Below, one piece after another: positions 1 to 64,000 of a DNA stretch of 64,000 nucleotides. The position numbers were made by a program, and so were the translations under genes. This stretch comes from a virus. The notes beneath the pieces are model-generated. The model was given only the letters and a program-made list of their open reading frames with translations. It did no database searches and had not been told where the DNA came from. Location: IMG/VR virus record IMGVR_UViG_3300045988_165705. One strand, given 5' to 3'. The number at the start of each line of letters is the position of its first letter. Positions within the stretch are counted from its first letter, which is position 1.

Positions 1-719
1 AGAGACTCTGCCTCAAACGCATGAACAGTCTGGTTATCGCCCATCTCGAAGCTGAACTCGCCGTTGAAGTCAGCCTTGGGGATATAAAACTGGATACGGA
101 ACACATTGGCACACTTATCCTCAGCGAAAGCGTCAATGTACAGAGCACACTTGCCAGAGTAGTGGTCGCTCAGGTTCTCCAGAACATCGGCCTGAATCTG
201 ACGCATATAGAACACGACAATTTCAGTGCCATCGGCAATCTCACCCTCGTTAAAGGCAAGCGCCTTGCTGGTAGGATTGTAAGTGAACACACCCTCAGCG
301 ACTTCGGTGCCCTGAGTCAGCGTCTTGCCAAGAGTGCCGTCAGCATTCTTAACATAAACAGACTCAATCTCGTTGCCGGTCGTACCAACAGCCTTGTACT
401 GTGTGGCAGCTGCGTTGCTGGCGACAGTGAGATAATCCGTCCACTTCACAGTGGTCTTCTTATTTTCAAACTCGCTACCGACCTGCAGCTCAAGCAGGCC
501 ACCGGACACAAGACCGTTGGTGCCGCTGACGGTAACAGCCTTGTTCTTTTTCAGAGAGTTCAACTTGCGCCCCTGCTTACCGGTAATGTCGGTCTTCTCC
601 TGAGTCTGTGCAATGGTCGCATTCTGCAGCTCATCCAGAGTGAACTTGTAGGCGCCTGTCACGATATCAAAAGCATTGATGGTCTCAAGGCTGGTGATAG
701 TGATATCATTGATATTCAT
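1..719 (-). CDS. putative major tail/tail-tube protein (N-terminal part; 3' end lies beyond the left edge)
   Basis: ATG at 719-717 with AGGAGGAA 8 nt upstream. The frame stays open to nt 1, so it is absent from the ORF track; the + ORF 21..785 is its antisense shadow. Translation starts MNINDITITSLETINAFDIVTG. It is the next gene after the head-tail joining genes. Confidence 0.5.
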   Translation of the reverse strand, partial: MNINDITITSLETINAFDIVTGAYKFTLDELQNATIAQTQEKTDITGKQGRKLNSLKKNKAVTVSGTNGLVSGGLLELQVGSEFENKKTTVKWTDYLTVASNAAATQYKAVGTTGNEIESVYVKNADGTLGKTLTQGTEVAEGVFTYNPTSKALAFNEGEIADGTEIVVFYMRQIQADVLENLSDHYSGKCALYIDAFAEDKCANVFRIQFYIPKADFNGEFSFEMGDNQTVHAFEAES

Positions 720-732
720 ATAGACATTCCTC

Positions 733-1449
733 CTATTTATGGGTTAGCCAATTCCAATCGTCTTGGCTTAGGTCTTTTGCGCTGACTGTGCCAGCATAGA
801 TGCCGTGCATCTTGTTGTCATAGTCGATTTTCTTGATAATCTGTCGCACGCTTTCATTGAACTGATAGATTGAGAGTTCTCGTGTCCCCTCAAATCCATA
901 GTGATACTGTTCCGTATTGACGAGCGCAACAATCAGCTCTTCAAGTTGAGAAGCGTTTTCTCGGTTGCGCTGTCTGCGCATTTTTTTGCGTGCGCGTTCA
1001 ATCATGTATTCTTTGGCTTCACCGTTAGCTGGTTTACGATTGTCCTTCTCAAGATGGTGAATTTTCCTGAGCGCACCAGCAATCTGTGCGTGAATAGCCC
1101 GGTCGATAACTACCCCTGAGCCTTCATCGACCAACACAATGTTTCCGTTCTGCTCGTTTACGGCAGTCTGGAATCGCTTCAAATCAAGGTCTGCAAAAAC
1201 AAGAGAGGTATCTTGTTCTTTCAGGGTGCCGACCAAAAGAAGGAAAAGGTCATATTCATCAATGGTGGTAAAGTCGATTCCGATATCATCAAGCTGAACC
1301 ATCATATCAATCGGCATAGCCGTCAGCATCGCTACAATGCTGTAGTATCCGTCTTCACATTCCAGGATTTCTCCAACCGTTGGAATCTTGATGTGAATAG
1401 CATCATTGATGTCGTACTCACGCCGATAAAGCATATTTCTTGTACGCAT
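733..1449 (-). CDS. hypothetical phage structural-module protein
   Basis: 238-aa ORF. Its start abuts the upstream stop (TAAATG at 1447-1452), and its own stop overlaps the RBS of the next gene. No motif recognised. Confidence 0.65.
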   Translation of the reverse strand: MRTRNMLYRREYDINDAIHIKIPTVGEILECEDGYYSIVAMLTAMPIDMMVQLDDIGIDFTTIDEYDLFLLLVGTLKEQDTSLVFADLDLKRFQTAVNEQNGNIVLVDEGSGVVIDRAIHAQIAGALRKIHHLEKDNRKPANGEAKEYMIERARKKMRRQRNRENASQLEELIVALVNTEQYHYGFEGTRELSIYQFNESVRQIIKKIDYDNKMHGIYAGTVSAKDLSQDDWNWLTHK

Positions 1450-1959
1450 TTATCCGGTCTTCCTGTTGGATGGAACGGGCTTGCCTGTGGGCGATACCCG
1501 ATTGAAATCCTTTGCCTGGAATGTCATAACCTTTCCCTGATAATCCGTCACCGGAGCGAACCTTTTTACTGCGTATAAATCCATCTCGCCAAGCCCGTAG
1601 TATCTGCTTCCGTTTACCGCTTTGGCGATTTCAGAACACAGCCTGTCCACTCTGACGCCGCCCTTTGGCAGCTTCATCTTGCTTTTATGGGTAAAGACCC
1701 AAACATACAGGACAGGAATTAAAAAGGTTTTGTTCAGCGACTTTTGTACATCCACATCACAGCAGATAAAGGTCTGACCATGCTCAATGGTGTCCGGTAC
1801 ATATTCAAAGGGGAATACCTGTGAACATACAAACCTCTCCGGTTGGTCGCTGTCTTTGTAGTTGTCGTCCAGAAGACGAATGATTTCTGCGTTTGTCAGC
1901 AGGTCATCCATCAGCTGGTTCTTATAGTCGTAAAACTCTTCAAGTTGCATCAGAACCAC
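1450..1959 (-). CDS. hypothetical head-tail joining/tail-completion region protein
   Basis: 169-aa ORF with a 10-nt overlap with the upstream gene. Located between the capsid and tail-tube genes. Confidence 0.6.
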   Translation of the reverse strand: MVLMQLEEFYDYKNQLMDDLLTNAEIIRLLDDNYKDSDQPERFVCSQVFPFEYVPDTIEHGQTFICCDVDVQKSLNKTFLIPVLYVWVFTHKSKMKLPKGGVRVDRLCSEIAKAVNGSRYYGLGEMDLYAVKRFAPVTDYQGKVMTFQAKDFNRVSPTGKPVPSNRKTG

Positions 1960-2729
1960 ACCTTCTTTCCGCCGGTGGTGTCACCGCCCGGTGTTTCTCC
2001 GCCGTCTTTGCCGGGTTCATCAGGCGTACTGTCCTGCCCGTCTCTCGGGAAGTACTTGTAATAGTTGGCAATGTGCAGTTCAAAGTTATCGGTGTCCTCG
2101 GTATTGCATTCGGTCAGAACATAATTTAAGACACCGCTCCCATTGAAGCTCCCGCCGAGCTTAAACGGCTTTGTCAGACGATAGGCAAGAATGTCATGAG
2201 TGTCGTAGTCATCAATCAAGAACCGACTTTCGCGGTTCAACTGAATGGAGTACTCATCCTTCGCAATCGTCAAGGATACTCTGGAATCACCGCGAACGAC
2301 AATGTATTCGTTGTCTCCGTATTCACCGGTCAGATATTTTGTTCCATCGGTGATGATACACCATCGTTCAACAATCGTTCCATCCGCCGCTACCCAACGC
2401 AACAGATAATTGCACTGCTGCATAGTGCCTTTGGCGTACAGTCCGTTGTTAGCATCCTTTTCTGTGATAAGCCAATAGTTGTCCATCCAATGCACAAGGC
2501 CGCCGTGCGGCAAATCCTCTCCCGGCATTGTACACAGCGTTTTCATATTCAGATTGTCCGAATTGATAACTGCTAACTCTCGTGGCTGCCCATTGATAGT
2601 CAGCTTGTGGTAGGACAGACTCGAAGGAAGCTTTGCGTTCAAAAAGGCACACTCTCTACGCTTTACGGCATCCCTTTTGTTTGTGCCGTTCGCTGCCATT
2701 CTGGCCTGATAAGTACTCCAGGGATTCAT
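1950..2729 (-). CDS. hypothetical head-tail region protein
   Basis: Start moved to ATG 2729 (MNPWSTYQ...), which has GGAGGTG upstream and a TAATG overlap with the upstream stop. The ORF-track start at 2825 lies inside the previous gene. Confidence 0.6.
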   Translation of the reverse strand: MNPWSTYQARMAANGTNKRDAVKRRECAFLNAKLPSSLSYHKLTINGQPRELAVINSDNLNMKTLCTMPGEDLPHGGLVHWMDNYWLITEKDANNGLYAKGTMQQCNYLLRWVAADGTIVERWCIITDGTKYLTGEYGDNEYIVVRGDSRVSLTIAKDEYSIQLNRESRFLIDDYDTHDILAYRLTKPFKLGGSFNGSGVLNYVLTECNTEDTDNFELHIANYYKYFPRDGQDSTPDEPGKDGGETPGGDTTGGKKVWF

Positions 2730-3073
2730 TACGACACCTCCTGCTGTATGGCGTACCTCGCTTTCAGCTTGTTGCAAATCGAAATGGCGCGAAACACCTC
2801 TCGCTTTACAACGCTTACTTCGCATTCGGGCGTATCAATCAGGTATTGCAAAATTGCAATCAATGACAGAAGAAGCGGGTCGTCGTGAATTGCTTCGATA
2901 AGCTCCTTACACCCAAGCAGTTCCGCCTGGAGACTTCTCATATAAACTTCCAATGAACTTTCTCCGCTTTCCTTAATAGGAAGAATCTTAAAGAAAAGAT
3001 TTACGAGGGTGCGGAAATAGTTGTTCAGCATCGTGGCGTCCATCGGCACGCCTACCGTGGTCTGAATCATCAT
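2729..3073 (-). CDS. hypothetical head-tail region protein
   Basis: 114-aa ORF with a 4-nt ATGA overlap with the upstream gene (3070..3519). Confidence 0.6.
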   Translation of the reverse strand: MMIQTTVGVPMDATMLNNYFRTLVNLFFKILPIKESGESSLEVYMRSLQAELLGCKELIEAIHDDPLLLSLIAILQYLIDTPECEVSVVKREVFRAISICNKLKARYAIQQEVS

Positions 3074-3519
3074 ATATGCAAGTCCGTCAAATCCCCGTGG
3101 TTGTACGAATACTCCCTCATCATATTCGTAAAATCCTTTTGAGCTGCTTTGTATGCGTTTCCAATCCGCATCAGCAGTTCGGCGGGGGAATAGGTGGTAA
3201 AGTCTCTTGTGTTCAAAACGCTTTCAAGACTTTCCTGCCTGTATGTAAAAGGTTTCATCCACTGTACCAGCATACCTTCGGAAATAATATCCGCCAGCTC
3301 ATCCAAATCCCCATCGGCAATGTCGATATCAAACTCACGGATGACATCATCGCCGGTAGTCGAAAGGTCGTACTTGCAGATTTTTCTGAAAGCTGCGATG
3401 GCTCGCTTCATGTAACCGTCAATCAATGAGTTGCGCTCAAATACACGCATATTGACGAAATCGAATTCTGATACTTTAGAGAGGAACGCACCCGTGAACA
3501 CATCATAAGAAACACTCAT
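3070..3519 (-). CDS. putative head-tail connector/adaptor protein
   Basis: 149-aa ORF, second gene after the capsid gene. Size and position are typical of head-completion proteins. No diagnostic motif seen. Confidence 0.45.
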   Translation of the reverse strand: MSVSYDVFTGAFLSKVSEFDFVNMRVFERNSLIDGYMKRAIAAFRKICKYDLSTTGDDVIREFDIDIADGDLDELADIISEGMLVQWMKPFTYRQESLESVLNTRDFTTYSPAELLMRIGNAYKAAQKDFTNMMREYSYNHGDLTDLHI

Positions 3520-3535
3520 CCGCCGTCACGCTCCT

Positions 3536-4099
3536 TTATCGTTCCACCAGCTCAACACCAAGACATTTCTCCAATGTGTTAATCACCCGGTTTGAATCGA
3601 TTTCCTCCTCTGCGATAAGCTGCTTGGCACGATACGCCACAGACTTCCGCTGCCCCTCCGAGAGCTTGGAAATAATATCCTCAATCTCGCCAACGGGCTT
3701 CTTGAACAACTGGTCGAAATCCTGAATGTTCAAGGAGTTTTTGTAATACTGTCTCATGCCGAGATAGTCGATAACCCAGTCTTCATCAAACATGAACCAG
3801 TTGTTGATGAAATATTTCTTGTTGGAGTTCCTTGCGTTTTTCAGTTCGCTCAACTCCATATCCTGCTCTGCTCCAAAAGACTCCCAGCTCCAGCGCTCGC
3901 CGGTGCGCTTGCTCTTATAGACAAGTCGCCCCTGGAAGCCATTGCGAACAGTGATAATCTGATTGGGGTCAATCTCCTTCGGCACCACAGGCTTTTTTGT
4001 GGTTTCAGAGACTTCCGCAGCAGGCCGCTCTGCGGCGGTGCTTGTGCCCTCTGCCGGACTGCGGCGTGTTCTGGGCTTGCTTACTGTTTCGTTAGACAT
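3536..4099 (-). CDS. hypothetical protein with a basic, Ala/Pro/Thr-rich N-terminus
   Basis: 187-aa ORF directly downstream of the capsid gene and its hairpin. Function unknown. Confidence 0.6.
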   Translation of the reverse strand: MSNETVSKPRTRRSPAEGTSTAAERPAAEVSETTKKPVVPKEIDPNQIITVRNGFQGRLVYKSKRTGERWSWESFGAEQDMELSELKNARNSNKKYFINNWFMFDEDWVIDYLGMRQYYKNSLNIQDFDQLFKKPVGEIEDIISKLSEGQRKSVAYRAKQLIAEEEIDSNRVINTLEKCLGVELVER

Positions 4100-4122
4100 A
4101 ATATCTCCCTTTCATACATAAT

Positions 4123-4145
4123 GCGGGGCTCACAAGGAGCCCCGC
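4123..4145 (-). terminator. GC-rich hairpin just downstream of the capsid gene
   Basis: gcggggctc-acaa-g-gagccccgc, about 20 nt past the capsid stop. The T-run is only on the + side, so this may be an attenuator or RNA-stability hairpin rather than a full terminator. Confidence 0.4.
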
Positions 4146-4165
4146 TTTTGTCTGCTGTTTGTCCG

Positions 4166-5179
4166 TTAGGCGATTTCGTAACGACCAATACCGGCGTTGC
4201 CGCCAGCAAGGACGATACCCATGCCGTACTTCTCGCCATACAGGTACTCCTGAGTCAGGTCACCGTTGGCGGTAGGCTCACCCATGATAACAATGGGGTC
4301 GCCTTCGTACACGCACTTGATGGGCTTGTCGTCACCGGCGATAATGGTCAGCATATCGTCTGCCAGCACGAAGTCGGTAGAGCCGACCTTATGACGCTGG
4401 GGTGCCACCACGACAGGAGTGCCGTAGAACTTACCGGCATAGCCCATGTTGTACAGGTCTTCCTTAGCCTTGTCACCCATAGGAGTGACATCCAGGTTGC
4501 GGATGGCCTTCTTGGTGCCGATAATGGTAGCAGCCTTGCCGCCGGCAGCAGCCTCGACATGAGCAATCAGGTCGAGCAGCTCGTCCTCATCGTAAGCACC
4601 GGCAGCGGGGAAATAGGTCACGCCGCCAAAGTCCTGCGCAGATGCATTGCTCCACAGAGCATACACATCGTTGAGCAGCTTCTGACGGAAGGACTCAGCC
4701 ACCTTGTTGATAAAGTGGTTAAAGTCAACACGACCGGAAAGCACACGGTTGAGTTCTTCGTAAATCTTCACAACCTTCAGTGAAGTGGGAATAGACACTT
4801 CGCTGAAGCCGCCAAGACGCTGACGACGGATGCCCTGAGTGCCGTCCGCTGCCTCGGATACGATGAACAGGGTGCTGTCCTCCACCTCAAAGAGGTTCTT
4901 ATCGCCCTCGGCAACATTGCGGAAGTCAACCAGTGCGTTAAAATACTCATCGCCCTGCAGACCTTCCACGACGGTGCGACTGAGGACTTCCTCAATCAGG
5001 GTGAACAGACCGCTGCACTTGCCGTCACGGATGTTCTTGTAATTCAAAGTTGTGCTGCCGCCATTGGCCTCAATCAGAGCCTTCTGCAAAAGCTCCATAG
5101 ACTGACCAACGGAATACTGCTCAACATTGCCGTGATAAGCATCGACGGCAATCTTGATGATATCTTTCATTTCAGCCAT
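4166..5179 (-). CDS. major capsid protein (HK97-fold type inferred)
   Basis: 337-aa ORF with GGAGGAG 7 nt before the ATG. Position is after the protease/scaffold gene and a small head gene. Size and Gly/Ala-rich composition fit. A strong hairpin follows. Confidence 0.75.
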   Translation of the reverse strand: MAEMKDIIKIAVDAYHGNVEQYSVGQSMELLQKALIEANGGSTTLNYKNIRDGKCSGLFTLIEEVLSRTVVEGLQGDEYFNALVDFRNVAEGDKNLFEVEDSTLFIVSEAADGTQGIRRQRLGGFSEVSIPTSLKVVKIYEELNRVLSGRVDFNHFINKVAESFRQKLLNDVYALWSNASAQDFGGVTYFPAAGAYDEDELLDLIAHVEAAAGGKAATIIGTKKAIRNLDVTPMGDKAKEDLYNMGYAGKFYGTPVVVAPQRHKVGSTDFVLADDMLTIIAGDDKPIKCVYEGDPIVIMGEPTANGDLTQEYLYGEKYGMGIVLAGGNAGIGRYEIA

Positions 5180-5200
5180 AGTTATTCTCCTCCCTTCAAA

Positions 5201-5707
5201 TTAACCACCAACGGTCTCGGTCTTACCAAGCTTGATGACATAGTAGGTGTAACGACCGGCGACCTCGATATCTGCGCAGACACCAAGCCCGGTAGCAGCA
5301 GCATCAATCTTGCCACCAGTACCAATGCCGACCTTGGCGCCCTTGGTGGGAACAGTACCGCCCACAAAACCCTCTTTGGTCACGGAGAAAATGTTGCGGC
5401 TGCGGGGGATATAACCACGCACTGCTTTACCGGCCTCGTTGATATACTCATCGAGGTTCTTCTTGCGCTCATCGTACATAACCTCAACGCCAGCAACGAT
5501 AGCGCACTCATTCAGGTCATCGCTTGCGGTAGCAGCGATAGCCTTCATCACCTCGCGCTCACCGTCTTCATAGCCCCGAAGCTTGACGATGACGCCGTTT
5601 TCAACCTCGGCGGGCTGACCGTCCGCACCATAAAAGCGCAGAGAAACAAGGTCAGCAGGCTGTTTGGTACCGCTCATCAAATCGGTACGGATAACTGTAT
5701 AAGCCAT
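5201..5707 (-). CDS. hypothetical head protein (decoration/scaffold-associated?)
   Basis: 168-aa ORF between the protease/scaffold and capsid genes. Confidence 0.55.
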   Translation of the reverse strand: MAYTVIRTDLMSGTKQPADLVSLRFYGADGQPAEVENGVIVKLRGYEDGEREVMKAIAATASDDLNECAIVAGVEVMYDERKKNLDEYINEAGKAVRGYIPRSRNIFSVTKEGFVGGTVPTKGAKVGIGTGGKIDAAATGLGVCADIEVAGRYTYYVIKLGKTETVGG

Positions 5708-5731
5708 AATCGACTCCTCCTTGTTATTTAT

Positions 5732-7288
5732 TTAATTGTGCTGATTGGGCTTGGAAAAGCCATACTCAGCAAACGCACCGCCATAAGGCTCCTGCGTCGG
5801 TTCTGTTCGCTGGATGGGCAGTTTGGGGGCTTTGGGTTCATAAGAGAACTTTGCGGTCACGCCGCTTCTGCCACGGATTGCGTAGCATTTTTCCTCCAAA
5901 ACATCTGCCGTGTAGTCCATGCAGTGCTCACGCAGATTTTCAAATGCCTCGACGCCGACCAAGTCTTCAAACTGAGCGAAGACTTCATCCCGCTCGCCCT
6001 TGGCAATGGCGTTCTCGGTGTCTGTCTTAAACTGGCGCAAAGTGCCAAGCTCGTTCTCCATAGACGAAATCGTGTCGGAGGCGGTCTGGTACTTCTCCGC
6101 CCACTGAGCATCATTTGCGGTGTACTTCTCAGTAACCTTTGCAAACATACCGCTGATGGGGTCAGCCTGCCCGCCCTCGTCAAACGGGACAAGTGCAAGC
6201 TTCATGCGTTTCTTACCGGCAAAATCAATGACCACATGGTCGCCATCCATTGAGTAAGGAAAACCGTAAAGATTCCAGTCCGTGACATCGGTTGCGTACA
6301 CTTCAGACGCATCCCGGTCATAGTCCCAGAACCAATAATGAGAATCCATGCCCCAGCAGGTCTCAACCTTTTCTGCCTCCAGAGCGCCAAACAGCTCCTG
6401 ACGGAACTGGCTCTCCAGGGCGAAGTTTTCAGCACCTTTCTCGGGTTCTGCTGCGGGAGCAGCGGTGGCGGGTTTCAACTCTTCAAACTTAGCCCGAAGC
6501 TCTTCCACAGAAAACTCCTCAATGTTGAAGTCAAGCATATCGGCAGTCAGGCCGAATTCTGCCATCAGTGCAACTTTCTGTTCCAATACCTCTTCTCCTC
6601 CTTCCGAATAATTTTGTGGGTGTATGCCAACCTCTTGCGAGGGTTGTGCTGTAGTAAACGAATCCTTGAATTCTCGCATCATCATTGCAAGCTGCTGTTT
6701 GAAATCATCACATGAGAACATCTCCAGCGATGCTGATTCATAGCACGGCTTTGCCGTACCCAAGAGGCAGAAGGCAGTAAACTCAAATCGGTCGATAACA
6801 TATACGCCATCGACCATTCCGCCCTCTTTCACGGTAATCTCCATGGACTCATCCGTGATGCCGTCGTCTTTGATTTTGCGGTATGCTTCCTGCCGTTTCC
6901 AGATAAGCGCATCCACGCAGAGGTATTCGTGCAGGCCGGAGTCATCTTCAATTTCCTCCCACCAATACTTTGCGCTTTCAGGAATCACACCTACCGGCTG
7001 CGTGATATTCACAATCCGCATTCCATTATCGTCAGAGACAAGCTCCATATCATGTGACCCGATGGTATCTGATTCCCTGTCGTAGTTGCACACAATAGGA
7101 CAGTTATAGATACTCGGCATACATCGTTCAAAGGTTTCCTTGCTGATGAAGCTGTTATTGCGGTTTTTCCCGGTGTACGCTACACGGAGAACGCCGCTGT
7201 CAAAAGACGAATTGCGTTCAACAAGATTGCGTATCCCGGAAGAGAACACGATACTCATGTTTCTCTCGCCCATATCACAGTTCACCAC
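5732..7288 (-). CDS. putative prohead protease-scaffold fusion protein
   Basis: 518-aa ORF after the portal gene. The N-terminal 'CNYDRESDTIGSHDM' resembles the NHD...G region of HK97-type prohead proteases. The C-terminal half is acidic and helical, like a scaffold. The start is uncertain (GTG 7288, ATG 7273 or ATG 7258). Confidence 0.5.
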   Translation of the reverse strand: MVNCDMGERNMSIVFSSGIRNLVERNSSFDSGVLRVAYTGKNRNNSFISKETFERCMPSIYNCPIVCNYDRESDTIGSHDMELVSDDNGMRIVNITQPVGVIPESAKYWWEEIEDDSGLHEYLCVDALIWKRQEAYRKIKDDGITDESMEITVKEGGMVDGVYVIDRFEFTAFCLLGTAKPCYESASLEMFSCDDFKQQLAMMMREFKDSFTTAQPSQEVGIHPQNYSEGGEEVLEQKVALMAEFGLTADMLDFNIEEFSVEELRAKFEELKPATAAPAAEPEKGAENFALESQFRQELFGALEAEKVETCWGMDSHYWFWDYDRDASEVYATDVTDWNLYGFPYSMDGDHVVIDFAGKKRMKLALVPFDEGGQADPISGMFAKVTEKYTANDAQWAEKYQTASDTISSMENELGTLRQFKTDTENAIAKGERDEVFAQFEDLVGVEAFENLREHCMDYTADVLEEKCYAIRGRSGVTAKFSYEPKAPKLPIQRTEPTQEPYGGAFAEYGFSKPNQHN

Positions 7289-7327
7289 CTTTGGCTAAAA
7301 TAAATCCACGCTTTATGCAAGCGTGGG

Positions 7328-7510
7328 TCAGAATGTCAGTGTGTCTGACAGTACATATCGAATATCCTCGTCTTCAAAATTCAGATTGCCTGTATTCAAA
7401 AACACAAAGATATGTTTCTCGTTATTTTGCCCCATCATTTCACATCCTCTGGACAGCAACTGGTCACGAGTTTTTTCGTCAAACACATAAATGAAATTCT
7501 CCATATACAT
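7328..7510 (-). CDS. small hypothetical protein
   Basis: 60-aa ORF packed between the portal and protease genes. Confidence 0.45.
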   Translation of the reverse strand: MYMENFIYVFDEKTRDQLLSRGCEMMGQNNEKHIFVFLNTGNLNFEDEDIRYVLSDTLTF

Positions 7511-7518
7511 ACCTCCGA

Positions 7519-9006
7519 TTATCCCCAGTCGTCAGAGTCTTCTCTGGACTGTTCCCCGGAGTCGGTCAGGCCTCCTGCATCCTTCTGCGGAGCGCCTCCC
7601 TCATCGGTTGCCGCAGTGCTTGCAGAAGAACTCTGCGTAGAAGAACTCTGCAGCGGCTTAAACCGTTCGGCAAGACCGAGCACATCATTTTCAAGAAAAC
7701 TCATGCAATCAACTTCGCTCTGAGACAACCCCTGCGATGCTGCATACATAGAAATAAAGGGAAGTCCATACTGGCACGCTTTGAGATACATATCTCCCAG
7801 TTCTTTCCTGTTAAAAGGACTGCAATCAAGGAATGTGATTTTGAAATTCTTTCCGTACCCCTGATACTGAATGAAGCGGTTGACCATATCCTCAATGCTT
7901 TTTACAATGCCAAAGGTAACCGCTTGGTCTGCCTTGATAGAAAGCAGCAACGCATTTGCGGATGCTTTATCATTGTTGAACAGGAGCGAAGATACACCCG
8001 CCGCTGTAAAGAGATTCTGTTCAGCGTCAGAGATGGTATTCGTGTCACCGGTATTGGACTTCTCAAAGCTTATCTTGTTGATAGGCATAGGGGAGAGAAC
8101 ACTGCCGATTTCCTCCGGCAGTACGGAATCCAGATTGCGCCAAAACTCTTTGGCCTTGTCCAAATCCATCTGCCATTCGCCATCCTCGTTGATACCAAGT
8201 GTCATAACAAGCATTGCATAGTTCTCAAGAGTAGTCTTGGTGAGCTTTAGCTGCTTATAATCTTCGAGGTCGTACACCTCCCGCAGAATGCCTGCGAACG
8301 GAGGAATAGCGTAGTCCAGAATATCATTGTTGCACTTGATAGCGAATGAGGTCGGGGAGTCCAGCTCCTGCCACTTCCGCTGTCTGTTCTTCTGATAGAC
8401 CTTGTACTTGGTCTGGAACTCTGTCGGATAAAACTCCAGATACTGCGAGTGACCATCAAAATAGGAAAAATCGAATGTCACATTCAGTACATTCCCCTCA
8501 ATAGTCGAGATGGCGCAGTAATCAGCCGGAAGCTGCTGGATGGTAATGCTGTCGCTTGTGACCCACAGCGTTCCGTAGAAAGTGTCCTCGCGCAGACACA
8601 CCGTCAATATCTTAGGAAACTGTGACCGCACATTCATTGCAGACATGGTATTCAAAACCTTTCTGTAGTTGCGGTTGACTGATTTCATATTGACGGTCTT
8701 AGGGTCAATGTGGTAAGGAGAGACAACATATGCAAAGTCGGAAAGGCCAGTGAAATACTGGATGAGCCTGCGGAAATGGGAACTCGCCCCATAGATATAA
8801 GTAACTGCCTTGCGAAGCTGCTTCTCATACCGGTACGGGTCGGTCAGATATGTAGAAATGTCGTCTTTCTTATATAGAGAAAATGTAGGCGCATTGGTAT
8901 TATTGTTCAAATCCCTTGTAATCAGATGATTAAGCAGGGCGAACTTTCTGGAGATACCAATCATGCCCTCCATATTGGTAGACTTGCCGTTTTCAGAATT
9001 GCTCAC
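7519..9006 (-). CDS. portal protein
   Basis: 495-aa ORF immediately downstream of TerL with an acidic C-terminal tail. The call rests on canonical position and size. Confidence 0.7.
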   Translation of the reverse strand: MSNSENGKSTNMEGMIGISRKFALLNHLITRDLNNNTNAPTFSLYKKDDISTYLTDPYRYEKQLRKAVTYIYGASSHFRRLIQYFTGLSDFAYVVSPYHIDPKTVNMKSVNRNYRKVLNTMSAMNVRSQFPKILTVCLREDTFYGTLWVTSDSITIQQLPADYCAISTIEGNVLNVTFDFSYFDGHSQYLEFYPTEFQTKYKVYQKNRQRKWQELDSPTSFAIKCNNDILDYAIPPFAGILREVYDLEDYKQLKLTKTTLENYAMLVMTLGINEDGEWQMDLDKAKEFWRNLDSVLPEEIGSVLSPMPINKISFEKSNTGDTNTISDAEQNLFTAAGVSSLLFNNDKASANALLLSIKADQAVTFGIVKSIEDMVNRFIQYQGYGKNFKITFLDCSPFNRKELGDMYLKACQYGLPFISMYAASQGLSQSEVDCMSFLENDVLGLAERFKPLQSSSTQSSSASTAATDEGGAPQKDAGGLTDSGEQSREDSDDWG

Positions 9007-9024
9007 TCAGGTATCACCACCTTT

Positions 9025-10746
9025 CTATTTTATTTTTGGCGGCTTAAACATGAAGAAATCACTGGAGTTAAATTCTGCCGCCTTTGTGCGGATAAGCTTA
9101 CTCTCAAGCTGTGCCGCCACATAGTAGTTATAGCTAAGGCTGGAATAGCGGTCTTTCCGCATACCTGCCCGTTCAAAAATCTTTACCCGTCCACCGGACT
9201 CGTCATGCTGTAGTTTGACCAGTTCGTCAACCAACAAGGTCGTGTGGATATACGGCATCTGCAGCCTGACCTTTTCAGCGGGTGAAAGGCTGGCGTATCC
9301 TCTGATTTCAGACAGGATGTTTTCCGCCTCATACTCCGTAACGAGAAGGCGTATCTTGCCGCTTCGGAAACCCTCACGCAGCAGGACGGCACATTCGGAG
9401 TTCAGCGCAGGATTGCCCTTGATTGCCCAGATGACTTTATCTGCGCCCTTTACCGTGCATCTGTCTGCCATCTCCTGATTGTTACAACAGGACAGAGCAG
9501 GATAGATTTCACCGCTTTCCGGGTCAACCATATCTCGAACCAAAGCATCATACACGCCGAGTCCAAGCCCGGTGCAGTCCAGCACGATATAGTCACAATC
9601 GAACTCGTCGTAAAGCTTGCGGATAACCAACGCCTGGTCTTCTGTATGAAGCCCCTCTGAGGAGTCACCATAAATGATGTTGCTTGTGTATCTCCCTGAT
9701 TTGGTCGGAAGCATCTGGTTGATGAACACAGCCGTTGCGTCGTTGTTATGCTTCTTGCTGGACATCAACGCAATATCAGCAGACAAGATTCGTTTTTCAC
9801 CAAGTTGCTTTGGCTGGATTTTGATTTTGTTGTTGCCAAGGAGGACAGAAATGCGCTCCGGCAGCATGGGATATTTAATGCGCCTGTTCTTCGAGATGGA
9901 GTTGAACTCAAAGAACGAACCGTCCGTATCGCCAAACCAAAGGGCGTCCATTTCCATACTCCATTTCACTTCACTGAAGTCAGACTCTGACATCTGGTCT
10001 GCCACATCCTCTTTGAACAGAAGACCCTCTTGAATTGCCAGTTGATACGGGAATCCACACACGAAGTCTTTCCGCTTATCGTCCAGCATGAACCGGCAGT
10101 TGTCCTCAGCTTTGGTATAAGACCAATGGTCTTTGAAGTAGGCAGATGAAAGATACAGCGTCTTGTTGCGCTCCGCCAAGTGCTTATAGGCTGGATTGTT
10201 CAGATATCCGGGAAGTCTCGGGTTCGTCAGGAACTTACGGAGAATCGTGTCGATAATATCCTTGGATACCATGCGATACTCATCAATCAGCAGAATGTTG
10301 GCACGATTGCCTCGTGCATTATCACTGGCGGTAACGACCTTAATAAATGAACCGTTCTTAAATACAATCTGCGCATTGGTCGCATTTATCTTGGTCTGCT
10401 TATCGTCAATCTCATTACACAGCTCCGGCGAGCATGGCCGCAATTCTGTTTGTATCTTTTCAAGCACATTGATACTCTGACCCCGTGTGCCGGAGGCGAT
10501 GCATATCTTTGTACCGGGGTACAAGATACAACGGATACAGCAGAAGATTGCCGATAAGAATGTTTTACCCAGACCTCGACTTGCAATAAAAACAAATGTC
10601 GTGGAGACATTCATCATCACCAGCAATATCTTCTGAAAAAGATGCAAGTCCAGATGCAGGTAGTCCTTTGCAAACCGATGGGGGTTCGCTCGATAATAGG
10701 CGCACCATACGGCGGCGCCGCTCATAATGCGCTCTTGTCGTGTCAC
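9025..10746 (-). CDS. terL: terminase large subunit
   Basis: 573 aa with Walker A 'ASRGLGKT' and Walker B 'ILLIDEY'. The GTG start overlaps the upstream stop (GTGA). Confidence 0.9.
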   Translation of the reverse strand: MTRQERIMSGAAVWCAYYRANPHRFAKDYLHLDLHLFQKILLVMMNVSTTFVFIASRGLGKTFLSAIFCCIRCILYPGTKICIASGTRGQSINVLEKIQTELRPCSPELCNEIDDKQTKINATNAQIVFKNGSFIKVVTASDNARGNRANILLIDEYRMVSKDIIDTILRKFLTNPRLPGYLNNPAYKHLAERNKTLYLSSAYFKDHWSYTKAEDNCRFMLDDKRKDFVCGFPYQLAIQEGLLFKEDVADQMSESDFSEVKWSMEMDALWFGDTDGSFFEFNSISKNRRIKYPMLPERISVLLGNNKIKIQPKQLGEKRILSADIALMSSKKHNNDATAVFINQMLPTKSGRYTSNIIYGDSSEGLHTEDQALVIRKLYDEFDCDYIVLDCTGLGLGVYDALVRDMVDPESGEIYPALSCCNNQEMADRCTVKGADKVIWAIKGNPALNSECAVLLREGFRSGKIRLLVTEYEAENILSEIRGYASLSPAEKVRLQMPYIHTTLLVDELVKLQHDESGGRVKIFERAGMRKDRYSSLSYNYYVAAQLESKLIRTKAAEFNSSDFFMFKPPKIK

Positions 10747-11783
10747 TCAGCGATACTCGCTTTGTCCGAGCTGAAGATGTCGTTGAACATTGCCTCATCA
10801 TCTTCATCCTCGTATTCAGGGCGTTCAATACGCATCTTGGCAATTTCATCTTCGTACAACTTGCAGTATGTATTCTTAATGCCAAGCATTTTGCAAAGAT
10901 GTCCCAGGAACCAAATCGTGATGTAGCGAACGATTCCGTCCACATCCTTCAGCTCCGGGTCTGGTTCGGGAATAGGCTTCGTGTTTTCCCACTTCCGAAT
11001 CCACACACCGAACGGCGTCCCATCGACCGCCGCATCTGCGCCCTCTTTTTTCTGCGCAGGTTTCAAGTTCATACTGCCAAGCAGCGTATTGAGAGCGTTG
11101 ACATTCTTATCAATCGCCTTTCCCTGCGCACTATCACGACTGATTGTCGCTTCCAAAATACAAATCTGTTTATACAGAGACCGTTCACTCGGTTCCACAA
11201 CAGGAACGCCGTTTGTCCAGTCCTGATAGCGTCGCTCAAGCTCTACATAAAAATCGGATGTAAAGCCCGCCCCCCAGAAGTCAACAAGCCTCTGCTCAAC
11301 CGGTGTTTCTTCGATTTCATCCGAAGTCTGCAAATGTTCAAGACAGACGCTATTATCCGGCTGCTGACAGTTCATCGCAGTACCCTCTGCGATAGTGTCG
11401 TCAAAGGTCTTGTCAATATATCGAATCAGGTTGGTCTTTCCGATATAATTGCGAATACGGGAATTGACGCCTGCGGTGCGCTCCACCATGTTATAGATAT
11501 CTTCATTCCAATACAGGTCAAGCTTCATACACATCCGACGCATGGCCTCTTTGTCATCGCCGAGAGATGCTCTGTACTGTTCATACATATCCTCTACACA
11601 GTCGTTGCAGATAGGGAGATAGCCGGAACCGCGGTACATCAGACTGTGGCTGACAGGGAAATAACCCTTTTTGCGGCTATACGATGTGCCGCATCTGCAG
11701 CAGTAAAACTTCTGAGAGGTTTGGAGAGTCATTGAGTCATCTGTGGTCTTTTCAAGTTTTCTGCGTCTCGGGGTGTCTGCCAT
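10743..11783 (-). CDS. small terminase subunit candidate / DNA-recognition protein with N-terminal Cys4 motif
   Basis: 346-aa ORF directly upstream of and overlapping terL. Contains 'CCRCG...PICNDC'. Identity rests on position only. Confidence 0.45.
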   Translation of the reverse strand: MADTPRRRKLEKTTDDSMTLQTSQKFYCCRCGTSYSRKKGYFPVSHSLMYRGSGYLPICNDCVEDMYEQYRASLGDDKEAMRRMCMKLDLYWNEDIYNMVERTAGVNSRIRNYIGKTNLIRYIDKTFDDTIAEGTAMNCQQPDNSVCLEHLQTSDEIEETPVEQRLVDFWGAGFTSDFYVELERRYQDWTNGVPVVEPSERSLYKQICILEATISRDSAQGKAIDKNVNALNTLLGSMNLKPAQKKEGADAAVDGTPFGVWIRKWENTKPIPEPDPELKDVDGIVRYITIWFLGHLCKMLGIKNTYCKLYEDEIAKMRIERPEYEDEDDEAMFNDIFSSDKASIAE

Positions 11784-12095
11784 TTACATCCGCCCCCTTT
11801 TATGATTTCCCTCCCACAGCTTAACGGCCATACGCATTTTGTTGCCAGGGTAAAAGCGGGGAATCCAGTGCGCAGGGACATCGACCTTCTCCCCGGTCTG
11901 TGGGTTCGGACAGCTTCGCGCCTTGCGTTCCAAAATATCGAAACAACCGAAGTTGTGAATTGAAATTGTATTGCCCTCTTCGAGATTTTCCAAAATAAGA
12001 TTGGTAAAATCATCAACAATGCTTGTGGCGGCCTTCTTCGTGTAGCCATGCCTGTCCACAAGCTGCTGGATTAAATCGACCCTTTTAATATCCAT
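11784..12095 (-). CDS. HU/IHF-family DNA-binding protein
   Basis: 103 aa. 'GYTKKAATSIVDDF...FGCFDILERKARSCPNPQTGEKVDVPAHWIPRF' matches the HU/IHF arm signature. RBS AAGGAAGG. Confidence 0.85.
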   Translation of the reverse strand: MDIKRVDLIQQLVDRHGYTKKAATSIVDDFTNLILENLEEGNTISIHNFGCFDILERKARSCPNPQTGEKVDVPAHWIPRFYPGNKMRMAVKLWEGNHKRGRM

Positions 12096-12112
12096 CCTTG
12101 CCTTCCTTTCCG

Positions 12113-13144
12113 TTACAGGTCTGACAGTGACTTCTGTGCGTCAGACCGAATATCACCATTCTCGTCAAAGTACTGCGAAATCTGTTCCTCTGCGCTCAGG
12201 TCTTTATAAACGCGAACCATGTCAGCAGATTCCCACCCGATGATGTCTTGAATGATATTGTCTGGCAAACCGAGCTTGGAAAGGTGCGTTGTAAAGTAAT
12301 GCCGCAGACTGTGCCAGTAAAAATCTTCACCTGTCATCCTGCTAAAGGTGTTCGCCCAGCTGTTGAGCGTTGTCTCACTCATTTGTTCACTTGTCGTTCC
12401 AGCAGGAAACAGCCACTCACTTTCAATACCAAGTTCCGTCCGTTCACGCATCCATGCATCAAAATATGGTTTGAACTTTTTTGCCAGCGTGTAGCAGTAA
12501 ATGTATTTGCCCAGGCCGAACCCTTTTGTCTGAATCGGTTCACTGGTCTTGTACAACGCCCCGCCGCATACAAGGTTGTCATTTTTGAAATCGTCAACCC
12601 GGAATCGGCAAAGCTCTGCCTTGCGTCGCCCACTGCACATAGCGAGAGCCACGGCACAGGCCTTTTTGTTTTGCCCGGAAGCAAGCAGGTCATCAAGCAG
12701 CTTGTCCAGCGCTTCGTCGCTCCACACCGTTTTCTTTCGCACCTGCTGCATAGCTGGGTTCTCTATCTTCCTTACGGTAGAACGGAACCCCTTAAACTCG
12801 TCTTCATCATCCAAGATGTTCTCCACATAGTTGGAGAGCGAAGAAATTGCAGACTTCAAACGCCGCACACGAGCGGGAGAATTACCGTTCTCATTGATGA
12901 GCCAATGCTGATATGCGGCATAGTCGCGCTTGGAGATTTTCGGGAAAAACTTGTTCCCGTTGTTCTGCAAGTTCCAAACCCAGAAAATATCAAGGTCATT
13001 TGCGTAGCCCGCAATCGTCTTCGGACTGCGCTGCACAGACTGCAGATAAGCAATAAAATCCTGCTTTAGCCGGATGTTTTCCGGGTTGACCTGACTTAAA
13101 AGCTCAGGGCTTGTGATTTCGTTTTGCTTTGTTTTTCGGGGCAT
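12113..13144 (-). CDS. tyrosine recombinase / phage integrase
   Basis: 'WHSLRHYFTTHL' (HxxR) and 'GWESADMVRVYKD' (catalytic Tyr). Start moved to ATG 13144 (GAGGTGG RBS) because the ORF-track start at 13189 overlaps the tRNA. Confidence 0.85.
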   Translation of the reverse strand: MPRKTKQNEITSPELLSQVNPENIRLKQDFIAYLQSVQRSPKTIAGYANDLDIFWVWNLQNNGNKFFPKISKRDYAAYQHWLINENGNSPARVRRLKSAISSLSNYVENILDDEDEFKGFRSTVRKIENPAMQQVRKKTVWSDEALDKLLDDLLASGQNKKACAVALAMCSGRRKAELCRFRVDDFKNDNLVCGGALYKTSEPIQTKGFGLGKYIYCYTLAKKFKPYFDAWMRERTELGIESEWLFPAGTTSEQMSETTLNSWANTFSRMTGEDFYWHSLRHYFTTHLSKLGLPDNIIQDIIGWESADMVRVYKDLSAEEQISQYFDENGDIRSDAQKSLSDL

Positions 13145-13176
13145 ACAAGCCACCTCGCTTTCTGTAGAATTAAAAC

Positions 13177-13251
13177 TGGTTGCGGGCACCGGAGTTGAAC
13201 CGATTCCTCAAGGTTTATGAGACCTGCGACTTAACCGCTTGTCCTGCCCGC
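13177..13251 (-). tRNA. tRNA-Met or Ile2 (CAT)
   Basis: The reverse complement folds as a cloverleaf with acceptor GCGGGCA/TGCCCGC, anticodon loop CTCATAA, T-loop TTCAACT and an encoded CCA. One mismatch in the anticodon stem. Confidence 0.75.
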
Positions 13252-13255
13252 AATA

Positions 13256-13341
13256 TGGTGGGAGAGGTTGGATTTGAACCAACGCAGCCCGAAGGCGGCA
13301 GATTTACAGTCTGCTGTAATTGACCGCTCTACCACTCTCCC
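13256..13341 (-). tRNA. tRNA-Tyr (GTA), long variable arm
   Basis: Acceptor GGGAGAG/CTCTCCC, anticodon arm GCAGA-CTGTAAA-TCTGC, T arm GTTGG-TTCAAAT-CCAAC, CCA encoded. Confidence 0.85.
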
Positions 13342-13347
13342 AAAGTA

Positions 13348-13423
13348 TGGTGAGGTCGGAGGGAATCGAACCCATCGTTACCGCCGTGAAAGGGCGGTGT
13401 CTTAGCCGCTTGACCACGACCCC
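13348..13423 (-). tRNA. tRNA-Glu (TTC)
   Basis: Acceptor GGGGTCG/CGACCTC, anticodon arm CCGCC-CTTTCAC-GGCGG, CCA encoded. The T stem has only 3 clean pairs. Confidence 0.7.
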
Positions 13424-13474
13424 GTGTAAAAAACTTATATTCTGCGTCAAAGCGAATGCGGCGGGGTGGAGGGG

Positions 13475-13786
13475 TTAGACGCAGAAGCCGAAAGCGACGC
13501 CACAACTGAAGCTGGCGAAGCAACGGCTGGCGGAGCCGGAGCTGTAGACACAACAGAAAAAACCGCTGTCGCCAGAATAAGGAGAACGCTCCCACCAGTC
13601 GTTAGCGGAGCCACCTTTGTTCTTTACCTTCGAGTTGCCCGCCTTGTAATAGGCGTACTGCGTTCCTTCGCCGGAGACGGAGTAGGTGTGCCGAAGCCCA
13701 ACAAAATCAGAAGAGGGCTGCCCATCACGGACAGCCCTCGCGGGTTGTTTATTGAAGAGGAACGCTGTAAGAGCAACGGACTCCAT
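13475..13786 (-). pseudogene. truncated C-terminal copy of the DUF6273-like gene at 32160..32819
   Basis: The last ~85 codons (...WWERSPYSGDSGFFCCVYSSG...CGVAFGFCV) parallel the C-terminus of 32160..32819. No SD precedes the candidate ATGs (13786/13792). Overlaps the 3' end of the upstream gene in another frame. Confidence 0.4.
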
Positions 13787-14915
13787 CTGCATCGCAGACG
13801 CATACCATCTGTTCCGCTTTCCCATAGATTCGCTTCTGCACGCAGTAGTCGTCCATACCGAGAAAGCTTCCTGCCATAATGGTTTTAACGCCCTGCACTT
13901 CATCCATTTTGTTATGATGCAAGTGCCCGGACAACACAGCGTACAGCGGGGTTCTTGCCATTGTCTGCAATGCCTGCACTTTGCTGGCGGAACCATCAAA
14001 ATCTCCGTGGACGCCACAGTATGTCTTGCCACGGATATTGATAAGATACATGGTGCTGTCGATTTTGACGGAGCTTCCTTCCGCTGCACCGATAGTTACA
14101 TTCTCAAAGTTTTGTAATCGTGCGCCGAGATACCACTCGACCAAGTCATCTAAACGCTCGCTGAGCAAAGCGTCATCCTTGTTTGGCGTAATGCGGCTGT
14201 GATTACCCGCCACACTAACAAACACCACAGACTTGAAATGCTTGCTCAGTTCGGCAATAAACTCTGCAATCAATTCTGAAACGCCCTTGATTTGCTCAAT
14301 CACATTTTCTTTGTTGGTGATGGCAATAGACTGATGAATGTTCCCGCTGATAGCGTCGCCATTTGACCAGACGATACAGTTCTCACTGCCATGAGTCTCA
14401 CCAATAGCGATGACCTTATCCAGATACCGGCACATCATCTCTCGGCACACATTTGAGTTGTATGTATTCCAATGGTTGTCCACATCCGCGCCATAGTGAA
14501 TATCATTGAGGCTGACCAACAGGTCGTTGTCAGACGGCTCGATGTGGCACGGCTCATAGGCAAGGCGAGGTAAATTTCCGTTCCTGACTGCCTCCACAAG
14601 AATCTCGTTAAGTTCCTCCTGTCGGGAACGCTCACGAATCAGTTTGTTGAATGCATTTCTCTGGTCAAAGAACTTCTGCCGCTCCTTAAGCAGTTCAATG
14701 CGTCTGGCCTCCAATGCAGATAACTGCTCTTCGTCGCATACGGCAGCCTCGCCATCACGCTCGATAGCTTCGATGATAGTACGCATCCCGTACATCCGCT
14801 TCCGGACTTCACTGGAGTTGAAGCAGTTGCCCTCACCAAACAGACGCTCACTCAAGTCCTCGTACTCATCGTCTATGGTGTGGTCAACCAACTTTCCCAT
14901 AACGATGTCGCGCAT
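13749..14915 (-). CDS. calcineurin-like metallophosphoesterase with N-terminal coiled-coil region
   Basis: Motifs 'LNDIHYG', 'NGDAISGNIH', 'VAGNHSR', 'GVHGD' and 'SGHLHH'. Confidence 0.8.
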   Translation of the reverse strand: MRDIVMGKLVDHTIDDEYEDLSERLFGEGNCFNSSEVRKRMYGMRTIIEAIERDGEAAVCDEEQLSALEARRIELLKERQKFFDQRNAFNKLIRERSRQEELNEILVEAVRNGNLPRLAYEPCHIEPSDNDLLVSLNDIHYGADVDNHWNTYNSNVCREMMCRYLDKVIAIGETHGSENCIVWSNGDAISGNIHQSIAITNKENVIEQIKGVSELIAEFIAELSKHFKSVVFVSVAGNHSRITPNKDDALLSERLDDLVEWYLGARLQNFENVTIGAAEGSSVKIDSTMYLINIRGKTYCGVHGDFDGSASKVQALQTMARTPLYAVLSGHLHHNKMDEVQGVKTIMAGSFLGMDDYCVQKRIYGKAEQMVCVCDADGVRCSYSVPLQ

Positions 14916-14948
14916 TTCTTTATAGCTTGCTGTATTGGTGCCTATGGC

Positions 14949-15137
14949 TTACACTCCCTTTCGCTTGTCACGAGGACGCTCCTGCCCGCGCAGACTGCGC
15001 AGCAGCCGCATGGGTGCGCCTTCTTCGACCATATAATAATGATGCCGTTTCGAGTCGCTCTTCATCGTGCGCACAATGTGAACACGGGGGAACTTCTCAC
15101 AAATGGCCTCTTTTTCAGATAAAGTAATTGCAATCAC
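14949..15137 (-). CDS. small hypothetical protein
   Basis: 62-aa ORF on the same strand and in the same operon-like run. Confidence 0.5.
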   Translation of the reverse strand: MIAITLSEKEAICEKFPRVHIVRTMKSDSKRHHYYMVEEGAPMRLLRSLRGQERPRDKRKGV

Positions 15138-15268
15138 TGAACTATCATCCTTTGCTTCAAATTTCTATTTTATAGGTTTGCTATTATCATTCATTACTAC
15201 ACCCCATCAAACACGCCCTTTTGCCTTGTGGCACAACGGTTTGACGGGGGTACTTTTTGTAAACAGAT

Positions 15269-16036
15269 TCAGTTTTTCAAAGCCTGTCTTCGGCGCATTA
15301 CTGAATTAACAATCTGCCTTGTGTGCAGCTCTACGGCACAGTTGGGGCAATACTTCTGCGGGCGGCCTTTAGCGGGTTCCTGCATCTTCACAGTCAGGCC
15401 GCAGTTCTCGCACTCAAAGTACTGCCCGCCATAATGCTTCATGTACTGAAAGCCGAGATTGCGAAAGTCCTGAATATGTATCGCTGTCTTACCGTTTTCC
15501 ATAAAACATACCTGTACATTTAGGTTGTCAATCTTTTTGGAAAACCGAATAAAGCCAGCACTGCGCAGCTCTGCGAACATCAAACTCTGCCGCTTGATAG
15601 AGGTATTGATATTCGCCATCTGCATAACCTCCTTGTCAGAACTGTTGACCCAATGGTTATTCTTGTCGGATGCAGCATCCCAGTACTTTGCAACGCACAA
15701 CAGAGTAAACGCCAATCGCCGGAGCTGCTTACCCTCAAGCGTCTCAATCTTTCGCAGCTCGTTCTCAGTGATGTCAACTCCGTCCAGCCGAATCAATGGA
15801 AACTTGGCCGCATTCTTTGTCAGCTTGTCCAGAATGTCCGACCACTGGACAAGTGAGACGGACGGGTCGCACTGCAGCATAAAGGAGTCGAGCAACCGTC
15901 GAATCTCCTTTTTGCTGTACTGGTTCTCATAGTAATATCTCGAAATGCGGCTAAGGGTCTCCACGGGCTTTGGGCCGAGGTCATGGTTGTTCAGCATTCT
16001 CTCCGCCCAGTCATATTCGTTAAGAACAATGCTCAT
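15269..16036 (-). CDS. hypothetical protein with C-terminal zinc ribbon
   Basis: 255 aa. 'CENCG...CPNC' near the C-terminus. Its start overlaps the end of the upstream RNAP-like gene. Confidence 0.65.
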   Translation of the reverse strand: MSIVLNEYDWAERMLNNHDLGPKPVETLSRISRYYYENQYSKKEIRRLLDSFMLQCDPSVSLVQWSDILDKLTKNAAKFPLIRLDGVDITENELRKIETLEGKQLRRLAFTLLCVAKYWDAASDKNNHWVNSSDKEVMQMANINTSIKRQSLMFAELRSAGFIRFSKKIDNLNVQVCFMENGKTAIHIQDFRNLGFQYMKHYGGQYFECENCGLTVKMQEPAKGRPQKYCPNCAVELHTRQIVNSVMRRRQALKN

Positions 16037-18560
16037 TGAATTCCTCCAGTCTCTTTTGTTTCAGGGTAAAGCGGTTCCCGCAAAACACGATTTCTCCGGC
16101 GGGGTCAATGGTCGGATAGGAAATCAATCCGTCATGTTTGTTCAGCAGATTGCGGATGATTTCATTTCCGCACATCTCCCATGCAAACCGCTTGGTCGAG
16201 CTCTTCCGGTAGCAAATGTCCAATACGATGTCGCACAAGGCGAACCGATTGGAGCATACCTTGCTGCACTCCTGCTCGAACTCCGTGCGCATCTCCATCA
16301 TTTTGGAGAAGGTGTCGTACTCGTCTACTCGTTCGTAGTTCGCAAACACAGCATAGCTGCGCAGCCGGTGGTTATAATTCTCATACAGCTTCAGAATTGC
16401 GTTATACTGTGAGCGGGTATAAGCGGCGCCACTTTTCATGACGGTGTAGTCAAACTCTGTCTCTGCACTGTGCCGTCCGAGATACCCGTCAAACTCCTGC
16501 TCAAAACGACGGCATATTCTGTTCATCACGCAATTGTGATTGCCAACCGGCATCCGGGACTCGTAATAGCGGAGGAAATCCTTCTGCCGGTCACTCAGTT
16601 CCGCAGGCGGCAGCTCCAGCAATTCGTCCACCGTCATTTGGAATTCCCGCATGGCGGTCTTGTTGGTGTTCTTTATGTATGTATTGTACTGCTTCATCAG
16701 TGTAGGGTAGATAATGCGCATGAAGTACGGCTTCTTGTCTGCTACGATTTTCTGATAAAAGCGTCGCTTGGCTGGGTCTTCAATGGTGTTGACGCTGTGG
16801 CGGTCATGCCACTCTCTCGGCATGGGCTTGGCAATAATTCCTTTGGCCTTGTCAATGGCGTTCTGCTGGAATAGCTGTCCGCACTTGATGCGATAATCAA
16901 GCGCCTCGTATTCCTTGCTGCCCTTTTTGAACTGCGCCCGCACATCAAACATGGAGGTAATCCAGTTCGTTGTCTTCCCGATATCGTCACCAAAGCTGTC
17001 GATGTTCGCCTGAATGAAGTCCGCTTCGGTGACGATTTTCTTTTTGGCATTACGCTGCACGCACATCAGCGCAGGAAGTTCCTTCAGGTTGCGGACGAGA
17101 ACATCGTTGTCGGTCAACATCACAAGGTCGCCATCTTTATCCATACCATTCAGAGCATGGGCAGCAGTATCCCACGAATTGAAGATAGTGCAGGTCGTCA
17201 TATACTGATACCAGTAGGCTGCCGCTTCGCTATGATTCGGATATACCAGCCGAATGTTATTGTGGCAGGTCATTGGTGCTCGATAGCAAGCCAACTTCTG
17301 TGTGCCCTGTCGGCACCAGTGCTGGTTATAGATTTCACCGGCTTTCAGCAGCCCCGTCACCGGCATGGCAAAAATGTGCTGGCAGAGAGAATAGGGGTCG
17401 CCGGACACAATGGAATAATTCCCGTGTACCTTCAACACGCCAACCTTAGCCTCGTTGATGCGGTTCTTTATCATCTGGTAGACGCTGCTCTGCACATAGG
17501 GGTCGTTGAGAATATGGGGCTCAATCATCAGCGCCTTTATGAAGTCGTTTTCCATGCAGCCGACATTCTCTTCGTTCAGTCCCGCACCTTTGAGAAACAG
17601 AACAGTCTTTACCCAATCGGCGTACAGCACATCCTTTATCTCATCCATTGTCGGCTTGATAAGCTGCTCCATATCTGCGTCATCCAACTCATAGCTCTGA
17701 ATGAATTGGTAATTCAGAGTTCTTTCACTTTCCAGTTCTCTTGGGCAGGTCTTTGCAACGCCGAAGGTATAGCCGTTCCTGAGACAGTTCTGCACATAGT
17801 CATCGCAGCTATCATAGGCATCCCACAGCTTCAACATGGATGTTGTCAGTATCAGTTCCACATTCCGCACATCCACATCGTTACCCCATGCGTCTTTGAC
17901 AATGTAAGTTCCGGCGACATTCTTGGCAAAGTCCAAAAAGTCAAAGGTGAATACCATGCCCTTCTCCCATGAGAATCTGGTGTTCACTCCGCTGACAAGA
18001 TAGTCAAGCTCAAGCTCCTCTGACCACCGCCTTGCCAAAGACGGCAGCATCAAACCGTACCCGTCCGACTCTTTAAGTTGTACGGTCGCTTGCTTACGCT
18101 CCTCCATCACAGGTTCTCCGTCGCCCTCATCGTTCAGGTAAATGATATCGGATAGGAACTCCGTCTCACAGTCGCTCACTACCAGAATGCCGTGCGGCAT
18201 GGACACCGGGATAGATGCGCTACAGGTCAATGCGTTGTAGGCTTCCAACTTGGCGGGAACCATCGCCTTTTCCATATTGCGGCCATTGTTGATGCGCCTG
18301 CGGATTTCATCTGCGTGCCGTTCGCTGACAAAGACAATCGTCTCATTCTTGACGCCGCCGTTTGTCCCCAAGAGCCGTTGATACTTGATGCCGTTAATGC
18401 TGAAACCACGGCAGGCACGGTGATAGTCTTTCTCTTTGTCGATGATAACGCACAGATAATCCGGCTTGAATTGGATGGTGTCCAGTTGTGCATAAAGCTG
18501 CTTGATACGGCGGCGGTTCTGCACGCTGTTCTGCTCTTTGCGTAGCCGTCGAATCTCCAT
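16020..18560 (-). CDS. YonO-like / RdRP-like single-subunit two-barrel RNA polymerase (candidate)
   Basis: 846 aa. 'ALNGMDKDGDLVMLTD' fits the DxDGD catalytic loop, preceded by 'YRAPMTCHNNIRLV'. Size is close to SPbeta YonO. The frame is open for a further 70 codons upstream. Confidence 0.55.
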   Translation of the reverse strand: MEIRRLRKEQNSVQNRRRIKQLYAQLDTIQFKPDYLCVIIDKEKDYHRACRGFSINGIKYQRLLGTNGGVKNETIVFVSERHADEIRRRINNGRNMEKAMVPAKLEAYNALTCSASIPVSMPHGILVVSDCETEFLSDIIYLNDEGDGEPVMEERKQATVQLKESDGYGLMLPSLARRWSEELELDYLVSGVNTRFSWEKGMVFTFDFLDFAKNVAGTYIVKDAWGNDVDVRNVELILTTSMLKLWDAYDSCDDYVQNCLRNGYTFGVAKTCPRELESERTLNYQFIQSYELDDADMEQLIKPTMDEIKDVLYADWVKTVLFLKGAGLNEENVGCMENDFIKALMIEPHILNDPYVQSSVYQMIKNRINEAKVGVLKVHGNYSIVSGDPYSLCQHIFAMPVTGLLKAGEIYNQHWCRQGTQKLACYRAPMTCHNNIRLVYPNHSEAAAYWYQYMTTCTIFNSWDTAAHALNGMDKDGDLVMLTDNDVLVRNLKELPALMCVQRNAKKKIVTEADFIQANIDSFGDDIGKTTNWITSMFDVRAQFKKGSKEYEALDYRIKCGQLFQQNAIDKAKGIIAKPMPREWHDRHSVNTIEDPAKRRFYQKIVADKKPYFMRIIYPTLMKQYNTYIKNTNKTAMREFQMTVDELLELPPAELSDRQKDFLRYYESRMPVGNHNCVMNRICRRFEQEFDGYLGRHSAETEFDYTVMKSGAAYTRSQYNAILKLYENYNHRLRSYAVFANYERVDEYDTFSKMMEMRTEFEQECSKVCSNRFALCDIVLDICYRKSSTKRFAWEMCGNEIIRNLLNKHDGLISYPTIDPAGEIVFCGNRFTLKQKRLEEFNEHCS

Positions 18561-18826
18561 CTTGATTTCCTTTGCTCTGGCCTCGGCATCGGTAATCCCG
18601 TTCAGCTCATCCAGCCAGCGCAGTACCTGGCTGTCTGCAAGCGAAATAACCTCATCGTTCCGCCTCGCTTCCGCTATGGGCAGCGTTAGCTTCCACTTGG
18701 CCTTTCGCAGTCTGCTGCTATGCAGTTTGAAGATATACTTCTGACATACTAACTGTTTTGCCAGACTCGCTCACCTCACAGTTGTATTTTATTTAATTGC
18801 TATGATATAAGAAAAATAATACAGCC

Positions 18827-19000
18827 TTACTCATAATCTTCGGCTGTGTATTGGAACCACTCTCGGTAAAAGCGCATCCTCTCACGCTCTATGTGTCGTT
18901 CCAGTTCCGCATCGTTTTCAAGCGGATTTTCAAAAATCTCCTCACACTTGAGCCGCAGCTCATCGGAGTCTTCATATGTATAGGGGTAATTATTCTGCAA
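18827..19000 (-). CDS. small acidic hypothetical protein (57 aa, TTG start)
   Basis: Not in the ORF track. GGAGG lies 8 nt before TTG 19000. Translated by hand: LQNNYPYTYEDSDELRLKCEEIFENPLENDAELERHIERERMRFYREWFQYTAEDYE. Confidence 0.4.
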   Translation of the reverse strand: MQNNYPYTYEDSDELRLKCEEIFENPLENDAELERHIERERMRFYREWFQYTAEDYE

Positions 19001-20207
19001 TCGTCTTTCCTCCGTTCGTCGTGTCTATCCAATTCATGAGCAGCTCTCTCATGCGCTTGCTCGGTATGTATAGGTTGATAGGGCGGTCATCACGAATGGC
19101 ACTTCTCCATATCCACTGCAACATCTCGGATAGTGCGAATTCATCCGCATCGATAGTGATGTTCTGGGCATGGAAGAACTTCATGATGTTGGGGTCGGCA
19201 AACCGATTGACCATGTAGGCCACATCAGTGCGGTCTTTATACTCGTTGGTTGCTCTGGCGCTGGTCTGCAGAAAGTTCTTACGGAACCTTCCGGTCTTGC
19301 TGTCTACCAGCTTGTTCACATCGCTCTTGTAGCAAGTCCATAGCCGGGTCTCCTGCCCTCCGCCCGGAATGCTTTGAAAGAACTTCTTCATGCCGTTTCG
19401 CAGCGTGCGAATCTCAGCGTTGTTATACCCCCGTTTGTCGTACCATGACTTGGACAGGGTATAAGTCTTGTCCCCAACAGCATTGAGTTTCGGGCTGTCC
19501 ACAATATGTATCAGGTCGTGGTAATCCAGGGGCGGCGGTTCATCCGGCCTGTCAGAGAATCGATAGCCATTGGCGTCGCTCTCCACACCAACTACTCTGT
19601 AGTCAAACCCGAAATAATCCAGATAGGCTTTCTGGTACTGCCCATTGAAAAGGTAGGTCAGCATGAATACCTCGTCAAATGAGCGAAGTAGTTCTGGGTT
19701 GAGAATGTTCAGCAGCGCATTGTCCAGCCGGAATAGTGAGCGGGTGTTTGCCATCTCCTTGTAATCGCTGAACCGCCCGGTGTACTCCTCATCTTTCCAC
19801 TGGATGCATCCGTCTTCTAAAACTTCAGCGAGTTGGGTTACAATCAGGTCGAAGTCCTTATCGGTGATGTTCAGCCTCTCTATTACCTGAATGCTTTCAT
19901 CTACGATAAGAGAATAGTGCTTCTCTCGAATTAGCTTCAGCGCCTCGTCATCCATCAGATAAAACAGTGAATGCGTTGCGGAGACATTGTGCCCAAGACG
20001 AAGGTGGAGCTTCAACTCAGATGACTTGCTCATGTGGTCACTGTCCGGCTGGTCAAAGTCGCAGCGTTCGCAGATACGCCCGACCTCGTCCAGATATGGG
20101 GTGATGTACAAAAACCGCTTGTTGTCCTTGTGCCGGTTCATGTAACGAATAGCTGCCGACGATTTACCTCTGCCCATACGGGCGTCAACAATAGTTATCT
20201 GGTTCAT
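18990..20207 (-). CDS. SF2 helicase-like P-loop NTPase
   Basis: Walker A 'ARMGRGKSS', DExx 'LIVDES', 'TSARATN', 'QWIWRSAIRD'. Confidence 0.65.
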   Translation of the reverse strand: MNQITIVDARMGRGKSSAAIRYMNRHKDNKRFLYITPYLDEVGRICERCDFDQPDSDHMSKSSELKLHLRLGHNVSATHSLFYLMDDEALKLIREKHYSLIVDESIQVIERLNITDKDFDLIVTQLAEVLEDGCIQWKDEEYTGRFSDYKEMANTRSLFRLDNALLNILNPELLRSFDEVFMLTYLFNGQYQKAYLDYFGFDYRVVGVESDANGYRFSDRPDEPPPLDYHDLIHIVDSPKLNAVGDKTYTLSKSWYDKRGYNNAEIRTLRNGMKKFFQSIPGGGQETRLWTCYKSDVNKLVDSKTGRFRKNFLQTSARATNEYKDRTDVAYMVNRFADPNIMKFFHAQNITIDADEFALSEMLQWIWRSAIRDDRPINLYIPSKRMRELLMNWIDTTNGGKTIAE

Positions 20208-20429
20208 TTGGTGGTGTCATCACATCCTTTCTGCGTATTTTTGATTAACCAAACCATCCAAAAAATTTTAGGACACAAAAAAGCCGCTCGACTGGTTATA
20301 CTGTCGCTATCAACGCAGCTCCTGTAACCTGCTTTGAGTAGCTTTTTTTATGCTCTTTTTTCAAACTCCTCCTTCTTTATAACCTTTGAATCGAAAAGCC
20401 CTGTGTCACAAGGACTTTCCAAAACGGCC

Positions 20430-20448
20430 AGGACACTCGGTGTGTCCT
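20430..20448 (-). terminator. hairpin downstream of the recombinase gene
   Basis: aggacac-tcggt-gtgtcct. On the minus strand it is followed by ggccgTTTTgg. Weak U-tract. Confidence 0.35.
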
Positions 20449-20494
20449 AACTTGTTTATCCGATATGCGATTATCAAGGTGCAGCAGATGGTCA

Positions 20495-21322
20495 TCAGGC
20501 CATCAAAATCTCAGTCTCTCCAATGTCACTATCGACCAGATAGTTGTGATTGACGCTGCCGAGGTTGAGGTTCCGATAGGCTTCATCAATCTCTTCGCTG
20601 GTGATGCCGATGTAGTCCAGAGTCTGAGCAGCGGTGGAGTGACCAAATATCTTCTGGAGAAGCAGCAGCTTGCGGGGGTCGTTGCCGCTCATCACCATCT
20701 GATGATAGGCGAAGGTTTTACGCAGTGTATGGGTCGCCATACGATTACCAAGGCCAAGGTCTTTAGCGATACCCTTAAGCATAAGGTCAACGGCCTGCTT
20801 GCTGATAGGCTTGTTTTCGTTCACTCCATTATTGGACTGGCTGCGGAACATATAGTCGCTGAGGTGAACGCCGGGCGTGTTCTCAAGGTACAGGGTCACA
20901 GCTTCTACAACTGCTGTATTGATGGTGATATAGCGGTTGCGCTGACGCTTGCGAGTGTTTCGTGTCTTCTTCTCCAGAACCGGAAAGCGGTCACGGAAGG
21001 TGCAATCGTCATTGATAATGTGGGTGAAGCGCAGAGAGCGAAGGTCACTGATACGAAGTCCAAAGTTGATACCAACAATGAACAGCATATTATCTCTGAA
21101 TCGCTTCTGTCCAATCAGGAACTGAGAGATGCGGATGATGTCGTCCATGCTCTTGATTGGCTCGGCGGAGTGCTCGACAGCAAGGTCGGTATGTACCTCT
21201 TCAGCAGCGGGGGCGATGAGGCCAGCCTTGAGCTTACGGCAGCTCTGCTGGACGGTGGCAATGTCGATGACGGTTGAGGGCTTGGCCTCCTGTGTGAAGT
21301 CGATGTGGATTATCTTAGCCAT
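20495..21322 (-). CDS. tyrosine site-specific recombinase (small XerC/D- or integrase-like)
   Basis: 'GLRISD' (Arg), 'ATHTLRKTFA' (HxxR), 'FGHSTAAQTLDYIG' (His, Tyr). Confidence 0.8.
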   Translation of the reverse strand: MAKIIHIDFTQEAKPSTVIDIATVQQSCRKLKAGLIAPAAEEVHTDLAVEHSAEPIKSMDDIIRISQFLIGQKRFRDNMLFIVGINFGLRISDLRSLRFTHIINDDCTFRDRFPVLEKKTRNTRKRQRNRYITINTAVVEAVTLYLENTPGVHLSDYMFRSQSNNGVNENKPISKQAVDLMLKGIAKDLGLGNRMATHTLRKTFAYHQMVMSGNDPRKLLLLQKIFGHSTAAQTLDYIGITSEEIDEAYRNLNLGSVNHNYLVDSDIGETEILMA

Positions 21323-21777
21323 CGTAGCTCTCCTTTCTCAATCAAAATGTAGTCTATTTAATTATCTTGATTATACCGATATTATACCACATTTCTTTAT
21401 GGAATGTAAGTATAATTAGTAGACAACATAGGGAAAACAGTGAAAAACAAAAGCATAAATAACAGGCGGCGTAGTTAAGCCCTTTTCTCTTTTGGACAAG
21501 TTGAATCCTCCTCACAAGCATCCACGCAAAGGGCTTAACCAACAATGTTCCTCTGGACATTCTTTGCCGAGAAAGCAAGTAAAATCAAGGCGTGTGGGGA
21601 TTGCAGTAAAAAGTGATGGTTTGGGTCAGATGAACCGACTACATCTGTTTGCGCTGTCGGCGGGGGCTGAAAAGACCATAACCACCCCCCTACTTGCCAT
21701 AGCACCGAAAAGGCAAGTAGACACCACGGCGGCAACGGCGGCACGACAGGCGGCAGGCAGGGCGGGGACGGTTGCGG

Positions 21778-21805
21778 CAGGGTACACCCCTTGCGGCTAT
21801 GGGTG
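21778..21805 (+). repeat. solitary partial copy of the 58-bp repeat core
   Basis: cagggtacaccccttgcggCTATgggtg versus cagggtacaccccttgcggTTAAgggtg in the tandem array. It ends 17 nt before the -35 box. Confidence 0.7.
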
Positions 21806-21822
21806 TATGTCAAAAAATTGTG

Positions 21823-21851
21823 TTGACATTGTATGCAAGTGGTGCTATACT
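21823..21851 (+). promoter_or_regulatory. sigma-70-type promoter
   Basis: TTGACA, a 17-nt spacer containing a TG, then TATACT. About 80 nt upstream of the ATG at 21932, at the switch from minus- to plus-strand genes. Confidence 0.7.
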
Positions 21852-21931
21852 TGTTCATGCCGAACAAGGCAAGCGGGACACCACAACACCACCGCAAGCC
21901 AAAAACACCAACGGCAGAAAGGAAACACAAG

Positions 21932-22921
21932 ATGAACACGAACACGAAAGCAACCGCACAGGCGAAAGCCAACACCACCACCGCAAGCGCATTTGAAACC
22001 GTCAAACGCAACTATGAAACCGCCCTTGCACAAGGCAAGGACACCGCACAGGAATTGACCGCCCTTGCAACCGCCGTTGCATACTCTGTCATCAATAAGT
22101 GCATTGACCCACGGCGCAAGACCGCCGCACAGCGGGACACCGCAAGCAACACCGGATTTAATCCCGCTATGGTAACACTGAAAAGAGGGATTGCCGCTGA
22201 CCTTGCCACGCTGGACAACACCCGCCGCAACGCCAACGCCGCAACCGCCACAACCTACAACGCCGACGGCGATTTAGTGACCGTCACGGCGGACAAGGAC
22301 GCCGCCGCCGCCCTTGTTGACCTTATGGCAACCACCCTTTCGGACGGAATAGACCTTGTTCAAACCGCCGCCCTTGCCATTTTGGAACAAGCCGCCGAAC
22401 ACGCCAACGGCGAAAGTTGGCTTGACAGCAAGTACACCGTTCGCCGCCTGTCCCGCCGTGTCTATATCCGTTCGGATGAAAGTGCCGCATATAGGGACGA
22501 TGAAACAACCCCCATTCAAGAGGTTTATAGAGCCGTTCGGCAAGCCGTCCAAAATTCCCGCGCCGTCCAGACTGACCCCCGCAACGGGTACAGCTACATA
22601 GAGGACATGACAGCGGACGGACTGGACACTATCTATTATCGCATGGGCAAGTACACCGATTTAGGCGGGTACGATTGCAACGGCAACTATACCACCGACA
22701 GACAAGCCGCCGCCGACTATGAAACGCTTGTTGCAAGTCTGAACTTGACCGACAGACAAGCGCAGATACTCCGCTTGCGTATGCAAGGCAAGGGGTACAA
22801 GGCAATAGCAACCTATTTAGGCGTAACGCAAAGGGCGATTGCAAAGACCGTGGGACAGATACAGACGAAAGCCACGGCGGCGGGACTGACCCCGCACGGA
22901 CTGACCACCGCACAGGACTAA
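21932..22921 (+). CDS. sigma-70-family (ECF-like) sigma factor / HTH regulator candidate
   Basis: The C-terminal 'LTDRQAQILRLRMQGKGYKAIATYLGVTQRAIAKTVGQIQ' is a region-4/LuxR-type HTH. 'DGIDLVQTAALAILEQA' resembles region 2. Start set at MNTNTK. Visibly GC-richer codons (GCC/ACC/CGC). Confidence 0.5.
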   Translation: MNTNTKATAQAKANTTTASAFETVKRNYETALAQGKDTAQELTALATAVAYSVINKCIDPRRKTAAQRDTASNTGFNPAMVTLKRGIAADLATLDNTRRNANAATATTYNADGDLVTVTADKDAAAALVDLMATTLSDGIDLVQTAALAILEQAAEHANGESWLDSKYTVRRLSRRVYIRSDESAAYRDDETTPIQEVYRAVRQAVQNSRAVQTDPRNGYSYIEDMTADGLDTIYYRMGKYTDLGGYDCNGNYTTDRQAAADYETLVASLNLTDRQAQILRLRMQGKGYKAIATYLGVTQRAIAKTVGQIQTKATAAGLTPHGLTTAQD

Positions 22922-22944
22922 ACCGAACACTACACCGCACGCAA

Positions 22945-22977
22945 GGCGGGGGCACAACGCCCCCGCCCTTTTCTTTT
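22945..22977 (+). terminator. rho-independent terminator
   Basis: ggcgggggc-acaac-gcccccgcc followed by cttttctttt. Confidence 0.8.
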
Positions 22978-23006
22978 GGACAGACCACCCGCAACCGCAA
23001 GGAACA

Positions 23007-23189
23007 CCCGCCGCCCCGCCGCACACAGGGTACACCCCTTGCGGTTAAGGGTGCAGGGCAAGACCCCGCCGCCCCGCCGCACACAGGGTACACCCCTTGC
23101 GGTTAAGGGTGCAGGGCAAGACCCCGCCGCCCCGCCGCACACAGGGTACACCCCTTGCGGTTAAGGGTGCAGGGCAAGACCCCGCCGCC
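23007..23189 (+). repeat. tandem direct repeat, 58-bp unit, 3 full copies plus 9 nt
   Basis: Period 58 (cacacaggg at 23022, 23080 and 23138). The copies are identical by eye. Each unit contains the hairpin CACCCCTT-gcggt-TAAGGGTG. Confidence 0.9.
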
Positions 23190-23199
23190 GAAAGGCGGT

Positions 23200-23996
23200 C
23201 ACGCTAAGACAGCCCTATGGCTAATCCTGAGTATTCAGGCAACCTTGCCACTGTCCGAGTGGGTGGAAACCCACTAAAACCTCTAATCGGTTTAGCACCG
23301 GTTTTGAGGGGAACACCGGTGCAATCTGAGTTTGAGGCGGATTGCGATATTGATTATACAAGTTCCCCTGCCTAATGCAGCCTTTGGCGGTCACAAGCCC
23401 GCATGAGAAATGCAGAGTGGGTATTGTCAGAGGAATATAAGCGGAGATGTCCGCCACTTCCATGACAGGCAATACAAGTTGCGGTACTGTTCCCAGACAA
23501 CTATAAAAATCAGGGCACTTGTAATCCGCAAGGATAAATAATGGATGGTAGTCCGACTGAGGGACTATAAAGCGCAGTTTACCCGATAAATTCGGGCGTC
23601 GCCGGTGCATGAGAGTTAGGCTCATGGTACGAGATAGTGAAAATCCCCGGAGGTTTGCGCCTATGAACCTAAGTGCGGCTTGCATAACTGATGGCTATAC
23701 AAGAACGACTTTTGAAAGTAAGTAGTATCGTCCGAGTTTTCTACCCAAGGGTATTGTGCTCCGAGGAGCCGAAAGCAAGGGCATATAGATATGAAAGCCG
23801 AATTTGGTCAAGTATTGCGAATTGAACAGAACAGTCCCCGATAGAAATGAGTATCGGAAATGGTGCGTGTTCCGTTCGATACTGCAACGGCTGTGGGGCA
23901 AAATATACCCCATGCGCCGAAATGCAGAGCCGGAACCATTTCAAATATCGGGTTTATCATTGATAGAGCCGCCGAGGGTTTTTCTTCGGCGGTTTC
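23200..23996 (+). ncRNA. large ORF-free, hairpin-dense RNA candidate (GOLLD/ROOL-class?)
   Basis: About 0.8 kb with no credible ORF on either strand. At least 10 local hairpins, e.g. gtgggt/acccac, gcaccggt/accggtgc, gcgga/tccgc, tagtcc/ggacta, cccga/tcggg, catgag/ctcatg, ccgata/tatcgg. Ends in a terminator-like hairpin at 23969-23996. Phage context with tRNA islands. Confidence 0.35.
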
Positions 23997-24051
23997 ATTG
24001 AGTGATAAGCCTGTTATCACCCAAGAAAAACTGTGAAAGGGGCATTTCAAA

Positions 24052-24801
24052 ATGACCAGAGAAGAAAACATCGCCAAATTGGCACAGTTGCGCTCTGACG
24101 CCGAAGCCCTTGTCAAGGATTACAATGATGCAATCCAGAACGGCAAGTATGAGGACGCAACCAAAGCGGAAAAGGCTATGACCGAAAAGGTCAATGAGTA
24201 CACCGCTACTGTCCGGGATATGTGCTTTGAGGACTGCAAAAACACTGATAATCCCATGCTCACCGCAGTCACGACCTTGTCCTATGTTACCATCGGGGTC
24301 AAGGACGAGCAGAAGGGCGATGACAAGGTTCCTGTCCGCACTATCGTGGATAAAGAGCGTCAGATTGACCTGCTCAAGCTCCACAAGTATTGCGGCAAAA
24401 TCGGTGCCAACGAGAATTGGGCGCATATCGCCCAGAAGATGAACTTTCTGCTGACCGCACAGAAAGCCGTGGATTTGGGTATCGACCCCAAAGCGGTCAA
24501 CGACAGTTACGCTATGAGCGAGATTGCCCGCGAGTTTGACATGGGCAAGAACCCCGTGAGCAAGACCAATCTGCTCAAGACTTTGCAGACGGTTATCACC
24601 GCCATGCTGGGCGAACAGTATAAGGCGACATCTCACGATGTCAACTTCCTTATGTCCGTGTATTCCAAGAAGAACCGCAAGGCTCTGACCGTCACCTGTT
24701 CCAATCACCGGTATTTCCGCAATTATCTGGCTGAGGTTTGCCATCGCATCGTCACCGGCAAGTCCTACGAGTTGGACTATCGTACCAAGAAAGACAACTA
24801 A
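24052..24801 (+). CDS. hypothetical protein
   Basis: 249-aa ORF, the first gene after the ncRNA candidate. No motif recognised. Confidence 0.7.
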   Translation: MTREENIAKLAQLRSDAEALVKDYNDAIQNGKYEDATKAEKAMTEKVNEYTATVRDMCFEDCKNTDNPMLTAVTTLSYVTIGVKDEQKGDDKVPVRTIVDKERQIDLLKLHKYCGKIGANENWAHIAQKMNFLLTAQKAVDLGIDPKAVNDSYAMSEIAREFDMGKNPVSKTNLLKTLQTVITAMLGEQYKATSHDVNFLMSVYSKKNRKALTVTCSNHRYFRNYLAEVCHRIVTGKSYELDYRTKKDN

Positions 24802-24921
24802 CTGCGGGTTTTGAAGAACCGCCGCCGAACCCATGCCAATGCTGGCAGTTTTGTAGAATGGGTAATCGTCCGGCGGTTTTTCTTATGCCTAAAGCCGCCA
24901 ATCCACAAAAGGAGTTTTCAT

Positions 24922-25113
24922 ATGTCCTATGATGTTTTCAAAGAACGGGTAAAAGGGCTTGTGAACCGTTCCGGTTCTGCGGTGAGGTTTTCTCACGAGG
25001 ATGGGCGGCATATCGCCCGCTGTTCCGATGGCGTGACCATCATCGGAAATGTAGCTTGCCCGCGAGTTTTGGTCAAATGGGGAAGCGGTCATTCCGCTTA
25101 CGCTGATATATAA
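24922..25113 (+). CDS. small hypothetical protein
   Basis: Start set at MSYDVF with AAAGGAG 7 nt upstream. The upstream part of ORF 24811 crosses a hairpin. Confidence 0.55.
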   Translation: MSYDVFKERVKGLVNRSGSAVRFSHEDGRHIARCSDGVTIIGNVACPRVLVKWGSGHSAYADI

Positions 25114-25277
25114 GTTTTTTCGCATTGGTACGCCGTAGGCAAAAGGGAAATTGGCGGCGTTAAATGAGGTGGGGAGCCAGTGCGGTTGCCGTAATGCGGC
25201 TTATCGAGTTTTCGATAAACGGTCACAAGCCCGTGTAAACGCAGAGTGTGGTAATTACATAGTGGGAGGGTTCCGAT

Positions 25278-25496
25278 ATGGCAGGTTATGCAAGAAAATC
25301 GCTCACAAGAAACCAACGCCGCCGGAAAGTCGTCGAGCAGAAGCTGATGGGTATTGCACTCATCGCAATTTGCGCCCTGATGTTCTGGCTTGCGTCCACC
25401 GGAGTTACACCGGAGGAAAAAGACTGCACGGCGGTTCTTCTCATCGCCCCTATCGGGTTCTATATGCTTTTCTCAAAGCAAATTGTAATCCTCTGA
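25278..25496 (+). CDS. small membrane protein (2 predicted TM segments)
   Basis: 72 aa. GGGAGGG RBS. Hydrophobic stretches 'GIALIAICALMFWLA' and 'AVLLIAPIGFYMLF'. Confidence 0.65.
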   Translation: MAGYARKSLTRNQRRRKVVEQKLMGIALIAICALMFWLASTGVTPEEKDCTAVLLIAPIGFYMLFSKQIVIL

Positions 25497-25626
25497 TTTC
25501 CCAGTTTGCTGCCTTTCACCGTAACACCGTCGAACTCAGCGCAATAATTGCAGGGTTTCCAAATTGAAAACGACAGGGGTTTCAGAACGGTAATGGTGAA
25601 AGGTTTGCAGGCGCATAGGAGGCGAC

Positions 25627-25743
25627 ATGGTCTGGCGATTCGGCATTCCCGGAGTCTTTGAAATCCGCCGGTATGGCTTTGGCGGAATGTATCTGATTAT
25701 CTGGGAAACATGGTTCACCTTAAAGCGAGGTTCGATGCCGTAA
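25627..25743 (+). CDS. possible 38-aa micro-protein
   Basis: AGGAGG 5 nt before the ATG. MVWRFGIPGVFEIRRYGFGGMYLIIWETWFTLKRGSMP. Too short for the ORF track. Confidence 0.3.
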   Translation: MVWRFGIPGVFEIRRYGFGGMYLIIWETWFTLKRGSMP

Positions 25744-26002
25744 GGCTGGCACGGTACGATTCCGTGGAGTGGTTTCCCACTTAACGCTTAGTCCTTGTAT
25801 TAGTGAAGGTAAGTGAGGGGGCACCCAAAATTCTGAAAGCTTTACAAGGCGTTGGGGACTACGAAAGTGTCCAAGTGTTATGGAAATGCTGCCATGACCA
25901 CGGGATATGATTAAGAAAGTGCATCCTTGGAAGTTGGAGTATTACGGCTATAGCCGTCGGGTGAAACTTCCTCCCGTTATCAACAATGGAAGGGAGCTTA
26001 TC

Positions 26003-26608
26003 ATGAAAAAGTTCTTGTCTTTCCTTTTGATTTTGCTCATGGTTTCCTGCTGTGGTTGCTCCGAATCTCCGCAAACACTGACGGTAAGCGTCTACGGCGG
26101 CGAAACGGAAATCAACCATTACGAGGAAATCGAGAAGGGTTTTCTGTCTGCGCTGGAAGCAAATGGTCTGCGCGACTATCAGCTTGTCGATTCCTCTGAG
26201 TTGACCACAGAATTGCTGGAAAACCGCGAGGGTATCACAATCATTGAACGCTGCATCGGTATGGCAATAAACGCCGAAACTGGTGATGGTGTGATTTTGA
26301 ACTCCTCGGCAAATAGCGGATGGTATATTGCCTGCCCGACAGATGGCTGCTATATCCCGTACAAGATTGGGGATTACCAGATGCGGGATGGAACAGTTTT
26401 TCTGTCCTATATGGTATATAACCCTGACAACAATTACATAGACGACATTATGGAACGATATGATTTCATTCTTGATAGAGGATTGGAGGTCGGCGGTATG
26501 TATGAGTTCCGTCATATCAATGGGCATATCGAGGTTTTTCTCGATGGCGAGTTTCAGTTTTCTGCCGATACCATGCAGGAAGCATATAGCGAACTGAAAG
26601 CGGGTTGA
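26003..26608 (+). CDS. lipoprotein
   Basis: Start set at MKKFLSFLLILLMVSCCGC (signal peptide plus lipobox-like Cys). RBS GGAAGGGAG. Confidence 0.7.
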   Translation: MKKFLSFLLILLMVSCCGCSESPQTLTVSVYGGETEINHYEEIEKGFLSALEANGLRDYQLVDSSELTTELLENREGITIIERCIGMAINAETGDGVILNSSANSGWYIACPTDGCYIPYKIGDYQMRDGTVFLSYMVYNPDNNYIDDIMERYDFILDRGLEVGGMYEFRHINGHIEVFLDGEFQFSADTMQEAYSELKAG

Positions 26609-26649
26609 CTGGCTTACGGTTCATCCAATAAAGGAAAGGGGCTGATTTA

Positions 26650-26931
26650 TTGAACAAGGAAGAGATGATTTCTGCTCTCGCACAGCGCACAGGGATGACA
26701 AAGGTAAACGCCCGTGTCGCTTTGGATGCTGTTTTTCAAATCATCACAGATACTTTGTCTGCCGGTGAGAAAATCAAGCTGACGGAGCTGGGCGTTTTTG
26801 AGGCAAGAGAACGAGCGCCGAGGGTCGGAAGAAATCCCAAAGCCAATGTGCCTGTCCCGATTCCTGCCAAACGGGTTCCATTCTTCAAACCCAGTGAGGG
26901 TTTGAAAGTAGCCGTTGAACGCGGCAAGTAA
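26650..26931 (+). CDS. HU/IHF-family DNA-binding protein (second copy)
   Basis: 'MISALAQRTGMTKVNARVALDAV...GVFEARERAPRVGRNPKANVPVPIPAKRVPFFKPS'. TTG start. Confidence 0.85.
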   Translation: MNKEEMISALAQRTGMTKVNARVALDAVFQIITDTLSAGEKIKLTELGVFEARERAPRVGRNPKANVPVPIPAKRVPFFKPSEGLKVAVERGK

Positions 26932-26965
26932 TTCATCAAAAATCAAAGATTAGGAGAACAAGTTT

Positions 26966-27607
26966 ATGACTACTGAAAAGATGACTGTCCATAAGGCGCT
27001 GTGTGAACTCAAGACGCTGGATTCCCGTATCCAGAAGTGTATGCAGCAGAACCCCTTTGTTTTCGCCAACAAGCACGCCAACAGCAAGGTTGCCGGTGTG
27101 AGTGTCGGCGATTACTGCAAGGAGATTCAGGCCGCTTACCAGTCCGCAAACGACCTCATCGCCCGCCGTGATGCTATCAAGCGTGCGGTCACACTGTCCA
27201 ACGCCATTGTCAAGGTGACTATCGGCGGCAAAGAGTACACGGTTGCTGAGGCAATCGAACTGAAGAACCACGGCGTTCCTCTGAAGCAGATGCTGCTCAA
27301 GAAGCTGGATAACGACAATCGCCGCGCCCGCATGGAGGCTGACAAGAACAACGGCGATGTTCTGGAGCTGCGTGCCGATGAGTATGTCAAGTCCCTTTAT
27401 GGCAATGTCGATATGAAGGGCGCCAGTGACGAAATCAAGAAAGTCCGTGCCGACTTCATCGCCGCACAGACGATGGAAATCGTTGACCCCATTCACATCG
27501 CCGATGAGATGGGTCGTCTGGAGAAAGAAATCAACGACTTCATGGTCGAGATTGACTCCGCCCTGTCGGTTTCCAATGCGCTGACCGAGCTGGAAATCTC
27601 CTACTGA
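26966..27607 (+). CDS. hypothetical coiled-coil protein (pattern reminiscent of the DIP1984/septicolysin-like family)
   Basis: 213-aa ORF. The family resemblance comes from recalled sequence pattern only. Confidence 0.6.
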   Translation: MTTEKMTVHKALCELKTLDSRIQKCMQQNPFVFANKHANSKVAGVSVGDYCKEIQAAYQSANDLIARRDAIKRAVTLSNAIVKVTIGGKEYTVAEAIELKNHGVPLKQMLLKKLDNDNRRARMEADKNNGDVLELRADEYVKSLYGNVDMKGASDEIKKVRADFIAAQTMEIVDPIHIADEMGRLEKEINDFMVEIDSALSVSNALTELEISY

Positions 27608-27608
27608 T

Positions 27609-27881
27609 ATGAGTGAGGAGCACAAGCCGCAAAGCGGCACTATCTACACCCGTGATGAAGCGATGCTCATTGTCGAGCTGTTTGAGGATGTTCTTGATAC
27701 CTACAACATCAAGGTTCCCTCTCCCGAAGACGATGAACGGGAGCCGGATAATGAAGCAAAGCTTTACGGAAGCGTCTACTCCGATTTGCTGGATGATGTC
27801 GAGGCATCTCTCATTGCGCTACTCGATAGGCATAAGAAACACACGGCAATCGTGACAGACGAGTTTTCCGGAACCGTTTAA
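27609..27881 (+). CDS. small acidic hypothetical protein
   Basis: 90-aa ORF starting 1 nt after the upstream stop. Confidence 0.6.
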   Translation: MSEEHKPQSGTIYTRDEAMLIVELFEDVLDTYNIKVPSPEDDEREPDNEAKLYGSVYSDLLDDVEASLIALLDRHKKHTAIVTDEFSGTV

Positions 27882-28352
27882 GCAATCAACTTCGTTGCCG
27901 TCCGAAAACCCCGAATCATATGCCTTCTCTGTTTTGCCAAGTACAGATAAGTAAAGTGAAAAAGAATTGGCTCCAGCCTGCTAAGCTGATATTTAATTTT
28001 GTTAAAAGAGGTTCTAACAAAATCAAATCTATTTTTGAAGAGCATAGCCGCCGTGCTTTTGACTGGTTAGACATAGAGAGCTAACCGGGAGCGACGGCAT
28101 TTGAACTGTAAAGTTCAAAGCTCAAAATTAAATATTCAATGCTCAACCCTTAAAGCTTTTTATTGAAGAAAGCTCAAACACCAAAGCATAAACACCAACT
28201 TTTTGCAAAATCCAAGAGCAATGGTTTGTCGGGTGTATATGTGACCGTGGGGAGTACCACTTGGCTGGGCGGTAACGAGTTGTTTAATATATATGACCTC
28301 CGAGTATGACAAAGCGGAAAGACGCTTGACGGTTCGGACAGACGAGCAATCC

Positions 28353-28442
28353 GGGAAAGTGGCGAAACGGTTAGACGCGGGGCGAGTAGAGCCCTGGGAG
28401 GTTGCGCACCCCTTGTTGGTTCAAATCCAACCTTTCCCACCA
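28353..28442 (+). tRNA. tRNA-Tyr-like type II tRNA with an atypical anticodon loop (GAGTAGA)
   Basis: Acceptor GGGAAAG/CTTTCCC plus ACCA. The T arm GTTGG-TTCAAAT-CCAAC is identical to that of tRNA-Tyr at 13256..13341. Anticodon stem GGGGC/GCCCT, but the loop has G32 A33 GTA G37. Confidence 0.5.
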
Positions 28443-28569
28443 ATAGGGAACGATGTTCGTGCTTTGTTTCTGGAGCAAAGAATGTCCTGTATTTCCAGAA
28501 TGCAGGAAGCAGCAAAGTGGGGAACATCATGCGGCTGAGTAGCAAGGGGTTCTAAGCCGCTTCTGAGAT

Positions 28570-28645
28570 GGGGATATAGCTCAGTTGGGAGAGCATCTGC
28601 TTTGCACGAAGAGGGTCGCCGGTTCAAGTCCGACTATCTCCACCA
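28570..28645 (+). tRNA. tRNA-Ala (TGC)
   Basis: Acceptor GGGGATA/TATCTCC with the G3:U70 pair, loop TTTGCAC, CCA encoded. One mismatch each in the anticodon and T stems. Confidence 0.75.
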
Positions 28646-29070
28646 AAAGCCCACTTGAAATGATATATAGTGGCTGGGTCAGCGACTACGCTGGGCGGAA
28701 GATAACGGGATATGAGCGCTGGATGCTCTGGCACCGCCTTAACAAAAGCAAATCAAGCCGGTGAGAGATAGTTAATCGCCTAAAAGCTCAAGGGCATGAG
28801 CACCAAACCATGTCGTAAACCAGAACCGGCGGGACTAAGCAGGGGTTTGGGTGGTATGTGCCTACCACGCTCCATCTGTAGCTTGCCTTTTATATCGCAA
28901 GTGAGGTGTAGCTAAGACTGGTAATAAGAAATGTCGGCACATCGTCTTTGCCAGAGGCGAGGATGACATACACACAGAGCATGGGTGAGGTTCCGGCAAA
29001 CTTAGGTTTAGGCCGGAGTGTATGGCAAGGGCGAGGACACCAAACATGACTTTGGTAAGGAGGCAAAAGC

Positions 29071-29271
29071 GTGGAGCGTAATGATTTTATATCTGGTGAT
29101 GCGTACTACCGATACAAATTTGAGCGTGAAAGCAAGAACGAAGAAATCCAGCGCCTCCGTACAAAGATGGAGCGAATGAGAACCGACAACTATGTTCGAG
29201 TAGCTTATGACAGCGTCGTAATAACGGTTCTTGTCGCATTTATAGCCTTTCTCTTGGTGGGTAGAGGCTAA
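29071..29271 (+). CDS. small tail-anchored membrane protein
   Basis: GTG start with AAGGAGG upstream. C-terminal 'VVITVLVAFIAFLLVG'. Confidence 0.6.
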   Translation: MERNDFISGDAYYRYKFERESKNEEIQRLRTKMERMRTDNYVRVAYDSVVITVLVAFIAFLLVGRG

Positions 29272-29296
29272 GAACAATTCATGAGGAGGGACGCCG

Positions 29297-30109
29297 ATGA
29301 GCAGCAAGATGAACTACATACCATACATATCTTCCTACGAGGATATTCGAGCCGAAATGAGCAACGACTTGCAGTATAGGCTGGCGAACAGGACTGTCAG
29401 AACTTCTCTCGGACGCCCTCTCTATTATCGCATCAATGTCCAGATGATTACGACACAGGAGTGTCCGTTCCACTGCCCCTTCTGCTTGGAACGACAGAAT
29501 CCCATGTCGGGAGACAATGATTTTGATGCACAAATCGAGGCGTTGAGGCGGGTTTTGCTGGAGCATCCCAACGCACGGTTGTCTATCACGGGCGGCGAAC
29601 CCGGCCTTTATCCCAAGCACATCGCCAATATCGTTGAGACTTATCGTAAGAACGGTAATGGTGTGTTTTGTTCCATCAACACTACGGGATTCAGCACGGA
29701 ACTGAATGGGCTGGCGCACATCAACCTTTCCCGCAACGACTATGTCTGGACAGACCCGGCTGGTTTTCCGGGGTGTACTGTCCAAACGATAGTTGAGAAT
29801 CCTACGCTTACTTTTATCAAGGACTACATGAAGATGGATGCCAGCAGCTTTTCTTTTCGGTTCCTGAGCGGCCTTGAAAAGAAAGATTACCCTGTAGATA
29901 TTTGGAATGATTTGCAGCAGGACGCAGATGTCGATGTGCATACATTCAGAATCGGCGATTTCTTTGTGTATGCAACCTTTGACTATGCAGGAAAACACGC
30001 TCGTGTAACACTCGGTGATATGTGGCAGCAGCGTCACAATGATTACGGTGACGGCTATTCCAATATCATCATCCATCCGGATGGCCGTGTGTCCACCAAC
30101 TGGAGATAA
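29297..30109 (+). CDS. radical SAM enzyme (unknown subfamily)
   Basis: 'TTQECPFHCPFCLERQ' (CxxxCxxC) and 'ITGGEP'. 270 aa. GAGGAGGG RBS. Confidence 0.8.
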   Translation: MSSKMNYIPYISSYEDIRAEMSNDLQYRLANRTVRTSLGRPLYYRINVQMITTQECPFHCPFCLERQNPMSGDNDFDAQIEALRRVLLEHPNARLSITGGEPGLYPKHIANIVETYRKNGNGVFCSINTTGFSTELNGLAHINLSRNDYVWTDPAGFPGCTVQTIVENPTLTFIKDYMKMDASSFSFRFLSGLEKKDYPVDIWNDLQQDADVDVHTFRIGDFFVYATFDYAGKHARVTLGDMWQQRHNDYGDGYSNIIIHPDGRVSTNWR

Positions 30110-30122
30110 ATGGAGGGTTAAA

Positions 30123-30284
30123 ATGCGTCGGATAAGAGTACATATCGACATTCCCAACAAGACAGTTGTCGTTAAACGGGGTTTCTTCGGTTCTGCCGTC
30201 CAGTATTCTGGTGGATGGTGGGATGATTACTCCATTGCCGAAATCATCAAGCATTTTGAGGAGGAAGAAGATGGACGAAGATAA
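30123..30284 (+). CDS. small hypothetical protein
   Basis: Start set at MRRIRVHIDIP with GGAGGG 6 nt upstream. Confidence 0.5.
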   Translation: MRRIRVHIDIPNKTVVVKRGFFGSAVQYSGGWWDDYSIAEIIKHFEEEEDGRR

Positions 30285-30594
30285 GATTGCTGATACCCTC
30301 AATGTCGGCGATAAGGTCGAATGCGTTCGGGACTCGCCGGACAATAATGATAGCATCGCTATTGGAATGCAGGGAGTTATCTGTGTTATCGTTGAGTCCT
30401 CCCCGCACATCGGAGTCAGATGGAACGAAGAGGTTGTTGGAGGCCATGACTGTCAAGGGGCGTGCTCTCGTGGATACGGGTGGTTCGTTACGGCAAGCGA
30501 TATTAAGCGTATTGACGACAATGACGAGTTTGAAGTTGATGCAACAGAACTGGACAAGCTCTTTGAAACTTTCACAAAGGAGGCCATCTCATGA
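30271..30594 (+). CDS. hypothetical protein
   Basis: Start set at MDEDKIADTL with GAGGAGGAAG upstream. Overlaps the previous gene. Confidence 0.6.
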   Translation: MDEDKIADTLNVGDKVECVRDSPDNNDSIAIGMQGVICVIVESSPHIGVRWNEEVVGGHDCQGACSRGYGWFVTASDIKRIDDNDEFEVDATELDKLFETFTKEAIS

Positions 30595-30803
30595 CGGTTT
30601 TGGATTTTATAAGAGCGCACTTTTCGCTGGACTCTCAGGTCGATAACCTGCTGGTTCGGCGCAACACAGACGGTTTCTGCGAGACGCTTTATAGCGGTGC
30701 TATCGATGACGAGCGTTACATGAAGCCCGAAGTAAAGTGTGCCACAATCAGAAAGTGGTGCCTTCCTCGGCGTGGGAGTTCCGTTATCCTTATTGTCGAG
30801 TAA
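30591..30803 (+). CDS. small hypothetical protein
   Basis: 70-aa ORF with an ATGA overlap with the upstream gene. Confidence 0.55.
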   Translation: MTVLDFIRAHFSLDSQVDNLLVRRNTDGFCETLYSGAIDDERYMKPEVKCATIRKWCLPRRGSSVILIVE

Positions 30804-30818
30804 AGGTTCTGGCCTTAT

Positions 30819-30905
30819 GCGGGTATGCTGGAATCGGCAGACAGGCAAGCTTGAGGTGCTTGTGCCCATCAGGGCGTGTGAGTTCAAATCTCACTACCCG
30901 CACCA
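30819..30905 (+). tRNA. tRNA-Leu (GAG)
   Basis: Acceptor GCGGGTA/TACCCGC, anticodon arm CAAGC-TTGAGGT-GCTTG, long variable arm, T arm GTGAG-TTCAAAT-CTCAC, CCA. Confidence 0.85.
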
Positions 30906-31033
30906 CGGAGCCCTTCTAACAAATATGACTGGGGCAAGATTACCGGCTAACGGCTTTCCAATAGAGAGTACGCCTGTAATGACAAAATAGTTAGTCAGAT
31001 GGTGGTTGGCTGACCTAAAGGCCACTTTCAGAC

Positions 31034-31117
31034 GCAGGATTGGTGGAATTGGCAGACACGGCGGATTCAAGTCCCGCTGCCTTCGGCGTAAGAGTTCAAG
31101 TCTCTTATCCTGCACCA
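31034..31117 (+). tRNA. tRNA-Leu (CAA)
   Basis: Acceptor GCAGGAT/ATCCTGC, loop TTCAAGT, long variable arm, T arm AGAGT..TCTCT, CCA. One A-C mismatch in the anticodon stem. Confidence 0.75.
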
Positions 31118-31257
31118 TTAGCTTTGCCACGGTGTTGTGTCCTTTCAGTAGCTCCCTCCTTTTCGTCCGTCGTTCATCGTTTTCCTTTCAAACGGCAAAG
31201 CTGCTGTGGAATCCAAGCGTGTCCACCATTCAGGGCGCACCGTAACAGCCGGTTTAT

Positions 31258-31333
31258 GCTTCCGTAGCTCAGTTGGTAGAGCACCGCCCTTTTAAGGCGG
31301 GTGTCATGGGTTCAAGCCCCATCGGGGGCACCA
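31258..31333 (+). tRNA. tRNA-Lys (TTT)
   Basis: Anticodon arm CCGCC-CTTTTAA-GGCGG, D arm GCTCAGTTGGTAGAGC, T loop TTCAAGC, CCA. Confidence 0.85.
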
Positions 31334-31361
31334 ATTCTATTTCGTGAGGAGGTCATCTATC

Positions 31362-32027
31362 ATGGGGGTTCATATTTATGTGGCCGCAAATACAGTGTGG
31401 GCTTTTTTTCAAAGCCATAAAGACCGCCTGTCAAAGGAGATGGTCGTCATTGCAGAGAACAAGGACACAGAGTATGCGGTATATCTTACCGAGGATAATG
31501 CGCTTCCTTTGTTTTCCGTGTGTAAGGGCGATGCAAAACCGGAGTATGAGGAGTGTGTTCTGACCGAGACAGGTTGTAATGAAGCGGCGAAACGCCTGTA
31601 TGCACAATATCTTTTCCCTGTCATGGTTGTTGATGGGAAGAAATGCCCGCCGGAATTGCCGGAGGAAGAACCAGAAGATTTGACTCGGCAGGATATGGAG
31701 GATGCTCAGTATGAGCGCGAGGACGAGCTTTCTCTCGCTCTGTGTGATTTCCTGTCCGTTGTCTTGCAGGAGTCGATAGACAACAGTCCTGAAATCATGG
31801 ATACATACGGAGAAATGTTTGTAAACGAGGTCTTAGACCACTTCTTGGAGTACCTCGCTCAGGAGCAGTGCCTGCCAATTTACCGCCCCATGATTATCAC
31901 GGATGAAGAAACTGGCTGCGAGGTCTATACGGAGTTTCCGTATGAGGATGATGCTGGTTATCCAGTGGATGATGAAGAGTTTAGTGGAGGCTTTTGGGAT
32001 GATATTAAGGGCGGCGGTCTGAGATGA
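31362..32027 (+). CDS. strongly acidic hypothetical protein
   Basis: Start set at MGVHIYV with GAGGAGG upstream. The C-terminal half is rich in D/E ('PEEEPEDLTRQDMEDAQYEREDE', 'YEDDAGYPVDDEE'). Confidence 0.65.
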   Translation: MGVHIYVAANTVWAFFQSHKDRLSKEMVVIAENKDTEYAVYLTEDNALPLFSVCKGDAKPEYEECVLTETGCNEAAKRLYAQYLFPVMVVDGKKCPPELPEEEPEDLTRQDMEDAQYEREDELSLALCDFLSVVLQESIDNSPEIMDTYGEMFVNEVLDHFLEYLAQEQCLPIYRPMIITDEETGCEVYTEFPYEDDAGYPVDDEEFSGGFWDDIKGGGLR

Positions 32028-32043
32028 CCCGCCCTTCTTTTAT

Positions 32044-32134
32044 GGGGAGTTGGCCGAGTGGCTTATGGCGGCGGTCTTGAAAACCGTTGACGGTGATGAG
32101 CCGTCCGTGGGTTCAAATCCTACACTCCCCGCCA
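32044..32134 (+). tRNA. tRNA-Ser (TGA)
   Basis: Acceptor GGGGAGT/ACTCCCC, anticodon arm GCGGT-CTTGAAA-ACCGT, long variable arm, discriminator G, CCA. Confidence 0.85.
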
Positions 32135-32159
32135 CATTTTTTGATTGGAGGTCTGTGAA

Positions 32160-32819
32160 ATGCCAAACTGTTTGGATAGTATGCCATGGCGTTCCTTAAA
32201 GGGGCTTGGAAAATATGCGGCTGATTTCTTGCAGCTCGGAGATTACCGCAATGTTGTGCTGAAGAACGGTGCGCAGGTTCAGTTTCGCATCATCGGCTTC
32301 AATCACGACAAGACGAGCGACGGTTCTTTGGCTCCTATCTCTTGGGAGATGGTGGATTGTCTGCCTAACACTTACCCCTGGAACAGGCGCGACACCAATG
32401 AAGGGTCGTGGGAAGCAACGCAGATTCGCCATCGGCTCAACGATGCGGATGGCGACATTCATCGTCTGATTCCCGACGAGATTTTGGATGTTGTCACACC
32501 AGTCATTAAGCAGACAGCTGATGTGTACACTGGCGAGAATCGTATTATCGAGACGCTGGACTCTTTCTGGATAAAGTCTGAGAAGGAATTGTATGGACGC
32601 AATATTTACTCCGCTCCCGGTGAGGGACATTGGTACGAGTGGTATCGTCAGGAAGATGTCGCATGGTTTAAGCTCCGCAACGGCAATCCTGAGTACACCA
32701 TGTTGCGTTCTCCTATTTCTGGCGACAGCCGTTTTTTCTGTTGTGTCTACGGCTCCGGCGGCGCCAGCCGTTACTACGCCAGCTACAGTTGTGGCGTCGC
32801 TTTCGGCTTCTGCACTTAA
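32160..32819 (+). CDS. DUF6273-like protein
   Basis: Start set at MPNCLDS (GGAGG 8 nt upstream). Layout 'PISWEMVD...IRHRLND...FWIKSEKELYG...TMLRSP...CGVAFGFCT' matches the family pattern I recall (I.W.VL / WLN / FLLS / WWLRSP / GVRP). Confidence 0.55.
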   Translation: MPNCLDSMPWRSLKGLGKYAADFLQLGDYRNVVLKNGAQVQFRIIGFNHDKTSDGSLAPISWEMVDCLPNTYPWNRRDTNEGSWEATQIRHRLNDADGDIHRLIPDEILDVVTPVIKQTADVYTGENRIIETLDSFWIKSEKELYGRNIYSAPGEGHWYEWYRQEDVAWFKLRNGNPEYTMLRSPISGDSRFFCCVYGSGGASRYYASYSCGVAFGFCT

Positions 32820-32820
32820 A

Positions 32821-32846
32821 GCTGCATGGCGTAGCCATCAGCTTTT
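32821..32846 (+). terminator. rho-independent terminator
   Basis: gctgcatggc-gta-gccatcagc (one bulge) followed by TTTT. A second hairpin, gcgcccgg...ccgggcgc, lies at about 32881-32917. Confidence 0.6.
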
Positions 32847-33011
32847 GCCCGAACCAGCAAAATCAAATGGCTTTTTACAAGCGCCCGGCGCTCCGCAAAG
32901 GAGACCGGGCGCGTTTCATACCCACAACGGCTCCAACCTCCTCGTGGTGTGGGCGGATAACCGAAAGGCGAACAAATAGGAGTACATCAGTATTGAAGGA
33001 GTACATACATC

Positions 33012-33410
33012 ATGGCAAAAATCACTATCGCAGGCGACGCAGCTGTCGTAACTTCCGCAATGAAGCTGGAGGACATCAAGACCATTGAGAAGTATCGTCC
33101 CAAGGAGCTGGTTCTCAAGGGTGGCGAGGACGGCAAGGAGCCTATCTTCGCTGTGGGTACCACCAATGGTGCCGGTAACATCAACGCTTTCGGTGCTTCT
33201 TTCGGCGCTGAGACCCGCGACGATGAGAAGCTGGCGTGCATCACCCTGTTCCTCGACGGCGTGACCGGCGATGTTAAGGACTGGGTCGCTGACCGTCTGG
33301 GCGCCGCCATCATCAGCCTCAACAAGCTTGAGGAGAAGCTGCCTGCCGTCCTCGATGAGATTGCGGCTGAGAAGGCAAATGTGCTGAGCAACATCACGGT
33401 CGCTCAGTAA
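33012..33410 (+). CDS. hypothetical protein, first gene of the Ubl/JAB/E1 cassette
   Basis: 132-aa ORF with GAAGGAG RBS. No motif recognised. Confidence 0.7.
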   Translation: MAKITIAGDAAVVTSAMKLEDIKTIEKYRPKELVLKGGEDGKEPIFAVGTTNGAGNINAFGASFGAETRDDEKLACITLFLDGVTGDVKDWVADRLGAAIISLNKLEEKLPAVLDEIAAEKANVLSNITVAQ

Positions 33411-33490
33411 TCACTGGTCGCAAAGGGGCGGCTCATGCCGCCCCCCTTCCGTTCACAACAAAACAAATTTTGAATTAAAGGAGAAACATT

Positions 33491-33718
33491 ATGATTAAGG
33501 TTACTGTTGGCAACAATGTCAAGCGCGAGTCCGTTATCATCGACGAGTCCACCACCCTGCGTGCCTGTCTGGAGGCGAACGGTGTTGACTATACCCGTGG
33601 CGTCATGCACCTCGACGGGTCTTCCCTGAACCCCGGCGACCTCGACAAGACCTTCGCTCAGTTCGGTATCACCGAGAAGTGCTTCCTGCTGAATGTGGTC
33701 AAGGCCGATAACGCCTGA
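33491..33718 (+). CDS. small ubiquitin-like (beta-grasp) protein candidate
   Basis: 75 aa. 'MIKVTVGNNVKRESVIIDESTTLRACLEANGV...' has ThiS/MoaD-like length and pattern but ends ...KADNA with no terminal GG. AAAGGAG RBS. Confidence 0.45.
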   Translation: MIKVTVGNNVKRESVIIDESTTLRACLEANGVDYTRGVMHLDGSSLNPGDLDKTFAQFGITEKCFLLNVVKADNA

Positions 33719-33739
33719 TTCACAAGCAATAGACCAATT

Positions 33740-33765
33740 GAGCCGCCCATTCGGGCGGCTCTTTC
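33740..33765 (+). terminator. rho-independent terminator / attenuator
   Basis: gagccgccc-attc-gggcggctc followed by tttc. Confidence 0.55.
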
Positions 33766-33768
33766 TAT

Positions 33769-33853
33769 GGGGAATTGGCGGAACAGGCAGACGCTGCGGA
33801 CTTAAAATCCGCTGGTGCATACCATATCGGTTCGACTCCGATATTCCCCACCA
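33769..33853 (+). tRNA. tRNA-Leu (TAA)
   Basis: Acceptor GGGGAAT/ATTCCCC, anticodon arm GCGGA-CTTAAAA-TCCGC, variable arm, T arm ATCGG-TTCGACT-CCGAT, CCA. Confidence 0.85.
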
Positions 33854-33880
33854 TATAACAAAATGAATAGAGGTGTTCCT

Positions 33881-35341
33881 ATGTTCAAAACAAGCATTTC
33901 GTCAACGCCGTTTACCACGGAAGCTGCCAATAGCTACTTTACCAACATCACCGGCGGTGCTTTCGGCAACGACTGCTCTTTCCTTGCGACGCTTCGTGCC
34001 TTAGTTGCACCTCGAATCAAAGAGGGAGAGTCCGTCAATCTGCTGTTCGGCTCTTCTGATTATACGGCAGACACGATTCGTAGTGTTCCGGCGGACAGAG
34101 CCGTTTCGGCTATCTGCAACAACTATGATATGAGCGCAACCGGTCAGGTTATTATTCATAGTTTGCGGGCAGACTCGGACAGCAATCTTGCCAACATGAA
34201 AATCATCGCCGACAAGTTTGCCTCTGTGTATGCGGGGTATCATCGCCTCGAAAAGTTCGCAGAGTTCTACCGCAAGTCTTTTGCTGTGGATTGCTACATC
34301 AACCCTGAGCTTAAGAGCGTTATTATCTTTGCGGACAATCTCGACATCCGTAAAATGCATTACTTGCAGGTTTCCATCCTTGCATTCCTGCCGTGGTATC
34401 TGAACCAGCAGGAGGGCATCACCGAGGATGAGCTTGCGTTGGTCAAGTCCCTTCGTGAAAAGAACTCGGAAGAGTATGAACACTGTCTTGCCAAGCTTGC
34501 GGAACGGTATGATTTCCGAACTGCAAGAATCCGTCAATTGCTGAAGGGGTTTGAGACCCGCTACGAGCAGATTGAGTGTGACCGGGTCAGACAGATGATT
34601 CAGAACATCGACCGAGAAATTACCCGTCTGAATGACAACATCGGTGAGCAGTTCACAAAGCGTAACGAACAGTGCATTCGCTTGCTGGGTCTTGAGCAGA
34701 AAGTTGCCGATGGCGGTGAGGACTCCGAAATCATGGAGTACTTCCTGTGCAATACCAAGCTGGTTCTGGAGCGAGTGACCAACACCGATATGTATTTCAC
34801 AGTCAAGGATTGCCTGGAGTATTTCGACCGGGATATGGCGGAGCAAATCATCAATCGTGCTACCAGTTTTGTGTACCGTCCTGATGGTGGTTCCGGCCAC
34901 ACAGGCGCAGCCGCTGAAAAGATGAAGAAGCTGATGACCGAAATCTTTGTCAGCGAGGAGCCGCGTCTGAAAATCCGTGTCTGTGCATCGTATCGCTTTG
35001 ACCTCAATGGTAGTGTTTCTCCGCAGGGACATCGAAGCTTTGGCGCGGAGTACGCTGATTACCTTCCCAATCCCCATATCAACGACTACAACTGCATGGG
35101 CAACTATACCACCACTATCAACAGGCTCCTCAAAAATCACGATTACATCGGTGCTTTGGAGCAGTGTATTGCTTCTTGTAAGAGCCTTAACTGGGGCGAC
35201 TCTGCGGTCATGACTTCGTTTATGCGGTCTATGTGGGGCAACGGCAGCAACAATCGCTGCATTGAACTGCCTGATGGTCGTGTTGTAAAACCCAACGAAG
35301 CCATCACTTGGTTGGAGCAGCAAGCACAGACAAATGAGTAA
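33881..35341 (+). CDS. large cassette protein, possible E2-like C-terminal domain
   Basis: Start set at MFKTSISS (AGAGGTG RBS) because the ORF-track start overlaps the tRNA. 486 aa. The C-terminal 'LPNPHINDYNCMGNY' is reminiscent of the UBC HPN...C loop, which is weak evidence. Confidence 0.6.
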   Translation: MFKTSISSTPFTTEAANSYFTNITGGAFGNDCSFLATLRALVAPRIKEGESVNLLFGSSDYTADTIRSVPADRAVSAICNNYDMSATGQVIIHSLRADSDSNLANMKIIADKFASVYAGYHRLEKFAEFYRKSFAVDCYINPELKSVIIFADNLDIRKMHYLQVSILAFLPWYLNQQEGITEDELALVKSLREKNSEEYEHCLAKLAERYDFRTARIRQLLKGFETRYEQIECDRVRQMIQNIDREITRLNDNIGEQFTKRNEQCIRLLGLEQKVADGGEDSEIMEYFLCNTKLVLERVTNTDMYFTVKDCLEYFDRDMAEQIINRATSFVYRPDGGSGHTGAAAEKMKKLMTEIFVSEEPRLKIRVCASYRFDLNGSVSPQGHRSFGAEYADYLPNPHINDYNCMGNYTTTINRLLKNHDYIGALEQCIASCKSLNWGDSAVMTSFMRSMWGNGSNNRCIELPDGRVVKPNEAITWLEQQAQTNE

Positions 35342-35357
35342 GCGGAGGAGGCGCAAA

Positions 35358-36317
35358 ATGAGTAAACCCATTAAGATGACCGAGCAATACATGGCTGAGT
35401 GCCGTGCAGATTTTGAAAAGGCTTTGCAGCTCACAAAGCTGGCAGATGGGAAACTGTCTTTCACAAAGGTGTTCACCTGTGGTGACAGAAAAGCAACCGT
35501 TTTCTTCACCGCTGGGGCATGGGCAAAGATGGCGCTCCTTATCAAGGAATTCGATAAGGAGGTCGCTTGGCATGGTGTTGCGCATCGTGCAGCCGACGAA
35601 GCCGTAGATGAGTACATCATCGAAGACATCGTGGTTTATCCGCAGGAGGTCTCCGGAACCACGGTTGAGATGGACACTGAGAAGTACGCTGAGTGGTTGA
35701 TGCAGAACGCAGACGATGAGCGCTTCAACAACATTCATATGCAGGGACATTCCCATGTCAATATGCCGACCAGCCCGTCCTCTGTAGACCTTAATCATCA
35801 GGAGGAAATCCTCAATATGCTGGGGGACGATGATTTCTACATCTTCATGATTTGGAACAAGTCGTTTGTCAGTACAAATAAAATCTATGACCTCAAGAAG
35901 AATGTCCTGTTTGAAGATAAGGACATCACCGTCAAGCTTGAGGGTGAACATGAGGGGCTGGCTGAGTTCCTCAAGACCGCCAAAGATATGGTCAAGCAGA
36001 AAAGCTATACCTATGGGAGCTATGGCGGATATAGCGGGTACAGTGGCAACCGCCCACCTTATTCTGTCACCCCCTATAATCCTCTTCCGGACAGCAAAAA
36101 GGATGAGAAAGAAGATAAGGGCGACAAGAAGTCCGATAAGAAGTCTGACGACAAGAAATCGGACAAGAAGTCCGAAAAGGCCGAGAAGCCGCGCACAAGA
36201 ATCGGCGCAGGCTGGCAGGGAAAGAATGCCTGTCAGCAGTCCATGTGGGACGAAGATGACGATGATTCTGTGTACCCCTACGGCGGCTACAGCGACCAGT
36301 ATCTTGGAGGTGAATGA
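35358..36317 (+). CDS. JAB/MPN (JAMM) metalloprotease-domain protein
   Basis: 'VYPQEVSG' (Glu) and 'HMQGHSHVNMPTSPSSVD' (HxHx7SxxD). Start set at MSKPIK, after GGAGGAGG. Lys/Asp/Ser-rich tail ending YLGGE. Confidence 0.8.
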   Translation: MSKPIKMTEQYMAECRADFEKALQLTKLADGKLSFTKVFTCGDRKATVFFTAGAWAKMALLIKEFDKEVAWHGVAHRAADEAVDEYIIEDIVVYPQEVSGTTVEMDTEKYAEWLMQNADDERFNNIHMQGHSHVNMPTSPSSVDLNHQEEILNMLGDDDFYIFMIWNKSFVSTNKIYDLKKNVLFEDKDITVKLEGEHEGLAEFLKTAKDMVKQKSYTYGSYGGYSGYSGNRPPYSVTPYNPLPDSKKDEKEDKGDKKSDKKSDDKKSDKKSEKAEKPRTRIGAGWQGKNACQQSMWDEDDDDSVYPYGGYSDQYLGGE

Positions 36318-36319
36318 TA

Positions 36320-36997
36320 ATGGCAATGGATTTGTCCAAAAGCTACGAGTATTTCCAGCCTGAAAAGGTAGAGGCTCGCATCAATATCGTCGGATGCGGT
36401 TCTGTCGGCGCAACGCTGGCAGAGAACCTTGTCCGTCTTGGCATTACCAATCTCGCTCTGTGGGATATGGATGTCGTGAATCCGCATAATCTGGCAAATC
36501 AGATTTTCCGTCAGCAGGATATTGGCCGCCCCAAGGTGGAAGCATTGGCAGATATCCTGTTTGAAATCAATCCTGAAATCAAGGATGACCTCAAGCTTTA
36601 TGCCAAGGGGTGGAGCGGGCAGCAGCTCTCCGGATATGTCTTCCTTTGCGTAGACAATATCGAACTGCGCCGCCAGATTGTTGAAAAGCACTTCGACAAT
36701 CCCTATGTCAAAGCGATGCTGGATTTCCGCACTCTGCTGGAATCTGCGCAGCATTATGCTGCTGACTGGTCTGACTACAAGATGAAGAAAGACCTGCTGA
36801 ACTCCATGAGCTTCAGTCATGAAGAAGCAGCCGAGGAAACGCCAGTCTCCGCTTGCGGCATTACGCTGGGTGTCGCCCCCACCGTCAGAGCTATCTGCGC
36901 ACTTGGCGTTGCCAACTTTGTCAACTTCATTCGTGGAAAAGGATTGAAAAAGCTTATCATTCTGGATGCGTTCAACTTTATGTTGGACGCTTTTTAA
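36320..36997 (+). CDS. ThiF/MoeB/E1-like adenylyltransferase (minimal)
   Basis: 'INIVGCGSVGATLAENLVRLG' (GxGxxG Rossmann) and 'WDMDVVNPHNLANQIF'. Overlaps the JAB gene stop. Confidence 0.8.
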   Translation: MAMDLSKSYEYFQPEKVEARINIVGCGSVGATLAENLVRLGITNLALWDMDVVNPHNLANQIFRQQDIGRPKVEALADILFEINPEIKDDLKLYAKGWSGQQLSGYVFLCVDNIELRRQIVEKHFDNPYVKAMLDFRTLLESAQHYAADWSDYKMKKDLLNSMSFSHEEAAEETPVSACGITLGVAPTVRAICALGVANFVNFIRGKGLKKLIILDAFNFMLDAF

Positions 36998-37031
36998 TCA
37001 GCAATGAAAAACGAAAGGAGGGCGGTGCATT

Positions 37032-37841
37032 ATGGATACTACCGTCGAACGCCTTAAGGTCGGGACACCGGTCATCATTGGTTCTTACGGTGTCAACAAC
37101 GATGAGCCGCACCCTGTTGTTTGGCTGAAAGGTAGTCCAAACTGCGATTTTATCACCGAGTGCGCCGTGGATTATCTTTGCTTTGATGCACCGGAAAGAA
37201 CTGGAGACGGCAGGTGCAATCTTGGCAATCCCGACTATCGTCTGTCCAATATTCATACATACCTAAACAGCGACAGAGACGATTGGTTTCGCAAAACTCA
37301 TGAAGCAGATGCCCCTCCGAATAATGTTTTCAGCAACCGAGCACAAAGCTATCGCAACCATTATGGGTTTCTATATTTCTTTGAAGATTATGAACTCGAT
37401 AGCTTGCAGATGCAGCAGTATGTGGTTGATGGTGAGACGCTCAGTTCCATCATTCGACTTCCTACTATCACCGATATCCTTGATGACCAGTTGAAGCTGA
37501 AGCTGTTTTCCAAGAAGGGTATTCGTCCCAAAGCAACAGAAGACTGTGCTGATAAAAAAGGCCGGTTTGGTAATTTCAGTTGGGAGTCTTACATGAACTT
37601 CTGGTTGGCAGGCAAGCAGGATGAATTCAGAGGCTATGCTTTGACTCTTAGTAGGTCTGGGTATTGTGAGAGGAAATATCCCCGTGACTGTGCGGGGCTT
37701 AGGCCGATGTGCCGGTTGAAACCGGAAACAGTGGTAGAGGTTGATGAAAACGGCGTAGCCCACATCAAACCATACGCATTGAAAAACGAAACCTGCACAG
37801 ATGCAGAACTGTTCGAGCTATTAGGTGTGGCGCAGCCTTAA
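37032..37841 (+). CDS. DUF6273-like protein (divergent paralog)
   Basis: 'PVVWLKGS', 'SNIHTYLNS', 'NFWLAG' and 'CAGLRPMCRL' follow the same layout as 32160..32819. AAAGGAGGG RBS. Confidence 0.5.
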   Translation: MDTTVERLKVGTPVIIGSYGVNNDEPHPVVWLKGSPNCDFITECAVDYLCFDAPERTGDGRCNLGNPDYRLSNIHTYLNSDRDDWFRKTHEADAPPNNVFSNRAQSYRNHYGFLYFFEDYELDSLQMQQYVVDGETLSSIIRLPTITDILDDQLKLKLFSKKGIRPKATEDCADKKGRFGNFSWESYMNFWLAGKQDEFRGYALTLSRSGYCERKYPRDCAGLRPMCRLKPETVVEVDENGVAHIKPYALKNETCTDAELFELLGVAQP

Positions 37842-37853
37842 AATGCGCCATTG

Positions 37854-38177
37854 AACTGTAACGAATTACCCTTTTCGGGGGCTTCACGCCAAAGGCTGAA
37901 GTAACAAATTGTCGGGGAGGAAAACACCGCCTGCCCAGAAGGGTAACCAGCGACTCCTCCGGAGTCATCAGGTGCTTTGGACATCCACCAGGAAACCAAC
38001 AGCCGGAATAGCACAGCAGACCTGGCTTGTCAAGTCCTATCCTTCACAAAACCCACCCAAATCACGACAATTATCCTCAACTCAACTAAAAAGATACAGG
38101 CAAATGCAGCTCACTCAGCTCGCTGCAGATGAGCTTCTTTTGATTCAAACGCAGCAACACTCATGTAGGTTACAGTT
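37854..38177 (+). ncRNA. structured RNA module A (retron msr-msd-like layout)
   Basis: Closing helix aactgtaac/gttacagtt. G follows the 5' strand. Hairpin ccc-ttttc-ggg. Hairpin cttca-CGCCAAAGGC-tgaag, then TAACAAATTGTCGGGGA. TGTAGGTT precedes the 3' strand. No ORF. Confidence 0.55.
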
Positions 38178-38204
38178 ACGACTATGAAAAGGAGGCATAG
38201 GGCG

Positions 38205-39341
38205 ATGGTATATATCACGGTCATGCAATCCCCGATTTATCACCAAATGACACTGGAAGAGTTCCTCTTTCAAAACTTCCAAGCGCCAACCATATTAAAC
38301 ACAAATGTTTCTAATACACGAACCTATGCATATGAAACGGTAAGTGAGCATTTCACAAGCCGCATTGATACGAACGCTCTTATCTGCAAACTGGTGCGCT
38401 TTAATGAGCAAACGGAGGCGCTTCGCGCACAGGAACGCAGTACTTTGTATGAAACATTCCACATCCCCAAAAAGTCTGGTGGTTTGCGTCGTATTGATGC
38501 TCCTAAACCGGAGCTGATGAACGCATTGCGGAATCTCAAGACTATTTTTGAAGAAGATTTCCATGCATTGTATCACACTTCTGCATTCGCCTATGTAAAA
38601 AACAGATGTACGGTTGATGCGGTCAAGCGCCATCAGAAAAACAACAGCAAATGGTTCGGCAAGCTGGATTTGCACGATTTCTTTGGTAGCACCACGCTGG
38701 ATTATGTTATCAAAATGTTTTCTATGGTGTTCCCATTCAGCGAAATCGTAAAGTTTCCCAACGGCGAGGCAGAGTTGCGGAAGGCCTTGGATTTGGCTTT
38801 TCTCAATGGAGGTCTGCCGCAGGGAACTCCACTTTCTCCGCTGATTACCAATGTGATGATGATTCCTGTTGACTATAAGCTTGCCAATGCATTCCGTGAT
38901 TTTGACAAGCAGCGGTTCATTTACACCAGATATGCCGATGACTTCATCATTTCGTCTAAGGTTGATTTCGATGTGCATCGTGTAGAAAAACTCGTGGTGG
39001 ATACGCTGCATGAATTTGGAGCGCCGTTCACCATCAACGAAAGCAAAACGAGATACGGCTCTTCCGCAGGTCGTAACTGGAATCTTGGTGTTATGCTCAA
39101 CAAGGACAATGAAATTACTGTCGGCCATAAGAAGAAGCGCCAGTTCCAGTCCATGCTTTACAACTACATTACCGATAAACGCAAGGGCATCTCGTGGCCG
39201 AGAGAAGATGTGCAAACTATGCAGGGCTTACATAGCTACTATCGCATGGTAGAGCCGGAGACTATCGATGCCATCGTGAAGCACACCAACGAAAAAATGG
39301 AGACAGATGTCCTGCGGCTTATCAAAGACGATTTAAGATAA
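38205..39341 (+). CDS. reverse transcriptase (stand-alone; retron/DRT/Abi-like, not assigned)
   Basis: 'FHIPKKSGGLRRIDAP', 'LPQGTPLSPLITN', 'YTRYADDFIIS', 'NLGVMLN'. No maturase or endonuclease extension. Alternative start at ATG 38184. Confidence 0.85.
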   Translation: MVYITVMQSPIYHQMTLEEFLFQNFQAPTILNTNVSNTRTYAYETVSEHFTSRIDTNALICKLVRFNEQTEALRAQERSTLYETFHIPKKSGGLRRIDAPKPELMNALRNLKTIFEEDFHALYHTSAFAYVKNRCTVDAVKRHQKNNSKWFGKLDLHDFFGSTTLDYVIKMFSMVFPFSEIVKFPNGEAELRKALDLAFLNGGLPQGTPLSPLITNVMMIPVDYKLANAFRDFDKQRFIYTRYADDFIISSKVDFDVHRVEKLVVDTLHEFGAPFTINESKTRYGSSAGRNWNLGVMLNKDNEITVGHKKKRQFQSMLYNYITDKRKGISWPREDVQTMQGLHSYYRMVEPETIDAIVKHTNEKMETDVLRLIKDDLR

Positions 39342-39348
39342 TCCCTTT

Positions 39349-39370
39349 GGCGGTTTGGGGTTAAACCGCC
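39349..39370 (+). terminator. hairpin after the RT stop
   Basis: ggcggttt-ggggtt-aaaccgcc. Weak T-tract (attt). Confidence 0.35.
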
Positions 39371-39372
39371 AT

Positions 39373-39646
39373 TTCCTGTAATGGATAATTGCGAAAGCAA
39401 TGCTTATCGCCAAAGGCATAAGTAACAACTTGCTGGGAAGGAACACCCCGCCTCTTCCTGAAGACCGGCTGCCGACGCGGCTGCGACCCAATCGGGCTCG
39501 GCATCAAGCATGGAAAATAGAGTCAACGGTCATTGCGGCACAATGAATCCCACACCAGCAGAGAATTAAAATAGGAACTAACCGCACCTGCAATGCGCTC
39601 CAGGCGCCTCGCATCCGGCACGCTTATCCTATGTAGATTACAGGAA
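39373..39646 (+). ncRNA. structured RNA module B
   Basis: Closing helix ttcctgtaat/attacaggaa. GG follows the 5' strand. Hairpin ttgc-gaaa-gcaa. Hairpin cttat-CGCCAAAGGC-ataag, then TAACAACTTGCTGGGAA. TGTAGATT precedes the 3' strand. Confidence 0.55.
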
Positions 39647-39654
39647 CACCAAAA

Positions 39655-39959
39655 TCATTTGCAATGAATAACATCCCGAAAGGAATGTGCTTTGCGCCAA
39701 AGGCCAAAGTAACAATTTGTTGGGAAAGCAAAGGCCGCCCGCCACGAAGGCGGAACGAAGGTTCAGGACTCATCGCCGAAGAGATACACCTCGGTAGAAA
39801 CCGAGCAGCAAAAGCACGAGATATAGCAAGGTCGATAAACCACTGAGCCACAGGCGCTTCCCCACATTACCAAATTCCCGTGGAAACCACCGACCCGAGC
39901 AGCCGGGCCGTCGTCCGGTACCGGTCTCCAGGTACACGCTCCGTGTAGATTGCAAATGA
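39655..39959 (+). ncRNA. structured RNA module C
   Basis: Closing helix tcatttgcaat/attgcaaatga. G follows the 5' strand. Hairpin tcc-cgaaa-gga. Hairpin ctttg-CGCCAAAGGC-caaag, then TAACAATTTGTTGGGAA. TGTAGATT precedes the 3' strand. Confidence 0.55.
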
Positions 39960-39977
39960 AGAAAGGAATCAGATTCC

Positions 39978-40679
39978 ATGATATATGTAACAGGCGATAC
40001 TCACGCCAATATCGACATTGAAAAGCTCAATACAACAAAGTTCCCGCAGCAGAAAAACCTGACAAAGGATGACTACCTGATAATATGTGGTGACTTTGGA
40101 TTGTGCTGGGACGGCTCACGCAGAGAAATGTGGTGGCAGGACTGGCTCGCAGCCAAAAATTTCACCACCCTTTGGATTGATGGAAACCACGAAAACTTTG
40201 ATATGCTCTACGAGTTCCCGTTAGAGGATAAGTTCGGTGGCAAAGTCAGGCAAATTGCACCTGACATTTATCATCTGGATAGAGGTCAGGTTCTTGCCAT
40301 CAATGGTAAGAAAATCTTCTGTATGGGCGGCGCCCGCTCGGTGGACAAAGCGTATCGCACGGAGCATATTTCATGGTGGCAGCAGGAGATGCCGTCAAAT
40401 GAGGAGATGGAGCGTGCAGTTTGTGCTCTGGAGCAGAACAACTGGACAGTTGATTATGTTGTAACGCACTGCGCTCCCCGCAGCATCCAGACAATGCTGG
40501 CAAGTTGGTATGAAAACGACCCGATGGTCAGTTTTTTGGAACGCATTCGTCAAGACCTTCGTTTCAAGCGGTGGTATTTCGGCCACTACCATGTGGACAA
40601 ACAACTCAATGACCAGTTTGTTGCCCTGTACAATCGGGTAATCCCGATTTCAGATATGCAGATGTGGCGGAATAGGTAG
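39978..40679 (+). CDS. metallophosphoesterase
   Basis: 'VTGDTHAN', 'ICGDFG', 'IDGNHENF', 'THCAP', 'GHYHVD'. Confidence 0.8.
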   Translation: MIYVTGDTHANIDIEKLNTTKFPQQKNLTKDDYLIICGDFGLCWDGSRREMWWQDWLAAKNFTTLWIDGNHENFDMLYEFPLEDKFGGKVRQIAPDIYHLDRGQVLAINGKKIFCMGGARSVDKAYRTEHISWWQQEMPSNEEMERAVCALEQNNWTVDYVVTHCAPRSIQTMLASWYENDPMVSFLERIRQDLRFKRWYFGHYHVDKQLNDQFVALYNRVIPISDMQMWRNR

Positions 40680-41061
40680 ACGCTACAAATTACAGACAGG
40701 ATGCCGACCTCTCAAATGGCGGAGACCGATGCGCTGTAAGGTCATGCGGGGTGCAAATCCCCGCCATCTGCGCTACCGGCATGGCATTGCCGTGGGAAGG
40801 ACATAATGTTTCTCCAGAATTATGCCGGTGTGCCGACACATAGAAAGCGGCTGGGCAATGCGGAGCCTGTAGAGACAAAATCCGTAGAATATTGAAGCGG
40901 CAGGCGTTCCGTCATGCGTTTACCGTGGAGTTCCAAAGGGTTGTGCGTATTCCTCAAGGCGGATAGGTGAGAGCCAAAAGAAAACGCACTGCAGATACAG
41001 ACCTGCGTTACCAAAGGTGTCGCGCTGGCAGACCGCAAGTTCGCAATAGTCTGCCACTTAT

Positions 41062-41139
41062 ACGGGCGAATGTTCCAAGGCTGGCGAGGCGGTCTCCAAA
41101 ACCGCTTGTGGTGGGTTCGATTCCCAACCGTCCATGCCA
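41062..41139 (+). tRNA. tRNA-Trp (CCA) candidate with a degenerate D arm
   Basis: Anticodon arm GCGGT-CTCCAAA-ACCGC, T loop TTCGATT, acceptor ACGGGCG/CGTCCAT (6 of 7 pairs, A1-U72), discriminator G, CCA. The D stem is poorly paired. Confidence 0.45.
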
Positions 41140-41328
41140 GAGGCTGGGTAGCGCCCAGATGATGTGAGAGATTATCGGCTTACCTCACAGAGAATGACAA
41201 TGCCCGCTGAAAACTGCGCGAGGAGATGCGTCTCCCTTGTGATTTAGCCCAAGAGTGGCCGGTTGGTATGCTTGCGGGGCGCCAGCTGCACATGAGCGTG
41301 TGACAATCTAAGCGGGAAGCCGACCAAT

Positions 41329-41404
41329 GCTGGAATAGCTCAATTGGTAGAGCAACGCTCTCGTACAGCGTAGGTTCTCGGTTCGACTCCGAGTTCCAGC
41401 TCCA
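41329..41404 (+). tRNA. tRNA-Thr (CGT)
   Basis: Acceptor GCTGGAA/TTCCAGC, anticodon arm ACGCT-CTCGTAC-AGCGT, T arm CTCGG-TTCGACT-CCGAG, CCA. Confidence 0.85.
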
Positions 41405-41407
41405 TTT

Positions 41408-41483
41408 GCTGGTGTAGCTCAGTTGGTAGAGCATCGGTTTTGTACTCCGAGGGTCGCGGGTTCGAGCCCTGTCACCAGCTCCA
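41408..41483 (+). tRNA. tRNA-Thr (TGT)
   Basis: Acceptor GCTGGTG/CACCAGC, loop TTTGTAC, T arm GCGGG-TTCGAGC-CCTGT, CCA. One T-T mismatch at the loop end of the anticodon stem. Confidence 0.8.
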
Positions 41484-41506
41484 CAAAACATATGGGAGGA
41501 TTGGTA

Positions 41507-41998
41507 ATGTATCTGTATCATGGCACCCCAGTTTCATTTACTGCACCGTCCTTATCTTTTTGCAAGCCGTACCGTGATTTCGGGTGCGGCTTTTACCTTA
41601 CCCCAAACTATTTTGACGCATTACCGATGGCAATTAAGCACTCAACCGCAGGTTTCATCCAGACATATACCGTAAAGGATTTGGATGGTCTATCGGTGTT
41701 AGAGTTTGCGGGCTACTCCGAAGCATGGCTGCGGTTTGCTGTAGCATCTCGGCTGGGCTATACTTCCACTGAGTATGATTTGGTTATTGGTAATATGGCT
41801 GGCGGCGGAGCAAACCTCAAAAGCAAGTTTTCTAAATTTAGACGGGCAAGTATGTCCATAGCAGAGGTCATGTCAATAATGAAGCACGACCTCACCAGCA
41901 CTAATCTTGGATTGCAGTATGCGTTTTTGACAGAAAAGGCACTATCCAAATTAACATTGATTGATACCGAAATGGTAGAAAGGGAGGATGCAGTATGA
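41507..41998 (+). CDS. DUF3990-like protein
   Basis: Start set at MYLYHGT (GGGAGG RBS) because the ORF-track start overlaps the tRNAs. 'LYHGT...YRDFGCGFYLT' matches the family pattern I recall. Confidence 0.6.
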   Translation: MYLYHGTPVSFTAPSLSFCKPYRDFGCGFYLTPNYFDALPMAIKHSTAGFIQTYTVKDLDGLSVLEFAGYSEAWLRFAVASRLGYTSTEYDLVIGNMAGGGANLKSKFSKFRRASMSIAEVMSIMKHDLTSTNLGLQYAFLTEKALSKLTLIDTEMVEREDAV

Positions 41999-42534
41999 CA
42001 AGAAATGATTTCCTTAACGATGTAACCGAATGGTGGGAGTTGCTTGATTTCTGCTCCGACGAGGGCTGCAATATCTGCGAAGACATTATCGACTCTGACC
42101 AGCTTGACGAGTATGTCGAGGAAGATATCCGCGAAACCAATTACTCATGGAGAGACATTCGAGACTCGCTTTCCGAAATCCAAACCGGATATGGTTACTA
42201 CCGTATGAACGGCAGCTTCGACTATGACGGTATGGACGAAAATGACTTTGACAGTTATAAGGAGGATGTCCTGGAGTGGGGCGACAACAACGGTGTTTGG
42301 GAAGATGAGCCTGATGACGAGGACGATTTCGATACCGACACCATGTTTAATGAAGAAGAGTCTGAACCGGATGAGCCTCCTGTGGAGGAAGAAGACTTTT
42401 CCATCGGTGAACTGATGGGTTTCTGCGGCGTTGTCCTTTTGGATATCCGCCGAGAGGAAGCTGCTGAACGGGCAAGAGAAGACGAGGCGTTGAATCAACT
42501 TATTAACGCCAATCGACCGAGGATTCTTCACTAA
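41995..42534 (+). CDS. highly acidic hypothetical protein
   Basis: 179 aa. 'EDEPDDEDDFDTDTMFNEEESEPDEPPVEEEDF'. ATGA overlap with the upstream gene. Confidence 0.7.
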   Translation: MTRNDFLNDVTEWWELLDFCSDEGCNICEDIIDSDQLDEYVEEDIRETNYSWRDIRDSLSEIQTGYGYYRMNGSFDYDGMDENDFDSYKEDVLEWGDNNGVWEDEPDDEDDFDTDTMFNEEESEPDEPPVEEEDFSIGELMGFCGVVLLDIRREEAAERAREDEALNQLINANRPRILH

Positions 42535-42545
42535 CTTTGTTCTTA

Positions 42546-42566
42546 AGCGAAAAAATCTTTCGCTTT
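42546..42566 (+). terminator. hairpin after the acidic-protein gene
   Basis: agcgaaa-aaatc-tttcgct followed by ttc. Confidence 0.4.
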
Positions 42567-42572
42567 CGATAT

Positions 42573-42805
42573 GACCGCTTTGTAGATTTTCCGCACATAC
42601 ATACCCCCTTCTCCGTGCGGTATCTTCTCGCTCAAAGCAGAAGAAACACTTTGCGTTCTTCATTTTTAACTTCGGATTTAGCCAGTATTAAAAAGATTAT
42701 CCAGCGGATAATCATTTTAATACAGCCAAAATCTCTCGTTAAAAATGTCACTTGATGCACAGGGTCGCGCCACAGTACAAACGCGCTCCCCTGCGGAAAG
42801 CGGTC
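42573..42805 (+). ncRNA. structured RNA module P (same family, subfamily 2)
   Basis: Closing helix gaccgcttt/aaagcggtc. 5' strand followed by GTAGATTT. Hairpin ccgcac...gtgcgg. Hairpin cttct-CGCTCAAAGC-agaag. Long hairpin gattatcc-agc-ggataatc. Confidence 0.5.
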
Positions 42806-42811
42806 GGATAC

Positions 42812-42840
42812 AGGTAAAGGGGCGCAAGCCCCTTTTACCT
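42812..42840 (+). terminator. strong hairpin between module P and rtcB
   Basis: ggtaaaggggc-gcaa-gccccttttacc (one bulge), about 35 nt before the rtcB RBS. Confidence 0.55.
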
Positions 42841-42878
42841 GAACAGGACTATATACCAAGCCAAAGGAGGGCGATAAA

Positions 42879-44084
42879 ATGCTTGAGCTTCAGGGAAAAT
42901 ACGCTTCGGCAAAAGTGTTTACCGATGTGGTCGATAACGAATCCATTTCTCAGGTCATCAATCTCTTGAACCAGCCCTATGTCGAAGGTAGCCAGGTTCG
43001 CATGATGCCGGACATTCATGCCGGTGCTGGCTGCACCATTGGAACCACCATGACTATCAAGGATAAGATTTGCCCAAACCTTGTTGGCGTTGACATTGGA
43101 TGCGGCATGGAAACCATCCGCCTGAAGGAGACCTACATCGAGCCGCAAAAGTTGGACAAGGTTATCCGTGAGGGCATTCCGTCTGGTTTTTCAATTCGTT
43201 CCGTCCCGCATCGTTACGCAAAGGAAATCGATTTATCGCAGCTGTGCTGCGCGAAGAAGGTCAATACCGACCGTGCCTATCATAGCATTGGTACTTTGGG
43301 CGGCGGCAATCATTTTATTGAGGCGAACAAGGACGATGATGGGAACATCTATATCGTTGTCCACTCCGGCAGCCGTCATCTGGGTTTAGAAATCGCCAAC
43401 TTCTATCAGGAGGCTGCTTTCAGGGCACTGACCTCTTATAGCCACGAAGAGATTGAGGCGGCTATTGAACAGCTGAAAGCGGATGGCCGCCAGAAAGAGA
43501 TTCAAGCGGTGCTGAAGTCCATGAAATCCAAGCGTTCACCCGTTCCCAAACCGCTTGCATATGTGAATGGTGAGCTCTTTGAGCAGTATCTTCATGATAT
43601 GAAAATTGCACAGCGTTTTGCTGAGCTGAACCGGCAGGCGATGATGGATACCATTGTCAAAGGAATGGGATTCCATGTGATTGAGCAATTTACAACGATT
43701 CACAACTACATTGATGTGGATAACATGATTTTGCGTAAGGGTTCTGTGTCTGCACAAACCGGTGAGCGTCTGTTGATTCCCATCAATATGCGTGATGGCA
43801 GCCTGCTTTGCACCGGCAAGGGCAATCCGGATTGGAACTTCTCCGCTCCTCATGGTGCCGGTCGGCTGATGAGCCGCAGCGCTGCAAAAGAAGCTTTCAC
43901 TGTATCCGAATTCAAAAAGCAGATGGCGGGTATCTACACGACATCTGTTGGGCACAGCACGCTGGATGAATGCCCGATGGCCTATAAGGGCATGGATGAT
44001 ATTGTCGGTAATATCGAGCCAGCTGTAACCGTCGATGCCATTATCAAGCCCATTTATAATTTCAAGGCGGGTGATGAAGATTGA
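42879..44084 (+). CDS. rtcB: RtcB RNA 3'-phosphate/5'-OH ligase
   Basis: 'MPDIHAGAGC', 'GGGNHFIE', 'HSGSRHLG', 'PHGAGR'. 401 aa. Confidence 0.9.
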   Translation: MLELQGKYASAKVFTDVVDNESISQVINLLNQPYVEGSQVRMMPDIHAGAGCTIGTTMTIKDKICPNLVGVDIGCGMETIRLKETYIEPQKLDKVIREGIPSGFSIRSVPHRYAKEIDLSQLCCAKKVNTDRAYHSIGTLGGGNHFIEANKDDDGNIYIVVHSGSRHLGLEIANFYQEAAFRALTSYSHEEIEAAIEQLKADGRQKEIQAVLKSMKSKRSPVPKPLAYVNGELFEQYLHDMKIAQRFAELNRQAMMDTIVKGMGFHVIEQFTTIHNYIDVDNMILRKGSVSAQTGERLLIPINMRDGSLLCTGKGNPDWNFSAPHGAGRLMSRSAAKEAFTVSEFKKQMAGIYTTSVGHSTLDECPMAYKGMDDIVGNIEPAVTVDAIIKPIYNFKAGDED

Positions 44085-45373
44085 TTGCTGCAACGCCGCT
44101 GTCAGATTCTATCGTAAAATTACGCTGTTTGCAGGAAGCGAGCGGCTCCATAAGAAAGACCCAGCTATTACGGGAGTTCCAAGATGATGCGAACTTCCGT
44201 ATTTTTTTATATTACGCGCTCAACCCGATGCTCACCTATAAGATTTCGGAGCAGACGCTTCGCTCCACTGTCCGGTATGATTCAACCATTACACTGACAA
44301 TGACAGACATCTTTTCTGTCTGCGAGCTGCTGTCCAAGAGAAAGGCATTGGATGCCGGTACGGTGTATCAGGTTTGCGCATTCGTGCAGAGCGCCCCGCT
44401 GGATGAAGCTGATGTTTATATCAAGCTTCTTTCAAAGACACTCCGGCTGGGCGTAACGGCAAAGACCGTGAACAAGGTTATCCCCAATCTGATTCCGGAG
44501 TGGGAGGTTCAGCAGGCATATCCCATTGATAAGTATCCGCTGAAAGAGAACACAGAATTTTGGCTGACACAAAAGCTAAACGGCGTTCGGGCGACCTATT
44601 ACAAAGGCAGACTGTACGCAAGAAGCGGAGTCCCCTATGAAGGACTTGACCATATTCTGGATGCTCTCTGTTTTGATGAAGAGGATAGCTATGTATTCGA
44701 CGGCGAGCTGACTCTTCGTGAGAAGGGCAGCCTCTCAGATAATGAGGCGTTCCGCAAAGCCACCGGTATTATCAACTCGGATGATGGTGATAAAACGGTG
44801 ATTTGCTACACGATTTTTGATGTTCTGACGGTCGAAGAGTTCCACCGTGGGCAAAGCGACGGCAATTACGGCTACCGCCGTGCTTTCTTAGACCAGCTTC
44901 ACCGCTTCATTCCGCAAGATGGCCGGGTCAGCATCCTGCCGGTTTTGTATCATGGAAAAGACCAGAGCAAAATCAGTGAACTGCTGGAGCAAATGGTTCG
45001 TGAGGATAAAGAGGGGCTGATGGTCAACCTTGATGTTCCCTATCAGTGCAGACGACACAACGGAATCCTGAAGGTCAAACGCTTTTACACGATGGACTTA
45101 CGCATTCTCCGCTGCGAAGAAGGCGGCGGAAGATTGGCAGGGACTTTGGGTGCGTTTGTACTCGACTATAAGGGGAATGAAGTCAAGGTCGGCTCCGGGT
45201 TCACCGATGAGCAGCGGGCAACATTCTGGCAAGGAAAAGATGACCTGCCGGGTTTGCTCTGCGAAGTAAAGTACAAGGAAATATCCAGTGATAAAAACAC
45301 CGGTGCTGAGAGTCTTCAGTTCCCGGTGTTTATTTCTATCCGAACCGATAAAACCGAAGTCAGCTTCGGATAA
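44081..45373 (+). CDS. ATP-dependent DNA (or nucleic-acid) ligase
   Basis: Nucleotidyltransferase motifs 'TQKLNGVR' (motif I Lys), 'FDGEL', 'KEGLMV', 'ILKVK'. Overlaps the rtcB stop. Confidence 0.75.
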   Translation: MIAATPLSDSIVKLRCLQEASGSIRKTQLLREFQDDANFRIFLYYALNPMLTYKISEQTLRSTVRYDSTITLTMTDIFSVCELLSKRKALDAGTVYQVCAFVQSAPLDEADVYIKLLSKTLRLGVTAKTVNKVIPNLIPEWEVQQAYPIDKYPLKENTEFWLTQKLNGVRATYYKGRLYARSGVPYEGLDHILDALCFDEEDSYVFDGELTLREKGSLSDNEAFRKATGIINSDDGDKTVICYTIFDVLTVEEFHRGQSDGNYGYRRAFLDQLHRFIPQDGRVSILPVLYHGKDQSKISELLEQMVREDKEGLMVNLDVPYQCRRHNGILKVKRFYTMDLRILRCEEGGGRLAGTLGAFVLDYKGNEVKVGSGFTDEQRATFWQGKDDLPGLLCEVKYKEISSDKNTGAESLQFPVFISIRTDKTEVSFG

Positions 45374-45392
45374 ATCAGAGAGGAGGTCTTGC

Positions 45393-45791
45393 ATGAAAAA
45401 ACAATCAAAGCCACCGCAGTTCTCCGAATCCATCGGGGCGTTCTGCCGAATGATGGAGGATGCGCAGAAAGATTATGCGTGGAATTATAGCGAGGTCAAC
45501 CGCATAGACAGGCTTACGCAGGACTACCTCCACAAACTGGAGCTTGACGGCCTCGACTATAAGGAACGGGCAAAGGTTGCCACAGGTCTTGCCAAATGCA
45601 GACAGGCACGCCGTGAATACAAAGACACGGTAGAAATCCTCGAACCGCTCGTTCAGTTTTTGGAAAGCGACAAAGGCAAAAACCTTTTGAACTTGATGCG
45701 CGAGGCACTGGGAAAGACCAGAAAGGTCGAGAAGTGCATGGAAACCCGCACATACATACCACGAGTTTTAGAACAGGAGGTAAGCAAGTGA
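45393..45791 (+). CDS. hypothetical protein
   Basis: Start set at MKKQSKPPQF with GAGGAGG upstream. Confidence 0.6.
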   Translation: MKKQSKPPQFSESIGAFCRMMEDAQKDYAWNYSEVNRIDRLTQDYLHKLELDGLDYKERAKVATGLAKCRQARREYKDTVEILEPLVQFLESDKGKNLLNLMREALGKTRKVEKCMETRTYIPRVLEQEVSK

Positions 45792-45973
45792 ACATCGTGT
45801 TCTGGCTCATCGTCATCGTTGCGCTTGTGCTGTTATGGTTCTGTCTGAGCTTTGCCTTTAAGGGCATTGGTGCATTCAGCCTGCGAATTTACAACGATGC
45901 GAAAAAGGAAATCTCCGAGGAATCGGAAGAGAAATCTGAAAAAACAACAGAGGAGTTAAAGGATGAAGGGTAA
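45788..45973 (+). CDS. small membrane protein
   Basis: GTG start (GTGA overlap, GGAGG 7 nt upstream). 'NIVFWLIVIVALVLLWFCLSFAF'. Confidence 0.5.
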   Translation: MNIVFWLIVIVALVLLWFCLSFAFKGIGAFSLRIYNDAKKEISEESEEKSEKTTEELKDEG

Positions 45974-46850
45974 AATCGGCGCAATTATTTTGGGTATCGT
46001 GATGGTCTTCTGCCTGATTGCCTGCATTGTGTGTCTTGAGAAAATCCCCGCCGGTTATGTCGGCGTCGTGTACAACATGAACGGCGGCGTTGATGGCGAG
46101 GTTCTGACACAGGGCTGGCATCTGGTTGCCCCGACCAAGAAGGTGACACAGTATTCTATCGGTATTGAACAGTCTTATTTGACAGCTGAGGATAAGGGCG
46201 ATTCGCCCAAGGATGAGAGTTTTAATATTCCAACCTCAGATGGCAAGACAGTCCGTGTGAATATCGAGTTCTCATATCGTTTTGATGAGGCGCGAGTCTC
46301 CGAAACCTTTGCTATGTTCAAAGGAAAGTCAGGAGAGGCAATCAAGGATTCGTTCATCAAGCCCAAGGTTATTGCATGGACACAGGAGGTGTCTGCCAAC
46401 TATCCCGTCACTGATATCTTTGGCGACAAGCGCACCGAAATCAATGCCGAGTTGGACACCTATCTGCGTGAGAAGTTCGACCAGTATGGCATTATCATCG
46501 ACACGGTGAACTTCACCGATATTTCCGTTGATGAGGAGACTGCTGCCGCTATCCAGAAAAAGGTTACCGCTCAGCAGGAGCTGGAACTGGCGAACATTGA
46601 GAAGCAGACCGCAAAGATTCAGGCAGAAAAGGACAGAGAGGTTGCCCAGATTAACGCAGAAAAAGCGGTTATCGAAGCGGAGGCAAAGGCAGAAGCTCTG
46701 CGTATTGCAGCCGAAGCCGAGGCTGAGGCAAACCGTATGATTGCCGGTTCTCTGACCGGTGAGTTGATTGAAAAAATCAAGTATGAGCAGTGGAATGGCG
46801 AACTGCCTACTGTGACCGGTTCCAGTTCCATTATCAGCATCGAACCCTAA
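45963..46850 (+). CDS. SPFH/Band-7 (prohibitin/HflC-like) membrane protein
   Basis: N-terminal TM segment, then 'IPAGYVGVVYNMNGGV...GWHLVAPTKKV'. The C-terminal end is a coiled coil rich in AEAEA. Confidence 0.75.
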   Translation: MKGKIGAIILGIVMVFCLIACIVCLEKIPAGYVGVVYNMNGGVDGEVLTQGWHLVAPTKKVTQYSIGIEQSYLTAEDKGDSPKDESFNIPTSDGKTVRVNIEFSYRFDEARVSETFAMFKGKSGEAIKDSFIKPKVIAWTQEVSANYPVTDIFGDKRTEINAELDTYLREKFDQYGIIIDTVNFTDISVDEETAAAIQKKVTAQQELELANIEKQTAKIQAEKDREVAQINAEKAVIEAEAKAEALRIAAEAEAEANRMIAGSLTGELIEKIKYEQWNGELPTVTGSSSIISIEP

Positions 46851-46866
46851 TAAGCACTAAGGAGGA

Positions 46867-47367
46867 ATGAGTTTGACGACCGCTTTTTATATGTTCATTT
46901 TGTTTCTGGCAAAGGTTCTGGACAATACGCTCAATACGGCAAAGACAATTCTTGTTCAGCGCAACCGTTGCCTGCTTGCCGGTGTCGCTCTCGGCCTGTC
47001 AAACTTCATTTACCTGAGTATCACAAAAGACATCGTTACCAGCGACAGCACACTCGCCCTTGTGATAGTTTCCATAGCAAGCGGCGTTGGGTGCTGTCTT
47101 GCCGTTACCCTCAGTAATCGATTCTCAAAAGACAGAACCTATGTGAATGTCATCTTGTCGGATGACAAGGAAGCGATGAAAGAGTTCCGTGATTTCCTGG
47201 CGGAAAATCATATCACCAATGTCGCTACCGATAGCTACACATTGGACTGGAGCCGGAAATCCATTTCCATCACCGCTTATGCTCAAACAAAAGTTCAGAG
47301 CCGTCTGATAGACGAGTACATCGAACGGAGTTTATTGAAATGCAAGAGAGTCATCCGAAAGAATTGA
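46867..47367 (+). CDS. UPF0316/DUF2179-like membrane protein
   Basis: Three hydrophobic segments followed by a soluble C-terminal domain. The start may instead be TTG 46873, which has better SD spacing. Confidence 0.55.
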   Translation: MSLTTAFYMFILFLAKVLDNTLNTAKTILVQRNRCLLAGVALGLSNFIYLSITKDIVTSDSTLALVIVSIASGVGCCLAVTLSNRFSKDRTYVNVILSDDKEAMKEFRDFLAENHITNVATDSYTLDWSRKSISITAYAQTKVQSRLIDEYIERSLLKCKRVIRKN

Positions 47368-47660
47368 GAACGATGGTTTCAACCATTGAGCATTTTCTTG
47401 CCCGTTTTCATCTGGCCGATGATGTCGATACGGTATTTACCAACGGCTGTTGCTACTGGTTTGCAGTTATTCTGCACTGCCGCTTCCCTGACAGCACACT
47501 GATGTATGACCAGGTGAAAAATCATTTTGTTACCCAGATACAAGGTCGGCTTTATGACATCACTGGTGATGTGACTGAAAAGTACCAAGTAAAACCGTGG
47601 GATGCGTTGGATGATGAACTCTTAAAAAAGAGAATTGTCCGAGACTGCATCCTGTTTTAA
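47340..47660 (+). CDS. hypothetical protein
   Basis: 106-aa ORF. Alternative start at ATG 47373. Confidence 0.55.
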   Translation: MQESHPKELRTMVSTIEHFLARFHLADDVDTVFTNGCCYWFAVILHCRFPDSTLMYDQVKNHFVTQIQGRLYDITGDVTEKYQVKPWDALDDELLKKRIVRDCILF

Positions 47661-47676
47661 TTAGGAGGAAAGTTTC

Positions 47677-48762
47677 ATGCGACATTTAGCTACTATTCGT
47701 GAGATTACAACCCTCCGTCCGATTGCAGGAGCAGACCGCATCGAGGTTGCTCAGGTTGACGGATGGGAGTGCGTTGTCCAGAAGGGCGAGTTCCATACTG
47801 GGGAACACATCGTCTATATCGAAGTTGATTCCATTGTTCCAGAGAGACCGGAGTTTGAGTTTTTGCGTGACCGTAAGTTCCGTGTTCGCACCATTAAGCT
47901 TCGTGGTCAGGTCAGTCAGGGCTTGGTTCTCCCGCTGTCCATTCTGCCGAATGGCGCTCCCGCCGATTTGGGTGCCGATGTGACCGATGTTTTGGGCATC
48001 AAGAAATATGACCCTGAAGCACAGCAGGAGGCACAGCTGCTGACCAAGCAGCCCATCAAACCTAAGAGCGCACTGGTGCTATTCCTTATGCGCTTCAAGT
48101 GGTATCGTAAGCTGTTCATGAAGCCCAAGCGCAAGGGCGGTTTCCCTGATTGGATTGTCAAGACCGATGAGACTCGCATCCAGAACCTTACTGCGCTCTT
48201 TGAGGCAGAGCGTAACAAGGGAACAGAGTTTTCCGTTACGGAGAAGATGGACGGCCAGTCAGCAACTTACTACCTGCGCAAGCTTTCCAAGCGCAAGTAT
48301 GAGTTCGGCGTGTGCAGCCGCAACATCTACCTCGGCACACCGGACAACAGTTCCTACTGGACGATTGCCAAGAAGTACAACATTGAGAATGTGCTGCGGC
48401 AGCTCATCGGTGATTATGAAACCATCGTTTTACAGGGTGAGATTTGCGGCAATCAGATTCAGGGCAACAAGTATCACATCAGCAACTACGAACTGTTTGC
48501 GTTCAATCTGATTTTCCCTGACCACAAATGCACTACTGCGGAAATCAAGGAACTGTTGGCACCTTATGGTATTCGCTCTGTTCCCATCGTTGAAGAGGGT
48601 AAAACGCTGCCTGATACCATTGCGGAATTGGTGGAGTATTCTAAGGGGTATTCTGTGGTTCGCAATGGGCAGAAGCGTGAGGGCGTTGTCATGCGGAATG
48701 TCAAAAACAACATCAGCTTCAAGGTCATCAATCCTGACTTCCTGTTGGCAGAAAAGGATTGA
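47677..48762 (+). CDS. ATP-dependent RNA ligase (phage-type, N-terminal OB-like domain)
   Basis: 'VTEKMDGQSATYY' (KxDG). The N-terminal 'IAGADRIEVAQVDGWECVVQKGEF' is typical of the RNA-ligase family that co-occurs with RlaP. Confidence 0.75.
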   Translation: MRHLATIREITTLRPIAGADRIEVAQVDGWECVVQKGEFHTGEHIVYIEVDSIVPERPEFEFLRDRKFRVRTIKLRGQVSQGLVLPLSILPNGAPADLGADVTDVLGIKKYDPEAQQEAQLLTKQPIKPKSALVLFLMRFKWYRKLFMKPKRKGGFPDWIVKTDETRIQNLTALFEAERNKGTEFSVTEKMDGQSATYYLRKLSKRKYEFGVCSRNIYLGTPDNSSYWTIAKKYNIENVLRQLIGDYETIVLQGEICGNQIQGNKYHISNYELFAFNLIFPDHKCTTAEIKELLAPYGIRSVPIVEEGKTLPDTIAELVEYSKGYSVVRNGQKREGVVMRNVKNNISFKVINPDFLLAEKD

Positions 48763-48792
48763 CCCGTACATCTGCGAAAGGAGATGCAAACC

Positions 48793-49275
48793 ATGAGCGG
48801 AGTATCTATCGACTTGACAGGCGAGACTTTTGGAAATCTGAAGGTCATTCGCCGTGTCAAAAACAATCACAATCGTCAGCCACGGTGGCTTTGTGAATGT
48901 AAGTGCGGCAATACATATATCGCCGAGGGGCGCTACCTCAAGTCTGGTAAGACAAAATCCTGTGGTTGCATCCCTCGTGGCGCAAAGAGCGCAACAGCCA
49001 TGACAAGCCGTGAGGAATGGGACTCTTCCGAAAGCAGGATGCGCTTGCAGCACGATGGAGCAGACCCATATCAGAGCTTGGCAAACGCCATTGTTTGTGT
49101 TGCTGCGGATGATTATCGTACCGCGCTAAAGGATAATAACGAATCGCTGCAGAAAGAGTTGGAAAAGTTTTTTCACTCAGCGTGGTATAAACTCTTGACG
49201 AATACAGACCCAGATAGACTGCTGGCGCTTTTGCGCCGTGAGCATCGTGGAACTTTGAGCGTAGCTTATATCTAA
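48793..49275 (+). CDS. hypothetical Zn-binding protein
   Basis: 'LTGETFGNLKVI...WLCECKCGN...SCGC' motif. Start set at ATG 48793, 9 nt after AAGGAG. Confidence 0.6.
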   Translation: MSGVSIDLTGETFGNLKVIRRVKNNHNRQPRWLCECKCGNTYIAEGRYLKSGKTKSCGCIPRGAKSATAMTSREEWDSSESRMRLQHDGADPYQSLANAIVCVAADDYRTALKDNNESLQKELEKFFHSAWYKLLTNTDPDRLLALLRREHRGTLSVAYI

Positions 49276-49281
49276 TTTCCA

Positions 49282-49310
49282 AGAGCCGATTTATTCGGCT
49301 CTTTTTCTTT
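49282..49310 (+). terminator. rho-independent terminator
   Basis: agagccga-tttat-tcggctct followed by ttttcttt. Confidence 0.8.
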
Positions 49311-49321
49311 GGCATAATTCA

Positions 49322-49969
49322 ATGATTTTGCCAGAAGAAAAAATCGATGACATAGGAGGCGGTTCACTATTGAAAGTTAGTATTAGTCGAGGGAATGAAA
49401 AGCTCGGCAGCATCCAGAGCGTATCGCTTCCATCCGGTTTGACCTGCCGGGAGTGTGATTGCAGCAGGAAGTGTTACGCAAGACGCATAGAGCGCCGTCG
49501 GCCAAGTGTTGCGGCGGCTTATCGAAATAATCTACAGGTTTTAGAGACAGAACCGGCAACATACTGGCGGGAGGTCGAGGCGGCGATTATGCTGTCTCGA
49601 TTCTTCCGCTTTCATGTTTCCGGAGATATTCCAAATACCACTTATTTTCACATCATGATGGAGGTCGCCAAGCGCAATTCCCATTGTGAGATTCTATGCT
49701 TCACAAAGAAGTATGAAATCGTCAATGAGGTTCTGGCGTCTGGCATACCATTGCCTTCAAACCTACATATGTTTTTCAGCGCATGGAAAGGTCTAAGGAT
49801 GGATAATCCTTTCCAACTGCCGGAAGCCCATGTCCGATATAAAGATGGGACAACTACCGCAAGGTCAGACGCAAAAGAATGTGGCGGCAACTGCACGGAA
49901 TGTGCCTGCACATCTGGTGGCTGCTGGTCTTTGCACACAGGAGAACAGGTGGTATTTAACGAGCACTGA
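49322..49969 (+). CDS. GP88-like Cys-rich protein
   Basis: 'NEKLGSIQSVSLPSGLTCRECDCSRKCYA...FRFHVSGD' resembles the mycobacteriophage Gp88 domain. From recall only. Confidence 0.5.
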   Translation: MILPEEKIDDIGGGSLLKVSISRGNEKLGSIQSVSLPSGLTCRECDCSRKCYARRIERRRPSVAAAYRNNLQVLETEPATYWREVEAAIMLSRFFRFHVSGDIPNTTYFHIMMEVAKRNSHCEILCFTKKYEIVNEVLASGIPLPSNLHMFFSAWKGLRMDNPFQLPEAHVRYKDGTTTARSDAKECGGNCTECACTSGGCWSLHTGEQVVFNEH

Positions 49970-49982
49970 CAGGAGGGATTGA

Positions 49983-50543
49983 ATGAAGCGGATACTTCCG
50001 CCGATTTTTATGCTGATGGTGGTTGTGGTAATTGCATTTGCCACACCTATTGATGCACAGAAAGAGCAGCAGCAGGTCGAGCCTATAACAACAGCACTGC
50101 ATACAGAAGGAACTTTTGAGACAAACCTTGCAGCCGAGCCGGAGACCGTCGAGGTTGATGACGGTTTGCTGACCTCTCCGTCAGGATTAACGGCAGAAGA
50201 CTTACACCTTCGCCATAACCTGATTGGATTGGAGCAAGTATTCATTGATGCTGAGGTTAAGCATGGGGTTCGTGCAGATTTTCTTGCTGCTGTTGCGGCG
50301 CTGGAAAGTGGTTGGGGACGCTATCAATTCCGCCCAAATAACATTATGGGCTTCGGGCAGATGGAGTTTTCCAGTATGGAAGAGTGCATTGACACGGTCG
50401 CCGCATATCTCGCCAAACATTATCTCAGTCCCGATGGCAAATATTATAACGGCGAAACTGTTGAAGGGGTCTGCGTTCGGTATAACGGAAACCCCGAGTG
50501 GGCAGAAGTAGTCCAGCAAATCATGGAGGAGGTGCGGTCTTGA
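49983..50543 (+). CDS. secreted glucosaminidase/lysozyme-like cell-wall hydrolase
   Basis: Signal peptide 'ILPPIFMLMVVVVIAFA'. 'FLAAVAALESGWGRYQFRPNNIMGFG'. Confidence 0.65.
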   Translation: MKRILPPIFMLMVVVVIAFATPIDAQKEQQQVEPITTALHTEGTFETNLAAEPETVEVDDGLLTSPSGLTAEDLHLRHNLIGLEQVFIDAEVKHGVRADFLAAVAALESGWGRYQFRPNNIMGFGQMEFSSMEECIDTVAAYLAKHYLSPDGKYYNGETVEGVCVRYNGNPEWAEVVQQIMEEVRS

Positions 50544-50995
50544 CAAAATTCGGTTTGAACGGTTTTCTTGAGCGGACAAAGGGCGCTTCTCTGCGCTACA
50601 AGCTGAGAGAGTTTTGGTGGCAGCTGCGGTATGCATGGCAGCGTGCATGGCGCGGCTATGATTTCACCGATGTCTTCGAGCTTGGGTACAACTTCACAGC
50701 TAAGATGCCCGTTCTACTTACAGAGTTTCTGAAAAACAATGTCGGCCTGTTCTACGATGTCGAAGCAGATAAACAGCTTGATGAGGAAGAAACAAATGCG
50801 GTTATTAAGGAGATGATTTTCTACTTTGAGAACTGCGATGAAGACCATGTGTATCAACGACTGCACCAGAATCGCTACTATGAAGATGGTGAGTATGACC
50901 CGGAAAAGTGGGAGTCAGTTCGTGTAGAGCTGGAGCGATGCCGAGCCAAAGCACTGCGCCTGTTTTCCAAGTGGTGTTTCCATCTTTGGTACTAA
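50540..50995 (+). CDS. hypothetical protein
   Basis: TTG start overlapping the upstream stop (TTGA), with GGAGGAGG 7 nt upstream. Confidence 0.55.
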   Translation: MTKFGLNGFLERTKGASLRYKLREFWWQLRYAWQRAWRGYDFTDVFELGYNFTAKMPVLLTEFLKNNVGLFYDVEADKQLDEEETNAVIKEMIFYFENCDEDHVYQRLHQNRYYEDGEYDPEKWESVRVELERCRAKALRLFSKWCFHLWY

Positions 50996-51033
50996 CTTGC
51001 AACATAGAAGAAAGTGAAGTGGAGGTATCCAAA

Positions 51034-51450
51034 ATGAGTATGAGCTACTGGATTTGTGAGGGCGTCGGGATTCGTGCCAATCAGCTGCGCCCTTTTCTGA
51101 ATCCGCAGAAGTGTATCCAGCTTTTGAAGGAGCAACTGCCCAGTGAAGAAATCTCGGAGGATGGGTTTGACATTGATGACTACCTTTATGGCGAACCTTT
51201 TGAGAATCTTGCGGATGTCTTTACCTTTTGTGACGATACGGATTCCCTGACATACGGTGACAACGGCGATGGGGAATCTTACTTCTATTATCCGCCTTCT
51301 TACCCGTGGGAGCGGACAGAAAACGAGCCATCAAGTATTGCAGAAGTCCATGAGCGGGTTATCAAAGCCGTCCTCCGTCTCTGCGATATGACACGAGAGC
51401 AAGTCGAGACACTGATTGATGATGACATCTATGACTACGGTTGCGGTTAA
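51034..51450 (+). CDS. acidic hypothetical protein
   Basis: Start set at MSMSYWICEG with GGAGG upstream. Confidence 0.6.
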   Translation: MSMSYWICEGVGIRANQLRPFLNPQKCIQLLKEQLPSEEISEDGFDIDDYLYGEPFENLADVFTFCDDTDSLTYGDNGDGESYFYYPPSYPWERTENEPSSIAEVHERVIKAVLRLCDMTREQVETLIDDDIYDYGCG

Positions 51451-51466
51451 TCAGGAGGGTGCCTTT

Positions 51467-51649
51467 ATGAATGTAAACATCATCGGGAACAAGGTCTTTG
51501 TAAACGGGTCTCTCCTGCCTCCGATTCCAGGTGCGAAATCAAGCGTGAGCCTGTCGCAGGTAGGCAATAGACTGTATGTCAACGGGTATGAATACCGTAA
51601 TGGCCGCTGGAAGCGAACGCTGCGTGCAATTATTCACGCTTTGTTTTGA
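51467..51649 (+). CDS. small hypothetical protein
   Basis: Start set at MNVNIIGNK with AGGAGGG upstream. Confidence 0.5.
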   Translation: MNVNIIGNKVFVNGSLLPPIPGAKSSVSLSQVGNRLYVNGYEYRNGRWKRTLRAIIHALF

Positions 51650-51660
51650 GGTGCTCCCAA

Positions 51661-51873
51661 ATGCGTAAATGTACTATGTGTCAAAACCATGACTCCTGCT
51701 CTGAGCAAAGAAGAAGAGAGTGTCGTGTCCGTGATTATCTCTTTTTTCGTCCTACTTTTGTTGGTAGGTGTGATAACTGCGGTGCCCCATTGTACGCAGA
51801 TAGTGTTCGCTACAAAGCAACAATTGGCAGGCAGACGCTGGAGTTATGTGAAAGTTGCTGTAAGAAAGTGTAG
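51661..51873 (+). CDS. small Cys-rich (zinc-ribbon-like) protein
   Basis: 'CTMCQ...CDNCG...CESCC'. GAGGTG RBS. Confidence 0.5.
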   Translation: MRKCTMCQNHDSCSEQRRRECRVRDYLFFRPTFVGRCDNCGAPLYADSVRYKATIGRQTLELCESCCKKV

Positions 51874-51879
51874 GTTGCT

Positions 51880-52044
51880 ATGAACACAATGCTTTTCCCT
51901 GAAGATGTCGCCAATGTAGTTCAGTCTTTTTACCTCTGCAACAAGGACGACGAGGCGACAACCGACTTGCTTTTGGCCGTCGGCGCCGAACTTCTCGACA
52001 TCTCCACCGACAAGATGCTGGAGATGATTACGGAGGGCTTCTGA
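51880..52044 (+). CDS. possible 54-aa protein
   Basis: Not in the ORF track. Its stop overlaps the next gene's ATG (ATGA-type coupling at 52042-52046). Weak RBS. Confidence 0.4.
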   Translation: MNTMLFPEDVANVVQSFYLCNKDDEATTDLLLAVGAELLDISTDKMLEMITEGF

Positions 52045-52232
52045 TGGGTAGGCCAAAACGCAGAAAACCACCAGAGATGCCATACTGGTGGTGGCTTGGT
52101 CAAGATGGCTGCTGGTTCTGCAAGACACGCAGTGCCTGTTCCAACTGCAGTGTTATCAAGAAAGACCGAAAAGCGTCATTTGGTAAGAAAGTGAAGGGCA
52201 GGCATTCGGCGAATCACAAGAAGGAGAGCTGA
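52044..52232 (+). CDS. small basic Cys-rich protein
   Basis: 'CWFCKTRSACSNCS'. 62 aa. Confidence 0.5.
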   Translation: MGRPKRRKPPEMPYWWWLGQDGCWFCKTRSACSNCSVIKKDRKASFGKKVKGRHSANHKKES

Positions 52233-52238
52233 TTTAAT

Positions 52239-52514
52239 ATGGCAATGGGGAACTTCTGCTACATCCAAAGTATTGAATGCCCTTATGCAACTGTGCTGGG
52301 AACCTGCCGGGATGATATCTACTCAGATTTCAACAAATGTGAGATGAATGGTGATGATATGCCGCCGATTGAATGGCCGCCTCATGAGCGCCGTTCATGG
52401 TGTGTAAATCAACACGCACACTGGGAAGTCCGTTATACCTGCTCAAAATGTGGGGAAACAGTGCGGAGAATAAAAGCGTTCTGCCCGTCTTGCAAAGCAA
52501 AAATGTCAGAGTGA
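52239..52514 (+). CDS. small Cys-rich protein
   Basis: 'CSKCGETVRRIKAFCPSC'. 91 aa. Confidence 0.55.
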   Translation: MAMGNFCYIQSIECPYATVLGTCRDDIYSDFNKCEMNGDDMPPIEWPPHERRSWCVNQHAHWEVRYTCSKCGETVRRIKAFCPSCKAKMSE

Positions 52515-52530
52515 AGGCAGGGCGGCTGAT

Positions 52531-52902
52531 ATGAAATTAAATAAAAAGATTTTCGTTATCTTAGTTTCGCTGCTATTCACTTTTCTATGCGGATGCACAC
52601 AGAATACTCAATCTGAACCAACGGAACAGCCTCATCTTTATTGGAAAGACATCGATGTGGTGGTTGAAAATGTGGACAGTAGGCACTGGTTCGCATCCAC
52701 ACATCACTACATAGTGTATGTAACGGTAAGAAGCGATGAGTATCAACTGACTTATACGGATGAGTTCGCTGGTTCTGGCGCATTTGGTTACCCCGAACAG
52801 GGAAACTATCGCAAGGGCGATATCGTGAAGGCAGAAATGTACTCATGGGTAATGGATTCTACAGGCGAGTTAGTCAGACAAGAAATCCACAAGGTGTATT
52901 GA
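52531..52902 (+). CDS. lipoprotein
   Basis: 'KIFVILVSLLFTFLCGC' (signal peptide plus lipobox). Confidence 0.65.
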   Translation: MKLNKKIFVILVSLLFTFLCGCTQNTQSEPTEQPHLYWKDIDVVVENVDSRHWFASTHHYIVYVTVRSDEYQLTYTDEFAGSGAFGYPEQGNYRKGDIVKAEMYSWVMDSTGELVRQEIHKVY

Positions 52903-52920
52903 TGAACAGAGGGTTACGAA

Positions 52921-53199
52921 GTGAAACAAAATGATATACAGACTGCACTCGACAGTATTAGTATTATTCGGTCTATGCTGTCAACAAATCAGTGGGAACC
53001 CGTCAGAAGAGAATTGGAGTTTGCAATTAACGAAATGAAGAAGTGCATACCAACAAAACCAATTCGTGAGGCGTGGTCACCGAATACCTGTCCGAATTGC
53101 GGTGCCGACCTCGGCGGCGAATGTAATGATGGATACTACCAAAATCCGTTCTTCGAGACCTGCCCAGAATGTAGACAGGTACTGGACTATGATTTCTGA
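52921..53199 (+). CDS. small zinc-ribbon protein
   Basis: 'CPNCGADL...CPEC'. GTG start. Confidence 0.5.
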   Translation: MKQNDIQTALDSISIIRSMLSTNQWEPVRRELEFAINEMKKCIPTKPIREAWSPNTCPNCGADLGGECNDGYYQNPFFETCPECRQVLDYDF

Positions 53200-53419
53200 G
53201 AAGATGAGCAAAACATATTATGAAACCGGCATTGAAACGCCGGAAATCCTTGGCTCTGGCTCTTCATTCTCCAGCGTTATCACAACTCTTGATGAGAATG
53301 AGGCGTTTCAGGCGTATCGTAGTGGTGGTCGCAATTACCTGTTGAGAGCAACCTACAGTATTGACAGGCCGAGAATGATTGAGTGGTGGGACAAAGAGCA
53401 GGAATGTTGGAGAACATGA
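53189..53419 (+). CDS. small hypothetical protein
   Basis: Start set at MISEKMSK, overlapping the upstream stop. Alternative start at ATG 53204. Confidence 0.45.
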   Translation: MISEKMSKTYYETGIETPEILGSGSSFSSVITTLDENEAFQAYRSGGRNYLLRATYSIDRPRMIEWWDKEQECWRT

Positions 53420-53433
53420 AAGGCTGATTTGAT

Positions 53434-54204
53434 ATGGCATTATACAAGATTGGAATTACAGAAGCGGGAGACGCAGGCGTTGATTTGTCTTGGGTCGAGA
53501 AATTAGACAGAGTTGATGCTGCTGTTCTAATTACGAAGTGTGTGTCGCCGGATTTCTTCGATGCCGCTCTTGAACACAAAGACAGACTCATTGTCCATGC
53601 AACAATCACTGGATACGGGCACTCTGCTTTGGAACCTAATGTACCAACTCCATACGAGGAGTTTGCCGCAATTATGGAGTTGGTTAAAGCTGGGTTCCCG
53701 ATGGAGAAAATCGTCATTCGCATCGACCCCATCATCCCCACAGAGAAAGGACTTTTAGTTGCATACCGTACAATGATTTCCTTTATGGAAATGGGATTTC
53801 AGCGCTACAGAGTGAGCGTTATTGATATGTATCCACACGCAAGAAGCCGGTTCAAAAAGGCTGGATTGCCGCTTCCCTATGGCGATAACGGTTTCGCTCC
53901 GTCCCAAGCACAGCTTTCAAAAGTGGACGATATGCTGCGGCAAGCAAAGCAGTTCTGGGAAGGGCTGGATAACGGCAAAGTTCTCCGAATTGAGTCCTGT
54001 GCAGAACCCGGTCTTACAGAGCCGATTACCAGTGGCTGCATTTCTAACTATGACCTCAATTTGCTCGGACTTTCTGAGGACTCAGAGTCAAACGGTGTTG
54101 GTTATCAACGAAAGAGTTGTATGTGTTATGCAGGAAAAACTGAACTGCTAAAACATAAAACAAGATGCCCTCACGGATGTCTGTACTGCTATTGGAGGGG
54201 TTAA
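53434..54204 (+). CDS. DUF1848-like protein
   Basis: 256 aa with the C-terminal Cys cluster 'CMCYAGK...CPHGCLYCYW'. Family assigned from recall. Confidence 0.55.
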   Translation: MALYKIGITEAGDAGVDLSWVEKLDRVDAAVLITKCVSPDFFDAALEHKDRLIVHATITGYGHSALEPNVPTPYEEFAAIMELVKAGFPMEKIVIRIDPIIPTEKGLLVAYRTMISFMEMGFQRYRVSVIDMYPHARSRFKKAGLPLPYGDNGFAPSQAQLSKVDDMLRQAKQFWEGLDNGKVLRIESCAEPGLTEPITSGCISNYDLNLLGLSEDSESNGVGYQRKSCMCYAGKTELLKHKTRCPHGCLYCYWRG

Positions 54205-54207
54205 TGT

Positions 54208-54588
54208 ATGATATATACCACTTATTTTGCACAGCTTCGTAACCTGCCAGAGAGCATCATCCCTGTAAGCATTTGTGGTAAGGCACCAAGTTGGTATAAG
54301 GGGTTCCAGTATAAGAAACTTGCTCCCAAATATGACTTTTTCATGGAGTGGAAAAAGAACCATGATAACGATTATTATATCAAGTGTTTCAATGAACAAG
54401 TGCTGGGAGCCCTAAACGCAACCGATGTCATTCTGGATTTATCGAGAATGATATACAGCTTCAATGTTGGAGAAAGCGATATCTGTCTGGTTTGTTACGA
54501 GAAACCAGATGATTTTTGCCATAGGCACTTGGTTGCCCAATGGCTCCGTGCCAATGGATTTTCATGTACCGAATGGATGGAAGGTTAA
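54208..54588 (+). CDS. DUF488-like protein
   Basis: 'IYTTYFAQLRNLP...LVCYEKPDDFCHRHLVAQWL'. Confidence 0.6.
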   Translation: MIYTTYFAQLRNLPESIIPVSICGKAPSWYKGFQYKKLAPKYDFFMEWKKNHDNDYYIKCFNEQVLGALNATDVILDLSRMIYSFNVGESDICLVCYEKPDDFCHRHLVAQWLRANGFSCTEWMEG

Positions 54589-54592
54589 TTCT

Positions 54593-54805
54593 ATGAGATG
54601 TCCATACTGTGAGTCTGGGACAAATGATTTTGTTCCAATGAACCAAGCCGTTGAATACAGCGGCATTGAGATGGCTGTAAACAGGCAGGGAATGTTGAGG
54701 GTGAGAGTGCTTGACGACGATGGCAGTTTCACGACTCAAGATATCATTGAGATACGCAACTGTCCACTGTGCGGGAAACGATTTATGAAAGGTCGATGTG
54801 TATGA
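54593..54805 (+). CDS. small zinc-ribbon protein
   Basis: 'MRCPYCESG...CPLCG'. Start set after the DUF488 gene. Confidence 0.5.
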   Translation: MRCPYCESGTNDFVPMNQAVEYSGIEMAVNRQGMLRVRVLDDDGSFTTQDIIEIRNCPLCGKRFMKGRCV

Positions 54806-55080
54806 GCGGCATCGTCCATTGTCCAAGATGTGGGCACCATATAAACATACCTTCCAATGGAGCTGCCGGGTACTGCCCGATATGCGATAAGGAGGTTTTT
54901 GACATGGAGAAAAGAACAATTTGGGTAAAGTCGTCTTGCTTTGCTCCGGAGTTTGAGATGATTATTCCCATCCCGACAGACCGGGATGATGAGGAGTACA
55001 TCGACGAACTGTTGGATGGAATTCTGAGTACTGAGTTCCGATACAATGTCGAATGGGATTTTGTTGATGGCTTAAGCTGA
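54802..55080 (+). CDS. small zinc-ribbon protein with an acidic tail
   Basis: 'CPRCGHH...CPICD'. ATGA overlap. Confidence 0.5.
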   Translation: MSGIVHCPRCGHHINIPSNGAAGYCPICDKEVFDMEKRTIWVKSSCFAPEFEMIIPIPTDRDDEEYIDELLDGILSTEFRYNVEWDFVDGLS

Positions 55081-55101
55081 TGGAAGAAAGGAGTGAGTTT
55101 C

Positions 55102-55542
55102 ATGAAGCACAGAGCAACAATCGATTTGGAATTTACAAACGGAGACCTCTTTGAACAGGAGGTTATCAAGGCTATGCGTGCTTACGCAAAGACAATCGCA
55201 CGAGAAGCATTCCAGAACGAAGTTGAGGAATGCGTTGCTGATACCGCCAAAGTGTGGGCAAGGCGCCTTTACGAGAGCAGATACACTGAGCCGATGACCG
55301 ACAAGCTGGTGAAGGCAGAAGTCCAGTCTTACATCAAAGAGCAGATGTCGCACAAGGAGATGCTGGATTTGATTCAGGGAACCGTACAGGCGGCGGTGGC
55401 TGAGTGTAAAGATAAAACGAAGCAGTTTGCCCAGACCGAAGTTGAGAAGTACTTAAAGGGCGCAGTCGTGATGAATGCAATTCACGAGGAAATAAAGCGG
55501 GTTGTTCCGCAGGCAGTTCTCGACGCGCTAAGAGGAGTGTGA
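55102..55542 (+). CDS. hypothetical protein
   Basis: Start set at MKHRATIDLE with GAAAGGAG upstream. Confidence 0.6.
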   Translation: MKHRATIDLEFTNGDLFEQEVIKAMRAYAKTIAREAFQNEVEECVADTAKVWARRLYESRYTEPMTDKLVKAEVQSYIKEQMSHKEMLDLIQGTVQAAVAECKDKTKQFAQTEVEKYLKGAVVMNAIHEEIKRVVPQAVLDALRGV

Positions 55543-55552
55543 GACTTTCGAT

Positions 55553-56137
55553 ATGACCGATTACCAGAAGTACCAACTTCAATGGATGATTGACCACGGT
55601 TATTCCTTACAGGGCTTGATGCGTGAGTTGACAGAGTTTCAGTATGATGACCCCGAAGATAGCGACCGCATCTCCACCCCCATCTCAGAGCTATTTAACG
55701 AATGGGAATCTGACCGTGGGTTTGGTTCTGAGATTTGGGTGTGCGAAGAAGAATGGAAGAACTGCGAAGAGTCCAACTGGCAAGATGGTGATATCTATTT
55801 GAATCCTTACTTTGGCGACCTATGGGTTGTGGGCGGCGCGTCTTTTATCAAAATCAACGACGGGTACGAAATCGAGTTGGGCGAACCGGAAGGGTTCGTT
55901 AAGGTTGGGCATATCAGCGGCGTGATTAACAAAAAGAAAGTGTCTGATTTGTTGTCCAATCATAGAAAAGCTGTCAACATCCAGTGGGACATTGACCCCG
56001 AGGATATGGATAGCGTCGAGTTGCCCACCGAAATCGACATCCCGGAAGAGATACAAGACGAGGAAGCCATCTCTGACTATATCTCCGAGGTAACTGGATT
56101 TTGCCACAAGGGATTTGAGTTGGAGGAACAGCTGTGA
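55553..56137 (+). CDS. acidic hypothetical protein
   Basis: 194-aa ORF rich in D/E. Confidence 0.6.
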   Translation: MTDYQKYQLQWMIDHGYSLQGLMRELTEFQYDDPEDSDRISTPISELFNEWESDRGFGSEIWVCEEEWKNCEESNWQDGDIYLNPYFGDLWVVGGASFIKINDGYEIELGEPEGFVKVGHISGVINKKKVSDLLSNHRKAVNIQWDIDPEDMDSVELPTEIDIPEEIQDEEAISDYISEVTGFCHKGFELEEQL

Positions 56138-56349
56138 GAACTTGGACAGACGAAACAACTGGCTGTAAGATGTGCGAACCTGACTGCGCCGATGAATGGC
56201 TTTTTGATATCTGGGCTATCGGCTGCGACTACGATGGTGAAAGTACCGTAGACGGATTGAAGAAGCTGGTGGACAGCCTCGTTGAAATGAGCCAGAAAGC
56301 CATGGACTGCCTACATGATGGCAAACTATTCCCCGCAGATAAAGCATAA
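56134..56349 (+). CDS. small hypothetical protein
   Basis: 71-aa ORF with a 4-nt overlap with the upstream gene. Confidence 0.55.
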   Translation: MRTWTDETTGCKMCEPDCADEWLFDIWAIGCDYDGESTVDGLKKLVDSLVEMSQKAMDCLHDGKLFPADKA

Positions 56350-56355
56350 CGACCA

Positions 56356-56582
56356 ACCGCTTTGTAGATTTGCTGTTATACATATTCACTTTCAGCAGCT
56401 TTTCGCCAAAGGCAAAAGTAAGAGTTCGCCACTTATGTTCGCCAATCCGACAAGCCCGCTTCGCGGGCAGTCAACTTTTTCTTGCTCGCATTGCAAGCAA
56501 TGCTCGCAAGTGTCGGATTGGCGAACAATGTTGATGCATATCGGTTTGAGGCTTTAGAAAAACGACCGATACGGAAAGCGGT
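56356..56582 (+). ncRNA. structured RNA module Q (same family, subfamily 2)
   Basis: Closing helix accgcttt/aaagcggt. 5' strand followed by GTAGATTT. Hairpin tgctg...cagca. Hairpin ctttt-CGCCAAAGGC-aaaag. 16-bp long helix gttcgccaatccgaca/tgtcggattggcgaac. Confidence 0.5.
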
Positions 56583-56604
56583 ATAGAAACGGAGGTAATT
56601 TCAA

Positions 56605-56940
56605 ATGCCTGATTACAAAAAATTCTTTGAGTATTGGCACGACCTGTACGGAACGGAACTGAAAATCGCAGGATGGCATCTCAACGGGGAGCTGGAAGAC
56701 TTCGATAACTTCTTTGACTCCGCCGTTGCGAGTATGGACGGCGTTACCACCACGAGAACCTTTCAGGGTAAAACATACACGGAACTGTGGGAAGAGTTCG
56801 GCGATGTGCCGATGAACCCAGAAACCGAATGTATCGAAGTTGCCTGGTGTGGGTTCCCAAAAGGCACACACCGTGAGGATATCTGGCATTGGTTCGAGGA
56901 AACCTTTGGCGTGGCCGTTCATGACCTTATGTATTCATGA
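56605..56940 (+). CDS. hypothetical protein
   Basis: 111-aa ORF with a GGAGG RBS immediately after module Q. Confidence 0.6.
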   Translation: MPDYKKFFEYWHDLYGTELKIAGWHLNGELEDFDNFFDSAVASMDGVTTTRTFQGKTYTELWEEFGDVPMNPETECIEVAWCGFPKGTHREDIWHWFEETFGVAVHDLMYS

Positions 56941-57467
56941 CAGTCGAGCTTCTCAATACATACGGAATTCTGCATATAGGTGTTGCCGAGTTCCTCTTTG
57001 ACCTGGATGACCTCCCAATTATCAAAGGCCGAGACAGTTGGCACTGCGACAAAGACGGTTATCTTGTCAGCAGCTACTTTTACTGCGGTGTACGGCGGTT
57101 TGTCCGCTTTCACCGGCTGGTTATGCACGCAAAGCCAGGCCAGTTTGTTGACCACATCAACAAAAACAAGGCTGATAATCGAAAAGAGAATCTGCGCTGT
57201 TGTCAGCGGTCAGAGAACGACAGAAACCGCAGCCTCTATATCACCAACACATCTGGCGTTTCCGGCGTTTTCTTTGATAGGCAGAGAGAAAAGTGGGTCG
57301 CCAGTATTACCTATAATAGTAAGAGGATTTACCTCGGCAGGTACGATGCTAAAGAAGATGCCATTATGGCACGGCTCACAAAAGAGATTGAGCTTTATCG
57401 GGAGTTCGCCCCTCAAAAAGCACTCTTGGGGACACTTAGTCTTTGCTCCAACGGAACTCTGGCATAA
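56937..57467 (+). CDS. HNH endonuclease with AP2-type DNA-binding domain (homing-endonuclease-like)
   Basis: 'FVDHINKNKADNRKENLR' (HNH) and 'SGVSGVFFDRQREKWVASITYNSKRIYLGRYDAKEDA' (AP2). Confidence 0.75.
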   Translation: MTVELLNTYGILHIGVAEFLFDLDDLPIIKGRDSWHCDKDGYLVSSYFYCGVRRFVRFHRLVMHAKPGQFVDHINKNKADNRKENLRCCQRSENDRNRSLYITNTSGVSGVFFDRQREKWVASITYNSKRIYLGRYDAKEDAIMARLTKEIELYREFAPQKALLGTLSLCSNGTLA

Positions 57468-57744
57468 AGCGATAGGGGTCGAGCTTCAGGACGGCACATA
57501 CAGATAATCCAATTCTCATGCTGGCGCCGCTTATATTGCGCTCTCCATTTTCCAGTCTCTGATATTGGCGAGTTTGAATGTGTGCAGCGTCTGCCACCTG
57601 CTGCTGGGTCATTCCGAGCTCCTCACGCCGATTCTTCAAAATGTCTTTTTCGGTTTCAAGGAAGAACCACTGCTCACCATTGCTTAACAGGTCTTCACTG
57701 GGAGTTTTATAGGTGTCTTGAAAGTTCATATCAAAATCTATCAT
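57436..57744 (-). CDS. XRE-family HTH transcriptional regulator
   Basis: 'LGMTQQQVADAAHIQTRQYQRLENGERN'. The only minus-strand gene in the right 42 kb. Start set at ATG 57744, 8 nt after AGGAG. Confidence 0.8.
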   Translation of the reverse strand: MIDFDMNFQDTYKTPSEDLLSNGEQWFFLETEKDILKNRREELGMTQQQVADAAHIQTRQYQRLENGERNISGASMRIGLSVCAVLKLDPYRFMPEFRWSKD

Positions 57745-57761
57745 AATCATATCTCCTTTCA

Positions 57762-57811
57762 GCACGACCGATTGGTCGTGCTTTTCTTATATCATACGAC
57801 CAAATGGTCGT
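57762..57811. promoter_or_regulatory. two palindromic operator-like sites in the divergent intergenic region
   Basis: gCACGACC-gatt-GGTCGTGc (57762-57781) and ACGACC-aaat-GGTCGT (57796-57811). Located between the XRE gene and the Thg1-like gene. Confidence 0.55.
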
Positions 57812-57855
57812 GATGTCAAGCAATTTTCAAACTACATTTACAGGAGGGTACGCTT

Positions 57856-58650
57856 ATGGGAAATCAACGCGATTCGCTGGGCGACAGGATGAAACGGTAT
57901 GAGTATGTTTCACGCAATTACCTGACCCGTCGTGTTCCTGTCATCATCCGTATTGACGGCAAGGCTTTTCACACCTTTACAAAGGGAATGAAAAAGCCTT
58001 TCGACCGTGTTCTTATGTCCGCCATGCAGGAAACCATGCGCTTCCTGTGTGCCAACATTCAGGGCTGCGTCTTCGGATACACGCAGTCTGATGAAATCAC
58101 ATTGGTTTTGACCGATTACGCCTCTATTCGTACAGATGCATGGTTCGGCTATAATGTCCAGAAAATTTGCAGCATTGCCGCATCGATGGCAACTCTGGCA
58201 TTCAACAAAGCATTTGTCGAGCAGACAGAAAAAGAAGACAGCGGCCTCGACCTTTCCGTTTATCACCGCAAGTTCCAAACTGCCTTGTTCGATGCCAGAG
58301 CTTTCACCGTTCCTCTGGACGAGGTCTGCAACTGTCTGATTTGGCGTCAGCAGGATGCCACACGGAACAGCATAGAAGCTGTTGGACAGGCGAATTTCAG
58401 TCAGCGAGAGTTGCACGGGAAGAGCTGCAACAAAATCCAAGATATGCTTTGGAAAGAACGCAATATCAACTGGAATGATTTTCCCACGGATTGCAAGCGT
58501 GGCTCCTGTTGCATCAAAACAAGGGTAACAGAGGCCGTTTCTGTATTAAACGGGGATGCGACTGTGGAGGTTTCCAGAAGCCGTTGGGTCGTTGACCGTG
58601 AACCGCCTGTCTTTACACAAGACAGAGAGTATGTGGAGCGATGGCTATGA
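57856..58650 (+). CDS. Thg1-like protein (tRNA-His guanylyltransferase family, 3'-5' polymerase)
   Basis: 'VPVIIRIDGKAFHTFTKG' and 'GYTQSDEITLV' (the two catalytic-Asp regions). Confidence 0.75.
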   Translation: MGNQRDSLGDRMKRYEYVSRNYLTRRVPVIIRIDGKAFHTFTKGMKKPFDRVLMSAMQETMRFLCANIQGCVFGYTQSDEITLVLTDYASIRTDAWFGYNVQKICSIAASMATLAFNKAFVEQTEKEDSGLDLSVYHRKFQTALFDARAFTVPLDEVCNCLIWRQQDATRNSIEAVGQANFSQRELHGKSCNKIQDMLWKERNINWNDFPTDCKRGSCCIKTRVTEAVSVLNGDATVEVSRSRWVVDREPPVFTQDREYVERWL

Positions 58651-58949
58651 CAATGGAAGAGAAAGTCCAGCAGCAGGAAATCATGCTTCACGAACTGATG
58701 GAGAAAAACAGGGAATCCAAACGAGAACTTGCAGCATACCACAATATCATGCAGGGAATGGTGGGAAGCGCCAATGAACGCATTGACCGTTTGGAAATCA
58801 TTGTAGAGACCGCCATTACAAAAGCGGTTCACGAACTGATTGAACGCTTGCGTTACGATGATATTCAGGCAATCGACGAGGAAGAGTTTGCCGCCGCCGT
58901 CAGGAAACTGATTTTTGATGCAGACCCCGGTGTTCAGCTACCGTTCTGA
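58641..58949 (+). CDS. hypothetical coiled-coil protein
   Basis: 102-aa ORF overlapping the upstream gene. Confidence 0.55.
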   Translation: MAMTMEEKVQQQEIMLHELMEKNRESKRELAAYHNIMQGMVGSANERIDRLEIIVETAITKAVHELIERLRYDDIQAIDEEEFAAAVRKLIFDADPGVQLPF

Positions 58950-58959
58950 GGAGGACTTT

Positions 58960-59211
58960 ATGAAGTGTTATAAAAGTGGCGGCTGTGGTGTGTATGAAAA
59001 CCGTTCATGCTATGAATGCCCAGCCAGCAAACCGGAGTATCTGAAACGCTGTGAGTTTCCTGACAAGGGTCTCGTAGAAAAGCTTCGGCTGTACGGCAGC
59101 ACCCAACCCAATGGGCGGATGGGTGATGACTGCCGTATTCCTAAAAATGTGCTGCTTCAAGCAGCAGATAGAATCGAGGTGTTAAGCGGTGTCCGAGCAG
59201 CAAGCAGCTAA
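58960..59211 (+). CDS. small Cys-containing hypothetical protein
   Basis: Start set at MKCYKSGGCG with GAGGAGG upstream. Confidence 0.5.
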   Translation: MKCYKSGGCGVYENRSCYECPASKPEYLKRCEFPDKGLVEKLRLYGSTQPNGRMGDDCRIPKNVLLQAADRIEVLSGVRAASS

Positions 59212-59800
59212 CAGAAAACTATATATCTCCGATTGGCATTACGGCCATAATAACATTCTGGCATTCGATAACCGCCCTTTCAAAACGGTTGAGGAAATGA
59301 ACGCTACACTTGTTGAGCGATGGAACGCCGCCGTTCATCCGGGTGACACCGTCTATGTTCTTGGCGATATGTTCTGGTGCAATATGCAGGAAGCGATTTC
59401 TGTCCTTAACCAGTTGAACGGGCAGGTATTTCTGATTAAGGGCAACCATGACCGCTGCAGCGATGGGCGGTTTCTCAAGAAGCTCGTCAAGGTCACGGAG
59501 TATCTGGAGGTTGAGGACTCCGACCGTAAGGTTGTCCTCTGTCATTACCCAATCCCGTGTTTTAAGAACCACTATTACGGCTGGTATCATCTGTACGGTC
59601 ATGTTCATAACTCTTTTGAGTGGAACATGATGGAGCATGACCGCTTCCTGATGCAGGAATTATACGGACACCCATGCCTTATGTATAATGTCGGCTCGAT
59701 GATGCCGTGGATGGATTACACCCCGCGAACACTGGATGAAATTCTGCGGCTTGAAGCTGTTTACAAAAATGAAGCGGCGGAACCGCCTGCCGCACAGTAG
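59189..59800 (+). CDS. metallophosphoesterase
   Basis: 'YISDWHYGH', 'VLGDMF', 'IKGNHD', 'CHYP', 'YGHVHN'. GTG start. Confidence 0.8.
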   Translation: MSEQQAANRKLYISDWHYGHNNILAFDNRPFKTVEEMNATLVERWNAAVHPGDTVYVLGDMFWCNMQEAISVLNQLNGQVFLIKGNHDRCSDGRFLKKLVKVTEYLEVEDSDRKVVLCHYPIPCFKNHYYGWYHLYGHVHNSFEWNMMEHDRFLMQELYGHPCLMYNVGSMMPWMDYTPRTLDEILRLEAVYKNEAAEPPAAQ

Positions 59801-59861
59801 TTTTGCAGCTGCTTGATGGGCTGTATCAATGCAACACAGAAAAGAAAGGAGCGTGGCGCAC

Positions 59862-61031
59862 ATGATTTATCTGGATAATGCGGCCACCACACAGATAGAC
59901 AAGCGTGTATTGGATGCCATGATGCCGTATCTGACTACTCAGTACGGTAATGCTGGTACACTCTATAAGTTTGGACGCAGTGCAGGCGAAGCCGTGAAAC
60001 AGGCACGGGCTCAGGTAGCTGAGTTCCTTAATGCCAAGCCGGAGCAGATTCTCTTCACCTCTGGCGGCAGCGAAGCAAATAGTCTTGTGTTTCAGGGCTT
60101 AAAGGAATATCTTAAAAGTATCGGAAAGACGCATATTCTGGTTTCTGCCATTGAACACGATTCCGTTCTGAAAGCGGCTCATTCGCTTATAAAAGACGAG
60201 TTTTATATTGAATATCTGCCCGCACATAGTGACGGAAAAGTGTTCGCACAGAGCGTAGAGGATGCCATTACCCCAAAGACAGGGCTGGTATCTGTTATGT
60301 ATGTCAACAATGAGACCGGCGCCGTTAATCCGATTGAAGAAATCGGCACGATTTGCATGAAGCGTGGTATCCTGTTCCACACAGATTGTGTTCAGGCCGC
60401 TGGCTGTCATCCAATTGATGTGGAGAAAATCGGGTGCGATTTCCTCTCTATTTCTTCTCATAAAATTCACGGGCCAAAAGGTGTCGGAGCACTGTTCGCC
60501 AAAGAAAAAAGTATGTTGGCACCCATCATCTTTGGCGGTGCGGAGCAGGAATTCGGACTCCGTGGCGGAACAGAAAATGTTGCCGGTATAGTAGGCTTTG
60601 GTGCAGCCTGTGAAATCTCCTCCAAGAGTCTTCATGAAGATTGTATCTGGGTTTCTACGCTTAAGCAGCGTTTTTATATGGCGCTGACAGACGCCTTGAA
60701 AAAGAATGGACACGCTGATATTGTCCATACAAACGGCCCGTCCGTTCTCAATCCAGGTAAGACACTGAACCTGTGCCTTTTCGGCATTGATGGGCAGACC
60801 TTGCTTCTGATGCTCGACGGAAAAAACATCTGCATCTCTGCCGGTTCCGCTTGCCGCAGTCATGAGGCTGAGCCGAGCCATGTGCTGACAGCGATGGGTT
60901 TGACAGCAGATGAAGCAAGAAGCTCTGTCCGAATTTCATTCTCCAGAATGAATACGGCAGACGAAGCAGTAGACGCAGCGAATATCATTGCGTCCTGTAT
61001 TGAGATATTAGCAAACGAGGTGGCAAAGTGA
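59862..61031 (+). CDS. cysteine desulfurase (NifS/IscS-like, PLP-dependent)
   Basis: 'IYLDNAATT', 'SSHKIHGPKGVGAL' (PLP Lys), 'SAGSACRS' (active-site Cys). Start set at MIYLD with AAAGGAG upstream. Confidence 0.85.
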   Translation: MIYLDNAATTQIDKRVLDAMMPYLTTQYGNAGTLYKFGRSAGEAVKQARAQVAEFLNAKPEQILFTSGGSEANSLVFQGLKEYLKSIGKTHILVSAIEHDSVLKAAHSLIKDEFYIEYLPAHSDGKVFAQSVEDAITPKTGLVSVMYVNNETGAVNPIEEIGTICMKRGILFHTDCVQAAGCHPIDVEKIGCDFLSISSHKIHGPKGVGALFAKEKSMLAPIIFGGAEQEFGLRGGTENVAGIVGFGAACEISSKSLHEDCIWVSTLKQRFYMALTDALKKNGHADIVHTNGPSVLNPGKTLNLCLFGIDGQTLLLMLDGKNICISAGSACRSHEAEPSHVLTAMGLTADEARSSVRISFSRMNTADEAVDAANIIASCIEILANEVAK

Positions 61032-61282
61032 AGAAGCTGTTTGTATCAGGCTATGTCGGCTTCGATGAGTCGGCAACAAAAGCTACGCTGTATTCCTTTG
61101 ATTCGGAAGAAGAGTGCAGAGAGTTTCTTGAATTGTCACATGACGAGCGCTGCCAAGTCTTCAATGTTTTTGATGAGAGCGACAACTATGGGGTTCTTCC
61201 CGGAGCGGCTTACCACACATACGAGTTTGCTGTTGTCGGCGGGATTCTTACTATGTATGATACTCTTGCCCTGAATGTTTAA
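61028..61282 (+). CDS. small hypothetical protein
   Basis: 84-aa ORF with a GTGA overlap with the desulfurase gene. Confidence 0.55.
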   Translation: MKKLFVSGYVGFDESATKATLYSFDSEEECREFLELSHDERCQVFNVFDESDNYGVLPGAAYHTYEFAVVGGILTMYDTLALNV

Positions 61283-61297
61283 CGAGGAGGAATAGCC

Positions 61298-62320
61298 ATG
61301 ACCACAGAACAAATCAGAGAAATGCTGCAAAGCCCTGCATATGAGTTTCTCAGGAGCAATGAGCACCTAAAAGACAAAATCATTTTCCTCACGCTGGGCG
61401 GCAGCTATTCTTACGGCACAAGTGTTGAAACCTCTGATGTGGATATCCGTGGTTGTGCCTTGAACAGCCGTTCCGATTTGTTGGGGCTATCCAATTTTGA
61501 ACAGGTCGTTCATACGGAAACGGATACCACAGTCTACTCATTCAATAAGCTTGTAAGTTTGCTTCTTAACTGCAACCCCAATACGATTGAGATGCTGGGC
61601 TGCCGTCCAGAACAATACATGGTTTGCACTGACATTGGGCGAGAAATGATTGAGAACAGAAAACTGTTTCTCTCCAAGCGAGCGGTGAATTCCTTCGGGG
61701 GATACGCCAATCAGCAGCTGCGGCGGCTGGAAAATGCTCTTGCCAGAGATAAATTTCCGCAAGCACGGAAGGAAGAACACATTCTGAACTCCATGAAGAG
61801 TGCTGTCAAGGCGTTTGAAAGCAGATATAGGGTCTTTGAGAATGGCGGCATCACTCTTTACACGGCTGAGAGTTCACGCGAGGATTTGGACAGAGAGATT
61901 TTTGCAGACATCCATCTTACAAAGTATCCGGTGCGAGAGTTCAACAGCATTCTAAACGACTTGACCAATGTTGTCGGCACCTATGAAAAGTTGAACCACA
62001 GAAACCATAAGAAGGATGACAATCATCTCAACAAGCACGCCATGCACCTCGTTCGTTTGTATCTGATGTGTTTGGATATCTTGGAGAAAGGTGACATCAT
62101 CACCTATCGAGGCCGTGATTTACCGCTTCTCATGAGCATTCGCAGAGGCGACTATCAGCTGGAGGATGGTTCCTATCGTCCAGAGTTTTTCGAGATGGTT
62201 TCGGATTTTGAAAAGCGTCTCGATTATGCAAAGCGGAACACAAGTCTGCCGGAACATCCTGATATGAAGCGTGTCGAGGAGTTCGTGGTAAGCGTGAACA
62301 GGAGGGCTCTTGATGCATAA
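61298..62320 (+). CDS. Pol-beta-superfamily nucleotidyltransferase (RlaP-like, RNA-ligase-associated)
   Basis: 'LTLGGSYSYGTSVETSDVDIRG' (GS...DxD NTase motif). 340 aa. Confidence 0.65.
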   Translation: MTTEQIREMLQSPAYEFLRSNEHLKDKIIFLTLGGSYSYGTSVETSDVDIRGCALNSRSDLLGLSNFEQVVHTETDTTVYSFNKLVSLLLNCNPNTIEMLGCRPEQYMVCTDIGREMIENRKLFLSKRAVNSFGGYANQQLRRLENALARDKFPQARKEEHILNSMKSAVKAFESRYRVFENGGITLYTAESSREDLDREIFADIHLTKYPVREFNSILNDLTNVVGTYEKLNHRNHKKDDNHLNKHAMHLVRLYLMCLDILEKGDIITYRGRDLPLLMSIRRGDYQLEDGSYRPEFFEMVSDFEKRLDYAKRNTSLPEHPDMKRVEEFVVSVNRRALDA

Positions 62321-63662
62321 GATTTCTATTCCGAGTGGCGCAAAGGCGATTGTTCTTGGCCTTCGCTATGAAAATCATGAGGCTTATGTTGTTGGCGGCT
62401 GTGTTCGAGACAGCCTGCTCGGCAAAGAGCCGAAGGACTGGGACATCTGCACCTCCGCTACGCCGCAGGAGGTTAAGGAACACCTCAACCGTTGCAGCGT
62501 TCGGACGATTGATACAGGGTTAAAGCATGGTACAGTCACAGCGGATATGGAACGAGCGGGTAAATACGAAATTACGACATTCCGCATTGACGGGGATTAC
62601 TCGGATAATCGCCGTCCTGATTCTGTTACATTCACAGAGAGCATTTATCAGGATTTGTCCCGCAGAGACTTTACCATCAATGCAATGGCGTATAACAGTG
62701 CCGGTCTTATTGACCCCTTTCACGGCGTAGACGATTTGAAGAATGGCATTATCCGATGCGTTGGAAATCCGAATGCCCGATTCAGTGAAGACGCACTTCG
62801 CATTCTGCGTGCATTACGGTTTGCTTCTGTCTATGGATTTTCGATTGAGAAGAACACGGCTCAGGCTATTCACGATAATGCATGGCGGCTTACGAACATT
62901 GCTGCGGAAAGAATTCACAGTGAGCTTTGTAAGCTGCTTCTCGGAAACGGCGTCCTTCCCGTCCTGCTGGATTATCCTGATGTGATTGCGACTATCATTC
63001 CAGAGATGAAACCATGTATCGGTTTTGACCAGAACAACAAATACCACCAGTACACCATTTATGACCACATCGCTCATGCAGTTTCCAACTATACAGGCAA
63101 GGACATCGCTGTTAAGGTATCGCTACTACTGCACGACATCGGAAAGCCTTGCTGCTATACCGAGGATGAGAACGGCGGCCATTTTCACGGACACGGAAAC
63201 TATAGTTATGATATTTCCAAAGTCGTTCTGGAACGGCTGCGCTTTGACACCGCAACAAAACAGGAGGTGCTTGACCTTGTTTTGTACCATGATACCGTCA
63301 TAGAACCAACAACGAAAACAGTTCGCCGGTGGCTCTGCAAAATCGGCGAGCACAGATTTTCTCAGCTGCTGGATGTCAGGATGGCGGATATCAAAGCTCA
63401 CGCAGAGGGTACACAGGAGTCCAGAATCGAGCGGTGTGTGGCACTTGGCGTGCTGATGGCAGAGATACTTGAGCAGGAAAAATGCTTTTCCTTGAAGGAT
63501 TTGGCAATCAACGGCAAGGATATTATTTCTCTCGGTGTGCCACAAGGAAAGCAAATCGGAGTTATTCTCCATGAGCTGCTGGACGAGGTCATTCTCGATA
63601 CGCTTCCCAACGAACACGATGTTTTACTGCGAAAGGCGGTGGAACTTATTGAGCGAACCTAA
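62310..63662 (+). CDS. cca: CCA-adding enzyme (tRNA nucleotidyltransferase with HD domain)
   Basis: 'VVGGCVRDSLLG', 'PKDWDICT', 'LSRRDFTINA', 'LLLHDIGK'. Confidence 0.85.
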   Translation: MMHKISIPSGAKAIVLGLRYENHEAYVVGGCVRDSLLGKEPKDWDICTSATPQEVKEHLNRCSVRTIDTGLKHGTVTADMERAGKYEITTFRIDGDYSDNRRPDSVTFTESIYQDLSRRDFTINAMAYNSAGLIDPFHGVDDLKNGIIRCVGNPNARFSEDALRILRALRFASVYGFSIEKNTAQAIHDNAWRLTNIAAERIHSELCKLLLGNGVLPVLLDYPDVIATIIPEMKPCIGFDQNNKYHQYTIYDHIAHAVSNYTGKDIAVKVSLLLHDIGKPCCYTEDENGGHFHGHGNYSYDISKVVLERLRFDTATKQEVLDLVLYHDTVIEPTTKTVRRWLCKIGEHRFSQLLDVRMADIKAHAEGTQESRIERCVALGVLMAEILEQEKCFSLKDLAINGKDIISLGVPQGKQIGVILHELLDEVILDTLPNEHDVLLRKAVELIERT

Positions 63663-63681
63663 ATGTCCAAAAGGCGAACGA

Positions 63682-63870
63682 GTGTGGGTTGGATACTACA
63701 ATAGCAACCATGAACTGTGCTTTATTCTTACAAGTAAAGAAAGCCGCGACTTCTATTTCTTGTATGAACTGGTAGATGGTAACTTTCGCAAGCTTGGAAA
63801 AGCGCGGTCGCCGACAGAATTGGAGGAGAGGTTCCGCGTATATCAAAGGATGGAGGAACACGGTGGATGA
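63682..63870 (+). CDS. possible small protein (GTG start)
   Basis: The in-frame ORF-track start lies inside cca. GTG 63682 follows AAAGG. VWVGYYNSNHELCFILTSKESRDFYFLYEL... Confidence 0.35.
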   Translation: MWVGYYNSNHELCFILTSKESRDFYFLYELVDGNFRKLGKARSPTELEERFRVYQRMEEHGG

Positions 63871-64000
63871 CTTTACTTATGATTGCTGGCAAAAGAAGCA
63901 GTTGGCTCAACAGGCTCGTCATCGCAAGTGTGGCAGCAAAAGCCGGAAGTGTTCTCTTCCGTCAGATAGCTTGACGAAAAAGCAGTGGAAAGAAAGGAAT
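63863..64000 (+). CDS. possible partial CDS running off the right edge
   Basis: Open frame ...DDFTYDCWQKKQLAQQARHRKCGSKSRKCSLPSDSLTKKQWKERN with no stop before nt 64000. The start is uncertain. Confidence 0.3.
   Translation, partial: MDDFTYDCWQKKQLAQQARHRKCGSKSRKCSLPSDSLTKKQWKERN

Follow-up and report, generated by a model that had tools for sequence, protein, structure and literature searches.

Among the bacterial and phage members of the RdRP-like branch of two-barrel RNA polymerases, only YonO of the Bacillus subtilis phage SPbeta has been characterised (PMC5467207). It is a proven, processive DNA-dependent RNA polymerase required for the SPbeta late genes, its Asp triad is essential, as the 3D>3N mutant is inactive, and in discussion it has served as a model of the single-chain enzyme from which all cellular RNA polymerases descend; its promoter and initiation factors are not yet described (PMC5467207). 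Two-barrel RNA polymerases have eight universal active-site residues, which in QDE-1 comprise four Asp, two Arg, one Lys and one Pro (PMC2919709). A single-chain two-barrel core with phage-specific promoters is also found in gp64/gp96 of P23-45 (PMC10770324) and in gp66 of phi14:2, a crAss-like phage. Here, we analysed a 64,000-nucleotide stretch of viral DNA (IMG/VR record IMGVR_UViG_3300045988_165705; hereafter the window), for which a preliminary description had proposed a YonO-like polymerase gene. The gene very probably encodes a YonO-family single-chain two-barrel RNA polymerase, most likely a DNA-dependent enzyme of the late genes that acts by the mechanism set out below. New relative to the preliminary description are the very likely CUG start, the conserved coupling of the Zn-ribbon protein to the polymerase, a 24-nt element and group I introns in the catalytic codons of homologues.

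The YonO-like reading is supported by homology, by invariant residues and by the predicted structure. The Pfam RdRP family (PF05183, gathering cut-off 23.8 bits) was matched at 53.4 bits and 2.4e-14, residues 46-539 aligning to positions 59-506 of the 582 in the profile. SPbeta YonO was recovered by tblastn at 2e-25 in a search of 2.3 Gb of phage DNA, and pairwise BLASTP against YonO gave 7e-32 and 25% identity over residues 51-539 (506 columns). The catalytic core is homologous to that of YonO and collinear with it up to the C-terminal W..G..i..N helix, with the same Asp triad and R.P strand, and the similarity in length noted previously holds (839 aa in YonO vs. 846 or 914 aa here). The protein is an already known kind of enzyme and falls in the YonO family, the phage branch of a family to which the eukaryotic RNAi RdRPs also belong; its subfamily shares no more than 25% identity with YonO. 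The size of the YonO family is considerable, with 1741 clusters at 50% identity in our representative library, and near-identical copies of one lineage alone number in the thousands in public metagenomes, gut samples being the source of many.

Searched against the PDB as a single sequence, the polymerase returned nothing relevant; the family profile matched RDR, RDR2 and QDE-1 chains. Likewise, when the AlphaFold model (pLDDT 94.7, pTM 0.90) was compared with the PDB by Foldseek, the top 21 matches were all RDR2 or QDE-1 (E 2e-18 to 8e-15, probability 1.00, ~700-960 aligned columns, TM 0.42-0.53). Bacterial beta' came next, at E ~1e-2 and TM ~0.1 only, and both barrels lie in one chain rather than in separate beta and beta' subunits. 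The motifs lie in two beta-rich blocks (residues 125-205 and 377-500), which together with the fold match suggest that two double-psi beta-barrel (DPBB) domains form the catalytic cleft. The lack of a predicted barrel had been named in advance as grounds for dropping the assignment; instead, the model matches QDE-1 and RDR2 full length.

Both motifs quoted in the preliminary description occur in the minus-strand reading frame, which is real, and both kept their proposed roles when 97 diverse homologues (26-54% identity) were compared. All three Asp residues of the DxDGD metal-binding loop are invariant, contrary to what a spurious motif would show, and the RAPMTCHNNI strand, said to lie about 50 residues upstream, places R427 47 residues N-terminal of D474. 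Other invariant positions include K104, Y108, D166, G167, K200, G201, R427 and P429; R195 is conserved in at least 90% of the sequences, so that seven of the eight two-barrel residues are invariant. The eight (D166, R195, K200, R427, P429, D474, D476 and D478) correspond to D709, R738, K743, R962, P964, D1007, D1009 and D1011 of QDE-1 (QDE-1 numbering from PMC2919709), with active-site spacings of 29/5/2/47 vs. 29/5/2/45 in QDE-1. The first-barrel segment aligns with sDGxG...R...KG of plant RDR and QDE-1, and GMDKDGDLVML aligns with DLDGD of plant RDR. The active site would lie between the two barrels, with D166, R195 and K200 coming from the first, and the Mg-binding triad D474/D476/D478 together with R427 and P429 from the second. 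That the motifs arose by chance, or belong to a relic that has lost its activity and serves some structural or different purpose, is barely credible: the protein's own composition predicts 0.012 DxDGD matches per protein, the catalytic residues are conserved across the homologues, purifying selection is strong, and the AlphaFold model is confident and polymerase-like, which effectively refutes this explanation.

The previously given length of 846 aa is correct for the reading frame from its first ATG; as the full coding sequence it is likely too short. The frame stays open for 68 codons 5' of this ATG with no ATG, GTG or TTG inside, and these codons encode the conserved N-terminus of the family (LAKQLVCQKYIFKLHSSRLRKAKW...DSQVLRWLDELNG). 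Relative to L036 they show 41 synonymous and 6 non-synonymous differences, and across nine relatives synonymous changes far outnumber non-synonymous ones, indicating purifying selection. Because the upstream codons are open, encode a conserved N-terminus and are under selection, the true coding sequence probably spans 16020..18764 (914 aa) and begins with CTG. The GAGG core of the Shine-Dalgarno sequence ends 9 nt ahead of this codon, the TGA of the same sequence being an in-frame stop, and translation most likely starts at the weak CUG. In relatives the start position is occupied by CTG, ATA, ATC, ATT or TTG, and by ATG in distant relatives only; owing to such near-cognate codons, the start of the gene has been mis-called in the clade.

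The genomic setting resembles that of SPbeta. The window belongs to an SPbeta-like phage of ~118 kb whose host is probably a gut member of the Oscillospiraceae, and it contains homologues of terminase, portal, YonG, YonD, HU, YonJ and YonV; as in phages of the SPbeta type, the polymerase gene heads the packaging and structural block. The phage also bears several structured RNAs and an RNA-repair module. Gene order parallels yonV/yonO/yonN/yonJ/yonG/yonF/yonE, the surroundings of YonO being the same (HU, YonJ, YonG, terminase, portal and YonV genes), and synteny of polymerase, HU, YonJ exonuclease, YonG, terminase and portal extends to SPbeta, BUCT082, PMBT24, TR-TP1, Perkons and c-st. The polymerase homologues of c-st (CST179/178/177, Clostridium), PMBT24/CB45x (Enterocloster), BUCT082 (Bacillus) and TR-TP1 (Thomasclavelia) are 22-42% identical over their full length, and in these phages the polymerase is followed by a 210-280-aa partner and then by HU and packaging genes. 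Unlike SPbeta, the window has its exonuclease gene inside the polymerase operon, a recombinase gene and tRNAs between this operon and the late genes, and a polymerase that appears to start at CUG.

Table 1. Features of the polymerase locus in window coordinates.
Feature	Position	Strand	Basis or remark
Third copy of the 24-nt element	5722..5745	-	15 nt upstream of gene 5201-5707, head-gene block
Intrinsic terminator (12-bp stem and T-run) closing the operon	13713..13739	-	just ahead of tRNA, packaging and head genes
YonJ-like metallophosphoesterase/exonuclease, last operon gene	13749..14915	-	phrog_284 'exonuclease' 2.4e-56; Metallophos_2; counterpart of SPbeta yonJ
62-aa ORF between Zn-ribbon protein and exonuclease	14949..15137	-	ORF listing
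255-aa partner protein	15269..16036	-	adjoins polymerase in 84/85 loci; fusion; hhalign; AlphaFold
Polymerase ORF, 846 aa from first ATG	16020..18560	-	ORF listing, Pfam, YonO homology, AlphaFold, Foldseek
GMDKDGDLVML, residues 472-482, second barrel (Asp triad D474/D476/D478)	17115..17147	-	triad invariant in 97 homologues
RAPMTCHNNI strand before metal loop, residues 427-436 (R427, P429)	17253..17282	-	R427 and P429 invariant
First-barrel segment D166-G201, DGYGL...RFSWEKG (D166, R195, K200)	17958..18065	-	conservation; RDR/QDE-1 alignment
Probable N-terminal extension, 68 codons, CTG start at 18764-18762	18561..18764	-	open frame, codon changes
Shine-Dalgarno GAGGTGA	18771..18777	-	sequence; kept in nearly all relatives of the clade
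24-nt conserved element ATCATAGCAATTAAATAAAATACA before polymerase gene	18783..18806	-	9 nt downstream of -10-like TGTATTAT
-10-like TGTATTAT ahead of polymerase gene	18816-18823	-	
57-aa ORF between NTPase and polymerase	18827..19000	-	ORF listing
YonV-like P-loop NTPase	18990..20207	-	35% identity to SPbeta YonV; PF27199 YonV_C
275-aa tyrosine-recombinase-like gene	20495-21322		first gene of the operon
Probable host-type promoter CTTACA-18-TGGTATAAT	21345..21415	-	upstream of 275-aa gene; sequence
Second copy of the 24-nt element	21348-21371	-	9 nt after host-type promoter, upstream of 275-aa gene
Sigma-like factor gene	21932-22921		

The polymerase gene had been placed in an operon with an SF2-like NTPase, a Zn-ribbon protein and a phosphoesterase. 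A P-loop NTPase, a Zn-ribbon protein and a metallophosphoesterase/exonuclease are indeed its neighbours, all on the same strand, and the NTPase gave no match to a Pfam helicase family. The leftward operon would consist of the recombinase-like gene, the YonV-like NTPase, the 57-aa ORF, the polymerase, the Zn-ribbon partner, the 62-aa ORF and the YonJ-like exonuclease, which host polymerase appears to read from a sigma-70-type promoter near 21400 to the strong terminator. In 54 of 59 related loci a YonV-like NTPase gene precedes that of the polymerase. As a polymerase-specific partner the NTPase was rejected, since it also occurs in many YonO-less phages of Acinetobacter, Vibrio and Aeromonas and is unlike the gene upstream of the BUCT082 polymerase. 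Nor could the 57-aa ORF be equated with YonP of SPbeta, to which it has no detectable similarity.

From the homology with YonO and the conserved gene order we infer that the enzyme reads phage DNA without the help of host polymerase; the packaging and head genes, which lie downstream on the same strand, are the likeliest targets. As far as this analysis indicates, the phage most likely transcribes its late genes with this DNA-dependent RNA polymerase of its own. The late genes could instead be driven by the phage sigma-like factor through host polymerase. The overall fold and the eight active-site residues are common to the window enzyme and to QDE-1 (2J7N, 7Y7P-T) and RDR2 (7W82, 7EU0, 7ROZ), cellular enzymes of ~15% identity that make dsRNA for silencing; the window enzyme differs in lacking their N-terminal domains and in its late-gene context in a dsDNA phage. 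Since the nearest solved structures are RNAi RdRPs and the Pfam name reads 'RdRP', a genuine RNA-templated polymerase or primer-maker has to be considered. Such an enzyme would use RNA, perhaps the structured RNAs, for amplification or priming, or else supply primers for replication. QDE-1 uses RNA as well as DNA templates and has both RdRP and DdRP activity (PMC9508822), and the structured RNAs and RNA-repair module of the phage would suit such a role as well. We nevertheless regard it as improbable: the sole characterised phage homologue, YonO, is a DNA-dependent transcriptase of late genes (PMC5467207), the place of the gene, which in many dsDNA phages leads the packaging and head module, is conserved and fits a transcriptase, and RNAi-like partners are absent.

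Transcription of the late genes would also not be the function if the enzyme were packaged in the virion or acted very early, like crAss-like gp66, N4 vRNAP or P23-45 gp96. The genes of PMBT24, TR-TP1, BUCT082 and CB45x do lie within a few kb of the left end of their genomes, and there is weak structural similarity to the P23-45 (A7XX94, 5e-6) and crAss-like polymerases (7e-5 to 1e-2), to which no homology was detected at the sequence level. However, gp66 is absent among the top PDB matches in Foldseek, and the P23-45 and crAss-like enzymes either share a chain with a tape-measure or ejection protein or work in the early or pre-early phase, whereas the window ORF is a free-standing protein of ~100 kDa (846 or 914 aa) and not a module within a giant protein of the virion, ejection or tape-measure type. 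As YonO, moreover, acts late and does not belong to the virion (PMC5467207), and as the sigma-70-type promoter preceding the gene implies host-dependent expression, a virion or early polymerase is very unlikely, and a late-gene DNA-dependent polymerase remains the preferred reading.

The closest companion of the polymerase is the 255-aa protein encoded directly downstream. Its gene begins before the polymerase gene has ended, with an overlap of 17 nt, and in 84 of 85 loci a partner gene follows the polymerase at a distance of -19 to +6 nt; in P0226 the two are fused, a fusion present in several samples. The partner is thus conserved and translationally coupled with the polymerase. Its helical N-domain and winged-helix-like middle are followed by a Zn ribbon of the form CxxC...CxxC (C209/C212/C230/C233, window 15338-15412) and then by a C-terminal helix that is basic, and its AlphaFold model has a pLDDT of 90.5. 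Homology to TFIIB, TFE or sigma was considered and rejected, as sequence searches returned generic zinc-finger matches and the winged-helix matches in the structure search were weak and non-significant.

YonO itself ends in a CxxC...KYCxxC Zn ribbon, whereas the window polymerase has no C-terminal CxxC...CxxC and ends in a beta-hairpin. Such a C-terminal motif was found in only one of 103 full-length representatives, which is a fusion with the partner, and hhalign aligned the partner's Zn ribbon with the C-terminus of YonO/Perkons at 96.3% probability (E 1.5e-9). Because the homologous ribbon sits in a separate downstream protein, the window polymerase is a split variant of the YonO architecture, and its membership of the catalytic family is unaffected. 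The partner of TR-TP1 lacks the Zn ribbon. Polymerase and a coupled winged-helix/Zn-ribbon protein are the usual architecture of the family in this comparison, and the two probably work together. We tentatively propose that YonO-type polymerases are two-component as a rule and that the partner is a dedicated subunit or initiation factor for DNA or promoter recognition. In function, though not by homology, it would resemble TFE/TFIIE-like or sigma-like factors, and the C-terminal Zn ribbon of YonO would be its fused remnant. For the missing specificity factor the partner offers a concrete candidate that can be put to the test, and it may explain promoter finding; YonO's own Zn-ribbon tail likewise seems worth mutagenesis.

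The preliminary description had expected a non-canonical polymerase to imply its own promoter set; no promoter recognised by the polymerase was identified. A 24-nt element that on the two-component reading could be the partner's target, ATCANNNNAATTAAATANANNACA, occurs in three exact copies, all on the minus strand, vs. 0.22 expected in the window, and its position is kept in relatives of at least 80% identity. It was rejected as a genome-wide late-promoter motif, as the window has only three copies and near-complete relatives have about as many, and the many matches elsewhere are unrelated and AT-rich. In SPbeta no match was found near yonP or yonO. With three copies and a place upstream of the polymerase's own operon, the element would suit an operator no less than a promoter. 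We likewise rejected a late promoter in the interval from the operon terminator to the late genes: positions 13403-13760 are conserved only in ~98%-identical relatives, below which the tRNAs alone are conserved, and no convincing sigma-70 site was found there. The PYonO region of SPbeta, located via published primers, has no counterpart in the window.

Some of the phage homologues are already annotated as 'RNA-dependent RNA polymerase', for which DNA-directed RNA polymerase (YonO family) is to be preferred. In c-st and several metagenomic relatives the polymerase gene is split at the catalytic codons, the window gene being intact. A search of the c-st interruption with Rfam gave no group I intron; in three metagenomic relatives, it matched group I introns at the catalytic codons.

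The window enzyme belongs to the YonO/RdRP branch of two-barrel RNA polymerases and possesses all testable defining features of that branch. The preliminary description had proposed an 846-aa ORF with two signature segments, and these are present at 16020..18560 (-): GMDKDGDLVML at residues 472-482 and RAPMTCHNNI at residues 427-436, counted from the first ATG. For a protein this long and of this composition, chance would yield a DxDGD motif only 0.012 times. The Pfam RdRP family (PF05183) matches residues 46-539 with 53.4 bits (gathering score 23.8), and BLASTP aligns the protein with YonO, the characterised polymerase of SPbeta, over 506 columns (7e-32), placing DKDGD on the DNDGD of YonO. 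In a tblastn search of 50,697 phage records, 38 matched, including Clostridium phage c-st and Enterocloster phages (~42% identity, full length), Bacillus phage BUCT082 (29%) and SPbeta YonO (25%, E 2e-25), and with HMMER, run exhaustively over 1.84 billion cluster representatives, we recovered 1741 relatives at E<=1e-3, 560 of them at E<=1e-30. The family is already known, as its members in isolated phages are annotated as RdRP or, in c-st, as YonO homologues.

Conservation was evaluated in an alignment of the window polymerase with 96 relatives at 26-54% identity. Invariant columns include D166, G167, K200, G201, R427, P429, D474, D476 and D478, and R195 is conserved in at least 90% of the homologues. 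Two-barrel RNA polymerases share eight invariant residues (Ruprich-Robert and Thuriaux; PMC2919709), in QDE-1 numbering D709, R738, K743, R962, P964, D1007, D1009 and D1011. The conserved active-site residues of the window polymerase are exactly these eight, spaced by 29, 5, 2 and 47 residues (the last from R427 to D474) vs. 29, 5, 2 and 45 in QDE-1. When the family profile was compared with solved structures, it matched plant RDR (7W82, 3.4e-5), RDR2 (7EU0) and QDE-1 (2J7N), and the alignment took in the DGxG...R...KG segment as well as the DxDGD loop. The AlphaFold2 model (97-sequence alignment; mean pLDDT 94.7, pTM 0.90) gave 21 Foldseek matches in the PDB at E<=1e-3, all of them to the eukaryotic RNAi polymerases RDR2 or QDE-1 (E 2e-18 to 8e-15, probability 1.00, about 700-960 columns, TM 0.42-0.53), followed by bacterial beta' subunits at E about 1e-2. 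Among predicted viral structures, phage 'RdRP' proteins matched best (1.4e-38) and the P23-45 and crAss-like polymerases far more weakly. The proposal of a YonO-like polymerase had hinged on double-psi barrels and on conserved aspartates; since the model matches RDR2 and QDE-1, and D474, D476 and D478 are invariant, it is supported by Pfam, homology to YonO, residue conservation and predicted fold alike.

The protein probably begins upstream of the first ATG. The frame remains open for 68 codons 5' of it, encoding a family-conserved N-terminal segment (...NDEVISLADSQVLRWLDELNG), and comparison of this stretch with nine relatives yields 24-41 synonymous but only 4-18 non-synonymous codon differences. 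The 68 codons contain no ATG, GTG or TTG. A conserved Shine-Dalgarno sequence, GAGGTGA, lies in the start region (18762-18777 (-)); its TGA is an in-frame stop, and its GAGG core ends 9 nt 5' of a CTG at 18764. The open, conserved frame and the Shine-Dalgarno sequence before this CTG point to a coding sequence of 16020..18764 (914 aa) with a near-cognate CUG start. At the homologous position relatives carry CTG, ATA, ATC, ATT or TTG, each differing from ATG at a single base, and an ATG start (M[A/S]KQ...) was found in distant relatives only. Because of the near-cognate start codons in this clade, gene callers shorten the protein to 846, 864 or 867 aa. The non-canonical start codon differs from YonO and suggests deliberately low translation.

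The NTPase, Zn-ribbon protein and phosphoesterase named as neighbours in the preliminary description were confirmed on the same strand. By its gene content the window belongs to a phage genome; the minus strand also carries YonG-like, YonD-like and further head genes, and contigs bearing an identical polymerase protein cluster at ~118 kb. Related phage and prophage contigs were mostly binned with metagenome-assembled genomes of Oscillospiraceae, Acutalibacteraceae or other Clostridia. The gene order parallels that of SPbeta, yonP-yonO-yonN(HU)-...-yonK-yonJ(exonuclease)-...-yonG-yonF(terminase)-yonE(portal), and likewise the arrangements in BUCT082, PMBT24, TR-TP1, Perkons and c-st. In the window, however, the polymerase operon includes the exonuclease gene. 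Past the terminator, three tRNA genes, a second recombinase, HU, and packaging and head genes follow on the same strand.

Positions of features in the window and of interruptions in related loci
Feature	Position	Strand	Remark
24-nt element, copy 3	5745-5722	-	precedes head-block gene
Portal	7519-9006	-	gene content
Terminase	9025-10746	-	gene content
HU	11784-12095	-	gene content
Tyrosine recombinase	12113-13189	-	
Terminator	13739-13713	-	12-bp stem, 3' of exonuclease gene
Metallophosphoesterase	13749-14915	-	
Zn-ribbon partner, 255 aa	15269-16036	-	
24-nt element, copy 2	18806-18783	-	9 nt past TGTATTAT, just 5' of polymerase Shine-Dalgarno
P-loop NTPase	18990-20207	-	YonV homologue, 35% identity
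Tyrosine recombinase, 275 aa	20495-21322	-	
24-nt element, copy 1	21371-21348	-	9 nt past -10 hexamer of operon promoter, ahead of recombinase-like gene
Sigma-70-type promoter	21410-21381	-	CTTACA-18-TGGTATAAT, ahead of leftward block's first gene
Related repeat copy	21778-21813	+	
58-nt tandem repeats	23007-23189	+	
RAGATH-16 RNA	23582-23652	+	Rfam, above gathering score
RAGATH-4 RNA	23829-23963	+	Rfam, above gathering score
RAGATH-36 RNA	25747-25875	+	Rfam, above gathering score
Radical-SAM protein	29297-30109	+	
Reverse transcriptase	38184-39341	+	
Drum RNA	40887-40992	+	Rfam, above gathering score
RtcB	42879-44084	+	
DNA ligase	44081-45373	+	
RNA ligase	47677-48762	+	
Thg1-like guanylyltransferase	57856-58650	+	
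Two nucleotidyltransferases	61298-63662	+	
Interruption, locus L111	4431-4709		
Interruption, locus L112	4367-4700		
Interruption, locus L109	4694-4997		
Interruption, c-st (L003)	10465-10781		

YonO is a processive DNA-dependent RNA polymerase with an essential Asp triad, and 37 late SPbeta genes, forming one operon with a start site downstream of yonN, require it (PMC5467207). The published YonO primer-extension primers map to 11910-12153 of the SPbeta locus (L001). Beyond the family membership, fold and gene linkage demonstrated here, we infer from homology, active-site conservation and synteny a two-step scheme: the host polymerase would express the window enzyme within the 21400-to-13713 operon, and this enzyme would then transcribe phage DNA, most probably the downstream late genes. 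DNA templating and late-gene specificity are thus presumptive properties of the window enzyme. A DUF3800-VIII RNA motif (Rfam RF03075) occurs in the long untranslated leader past the mapped YonO start in SPbeta (L001 13009-13074) and in the equivalent region of BUCT082 (L004 8632-8697); no counterpart of this leader motif was found in the window. The 118,462-bp scaffold L008, which carries an identical polymerase, ends at window position ~13440, ~310 nt past the exonuclease gene and just before the tRNA cluster; this end may mark a terminus of the genome or a break in the assembly. Window positions 13475-13792 hold a weak DUF6273-like ORF fragment in a stretch that varies among relatives.

In five diverse phages the gene following the polymerase encodes a 209-278-aa protein with whole-length homology at 19-30% identity. 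The start of this partner lies -19 to +6 nt from the polymerase stop in all but one of 85 loci (including 80 from IMG/VR, whose polymerases share 45-99% identity with that of the window, and four isolated phages), and the two genes overlap by 17 nt in the window. The partner gene is missing from SPbeta and Perkons, whose polymerases instead terminate in a CxxC...KYCxxC Zn ribbon; in the window the Zn-ribbon module resides on a separate, coupled protein. The partner-family profile matches only these two polymerases, and hhalign pairs it with their C-termini over 61 columns comprising the Zn ribbon and flanking helices (96.3% probability, E 1.5e-9). Of 103 full-length polymerase representatives, P0226 (1173 aa) alone carries a Zn ribbon at its C-terminus; in it a polymerase and a complete partner are fused head to tail (74 bits, residues 920-1169), and it is seen on five contigs from several samples. 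The two proteins are therefore likely to be physical or functional partners, given their conserved adjacency, translational coupling, natural fusion and complementary distribution. In the partner model (pLDDT 90.5) the N-domain is helical and the middle domain winged-helix-like, followed by a Zn ribbon (C209, C212, C230, C233) and a basic helix at the C-terminus. Foldseek returned no significant structural match for it; the weak ones were almost all to winged-helix proteins that bind DNA (Fur/Zur, ArsR, plasmid Rep, ORC), and sequence-profile searches gave generic zinc-finger matches only. We hypothesize that the partner acts in DNA or promoter recognition; the two-gene architecture seen across the family makes it a candidate initiation factor for YonO-type polymerases that can be put to the test. 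The 445-aa protein P0286, from a single 2.6-kb contig, spans 99% of the partner at 81% identity, also contains Fpg/Nei glycosylase Pfam domains, and may represent either a genuine fusion or an assembly chimera.

The sequence ATCANNNNAATTAAATANANNACA occurs three times in the window, always on the minus strand, vs. 0.22 expected. The hexamers upstream of copies 1 and 2 are extended -10-like, and both copies stay in place among relatives that are at least 80% identical, with variation at the N positions; near-complete related genomes contain about three copies each. This 24-nt element may serve as operator, phage promoter or leader element. MrpR, a recombinase-fold master repressor of SPbeta, binds the yonP-yonO promoter at an SPBRE element (PMC10516654), which makes an operator no less plausible here than a promoter. 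Of the two tyrosine-recombinase genes that flank the polymerase operon, the 275-aa one lacks the N-terminal core-binding domain, appears to retain the R...HxxR...H...Y catalytic residues (translation read by eye, no alignment), and could be a regulator like MrpR.

In several polymerase homologues the gene is interrupted, either exactly within the codons for DxDGD or ahead of D570, an invariant residue of the IDKAK motif; the equivalent window codons are 474-476 (about 17133-17141) and 569/570 (about 16851-16856). The inserts measure ~300 nt, or ~1.1 kb in loci L106 and L107, and three align with the whole of the Rfam group I intron model (E 2.7e-8 to 3.2e-5, below gathering score). Owing to these interruptions, many of the family's database 'proteins' stop at residues 474-478 or 566-574, or begin at 481. 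No such insert is present in the window gene.

The structured RNAs mentioned in the preliminary description are the RAGATH and drum RNAs. Three perfect, GC-rich 58-nt tandem repeats (core CAGGGTACACCCCTTGCGGTTAAGGGTGCAGGGCAA) adjoin the 3' side of the sigma-like gene's terminator, upstream of the RAGATH RNAs, and a related copy lies directly 5' of that gene's sigma-70-type promoter. An RNA-repair and tRNA-maturation gene set (RtcB, the DNA and RNA ligases, the Thg1-like guanylyltransferase and the two nucleotidyltransferases) lies in the 28353-63662 (+) region, together with the reverse transcriptase and radical-SAM genes. The phage encodes at least 13 tRNAs, in this region and in 13180-13423 (-).

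What the first reader, a model, noticed from the sequence alone, without database searches (positions are those of the whole stretch)
33012..36997. Phage-borne ubiquitin-like conjugation cassette: small beta-grasp candidate, large protein with E2-like motif, JAB protease, minimal E1
The cassette has five co-directional genes, interrupted only by a tRNA-Leu. They are a 132-aa protein, a 75-aa ThiS/MoaD-sized protein, and a 486-aa protein whose C-terminus carries 'NPHINDYNCMG' (compare the UBC HPN...Cys loop). The last two are a JAMM protease with an intact E...HxHx7SxxD motif and a ~225-aa ThiF/E1 Rossmann protein. The composition and order parallel the uncharacterised PRTRC (ParB-related, ThiF-related) cassettes of proteobacterial plasmids. 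They also recall the Bil/CBASS-type bacterial Ubl systems that act in anti-phage defence. Here the cassette is on the phage side, in a Firmicute-type genome, and no ParB is visible in the window. The Ubl candidate ends in ...KADNA rather than GG. The JAB protein ends in a low-complexity Lys/Asp/Ser tail terminating in YLGGE. The actual conjugated tail, and whether processing is needed, are therefore open questions.
Basis: partly seen in the sequence, partly recalled or inferred. Interest (0 to 1): 0.78.

Follow-up and report, generated by a model that had tools for sequence, protein, structure and literature searches.

The report
Phage-encoded ubiquitin-like protein system
A large family of ~110-130 kb gut Clostridia phages carries a conserved module with a ubiquitin-fold protein, a minimal E1 activating enzyme and a JAMM protease, plus two proteins with no match in any library searched. 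The ubiquitin-like protein ends in Asn-Ala instead of Gly-Gly and is sometimes encoded as a cleavable fusion, as ubiquitin genes are in eukaryotes.

Summary
The five ORFs, the tRNA-Leu and the quoted motifs are at the stated coordinates.

- **p75** folds as a ubiquitin/SUMO/NEDD8-like beta-grasp (AF2 pLDDT 90). All top-50 Foldseek PDB hits are Ub-family, prob 1.0.
- **The 227-aa protein** is a ThiF/E1 adenylation domain.
- **The 327-aa protein** has an invariant E...HxHx7SxxD JAMM site.
- **The 486-aa protein** gave no UBC/E2 match by any method, despite a confident model. Its PNxHI...C motif is conserved, but E2 homology is unproven.
- **PRTRC membership** is not met.

New evidence:
- The block p132-Ubl-p486-JAB-E1 plus a retron-type RT is syntenic in more than 130 loci (p486 down to 27% identity).
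- The Ubl is the slowest-evolving member.
- It always ends (D/T/A)-N-A, followed by 0-9 variable residues.
- In several lineages it is encoded only as an in-frame Ubl-p132 fusion (junction ...DNA|A), sometimes in tandem.

So the C-terminus must be freed by cleavage. This parallels eukaryotic Ub-fusion genes and the Type I Bub Ubl-E2 fusion cut by a JAB domain.

Best reading (about 0.55): a new variant of Ubl maturation, activation and conjugation, encoded by the phage itself. The target, the roles of p132 and p486, and the biological purpose are inferred, not shown.

The parts
33012..33410 (+). p132: conserved 132-aa partner of the Ubl, with no match to any known family. It has no invariant Cys or His. 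Ser15 and Thr78 are >=97% Ser/Thr, and KYRP, G61, F64, D94, G97 and E107 are conserved. In other lineages it is translated as the C-terminal half of a Ubl-p132 fusion.
33491..33718 (+). p75: ubiquitin-fold (beta-grasp) protein with an invariant C-terminal ...K-x-D-N-A. It is the most conserved gene of the block.
   Evidence: AF2 pLDDT 89.7. Foldseek PDB top 50 are all ubiquitin/SUMO/NEDD8, prob 1.0, TM up to 0.72. There are 1512 homologue clusters. C-termini.
33740..33761 (+). GC-rich terminator-like hairpin directly after p75. It is conserved in position, but with different sequences, across the family. This suggests p132-p75 is a separate, strongly expressed unit.
33769..33853 (+). tRNA-Leu(taa). 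It is an incidental insertion between p75 and p486 and is absent in distant relatives.
33881..35341 (+). p486: two-domain protein joined by a 53-residue helix. Its fold has no PDB match. C368, P396, H399, C405 and G407 are invariant (motif PNxHI...C at nt 35063-35107). It is a candidate Cys-dependent transferase, ligase or effector. E2 homology is unproven.
35334..36317 (+). JAMM/MPN+ metallopeptidase. E76 is >=90% conserved; H139, H141, S149 and D152 are invariant. The C-terminal tail is low-complexity and acidic/aromatic. The probable true start is Met9 at 35358. The ORF overlaps p486 at its start and E1 at its end.
36314..36997 (+). Minimal E1/ThiF adenylation domain (227 aa). GCGSVG, N59, K74, D114 and Cys181 in the crossover loop are invariant. 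Asn62 replaces the canonical Arg of the NLxRQ motif. There are no CxxC zinc pairs, no catalytic-Cys domain and no rhodanese domain.
36968..36990 (+). Terminator-like hairpin at the 3' end of the E1 gene.
38184..39341 (+). Retron-clade reverse transcriptase. It follows the E1 gene in essentially every locus, including the most distant ones. Genetic linkage is shown; functional linkage is inferred.
37855..38180 (+). Structured RNA unit 1 upstream of the RT. It contains the hairpin CTTNN-CGCCAAAGGC-NNAAG with a covarying stem, and is closed by a long-range stem.
39373..39960 (+). Structured RNA units 2 and 3 downstream of the RT (about 39373-39650 and 39655-39960), of the same design as unit 1.

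Best explanation
This is a phage-encoded ubiquitin-like maturation, activation and conjugation module.

Proposed steps:
1. p75 is a ubiquitin-fold modifier whose reactive end is the conserved ...Asp-Asn-Ala. Depending on lineage it is made free, with a short variable tail, or as an in-frame Ubl-p132 fusion. The fusion is sometimes repeated in tandem.
2. The JAMM peptidase cuts after Ala75 to expose the carboxylate. It probably also reverses conjugates.
3. The minimal E1, presumably a homodimer like ThiF/MoeB, adenylates that carboxylate. It may carry it as a thioester on the invariant crossover-loop Cys181.
4. The Ubl is then passed to an amino group on a target with the help of p486 (invariant Cys405/His399) and/or p132. 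p132 is either a Cys-less E2 analogue of the BubB type or the main substrate or partner.

Shown here:
- the Ub fold
- E1 family membership
- an intact JAMM site
- the strict co-inheritance of the genes
- the extreme conservation of the Ubl
- the conserved NA end with variable tails and natural fusions

Inferred:
- that JAB is the processing enzyme
- that adenylation and transfer occur
- which protein is the transferase
- what the target is
- the biological purpose
For: - **Ub fold.** AF2 pLDDT 89.7. All top-50 Foldseek PDB hits are ubiquitin, SUMO, NEDD8 or UBL domains at prob 1.0.
- **E1.** Pfam ThiF 6e-24. The family profile best matches the active adenylation domain of Uba1 (1.5e-18), then UBA5, MoeB, ThiF, MccB and Cap2. 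The Gly loop, N59, K74, D114 and C181 are invariant.
- **JAB.** HxHx7SxxD is invariant and E76 is >=90% conserved. The profile hits Rpn11 at E=0.004, aligned on the motif. PADLOC JAB scores 4.7e-4.
- **Co-inheritance.** The order is the same in 62+16 loci and in 68 of 70 RT-anchored loci. The block is kept in MT835544, where the flanking genes differ.
- **Ubl conservation.** At 34% p486 identity the Ubl is still 81-84% identical, against E1 64%, JAB 53% and p132 50%.
- **C-terminus.** It is always (D/T/A)NA, followed by 0-9 variable residues in a minority.
- **Natural fusions.** Ubl(1-75)|p132(Ala2-) occurs in L165-168 (5 contigs, at least 4 samples). In L160, L161 and L163 the fusion is the only copy of either gene in the locus. 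L134 has two tandem fusions plus a tailed Ubl. E1 and JAB are retained in all of them.
- **Precedent.** In Type I Bub, the JAB domain of BubCD cleaves a Ubl-E2 fusion (PMC11601596). BilC removes the Ala after Gly97 of BilA (PMC10557695).
- **Operon layout.** There is a terminator after p132-p75, and p486/JAB/E1 overlap.
Against: - No recognisable E2. p486 has no UBC match by sequence or by Foldseek.
- The Ubl lacks the C-terminal Gly of every characterised Ubl or sulfur carrier.
- The E1 has Asn in place of the canonical ATP-binding Arg of NLxRQ. It also has no obvious Arg finger, so its chemistry may differ.
- JAMM enzymes are known to cut after Gly. Cleavage after Asn-Ala would be a new specificity.
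- No target, and no experimental evidence for any conjugate.
- Gene co-inheritance within one syntenic phage family is weaker evidence of functional coupling than co-occurrence across unrelated contexts. Only MT835544-type loci show changed flanks.
Confidence: 0.55

Rival explanations
1. Sulfur-carrier system. E1 adenylates p75, and a persulfide (for example from the phage NifS-like cysteine desulfurase) converts it to a thiocarboxylate. That thiocarboxylate donates sulfur for thiolation of the phage's tRNAs or of a cofactor. JAB only trims the carrier, as QbsD and Mec+ do.
For: - The E1 is ThiF/MoeB-sized and lacks a catalytic-Cys domain. The top NCBIfam hits are ThiF models, all below cut-off.
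- JAB plus Ubl plus E1 triads are known in sulfur pathways (Iyer 2006, PMC1779556; CysO/Mec+ and QbsE/QbsD from my own knowledge).
- The window encodes a NifS/IscS-like cysteine desulfurase at 59829-61031.
- It also encodes 12 tRNAs, including Lys(ttt) and Glu(ttc), and a tRNA repair module.
Against: - There is no C-terminal Gly-Gly, which all known sulfur carriers have.
- No PP-loop thiouridylase, ThiG/ThiH, MoaE or rhodanese gene is in the cassette or in the ORFs scanned across the 64 kb window.
- The desulfurase lies 23 kb away, among RNA-repair genes.
- The p75 model matches ubiquitin/SUMO/NEDD8 rather than ThiS/MoaD in all top-50 hits.
- Whole-surface hyper-conservation of p75 and its fusion to p132 fit a protein modifier better.
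Confidence: 0.12
2. Prophage-borne antiphage (superinfection-exclusion) system. This is a rival about role, and it is compatible with the conjugation mechanism. Like Bil, Bub and CBASS-II, the Ubl machinery would be a defence effector. Here it would be coupled to the adjacent retron-type RT and its RNAs as the sensor arm.
For: - All characterised bacterial Ubl-conjugation operons act in or are associated with antiphage immunity (PMC11601596, PMC10557695).
- The RT is retron-clade. It is locked to the cassette in 68 of 70 loci and in the distant MT835544.
- The phage has integrases, so lysogeny is plausible.
- Retrons on prophages are well known (my own knowledge).
Against: - The block behaves as a core, vertically inherited part of a very diverse phage family (p486 27-99% identity, same position). 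Defence morons usually sit in variable hot spots instead.
- No PADLOC system model matches beyond the generic E1, JAB and RT domains.
- No known retron type has E1/JAB/Ubl effectors (my own knowledge of the Mestre 2020 classification; not checked here).
Confidence: 0.22
3. Non-conjugating C-terminal chemistry. The E1 performs an MccB-, PaaA- or TcdA-like reaction on the Asn-Ala end. Candidates are nucleotidylation, cyclisation, or ligation to a small molecule or to the RT's nucleic-acid product. The Ub fold would merely serve as the scaffold or carrier.
For: - The unusual conserved Asn next to the C-terminus recalls MccA, whose C-terminal Asn is the MccB substrate (my own knowledge).
- MccB, PaaA and TcdA are among the E1 profile hits.
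- The E1 active site deviates from the canonical form (Asn62 for Arg).
- No E2 was found.
Against: - The conserved terminal residue is Ala, not Asn.
- The E1 lacks the MccB peptide-clamp domain and the Zn site.
- The best profile hits are Uba1, UBA5 and MoeB rather than MccB.
- A 75-residue, hyper-conserved Ub fold, a JAMM peptidase and Ub-style fusion genes are the hallmarks of protein modifiers.
Confidence: 0.07
4. Member of the PRTRC (ParB-related, ThiF-related) cassette family, as the first reader suggested by analogy.
For: The content is superficially similar (small protein, JAB-like, ThiF-like). PRTRC_ThiF gives a weak hit at E=4e-6.
Against: - PRTRC_ThiF scores 26.3 bits against a cut-off of 144.75 and ranks 17th among the E1 models.
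- No PRTRC A-F model hits any of the other four proteins at E<=1.
- No ParB is present.
- The host is a phage of Clostridia, not a proteobacterial plasmid.
Confidence: 0.03

Closest known systems
Type I Bub (6E.1) operons: BubAB (Ubl-E2 fusion), BubCD (JAB-E1 fusion), BubE (PMC11601596)
   Same: - The Ubl is encoded as an N-terminal fusion to a ~133-aa partner and must be cut out. In Bub the JAB domain does this.
- JAB and E1 are in the same order. They are fused in Bub; here they are adjacent and overlap by 4 nt.
- The E1 is a single adenylation domain without a catalytic-Cys domain.
- The partner protein lacks a catalytic Cys.
   Different: - The Bub Ubl ends in Gly, the phage Ubl in Asn-Ala.
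- BubB is a demonstrated diverged UBC fold with a Ser/His/Asp site. p132 has no invariant His and its fold is unknown.
- No DUF6527 (BubE) is present.
- The phage block has an extra 486-aa protein and a retron-type RT.
- Bub operons are sparse chromosomal systems with defence-type regulators. This block is a core gene set of a phage family.
- The E1 keeps an invariant crossover-loop Cys.
BilABCD (Bacterial ISG15-like) systems (PMC10557695)
   Same: Both have a Ubl, a JAB and an E1. The JAB pre-processes the Ubl by removing residues after the reactive residue: E. aridi BilA ends Gly97-Ala98 and is cut between them. Variable tails follow a conserved C-terminal motif.
   Different: - BilD is a large IAD-AAD-CYS E1 with Zn. 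Here the E1 is a 227-aa single domain.
- BilB is a recognisable E2. None is recognisable here.
- The reactive residue is Gly in Bil. Here the conserved end is Asn-Ala and the Ala itself is conserved.
- Bil is a host defence system against phage. This is phage-encoded.
Eukaryotic ubiquitin genes (Ub-ribosomal protein fusions, and polyubiquitin with an extra C-terminal residue). This comparison rests on my own knowledge.
   Same: The modifier is encoded as head-to-tail fusions with another protein, in tandem copies, or with a short blocking tail. All of these need a peptidase to expose the C-terminus. The modifier is extremely conserved relative to its enzymes.
   Different: The end is Asn-Ala rather than Gly-Gly. 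The fusion partner is p132, not a ribosomal protein. The processing enzyme would be a JAMM peptidase, not a Cys DUB. Most family members, including this window, encode the Ubl unfused.
Type II CBASS Cap2 (E2-E1) / Cap3 (JAB)
   Same: The Rossmann part of the E1 scores best against PADLOC Cap2 E1-E2 models. A JAB partner is present. My recollection is that Cap2 substrates need not end in Gly-Gly.
   Different: There is no CD-NTase, and no E2 domain fused to the E1. A separate Ub-fold modifier exists here, whereas in CBASS the CD-NTase itself is conjugated.
Other phage E1+JAB pairs: Bacteroides phage crAss001 gp77 (JAMM) + gp76 (ThiF), and ThiF-like genes of Xanthomonas jumbo phages
   Same: A JAMM gene lies directly upstream of a ThiF-like gene in a phage. 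The E1s share the NLxNQ variant: the Xanthomonas phage ThiF is included in alignment A9.
   Different: Only the E1 is detectably homologous (26-29% identity). No p75, p132 or p486 homologue is detectable next to them by sequence. In the records, those genes are annotated only as 'thiamine biosynthesis protein' and 'metalloprotease domain containing protein'.
Lambda/T1 tail-assembly Ubl (TAPI) with the JAB-NlpC protein TAPK (Iyer et al. 2006, PMC1779556)
   Same: It is a phage-encoded beta-grasp protein associated with a JAB peptidase that is predicted to cut it out.
   Different: It has no E1, sits in the tail-assembly module, and has a conserved C-terminal Gly. Here an E1 is present and the block lies among tRNA and RNA-repair genes, far from the structural genes.
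PRTRC cassettes
   Same: Both are small-protein, JAB-like and ThiF-like gene sets on a mobile element.
   Different: No model of the family is matched. There is no ParB, and the host range and element type differ.

Membership tests
Ubiquitin-like beta-grasp modifiers | Beta-grasp (ubiquitin) fold | tested here: met
   AF2 pLDDT 89.7, pTM 0.74. The Foldseek PDB top 50 are all Ub/SUMO/NEDD8/UBL, prob 1.0, TM 0.55-0.72.
Ubiquitin-like beta-grasp modifiers | C-terminal Gly or Gly-Gly as the reactive end | tested here: not met
   The invariant end is (D/T/A)-N-A in all 74 distinct genes examined and in the top hits of the 1512-cluster search.
Ubiquitin-like beta-grasp modifiers | Conserved C-terminal motif followed by dispensable or variable residues or fusion partners (precursor form) | tested here: met
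   Tails seen: A, R, AA, NA, NVK, TSK, LAA, HQ, ANS, HPLSAVKA, KVDLKKK. In-frame fusions to p132 also occur.
E1 / ThiF adenylating enzymes | ThiF-family Rossmann domain above the curated threshold, with Gly-rich loop and Mg-binding Asp | tested here: met
   Pfam ThiF scores 84.9 bits against 28.1. GCGSVG and D114 are invariant. The profile hits Uba1 at 1.5e-18.
E1 / ThiF adenylating enzymes | Canonical ATP-binding Arg of the NLxRQ motif | tested here: not met
   The motif is NLANQ with an invariant Asn62, aligned to NLNRQ of Uba1.
E1 / ThiF adenylating enzymes | Catalytic Cys (crossover loop or CYS domain) for thioester formation | tested here: inconclusive
   Cys181 in PVSAC is invariant in 16 sequences, including a Xanthomonas phage ThiF. 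Its position fits the ThiF Cys184 / MoeB Cys187 region by my reading. No structure or assay is available.
JAB/JAMM/MPN+ metallopeptidases | E...HxHx7SxxD metal and catalytic motif | tested here: met
   E76 is >=90% conserved. H139, H141, S149 and D152 are invariant. The alignment to Rpn11 lies over the motif, E=0.004.
JAB/JAMM/MPN+ metallopeptidases | Score above the Pfam Prok-JAB gathering threshold | tested here: not met
   13.0 bits against a cut-off of 25. PADLOC JAB scores 18.3 bits, E=4.7e-4.
UBC / E2 conjugating enzymes (for p486) | Sequence match to UQ_con, Prok-E2_A-E or PADLOC E2 models | tested here: not met
   No hit for the window protein or for any of the 44 family members. The profile against PDB gives none. 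hhalign against three E2s gives prob 0.2%. The same set-up also misses p75 against ubiquitin, so the hhalign negative carries little weight.
UBC / E2 conjugating enzymes (for p486) | UBC fold | tested here: inconclusive
   Foldseek with the pLDDT-89 model against 350,542 PDB chains found no hit with E<0.5 and no E2 among the 50 listed. The C-terminal domain's order of secondary-structure elements (helix, 2+2 strands, PN loop, Cys, helices) is compatible with a UBC-like topology. The domain could not be searched on its own.
UBC / E2 conjugating enzymes (for p486) | HPN...Cys active-site motif | tested here: inconclusive
   P396, N397, H399 and C405 are invariant in 56 sequences, with the same N-to-C spacing (8) as in UBE2D2. 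The His is displaced, and N397 is Gln in MT835544.
UBC / E2 (Bub BubB-like, for p132) | Diverged UBC fold with an invariant Ser (+His/Asp or Lys/His) | not testable with these tools
By sequence there is no PDB or Pfam hit. S15 and T78 are >=97% Ser/Thr and there is no invariant His. Only the size (132 against 133 aa) and the Ubl fusion are parallel.
PRTRC system | Matches to NCBIfam/TIGRFAM PRTRC A-F, PRTRC_ThiF and PRTRC ParB models | tested here: not met
   Only PRTRC_ThiF hits, at 26.3 bits against 144.75. There are no A-F hits at E<=1. No ParB was seen.
BilABCD | E1 with IAD-AAD-CYS architecture, UBC E2, and a Ubl with a conserved C-terminal Gly | tested here: not met
   The E1 is a single 227-aa domain. 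No E2 is detectable. The Ubl ends in NA. Definition taken from PMC11601596 section 5.
Type II CBASS | CD-NTase plus Cap2 (E2-E1 fusion) plus Cap3 | tested here: not met
   No CD-NTase model hit was found. The E1 matches only the Rossmann part of the Cap2 models, residues 20-90.
ThiS/MoaD-type sulfur-carrier systems | Gly-Gly C-terminus and a cognate sulfur-acceptor enzyme gene (ThiG, MoaE, TtuA/NcsA, CysM and the like) nearby | tested here: not met
   The Ubl ends in NA. None of these families appears among about 45 ORFs scanned over the 64-kb window. A NifS-like gene lies 23 kb away.
Retrons (for the linked RT) | Retron-clade RT above the family cut-off, with an adjacent msr/msd ncRNA | tested here: inconclusive
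   retron_St85_RT scores 177.8 bits against a cut-off of 235. PADLOC RT_II-A scores 160.7 bits. Three structured RNA units with a covarying hairpin flank the RT. No Rfam family covers them. msDNA production cannot be tested here.

The most novel reading that the evidence does not exclude
This would be an independent, virus-encoded lineage of ubiquitination-like machinery. It would use a true ubiquitin-fold modifier with an Asn-Ala rather than a Gly reactive end. The modifier would be produced from ubiquitin-style fusion and tandem precursor genes, then matured by a JAMM peptidase with a new cleavage specificity. A minimal E1 would activate it, and a non-UBC enzyme would conjugate it: p486 through Cys405, or a Cys-less p132. 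The whole module would be genetically locked to a retron-type reverse transcriptase and inherited as a core function of a large family of gut Clostridia phages, rather than as a host defence island.
Probability: 0.28. Interest if true: 0.88.

Novelty: new variant of a known kind. Interest (0 to 1): 0.72.

Why it matters
All characterised prokaryotic ubiquitination-like pathways (CBASS-II, Bil, Bub) are host systems studied as antiphage defences. Here the same logic (Ubl, E1, JAMM) sits in the phage and is conserved across thousands of gut phage genomes. The modifier is as constrained relative to its enzymes as ubiquitin is.

Why the details matter:
- The non-glycine end and the missing recognisable E2 suggest chemistry or enzymes not yet described.
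- The ubiquitin-style fusion and tandem genes show that precursor architecture arose, or was kept, outside eukaryotes.
- The system gives a concrete, testable entry point. The natural fusion is a ready-made JAB substrate.
- One relative is recorded under Acutalibacter muris, a species that I recall is cultivable.
- Possible functions to test are modification of phage or host proteins, superinfection exclusion, or counter-defence against host Bil/CBASS systems.
- The tight linkage with a retron-type RT and repeated structured RNAs is unexplained. No such pairing turned up in the paper searches made here.

Tried and rejected
1. **PRTRC membership.** Rejected by the NCBIfam scan.
2. **p486 as a canonical E2.**
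   - Pfam, NCBIfam, PADLOC and PHROGs gave nothing.
   - The single sequence and the profile against PDB gave nothing.
   - Foldseek against PDB gave nothing.
   - Foldseek against BFVD gave one uncharacterised Siphoviridae protein.
   - hhalign against typed UBE2D2/UBE2I/UBE2N gave nothing. That set-up also fails on p75 against ubiquitin, so it is uninformative.
3. **p486 N-domain as a nucleotidyltransferase.** Weak Foldseek hits to TUTases and CCA enzymes (prob about 0.1) were dismissed. There is no GS...DxD motif among the invariant residues.
4. **p486 as a PP-loop thiouridylase.** The ITGG...D...S stretch is not a conserved SGGxDS motif.
5. **A Cys cluster in p486 (C405, C429, C433, C460).** C429 and C433 are lost in MT835544 and C433 in other homologues.
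6. **p132 as a second beta-grasp or as an E2.** hhalign and PDB profile searches were negative.
7. **YLGGE tail of JAB as a Ubl-like end.** It is not conserved.
8. **DGR hypothesis for the RT and the DUF6273-like neighbours.** No TR/VR repeat was found, and the RT is retron-clade.
9. **A second copy of p132/p75 in the window.** None was found. It exists in L001-L003.
10. **Search for distant p486 relatives with known domains.** The profile search of 1.8 billion representatives found 2167 clusters. The 150 listed are all full-length close family members, so no new domain information came from it.
11. **Literature.** Six full-text searches found no description of this phage cassette. The library is limited to open-access papers and bioRxiv.

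Full report
**Observation**

- p132, 33012-33410
- p75, 33491-33718, ending KADNA
- p486, 33881-35341
- a 327-aa protein, 35334-36317
- a 227-aa protein, 36314-36997

ARAGORN and Rfam both find tRNA-Leu(taa) at 33769-33853. The quoted strings are present. LPNPHINDYNCMGNY is at p486 residues 395-409. HSHVNMPTSPSSVD is at residues 139-152 of the 327-aa protein. p486/JAB overlap by 8 nt and JAB/E1 by 4 nt.

**The element is a phage**

The window carries a large terminase, two tyrosine integrases and an RdRP-family polymerase-like protein. It also has 12 tRNAs and an RNA-repair set: RtcB, RNA ligase, a Thg1-like protein, RlaP and a CCA-adding enzyme. Near-identical sequence occurs on IMG/VR contigs of about 116 kb. 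Related MAG contigs are labelled Oscillospiraceae, Acutalibacteraceae, Ruminococcus and Clostridia.

**What each protein is**

*E1.* The 227-aa protein is an E1/ThiF adenylation domain.
- Pfam ThiF scores 84.9 bits against a cut-off of 28.1.
- The best PADLOC models are Cap2 E1-E2, but only over the Rossmann part.
- A family profile best matches the active adenylation domain of Uba1 (1.5e-18), then UBA5, MoeB, UBA6/7, ThiF, MccB, TcdA and Cap2.
- No named NCBIfam subfamily reaches its cut-off.
- GCGSVG, N59, K74, D114 and Cys181 in the crossover loop are invariant.
- The canonical Arg of NLxRQ is an invariant Asn (NLANQ). There are no CxxC zinc pairs.

*JAB.* The 327-aa protein scores weakly against JAB models (Pfam 13 bits; PADLOC 4.7e-4). 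Its E76...H139-x-H141-x7-S149-xx-D152 motif is conserved throughout the family. A profile aligns that motif to Rpn11 at E=0.004.

*p75.* It has no sequence match to anything known. An AlphaFold2 model built on 30 homologues is confident (pLDDT 89.7). All of its top-50 Foldseek hits in the PDB are ubiquitin, SUMO, NEDD8 or UBL domains, with probability 1.0 and TM up to 0.72. The beta-grasp prediction is therefore confirmed. The fold looks closer to eukaryotic-type Ubls than to ThiS/MoaD.

*p486.* Its model is also confident (pLDDT 89.1). It has an N-terminal alpha/beta domain, a 53-residue helix and a C-terminal alpha/beta domain.
- Foldseek finds nothing in the PDB at E<0.5.
- In BFVD it finds only one uncharacterised Siphoviridae protein.
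- No Pfam, NCBIfam, PADLOC or PHROG model, and in particular no UQ_con or Prok-E2 model, hits the window protein or any of 44 homologues.
- P396, N397, H399, C405 and C368 are invariant in 56 sequences. The Asn-to-Cys spacing equals that of UBE2D2. The order of secondary-structure elements is compatible with a UBC-like layout.
- The His is displaced and the Asn is Gln in a distant homologue.

I therefore treat 'E2-like' as an unproven hypothesis. p486 is clearly an enzyme-like protein with a conserved Cys/His site. It belongs to a very large unannotated family: 2167 clusters at 50% identity.

*p132.* It matches nothing.

**Conservation of the block**

Searching IMG/VR with p486 gave 62 loci. 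Searching species-representative genomes gave 16 more. In every locus long enough to show them, the genes occur in this order: p227up, (p224up), p132, Ubl, p486, JAB, E1, (p269dn), RT, (metallophosphatase).

Anchoring on the RT instead gave a less biased sample. Of 70 loci with enough upstream sequence, 68 carry all five genes. One exception is truncated. In the other the Ubl is present but too diverged for tblastn.

GenBank MT835544 is a distant phage, with p486 27% and Ubl 56% identical. It keeps p141-Ubl-p491-JAB-E1-RT while the flanking genes differ. So the six-gene block, not just the phage backbone, is the conserved unit.

The Ubl evolves far more slowly than its neighbours. Where p486 is 34% identical, the Ubl is 81-84%, E1 64%, JAB 53% and p132 50%. 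This is the pattern expected of a modifier that must fit many partners.

A GC-rich terminator-like hairpin follows the Ubl gene in nearly all loci, with different sequences. This suggests p132-Ubl is a separate, abundant transcript, and p486-JAB-E1 a translationally coupled enzyme operon. The tRNA is incidental, being absent in distant relatives.

**The C-terminus and the fusions**

In 74 distinct Ubl genes the body always ends (D/T/A)-Asn-Ala. One apparently truncated allele ends ...KAD instead. About a quarter carry 1-9 further, non-conserved residues: A, R, AA, NA, NVK, TSK, LAA, HQ, ANS, HPLSAVKA and KVDLKKK.

In several lineages the Ubl is fused in frame, with no linker, to p132 starting at its Ala2.
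- **P0450.** Found on five contigs from at least four samples (L165-L168). A diverged free p132 paralogue lies upstream.
- **L160, L161 and L163.** The fusion is the only copy of either gene in the locus.
- **L134.** Two tandem fusion genes are followed by a third Ubl with an AA tail.

E1, JAB, p486 and the RT are retained in all of these. In the fusion-only lineages the E1 can have a substrate only if the Ubl is cut out after Ala75. This is inference, but strong inference. The co-inherited JAMM peptidase is the obvious candidate.

There are three parallels.
- **Eukaryotic ubiquitin genes.** These include Ub-ribosomal protein fusions and polyubiquitin with a blocking residue (established knowledge).
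- **Type I Bub operons.** The Ubl is fused to a 133-aa diverged E2 (BubB). The JAB domain of the JAB-E1 fusion BubCD releases it (PMC11601596).
- **E. aridi BilA.** Its terminal Ala is removed by the JAB BilC (PMC10557695).

The Bub parallel makes p132 a candidate Cys-less E2. It is 132 aa, has no invariant Cys or His, and has Ser15 and Thr78 at >=97% Ser/Thr. It could equally be the principal substrate or a stoichiometric partner.

**Mechanism proposed (confidence about 0.55)**

1. The JAMM peptidase matures the Ubl at ...DNA|.
2. The E1 adenylates the Ala75 carboxylate, possibly forming a thioester on Cys181.
3. The Ubl is transferred to a target amine with the help of p486 (Cys405/His399) and/or p132.
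4. JAB reverses the reaction.

The steps shown and the steps inferred are listed under the best explanation.

Points against this model:
- There is no recognisable E2.
- The end is non-glycine.
- The E1 has a deviant ATP site (Asn62).
- The JAMM specificity would be unprecedented.
- There are no experimental data.

**Rivals**

*Sulfur carrier (0.12).* It is consistent with a ThiF-sized E1, a JAB, and a NifS-like desulfurase at 59829-61031. Against it are the lack of Gly-Gly, the absence of any acceptor enzyme among about 45 scanned ORFs, and the Ub-like rather than ThiS-like fold matches.

*Non-protein C-terminal chemistry of the MccB type (0.07).* The conserved residue next to the end is Asn, but the terminal residue is Ala, and the E1 lacks MccB's accessory features.

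*PRTRC membership (0.03).* Rejected.

*Biological role.* This is a separate question. The block could be a prophage-borne defence module coupled to the retron-type RT (about 0.22, and compatible with conjugation). It could instead be a core function of the phage's own cycle. The second is favoured by its vertical, family-wide conservation. Neither is tested.

**Comparison with known systems and novelty**

The block works like the Bil and Bub Ubl-E1-JAB systems. It fails their membership tests on E1 architecture, E2, the C-terminal Gly and DUF6527.

Other phages have adjacent JAMM and ThiF genes. An example is crAss001 gp77/gp76. These are annotated only generically, and no Ubl is recognisable next to them by sequence.

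Six full-text searches found no description of this cassette, within the limits of the library.

I classify it as a new variant of a known kind: prokaryotic and viral ubiquitination-like systems. Its distinctive features:
- It is encoded by the phage itself.
- The Ubl ends in Asn-Ala.
- The precursor genes are ubiquitin-style fusions.
- The E1 is minimal and deviant.
- There are two partner proteins with no match in any sequence library searched.
- It is linked to a retron-type RT.

**Limits**

- The p132 fold, and the p486 C-domain on its own, could not be searched structurally.
- Foldseek lists only 50 hits, so a weak UBC match lower down cannot be excluded.
- My hhalign tests lack power.
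- Most co-occurrence evidence comes from one broad, syntenic phage family.

Noticed in passing
window 38184-39341 (+), with RNA units at about 37855-38180, 39373-39650 and 39655-39960: A retron-clade reverse transcriptase follows the E1 gene in essentially all loci. It scores 178 bits on NCBIfam retron_St85_RT (cut-off 235) and 161 bits on PADLOC RT_II-A. It is flanked by three ~300-nt structured RNA units. Each contains a hairpin CTTNN-CGCCAAAGGC-NNAAG whose outer stem covaries between copies and between phages, and each is closed by a long-range CUGUAAU...AUUACAG stem. No Rfam family covers them.
   Followed up: partly
L134 467-2159; L160/L161 1735-2349; L163 2136-2750; L165 3744-4869: Natural in-frame Ubl-p132 fusion genes occur in these loci. 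They appear singly, in tandem, or beside a free p132 paralogue. In these lineages the order is Ubl then p132, the reverse of the gene order in the window.
   Followed up: yes
L001 9017-9831 and 17166-17980 (also L002, L003): In the element recorded under Acutalibacter muris, the p132-Ubl gene pair is duplicated 8149 bp downstream, after the RT and the metallophosphatase. The two copies are identical at the protein level (DNA 99-100% over the 300 nt reported).
   Followed up: partly
window 36488-36502 (E1 residues 59-63): The E1 motif NLxRQ reads NLANQ. The Asn is invariant in the family and in a Xanthomonas jumbo-phage ThiF. This suggests a phage-specific E1 subgroup with an altered ATP site.
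   Followed up: partly
window 23582-23652, 23829-23963, 25747-25875, 40887-40992 (+): Rfam hits above gathering score to RAGATH-16, RAGATH-4, RAGATH-36 and drum RNAs. These are structured RNAs of unknown function.
   Followed up: no
window 42879-48762 and 57856-63662 (+): A large tRNA/RNA repair and maturation set accompanies the 12 tRNA genes: RtcB, an ATP-dependent DNA ligase, an RNA ligase, a Thg1-like guanylyltransferase, RlaP and a CCA-adding enzyme.
   Followed up: no
window 59829-61031 (+): A NifS/IscS-like cysteine desulfurase (NCBIfam FeS_nifS 390 bits, below its cut-off) sits among the RNA-repair genes. It was considered as a possible sulfur donor for the Ubl, but it lies 23 kb away and no acceptor enzyme was found.
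   Followed up: partly
window 16020-18560 (-): An 846-aa protein matches Pfam RdRP (PF05183, 2.4e-14), the eukaryotic-type RNA-dependent RNA polymerase family. It may be a phage single-subunit RNA polymerase.
   Followed up: no
window 29297-30109 (+): A radical-SAM protein with a CxxxCxxC motif gives weak matches to viperin-family models (PADLOC pVip 6.6e-8; NCBIfam viperin_w_prok 30 bits, far below its cut-off).
   Followed up: no
window 32145-32819 and 37032-37841 (+): Two unannotated proteins flank the cassette. The homologue of the upstream one in L165 carries a precomputed Pfam DUF6273 hit. Its Cys/Tyr/Gly-rich C-terminus looked like a DGR target, but no template/variable repeat was found.
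   Followed up: partly
window 12113-13189 (-) and 20495-21322 (-): There are two tyrosine integrase genes. In the 20-28 kb region both strands carry long mirrored ORFs, so gene calls there are uncertain.
   Followed up: no
L084 (Bacteroides phage crAss001 gp75-gp79) and L085 (Xanthomonas phage PhiXhv-12): crAss001 gp77 has a perfect JAMM motif (HSHNNMATFFSGTD) and lies directly upstream of the ThiF-like gp76, next to replication genes. Xanthomonas and Erwinia jumbo phages encode a 227-aa ThiF 28-29% identical to this E1. Both are annotated only as 'thiamine biosynthesis protein'.
   Followed up: partly
window 35334-35357: The annotated JAB start overlaps p486. Residues 1-8 are not conserved, while Met9 (35358) is invariant. 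The real start is probably Met9.
   Followed up: partly
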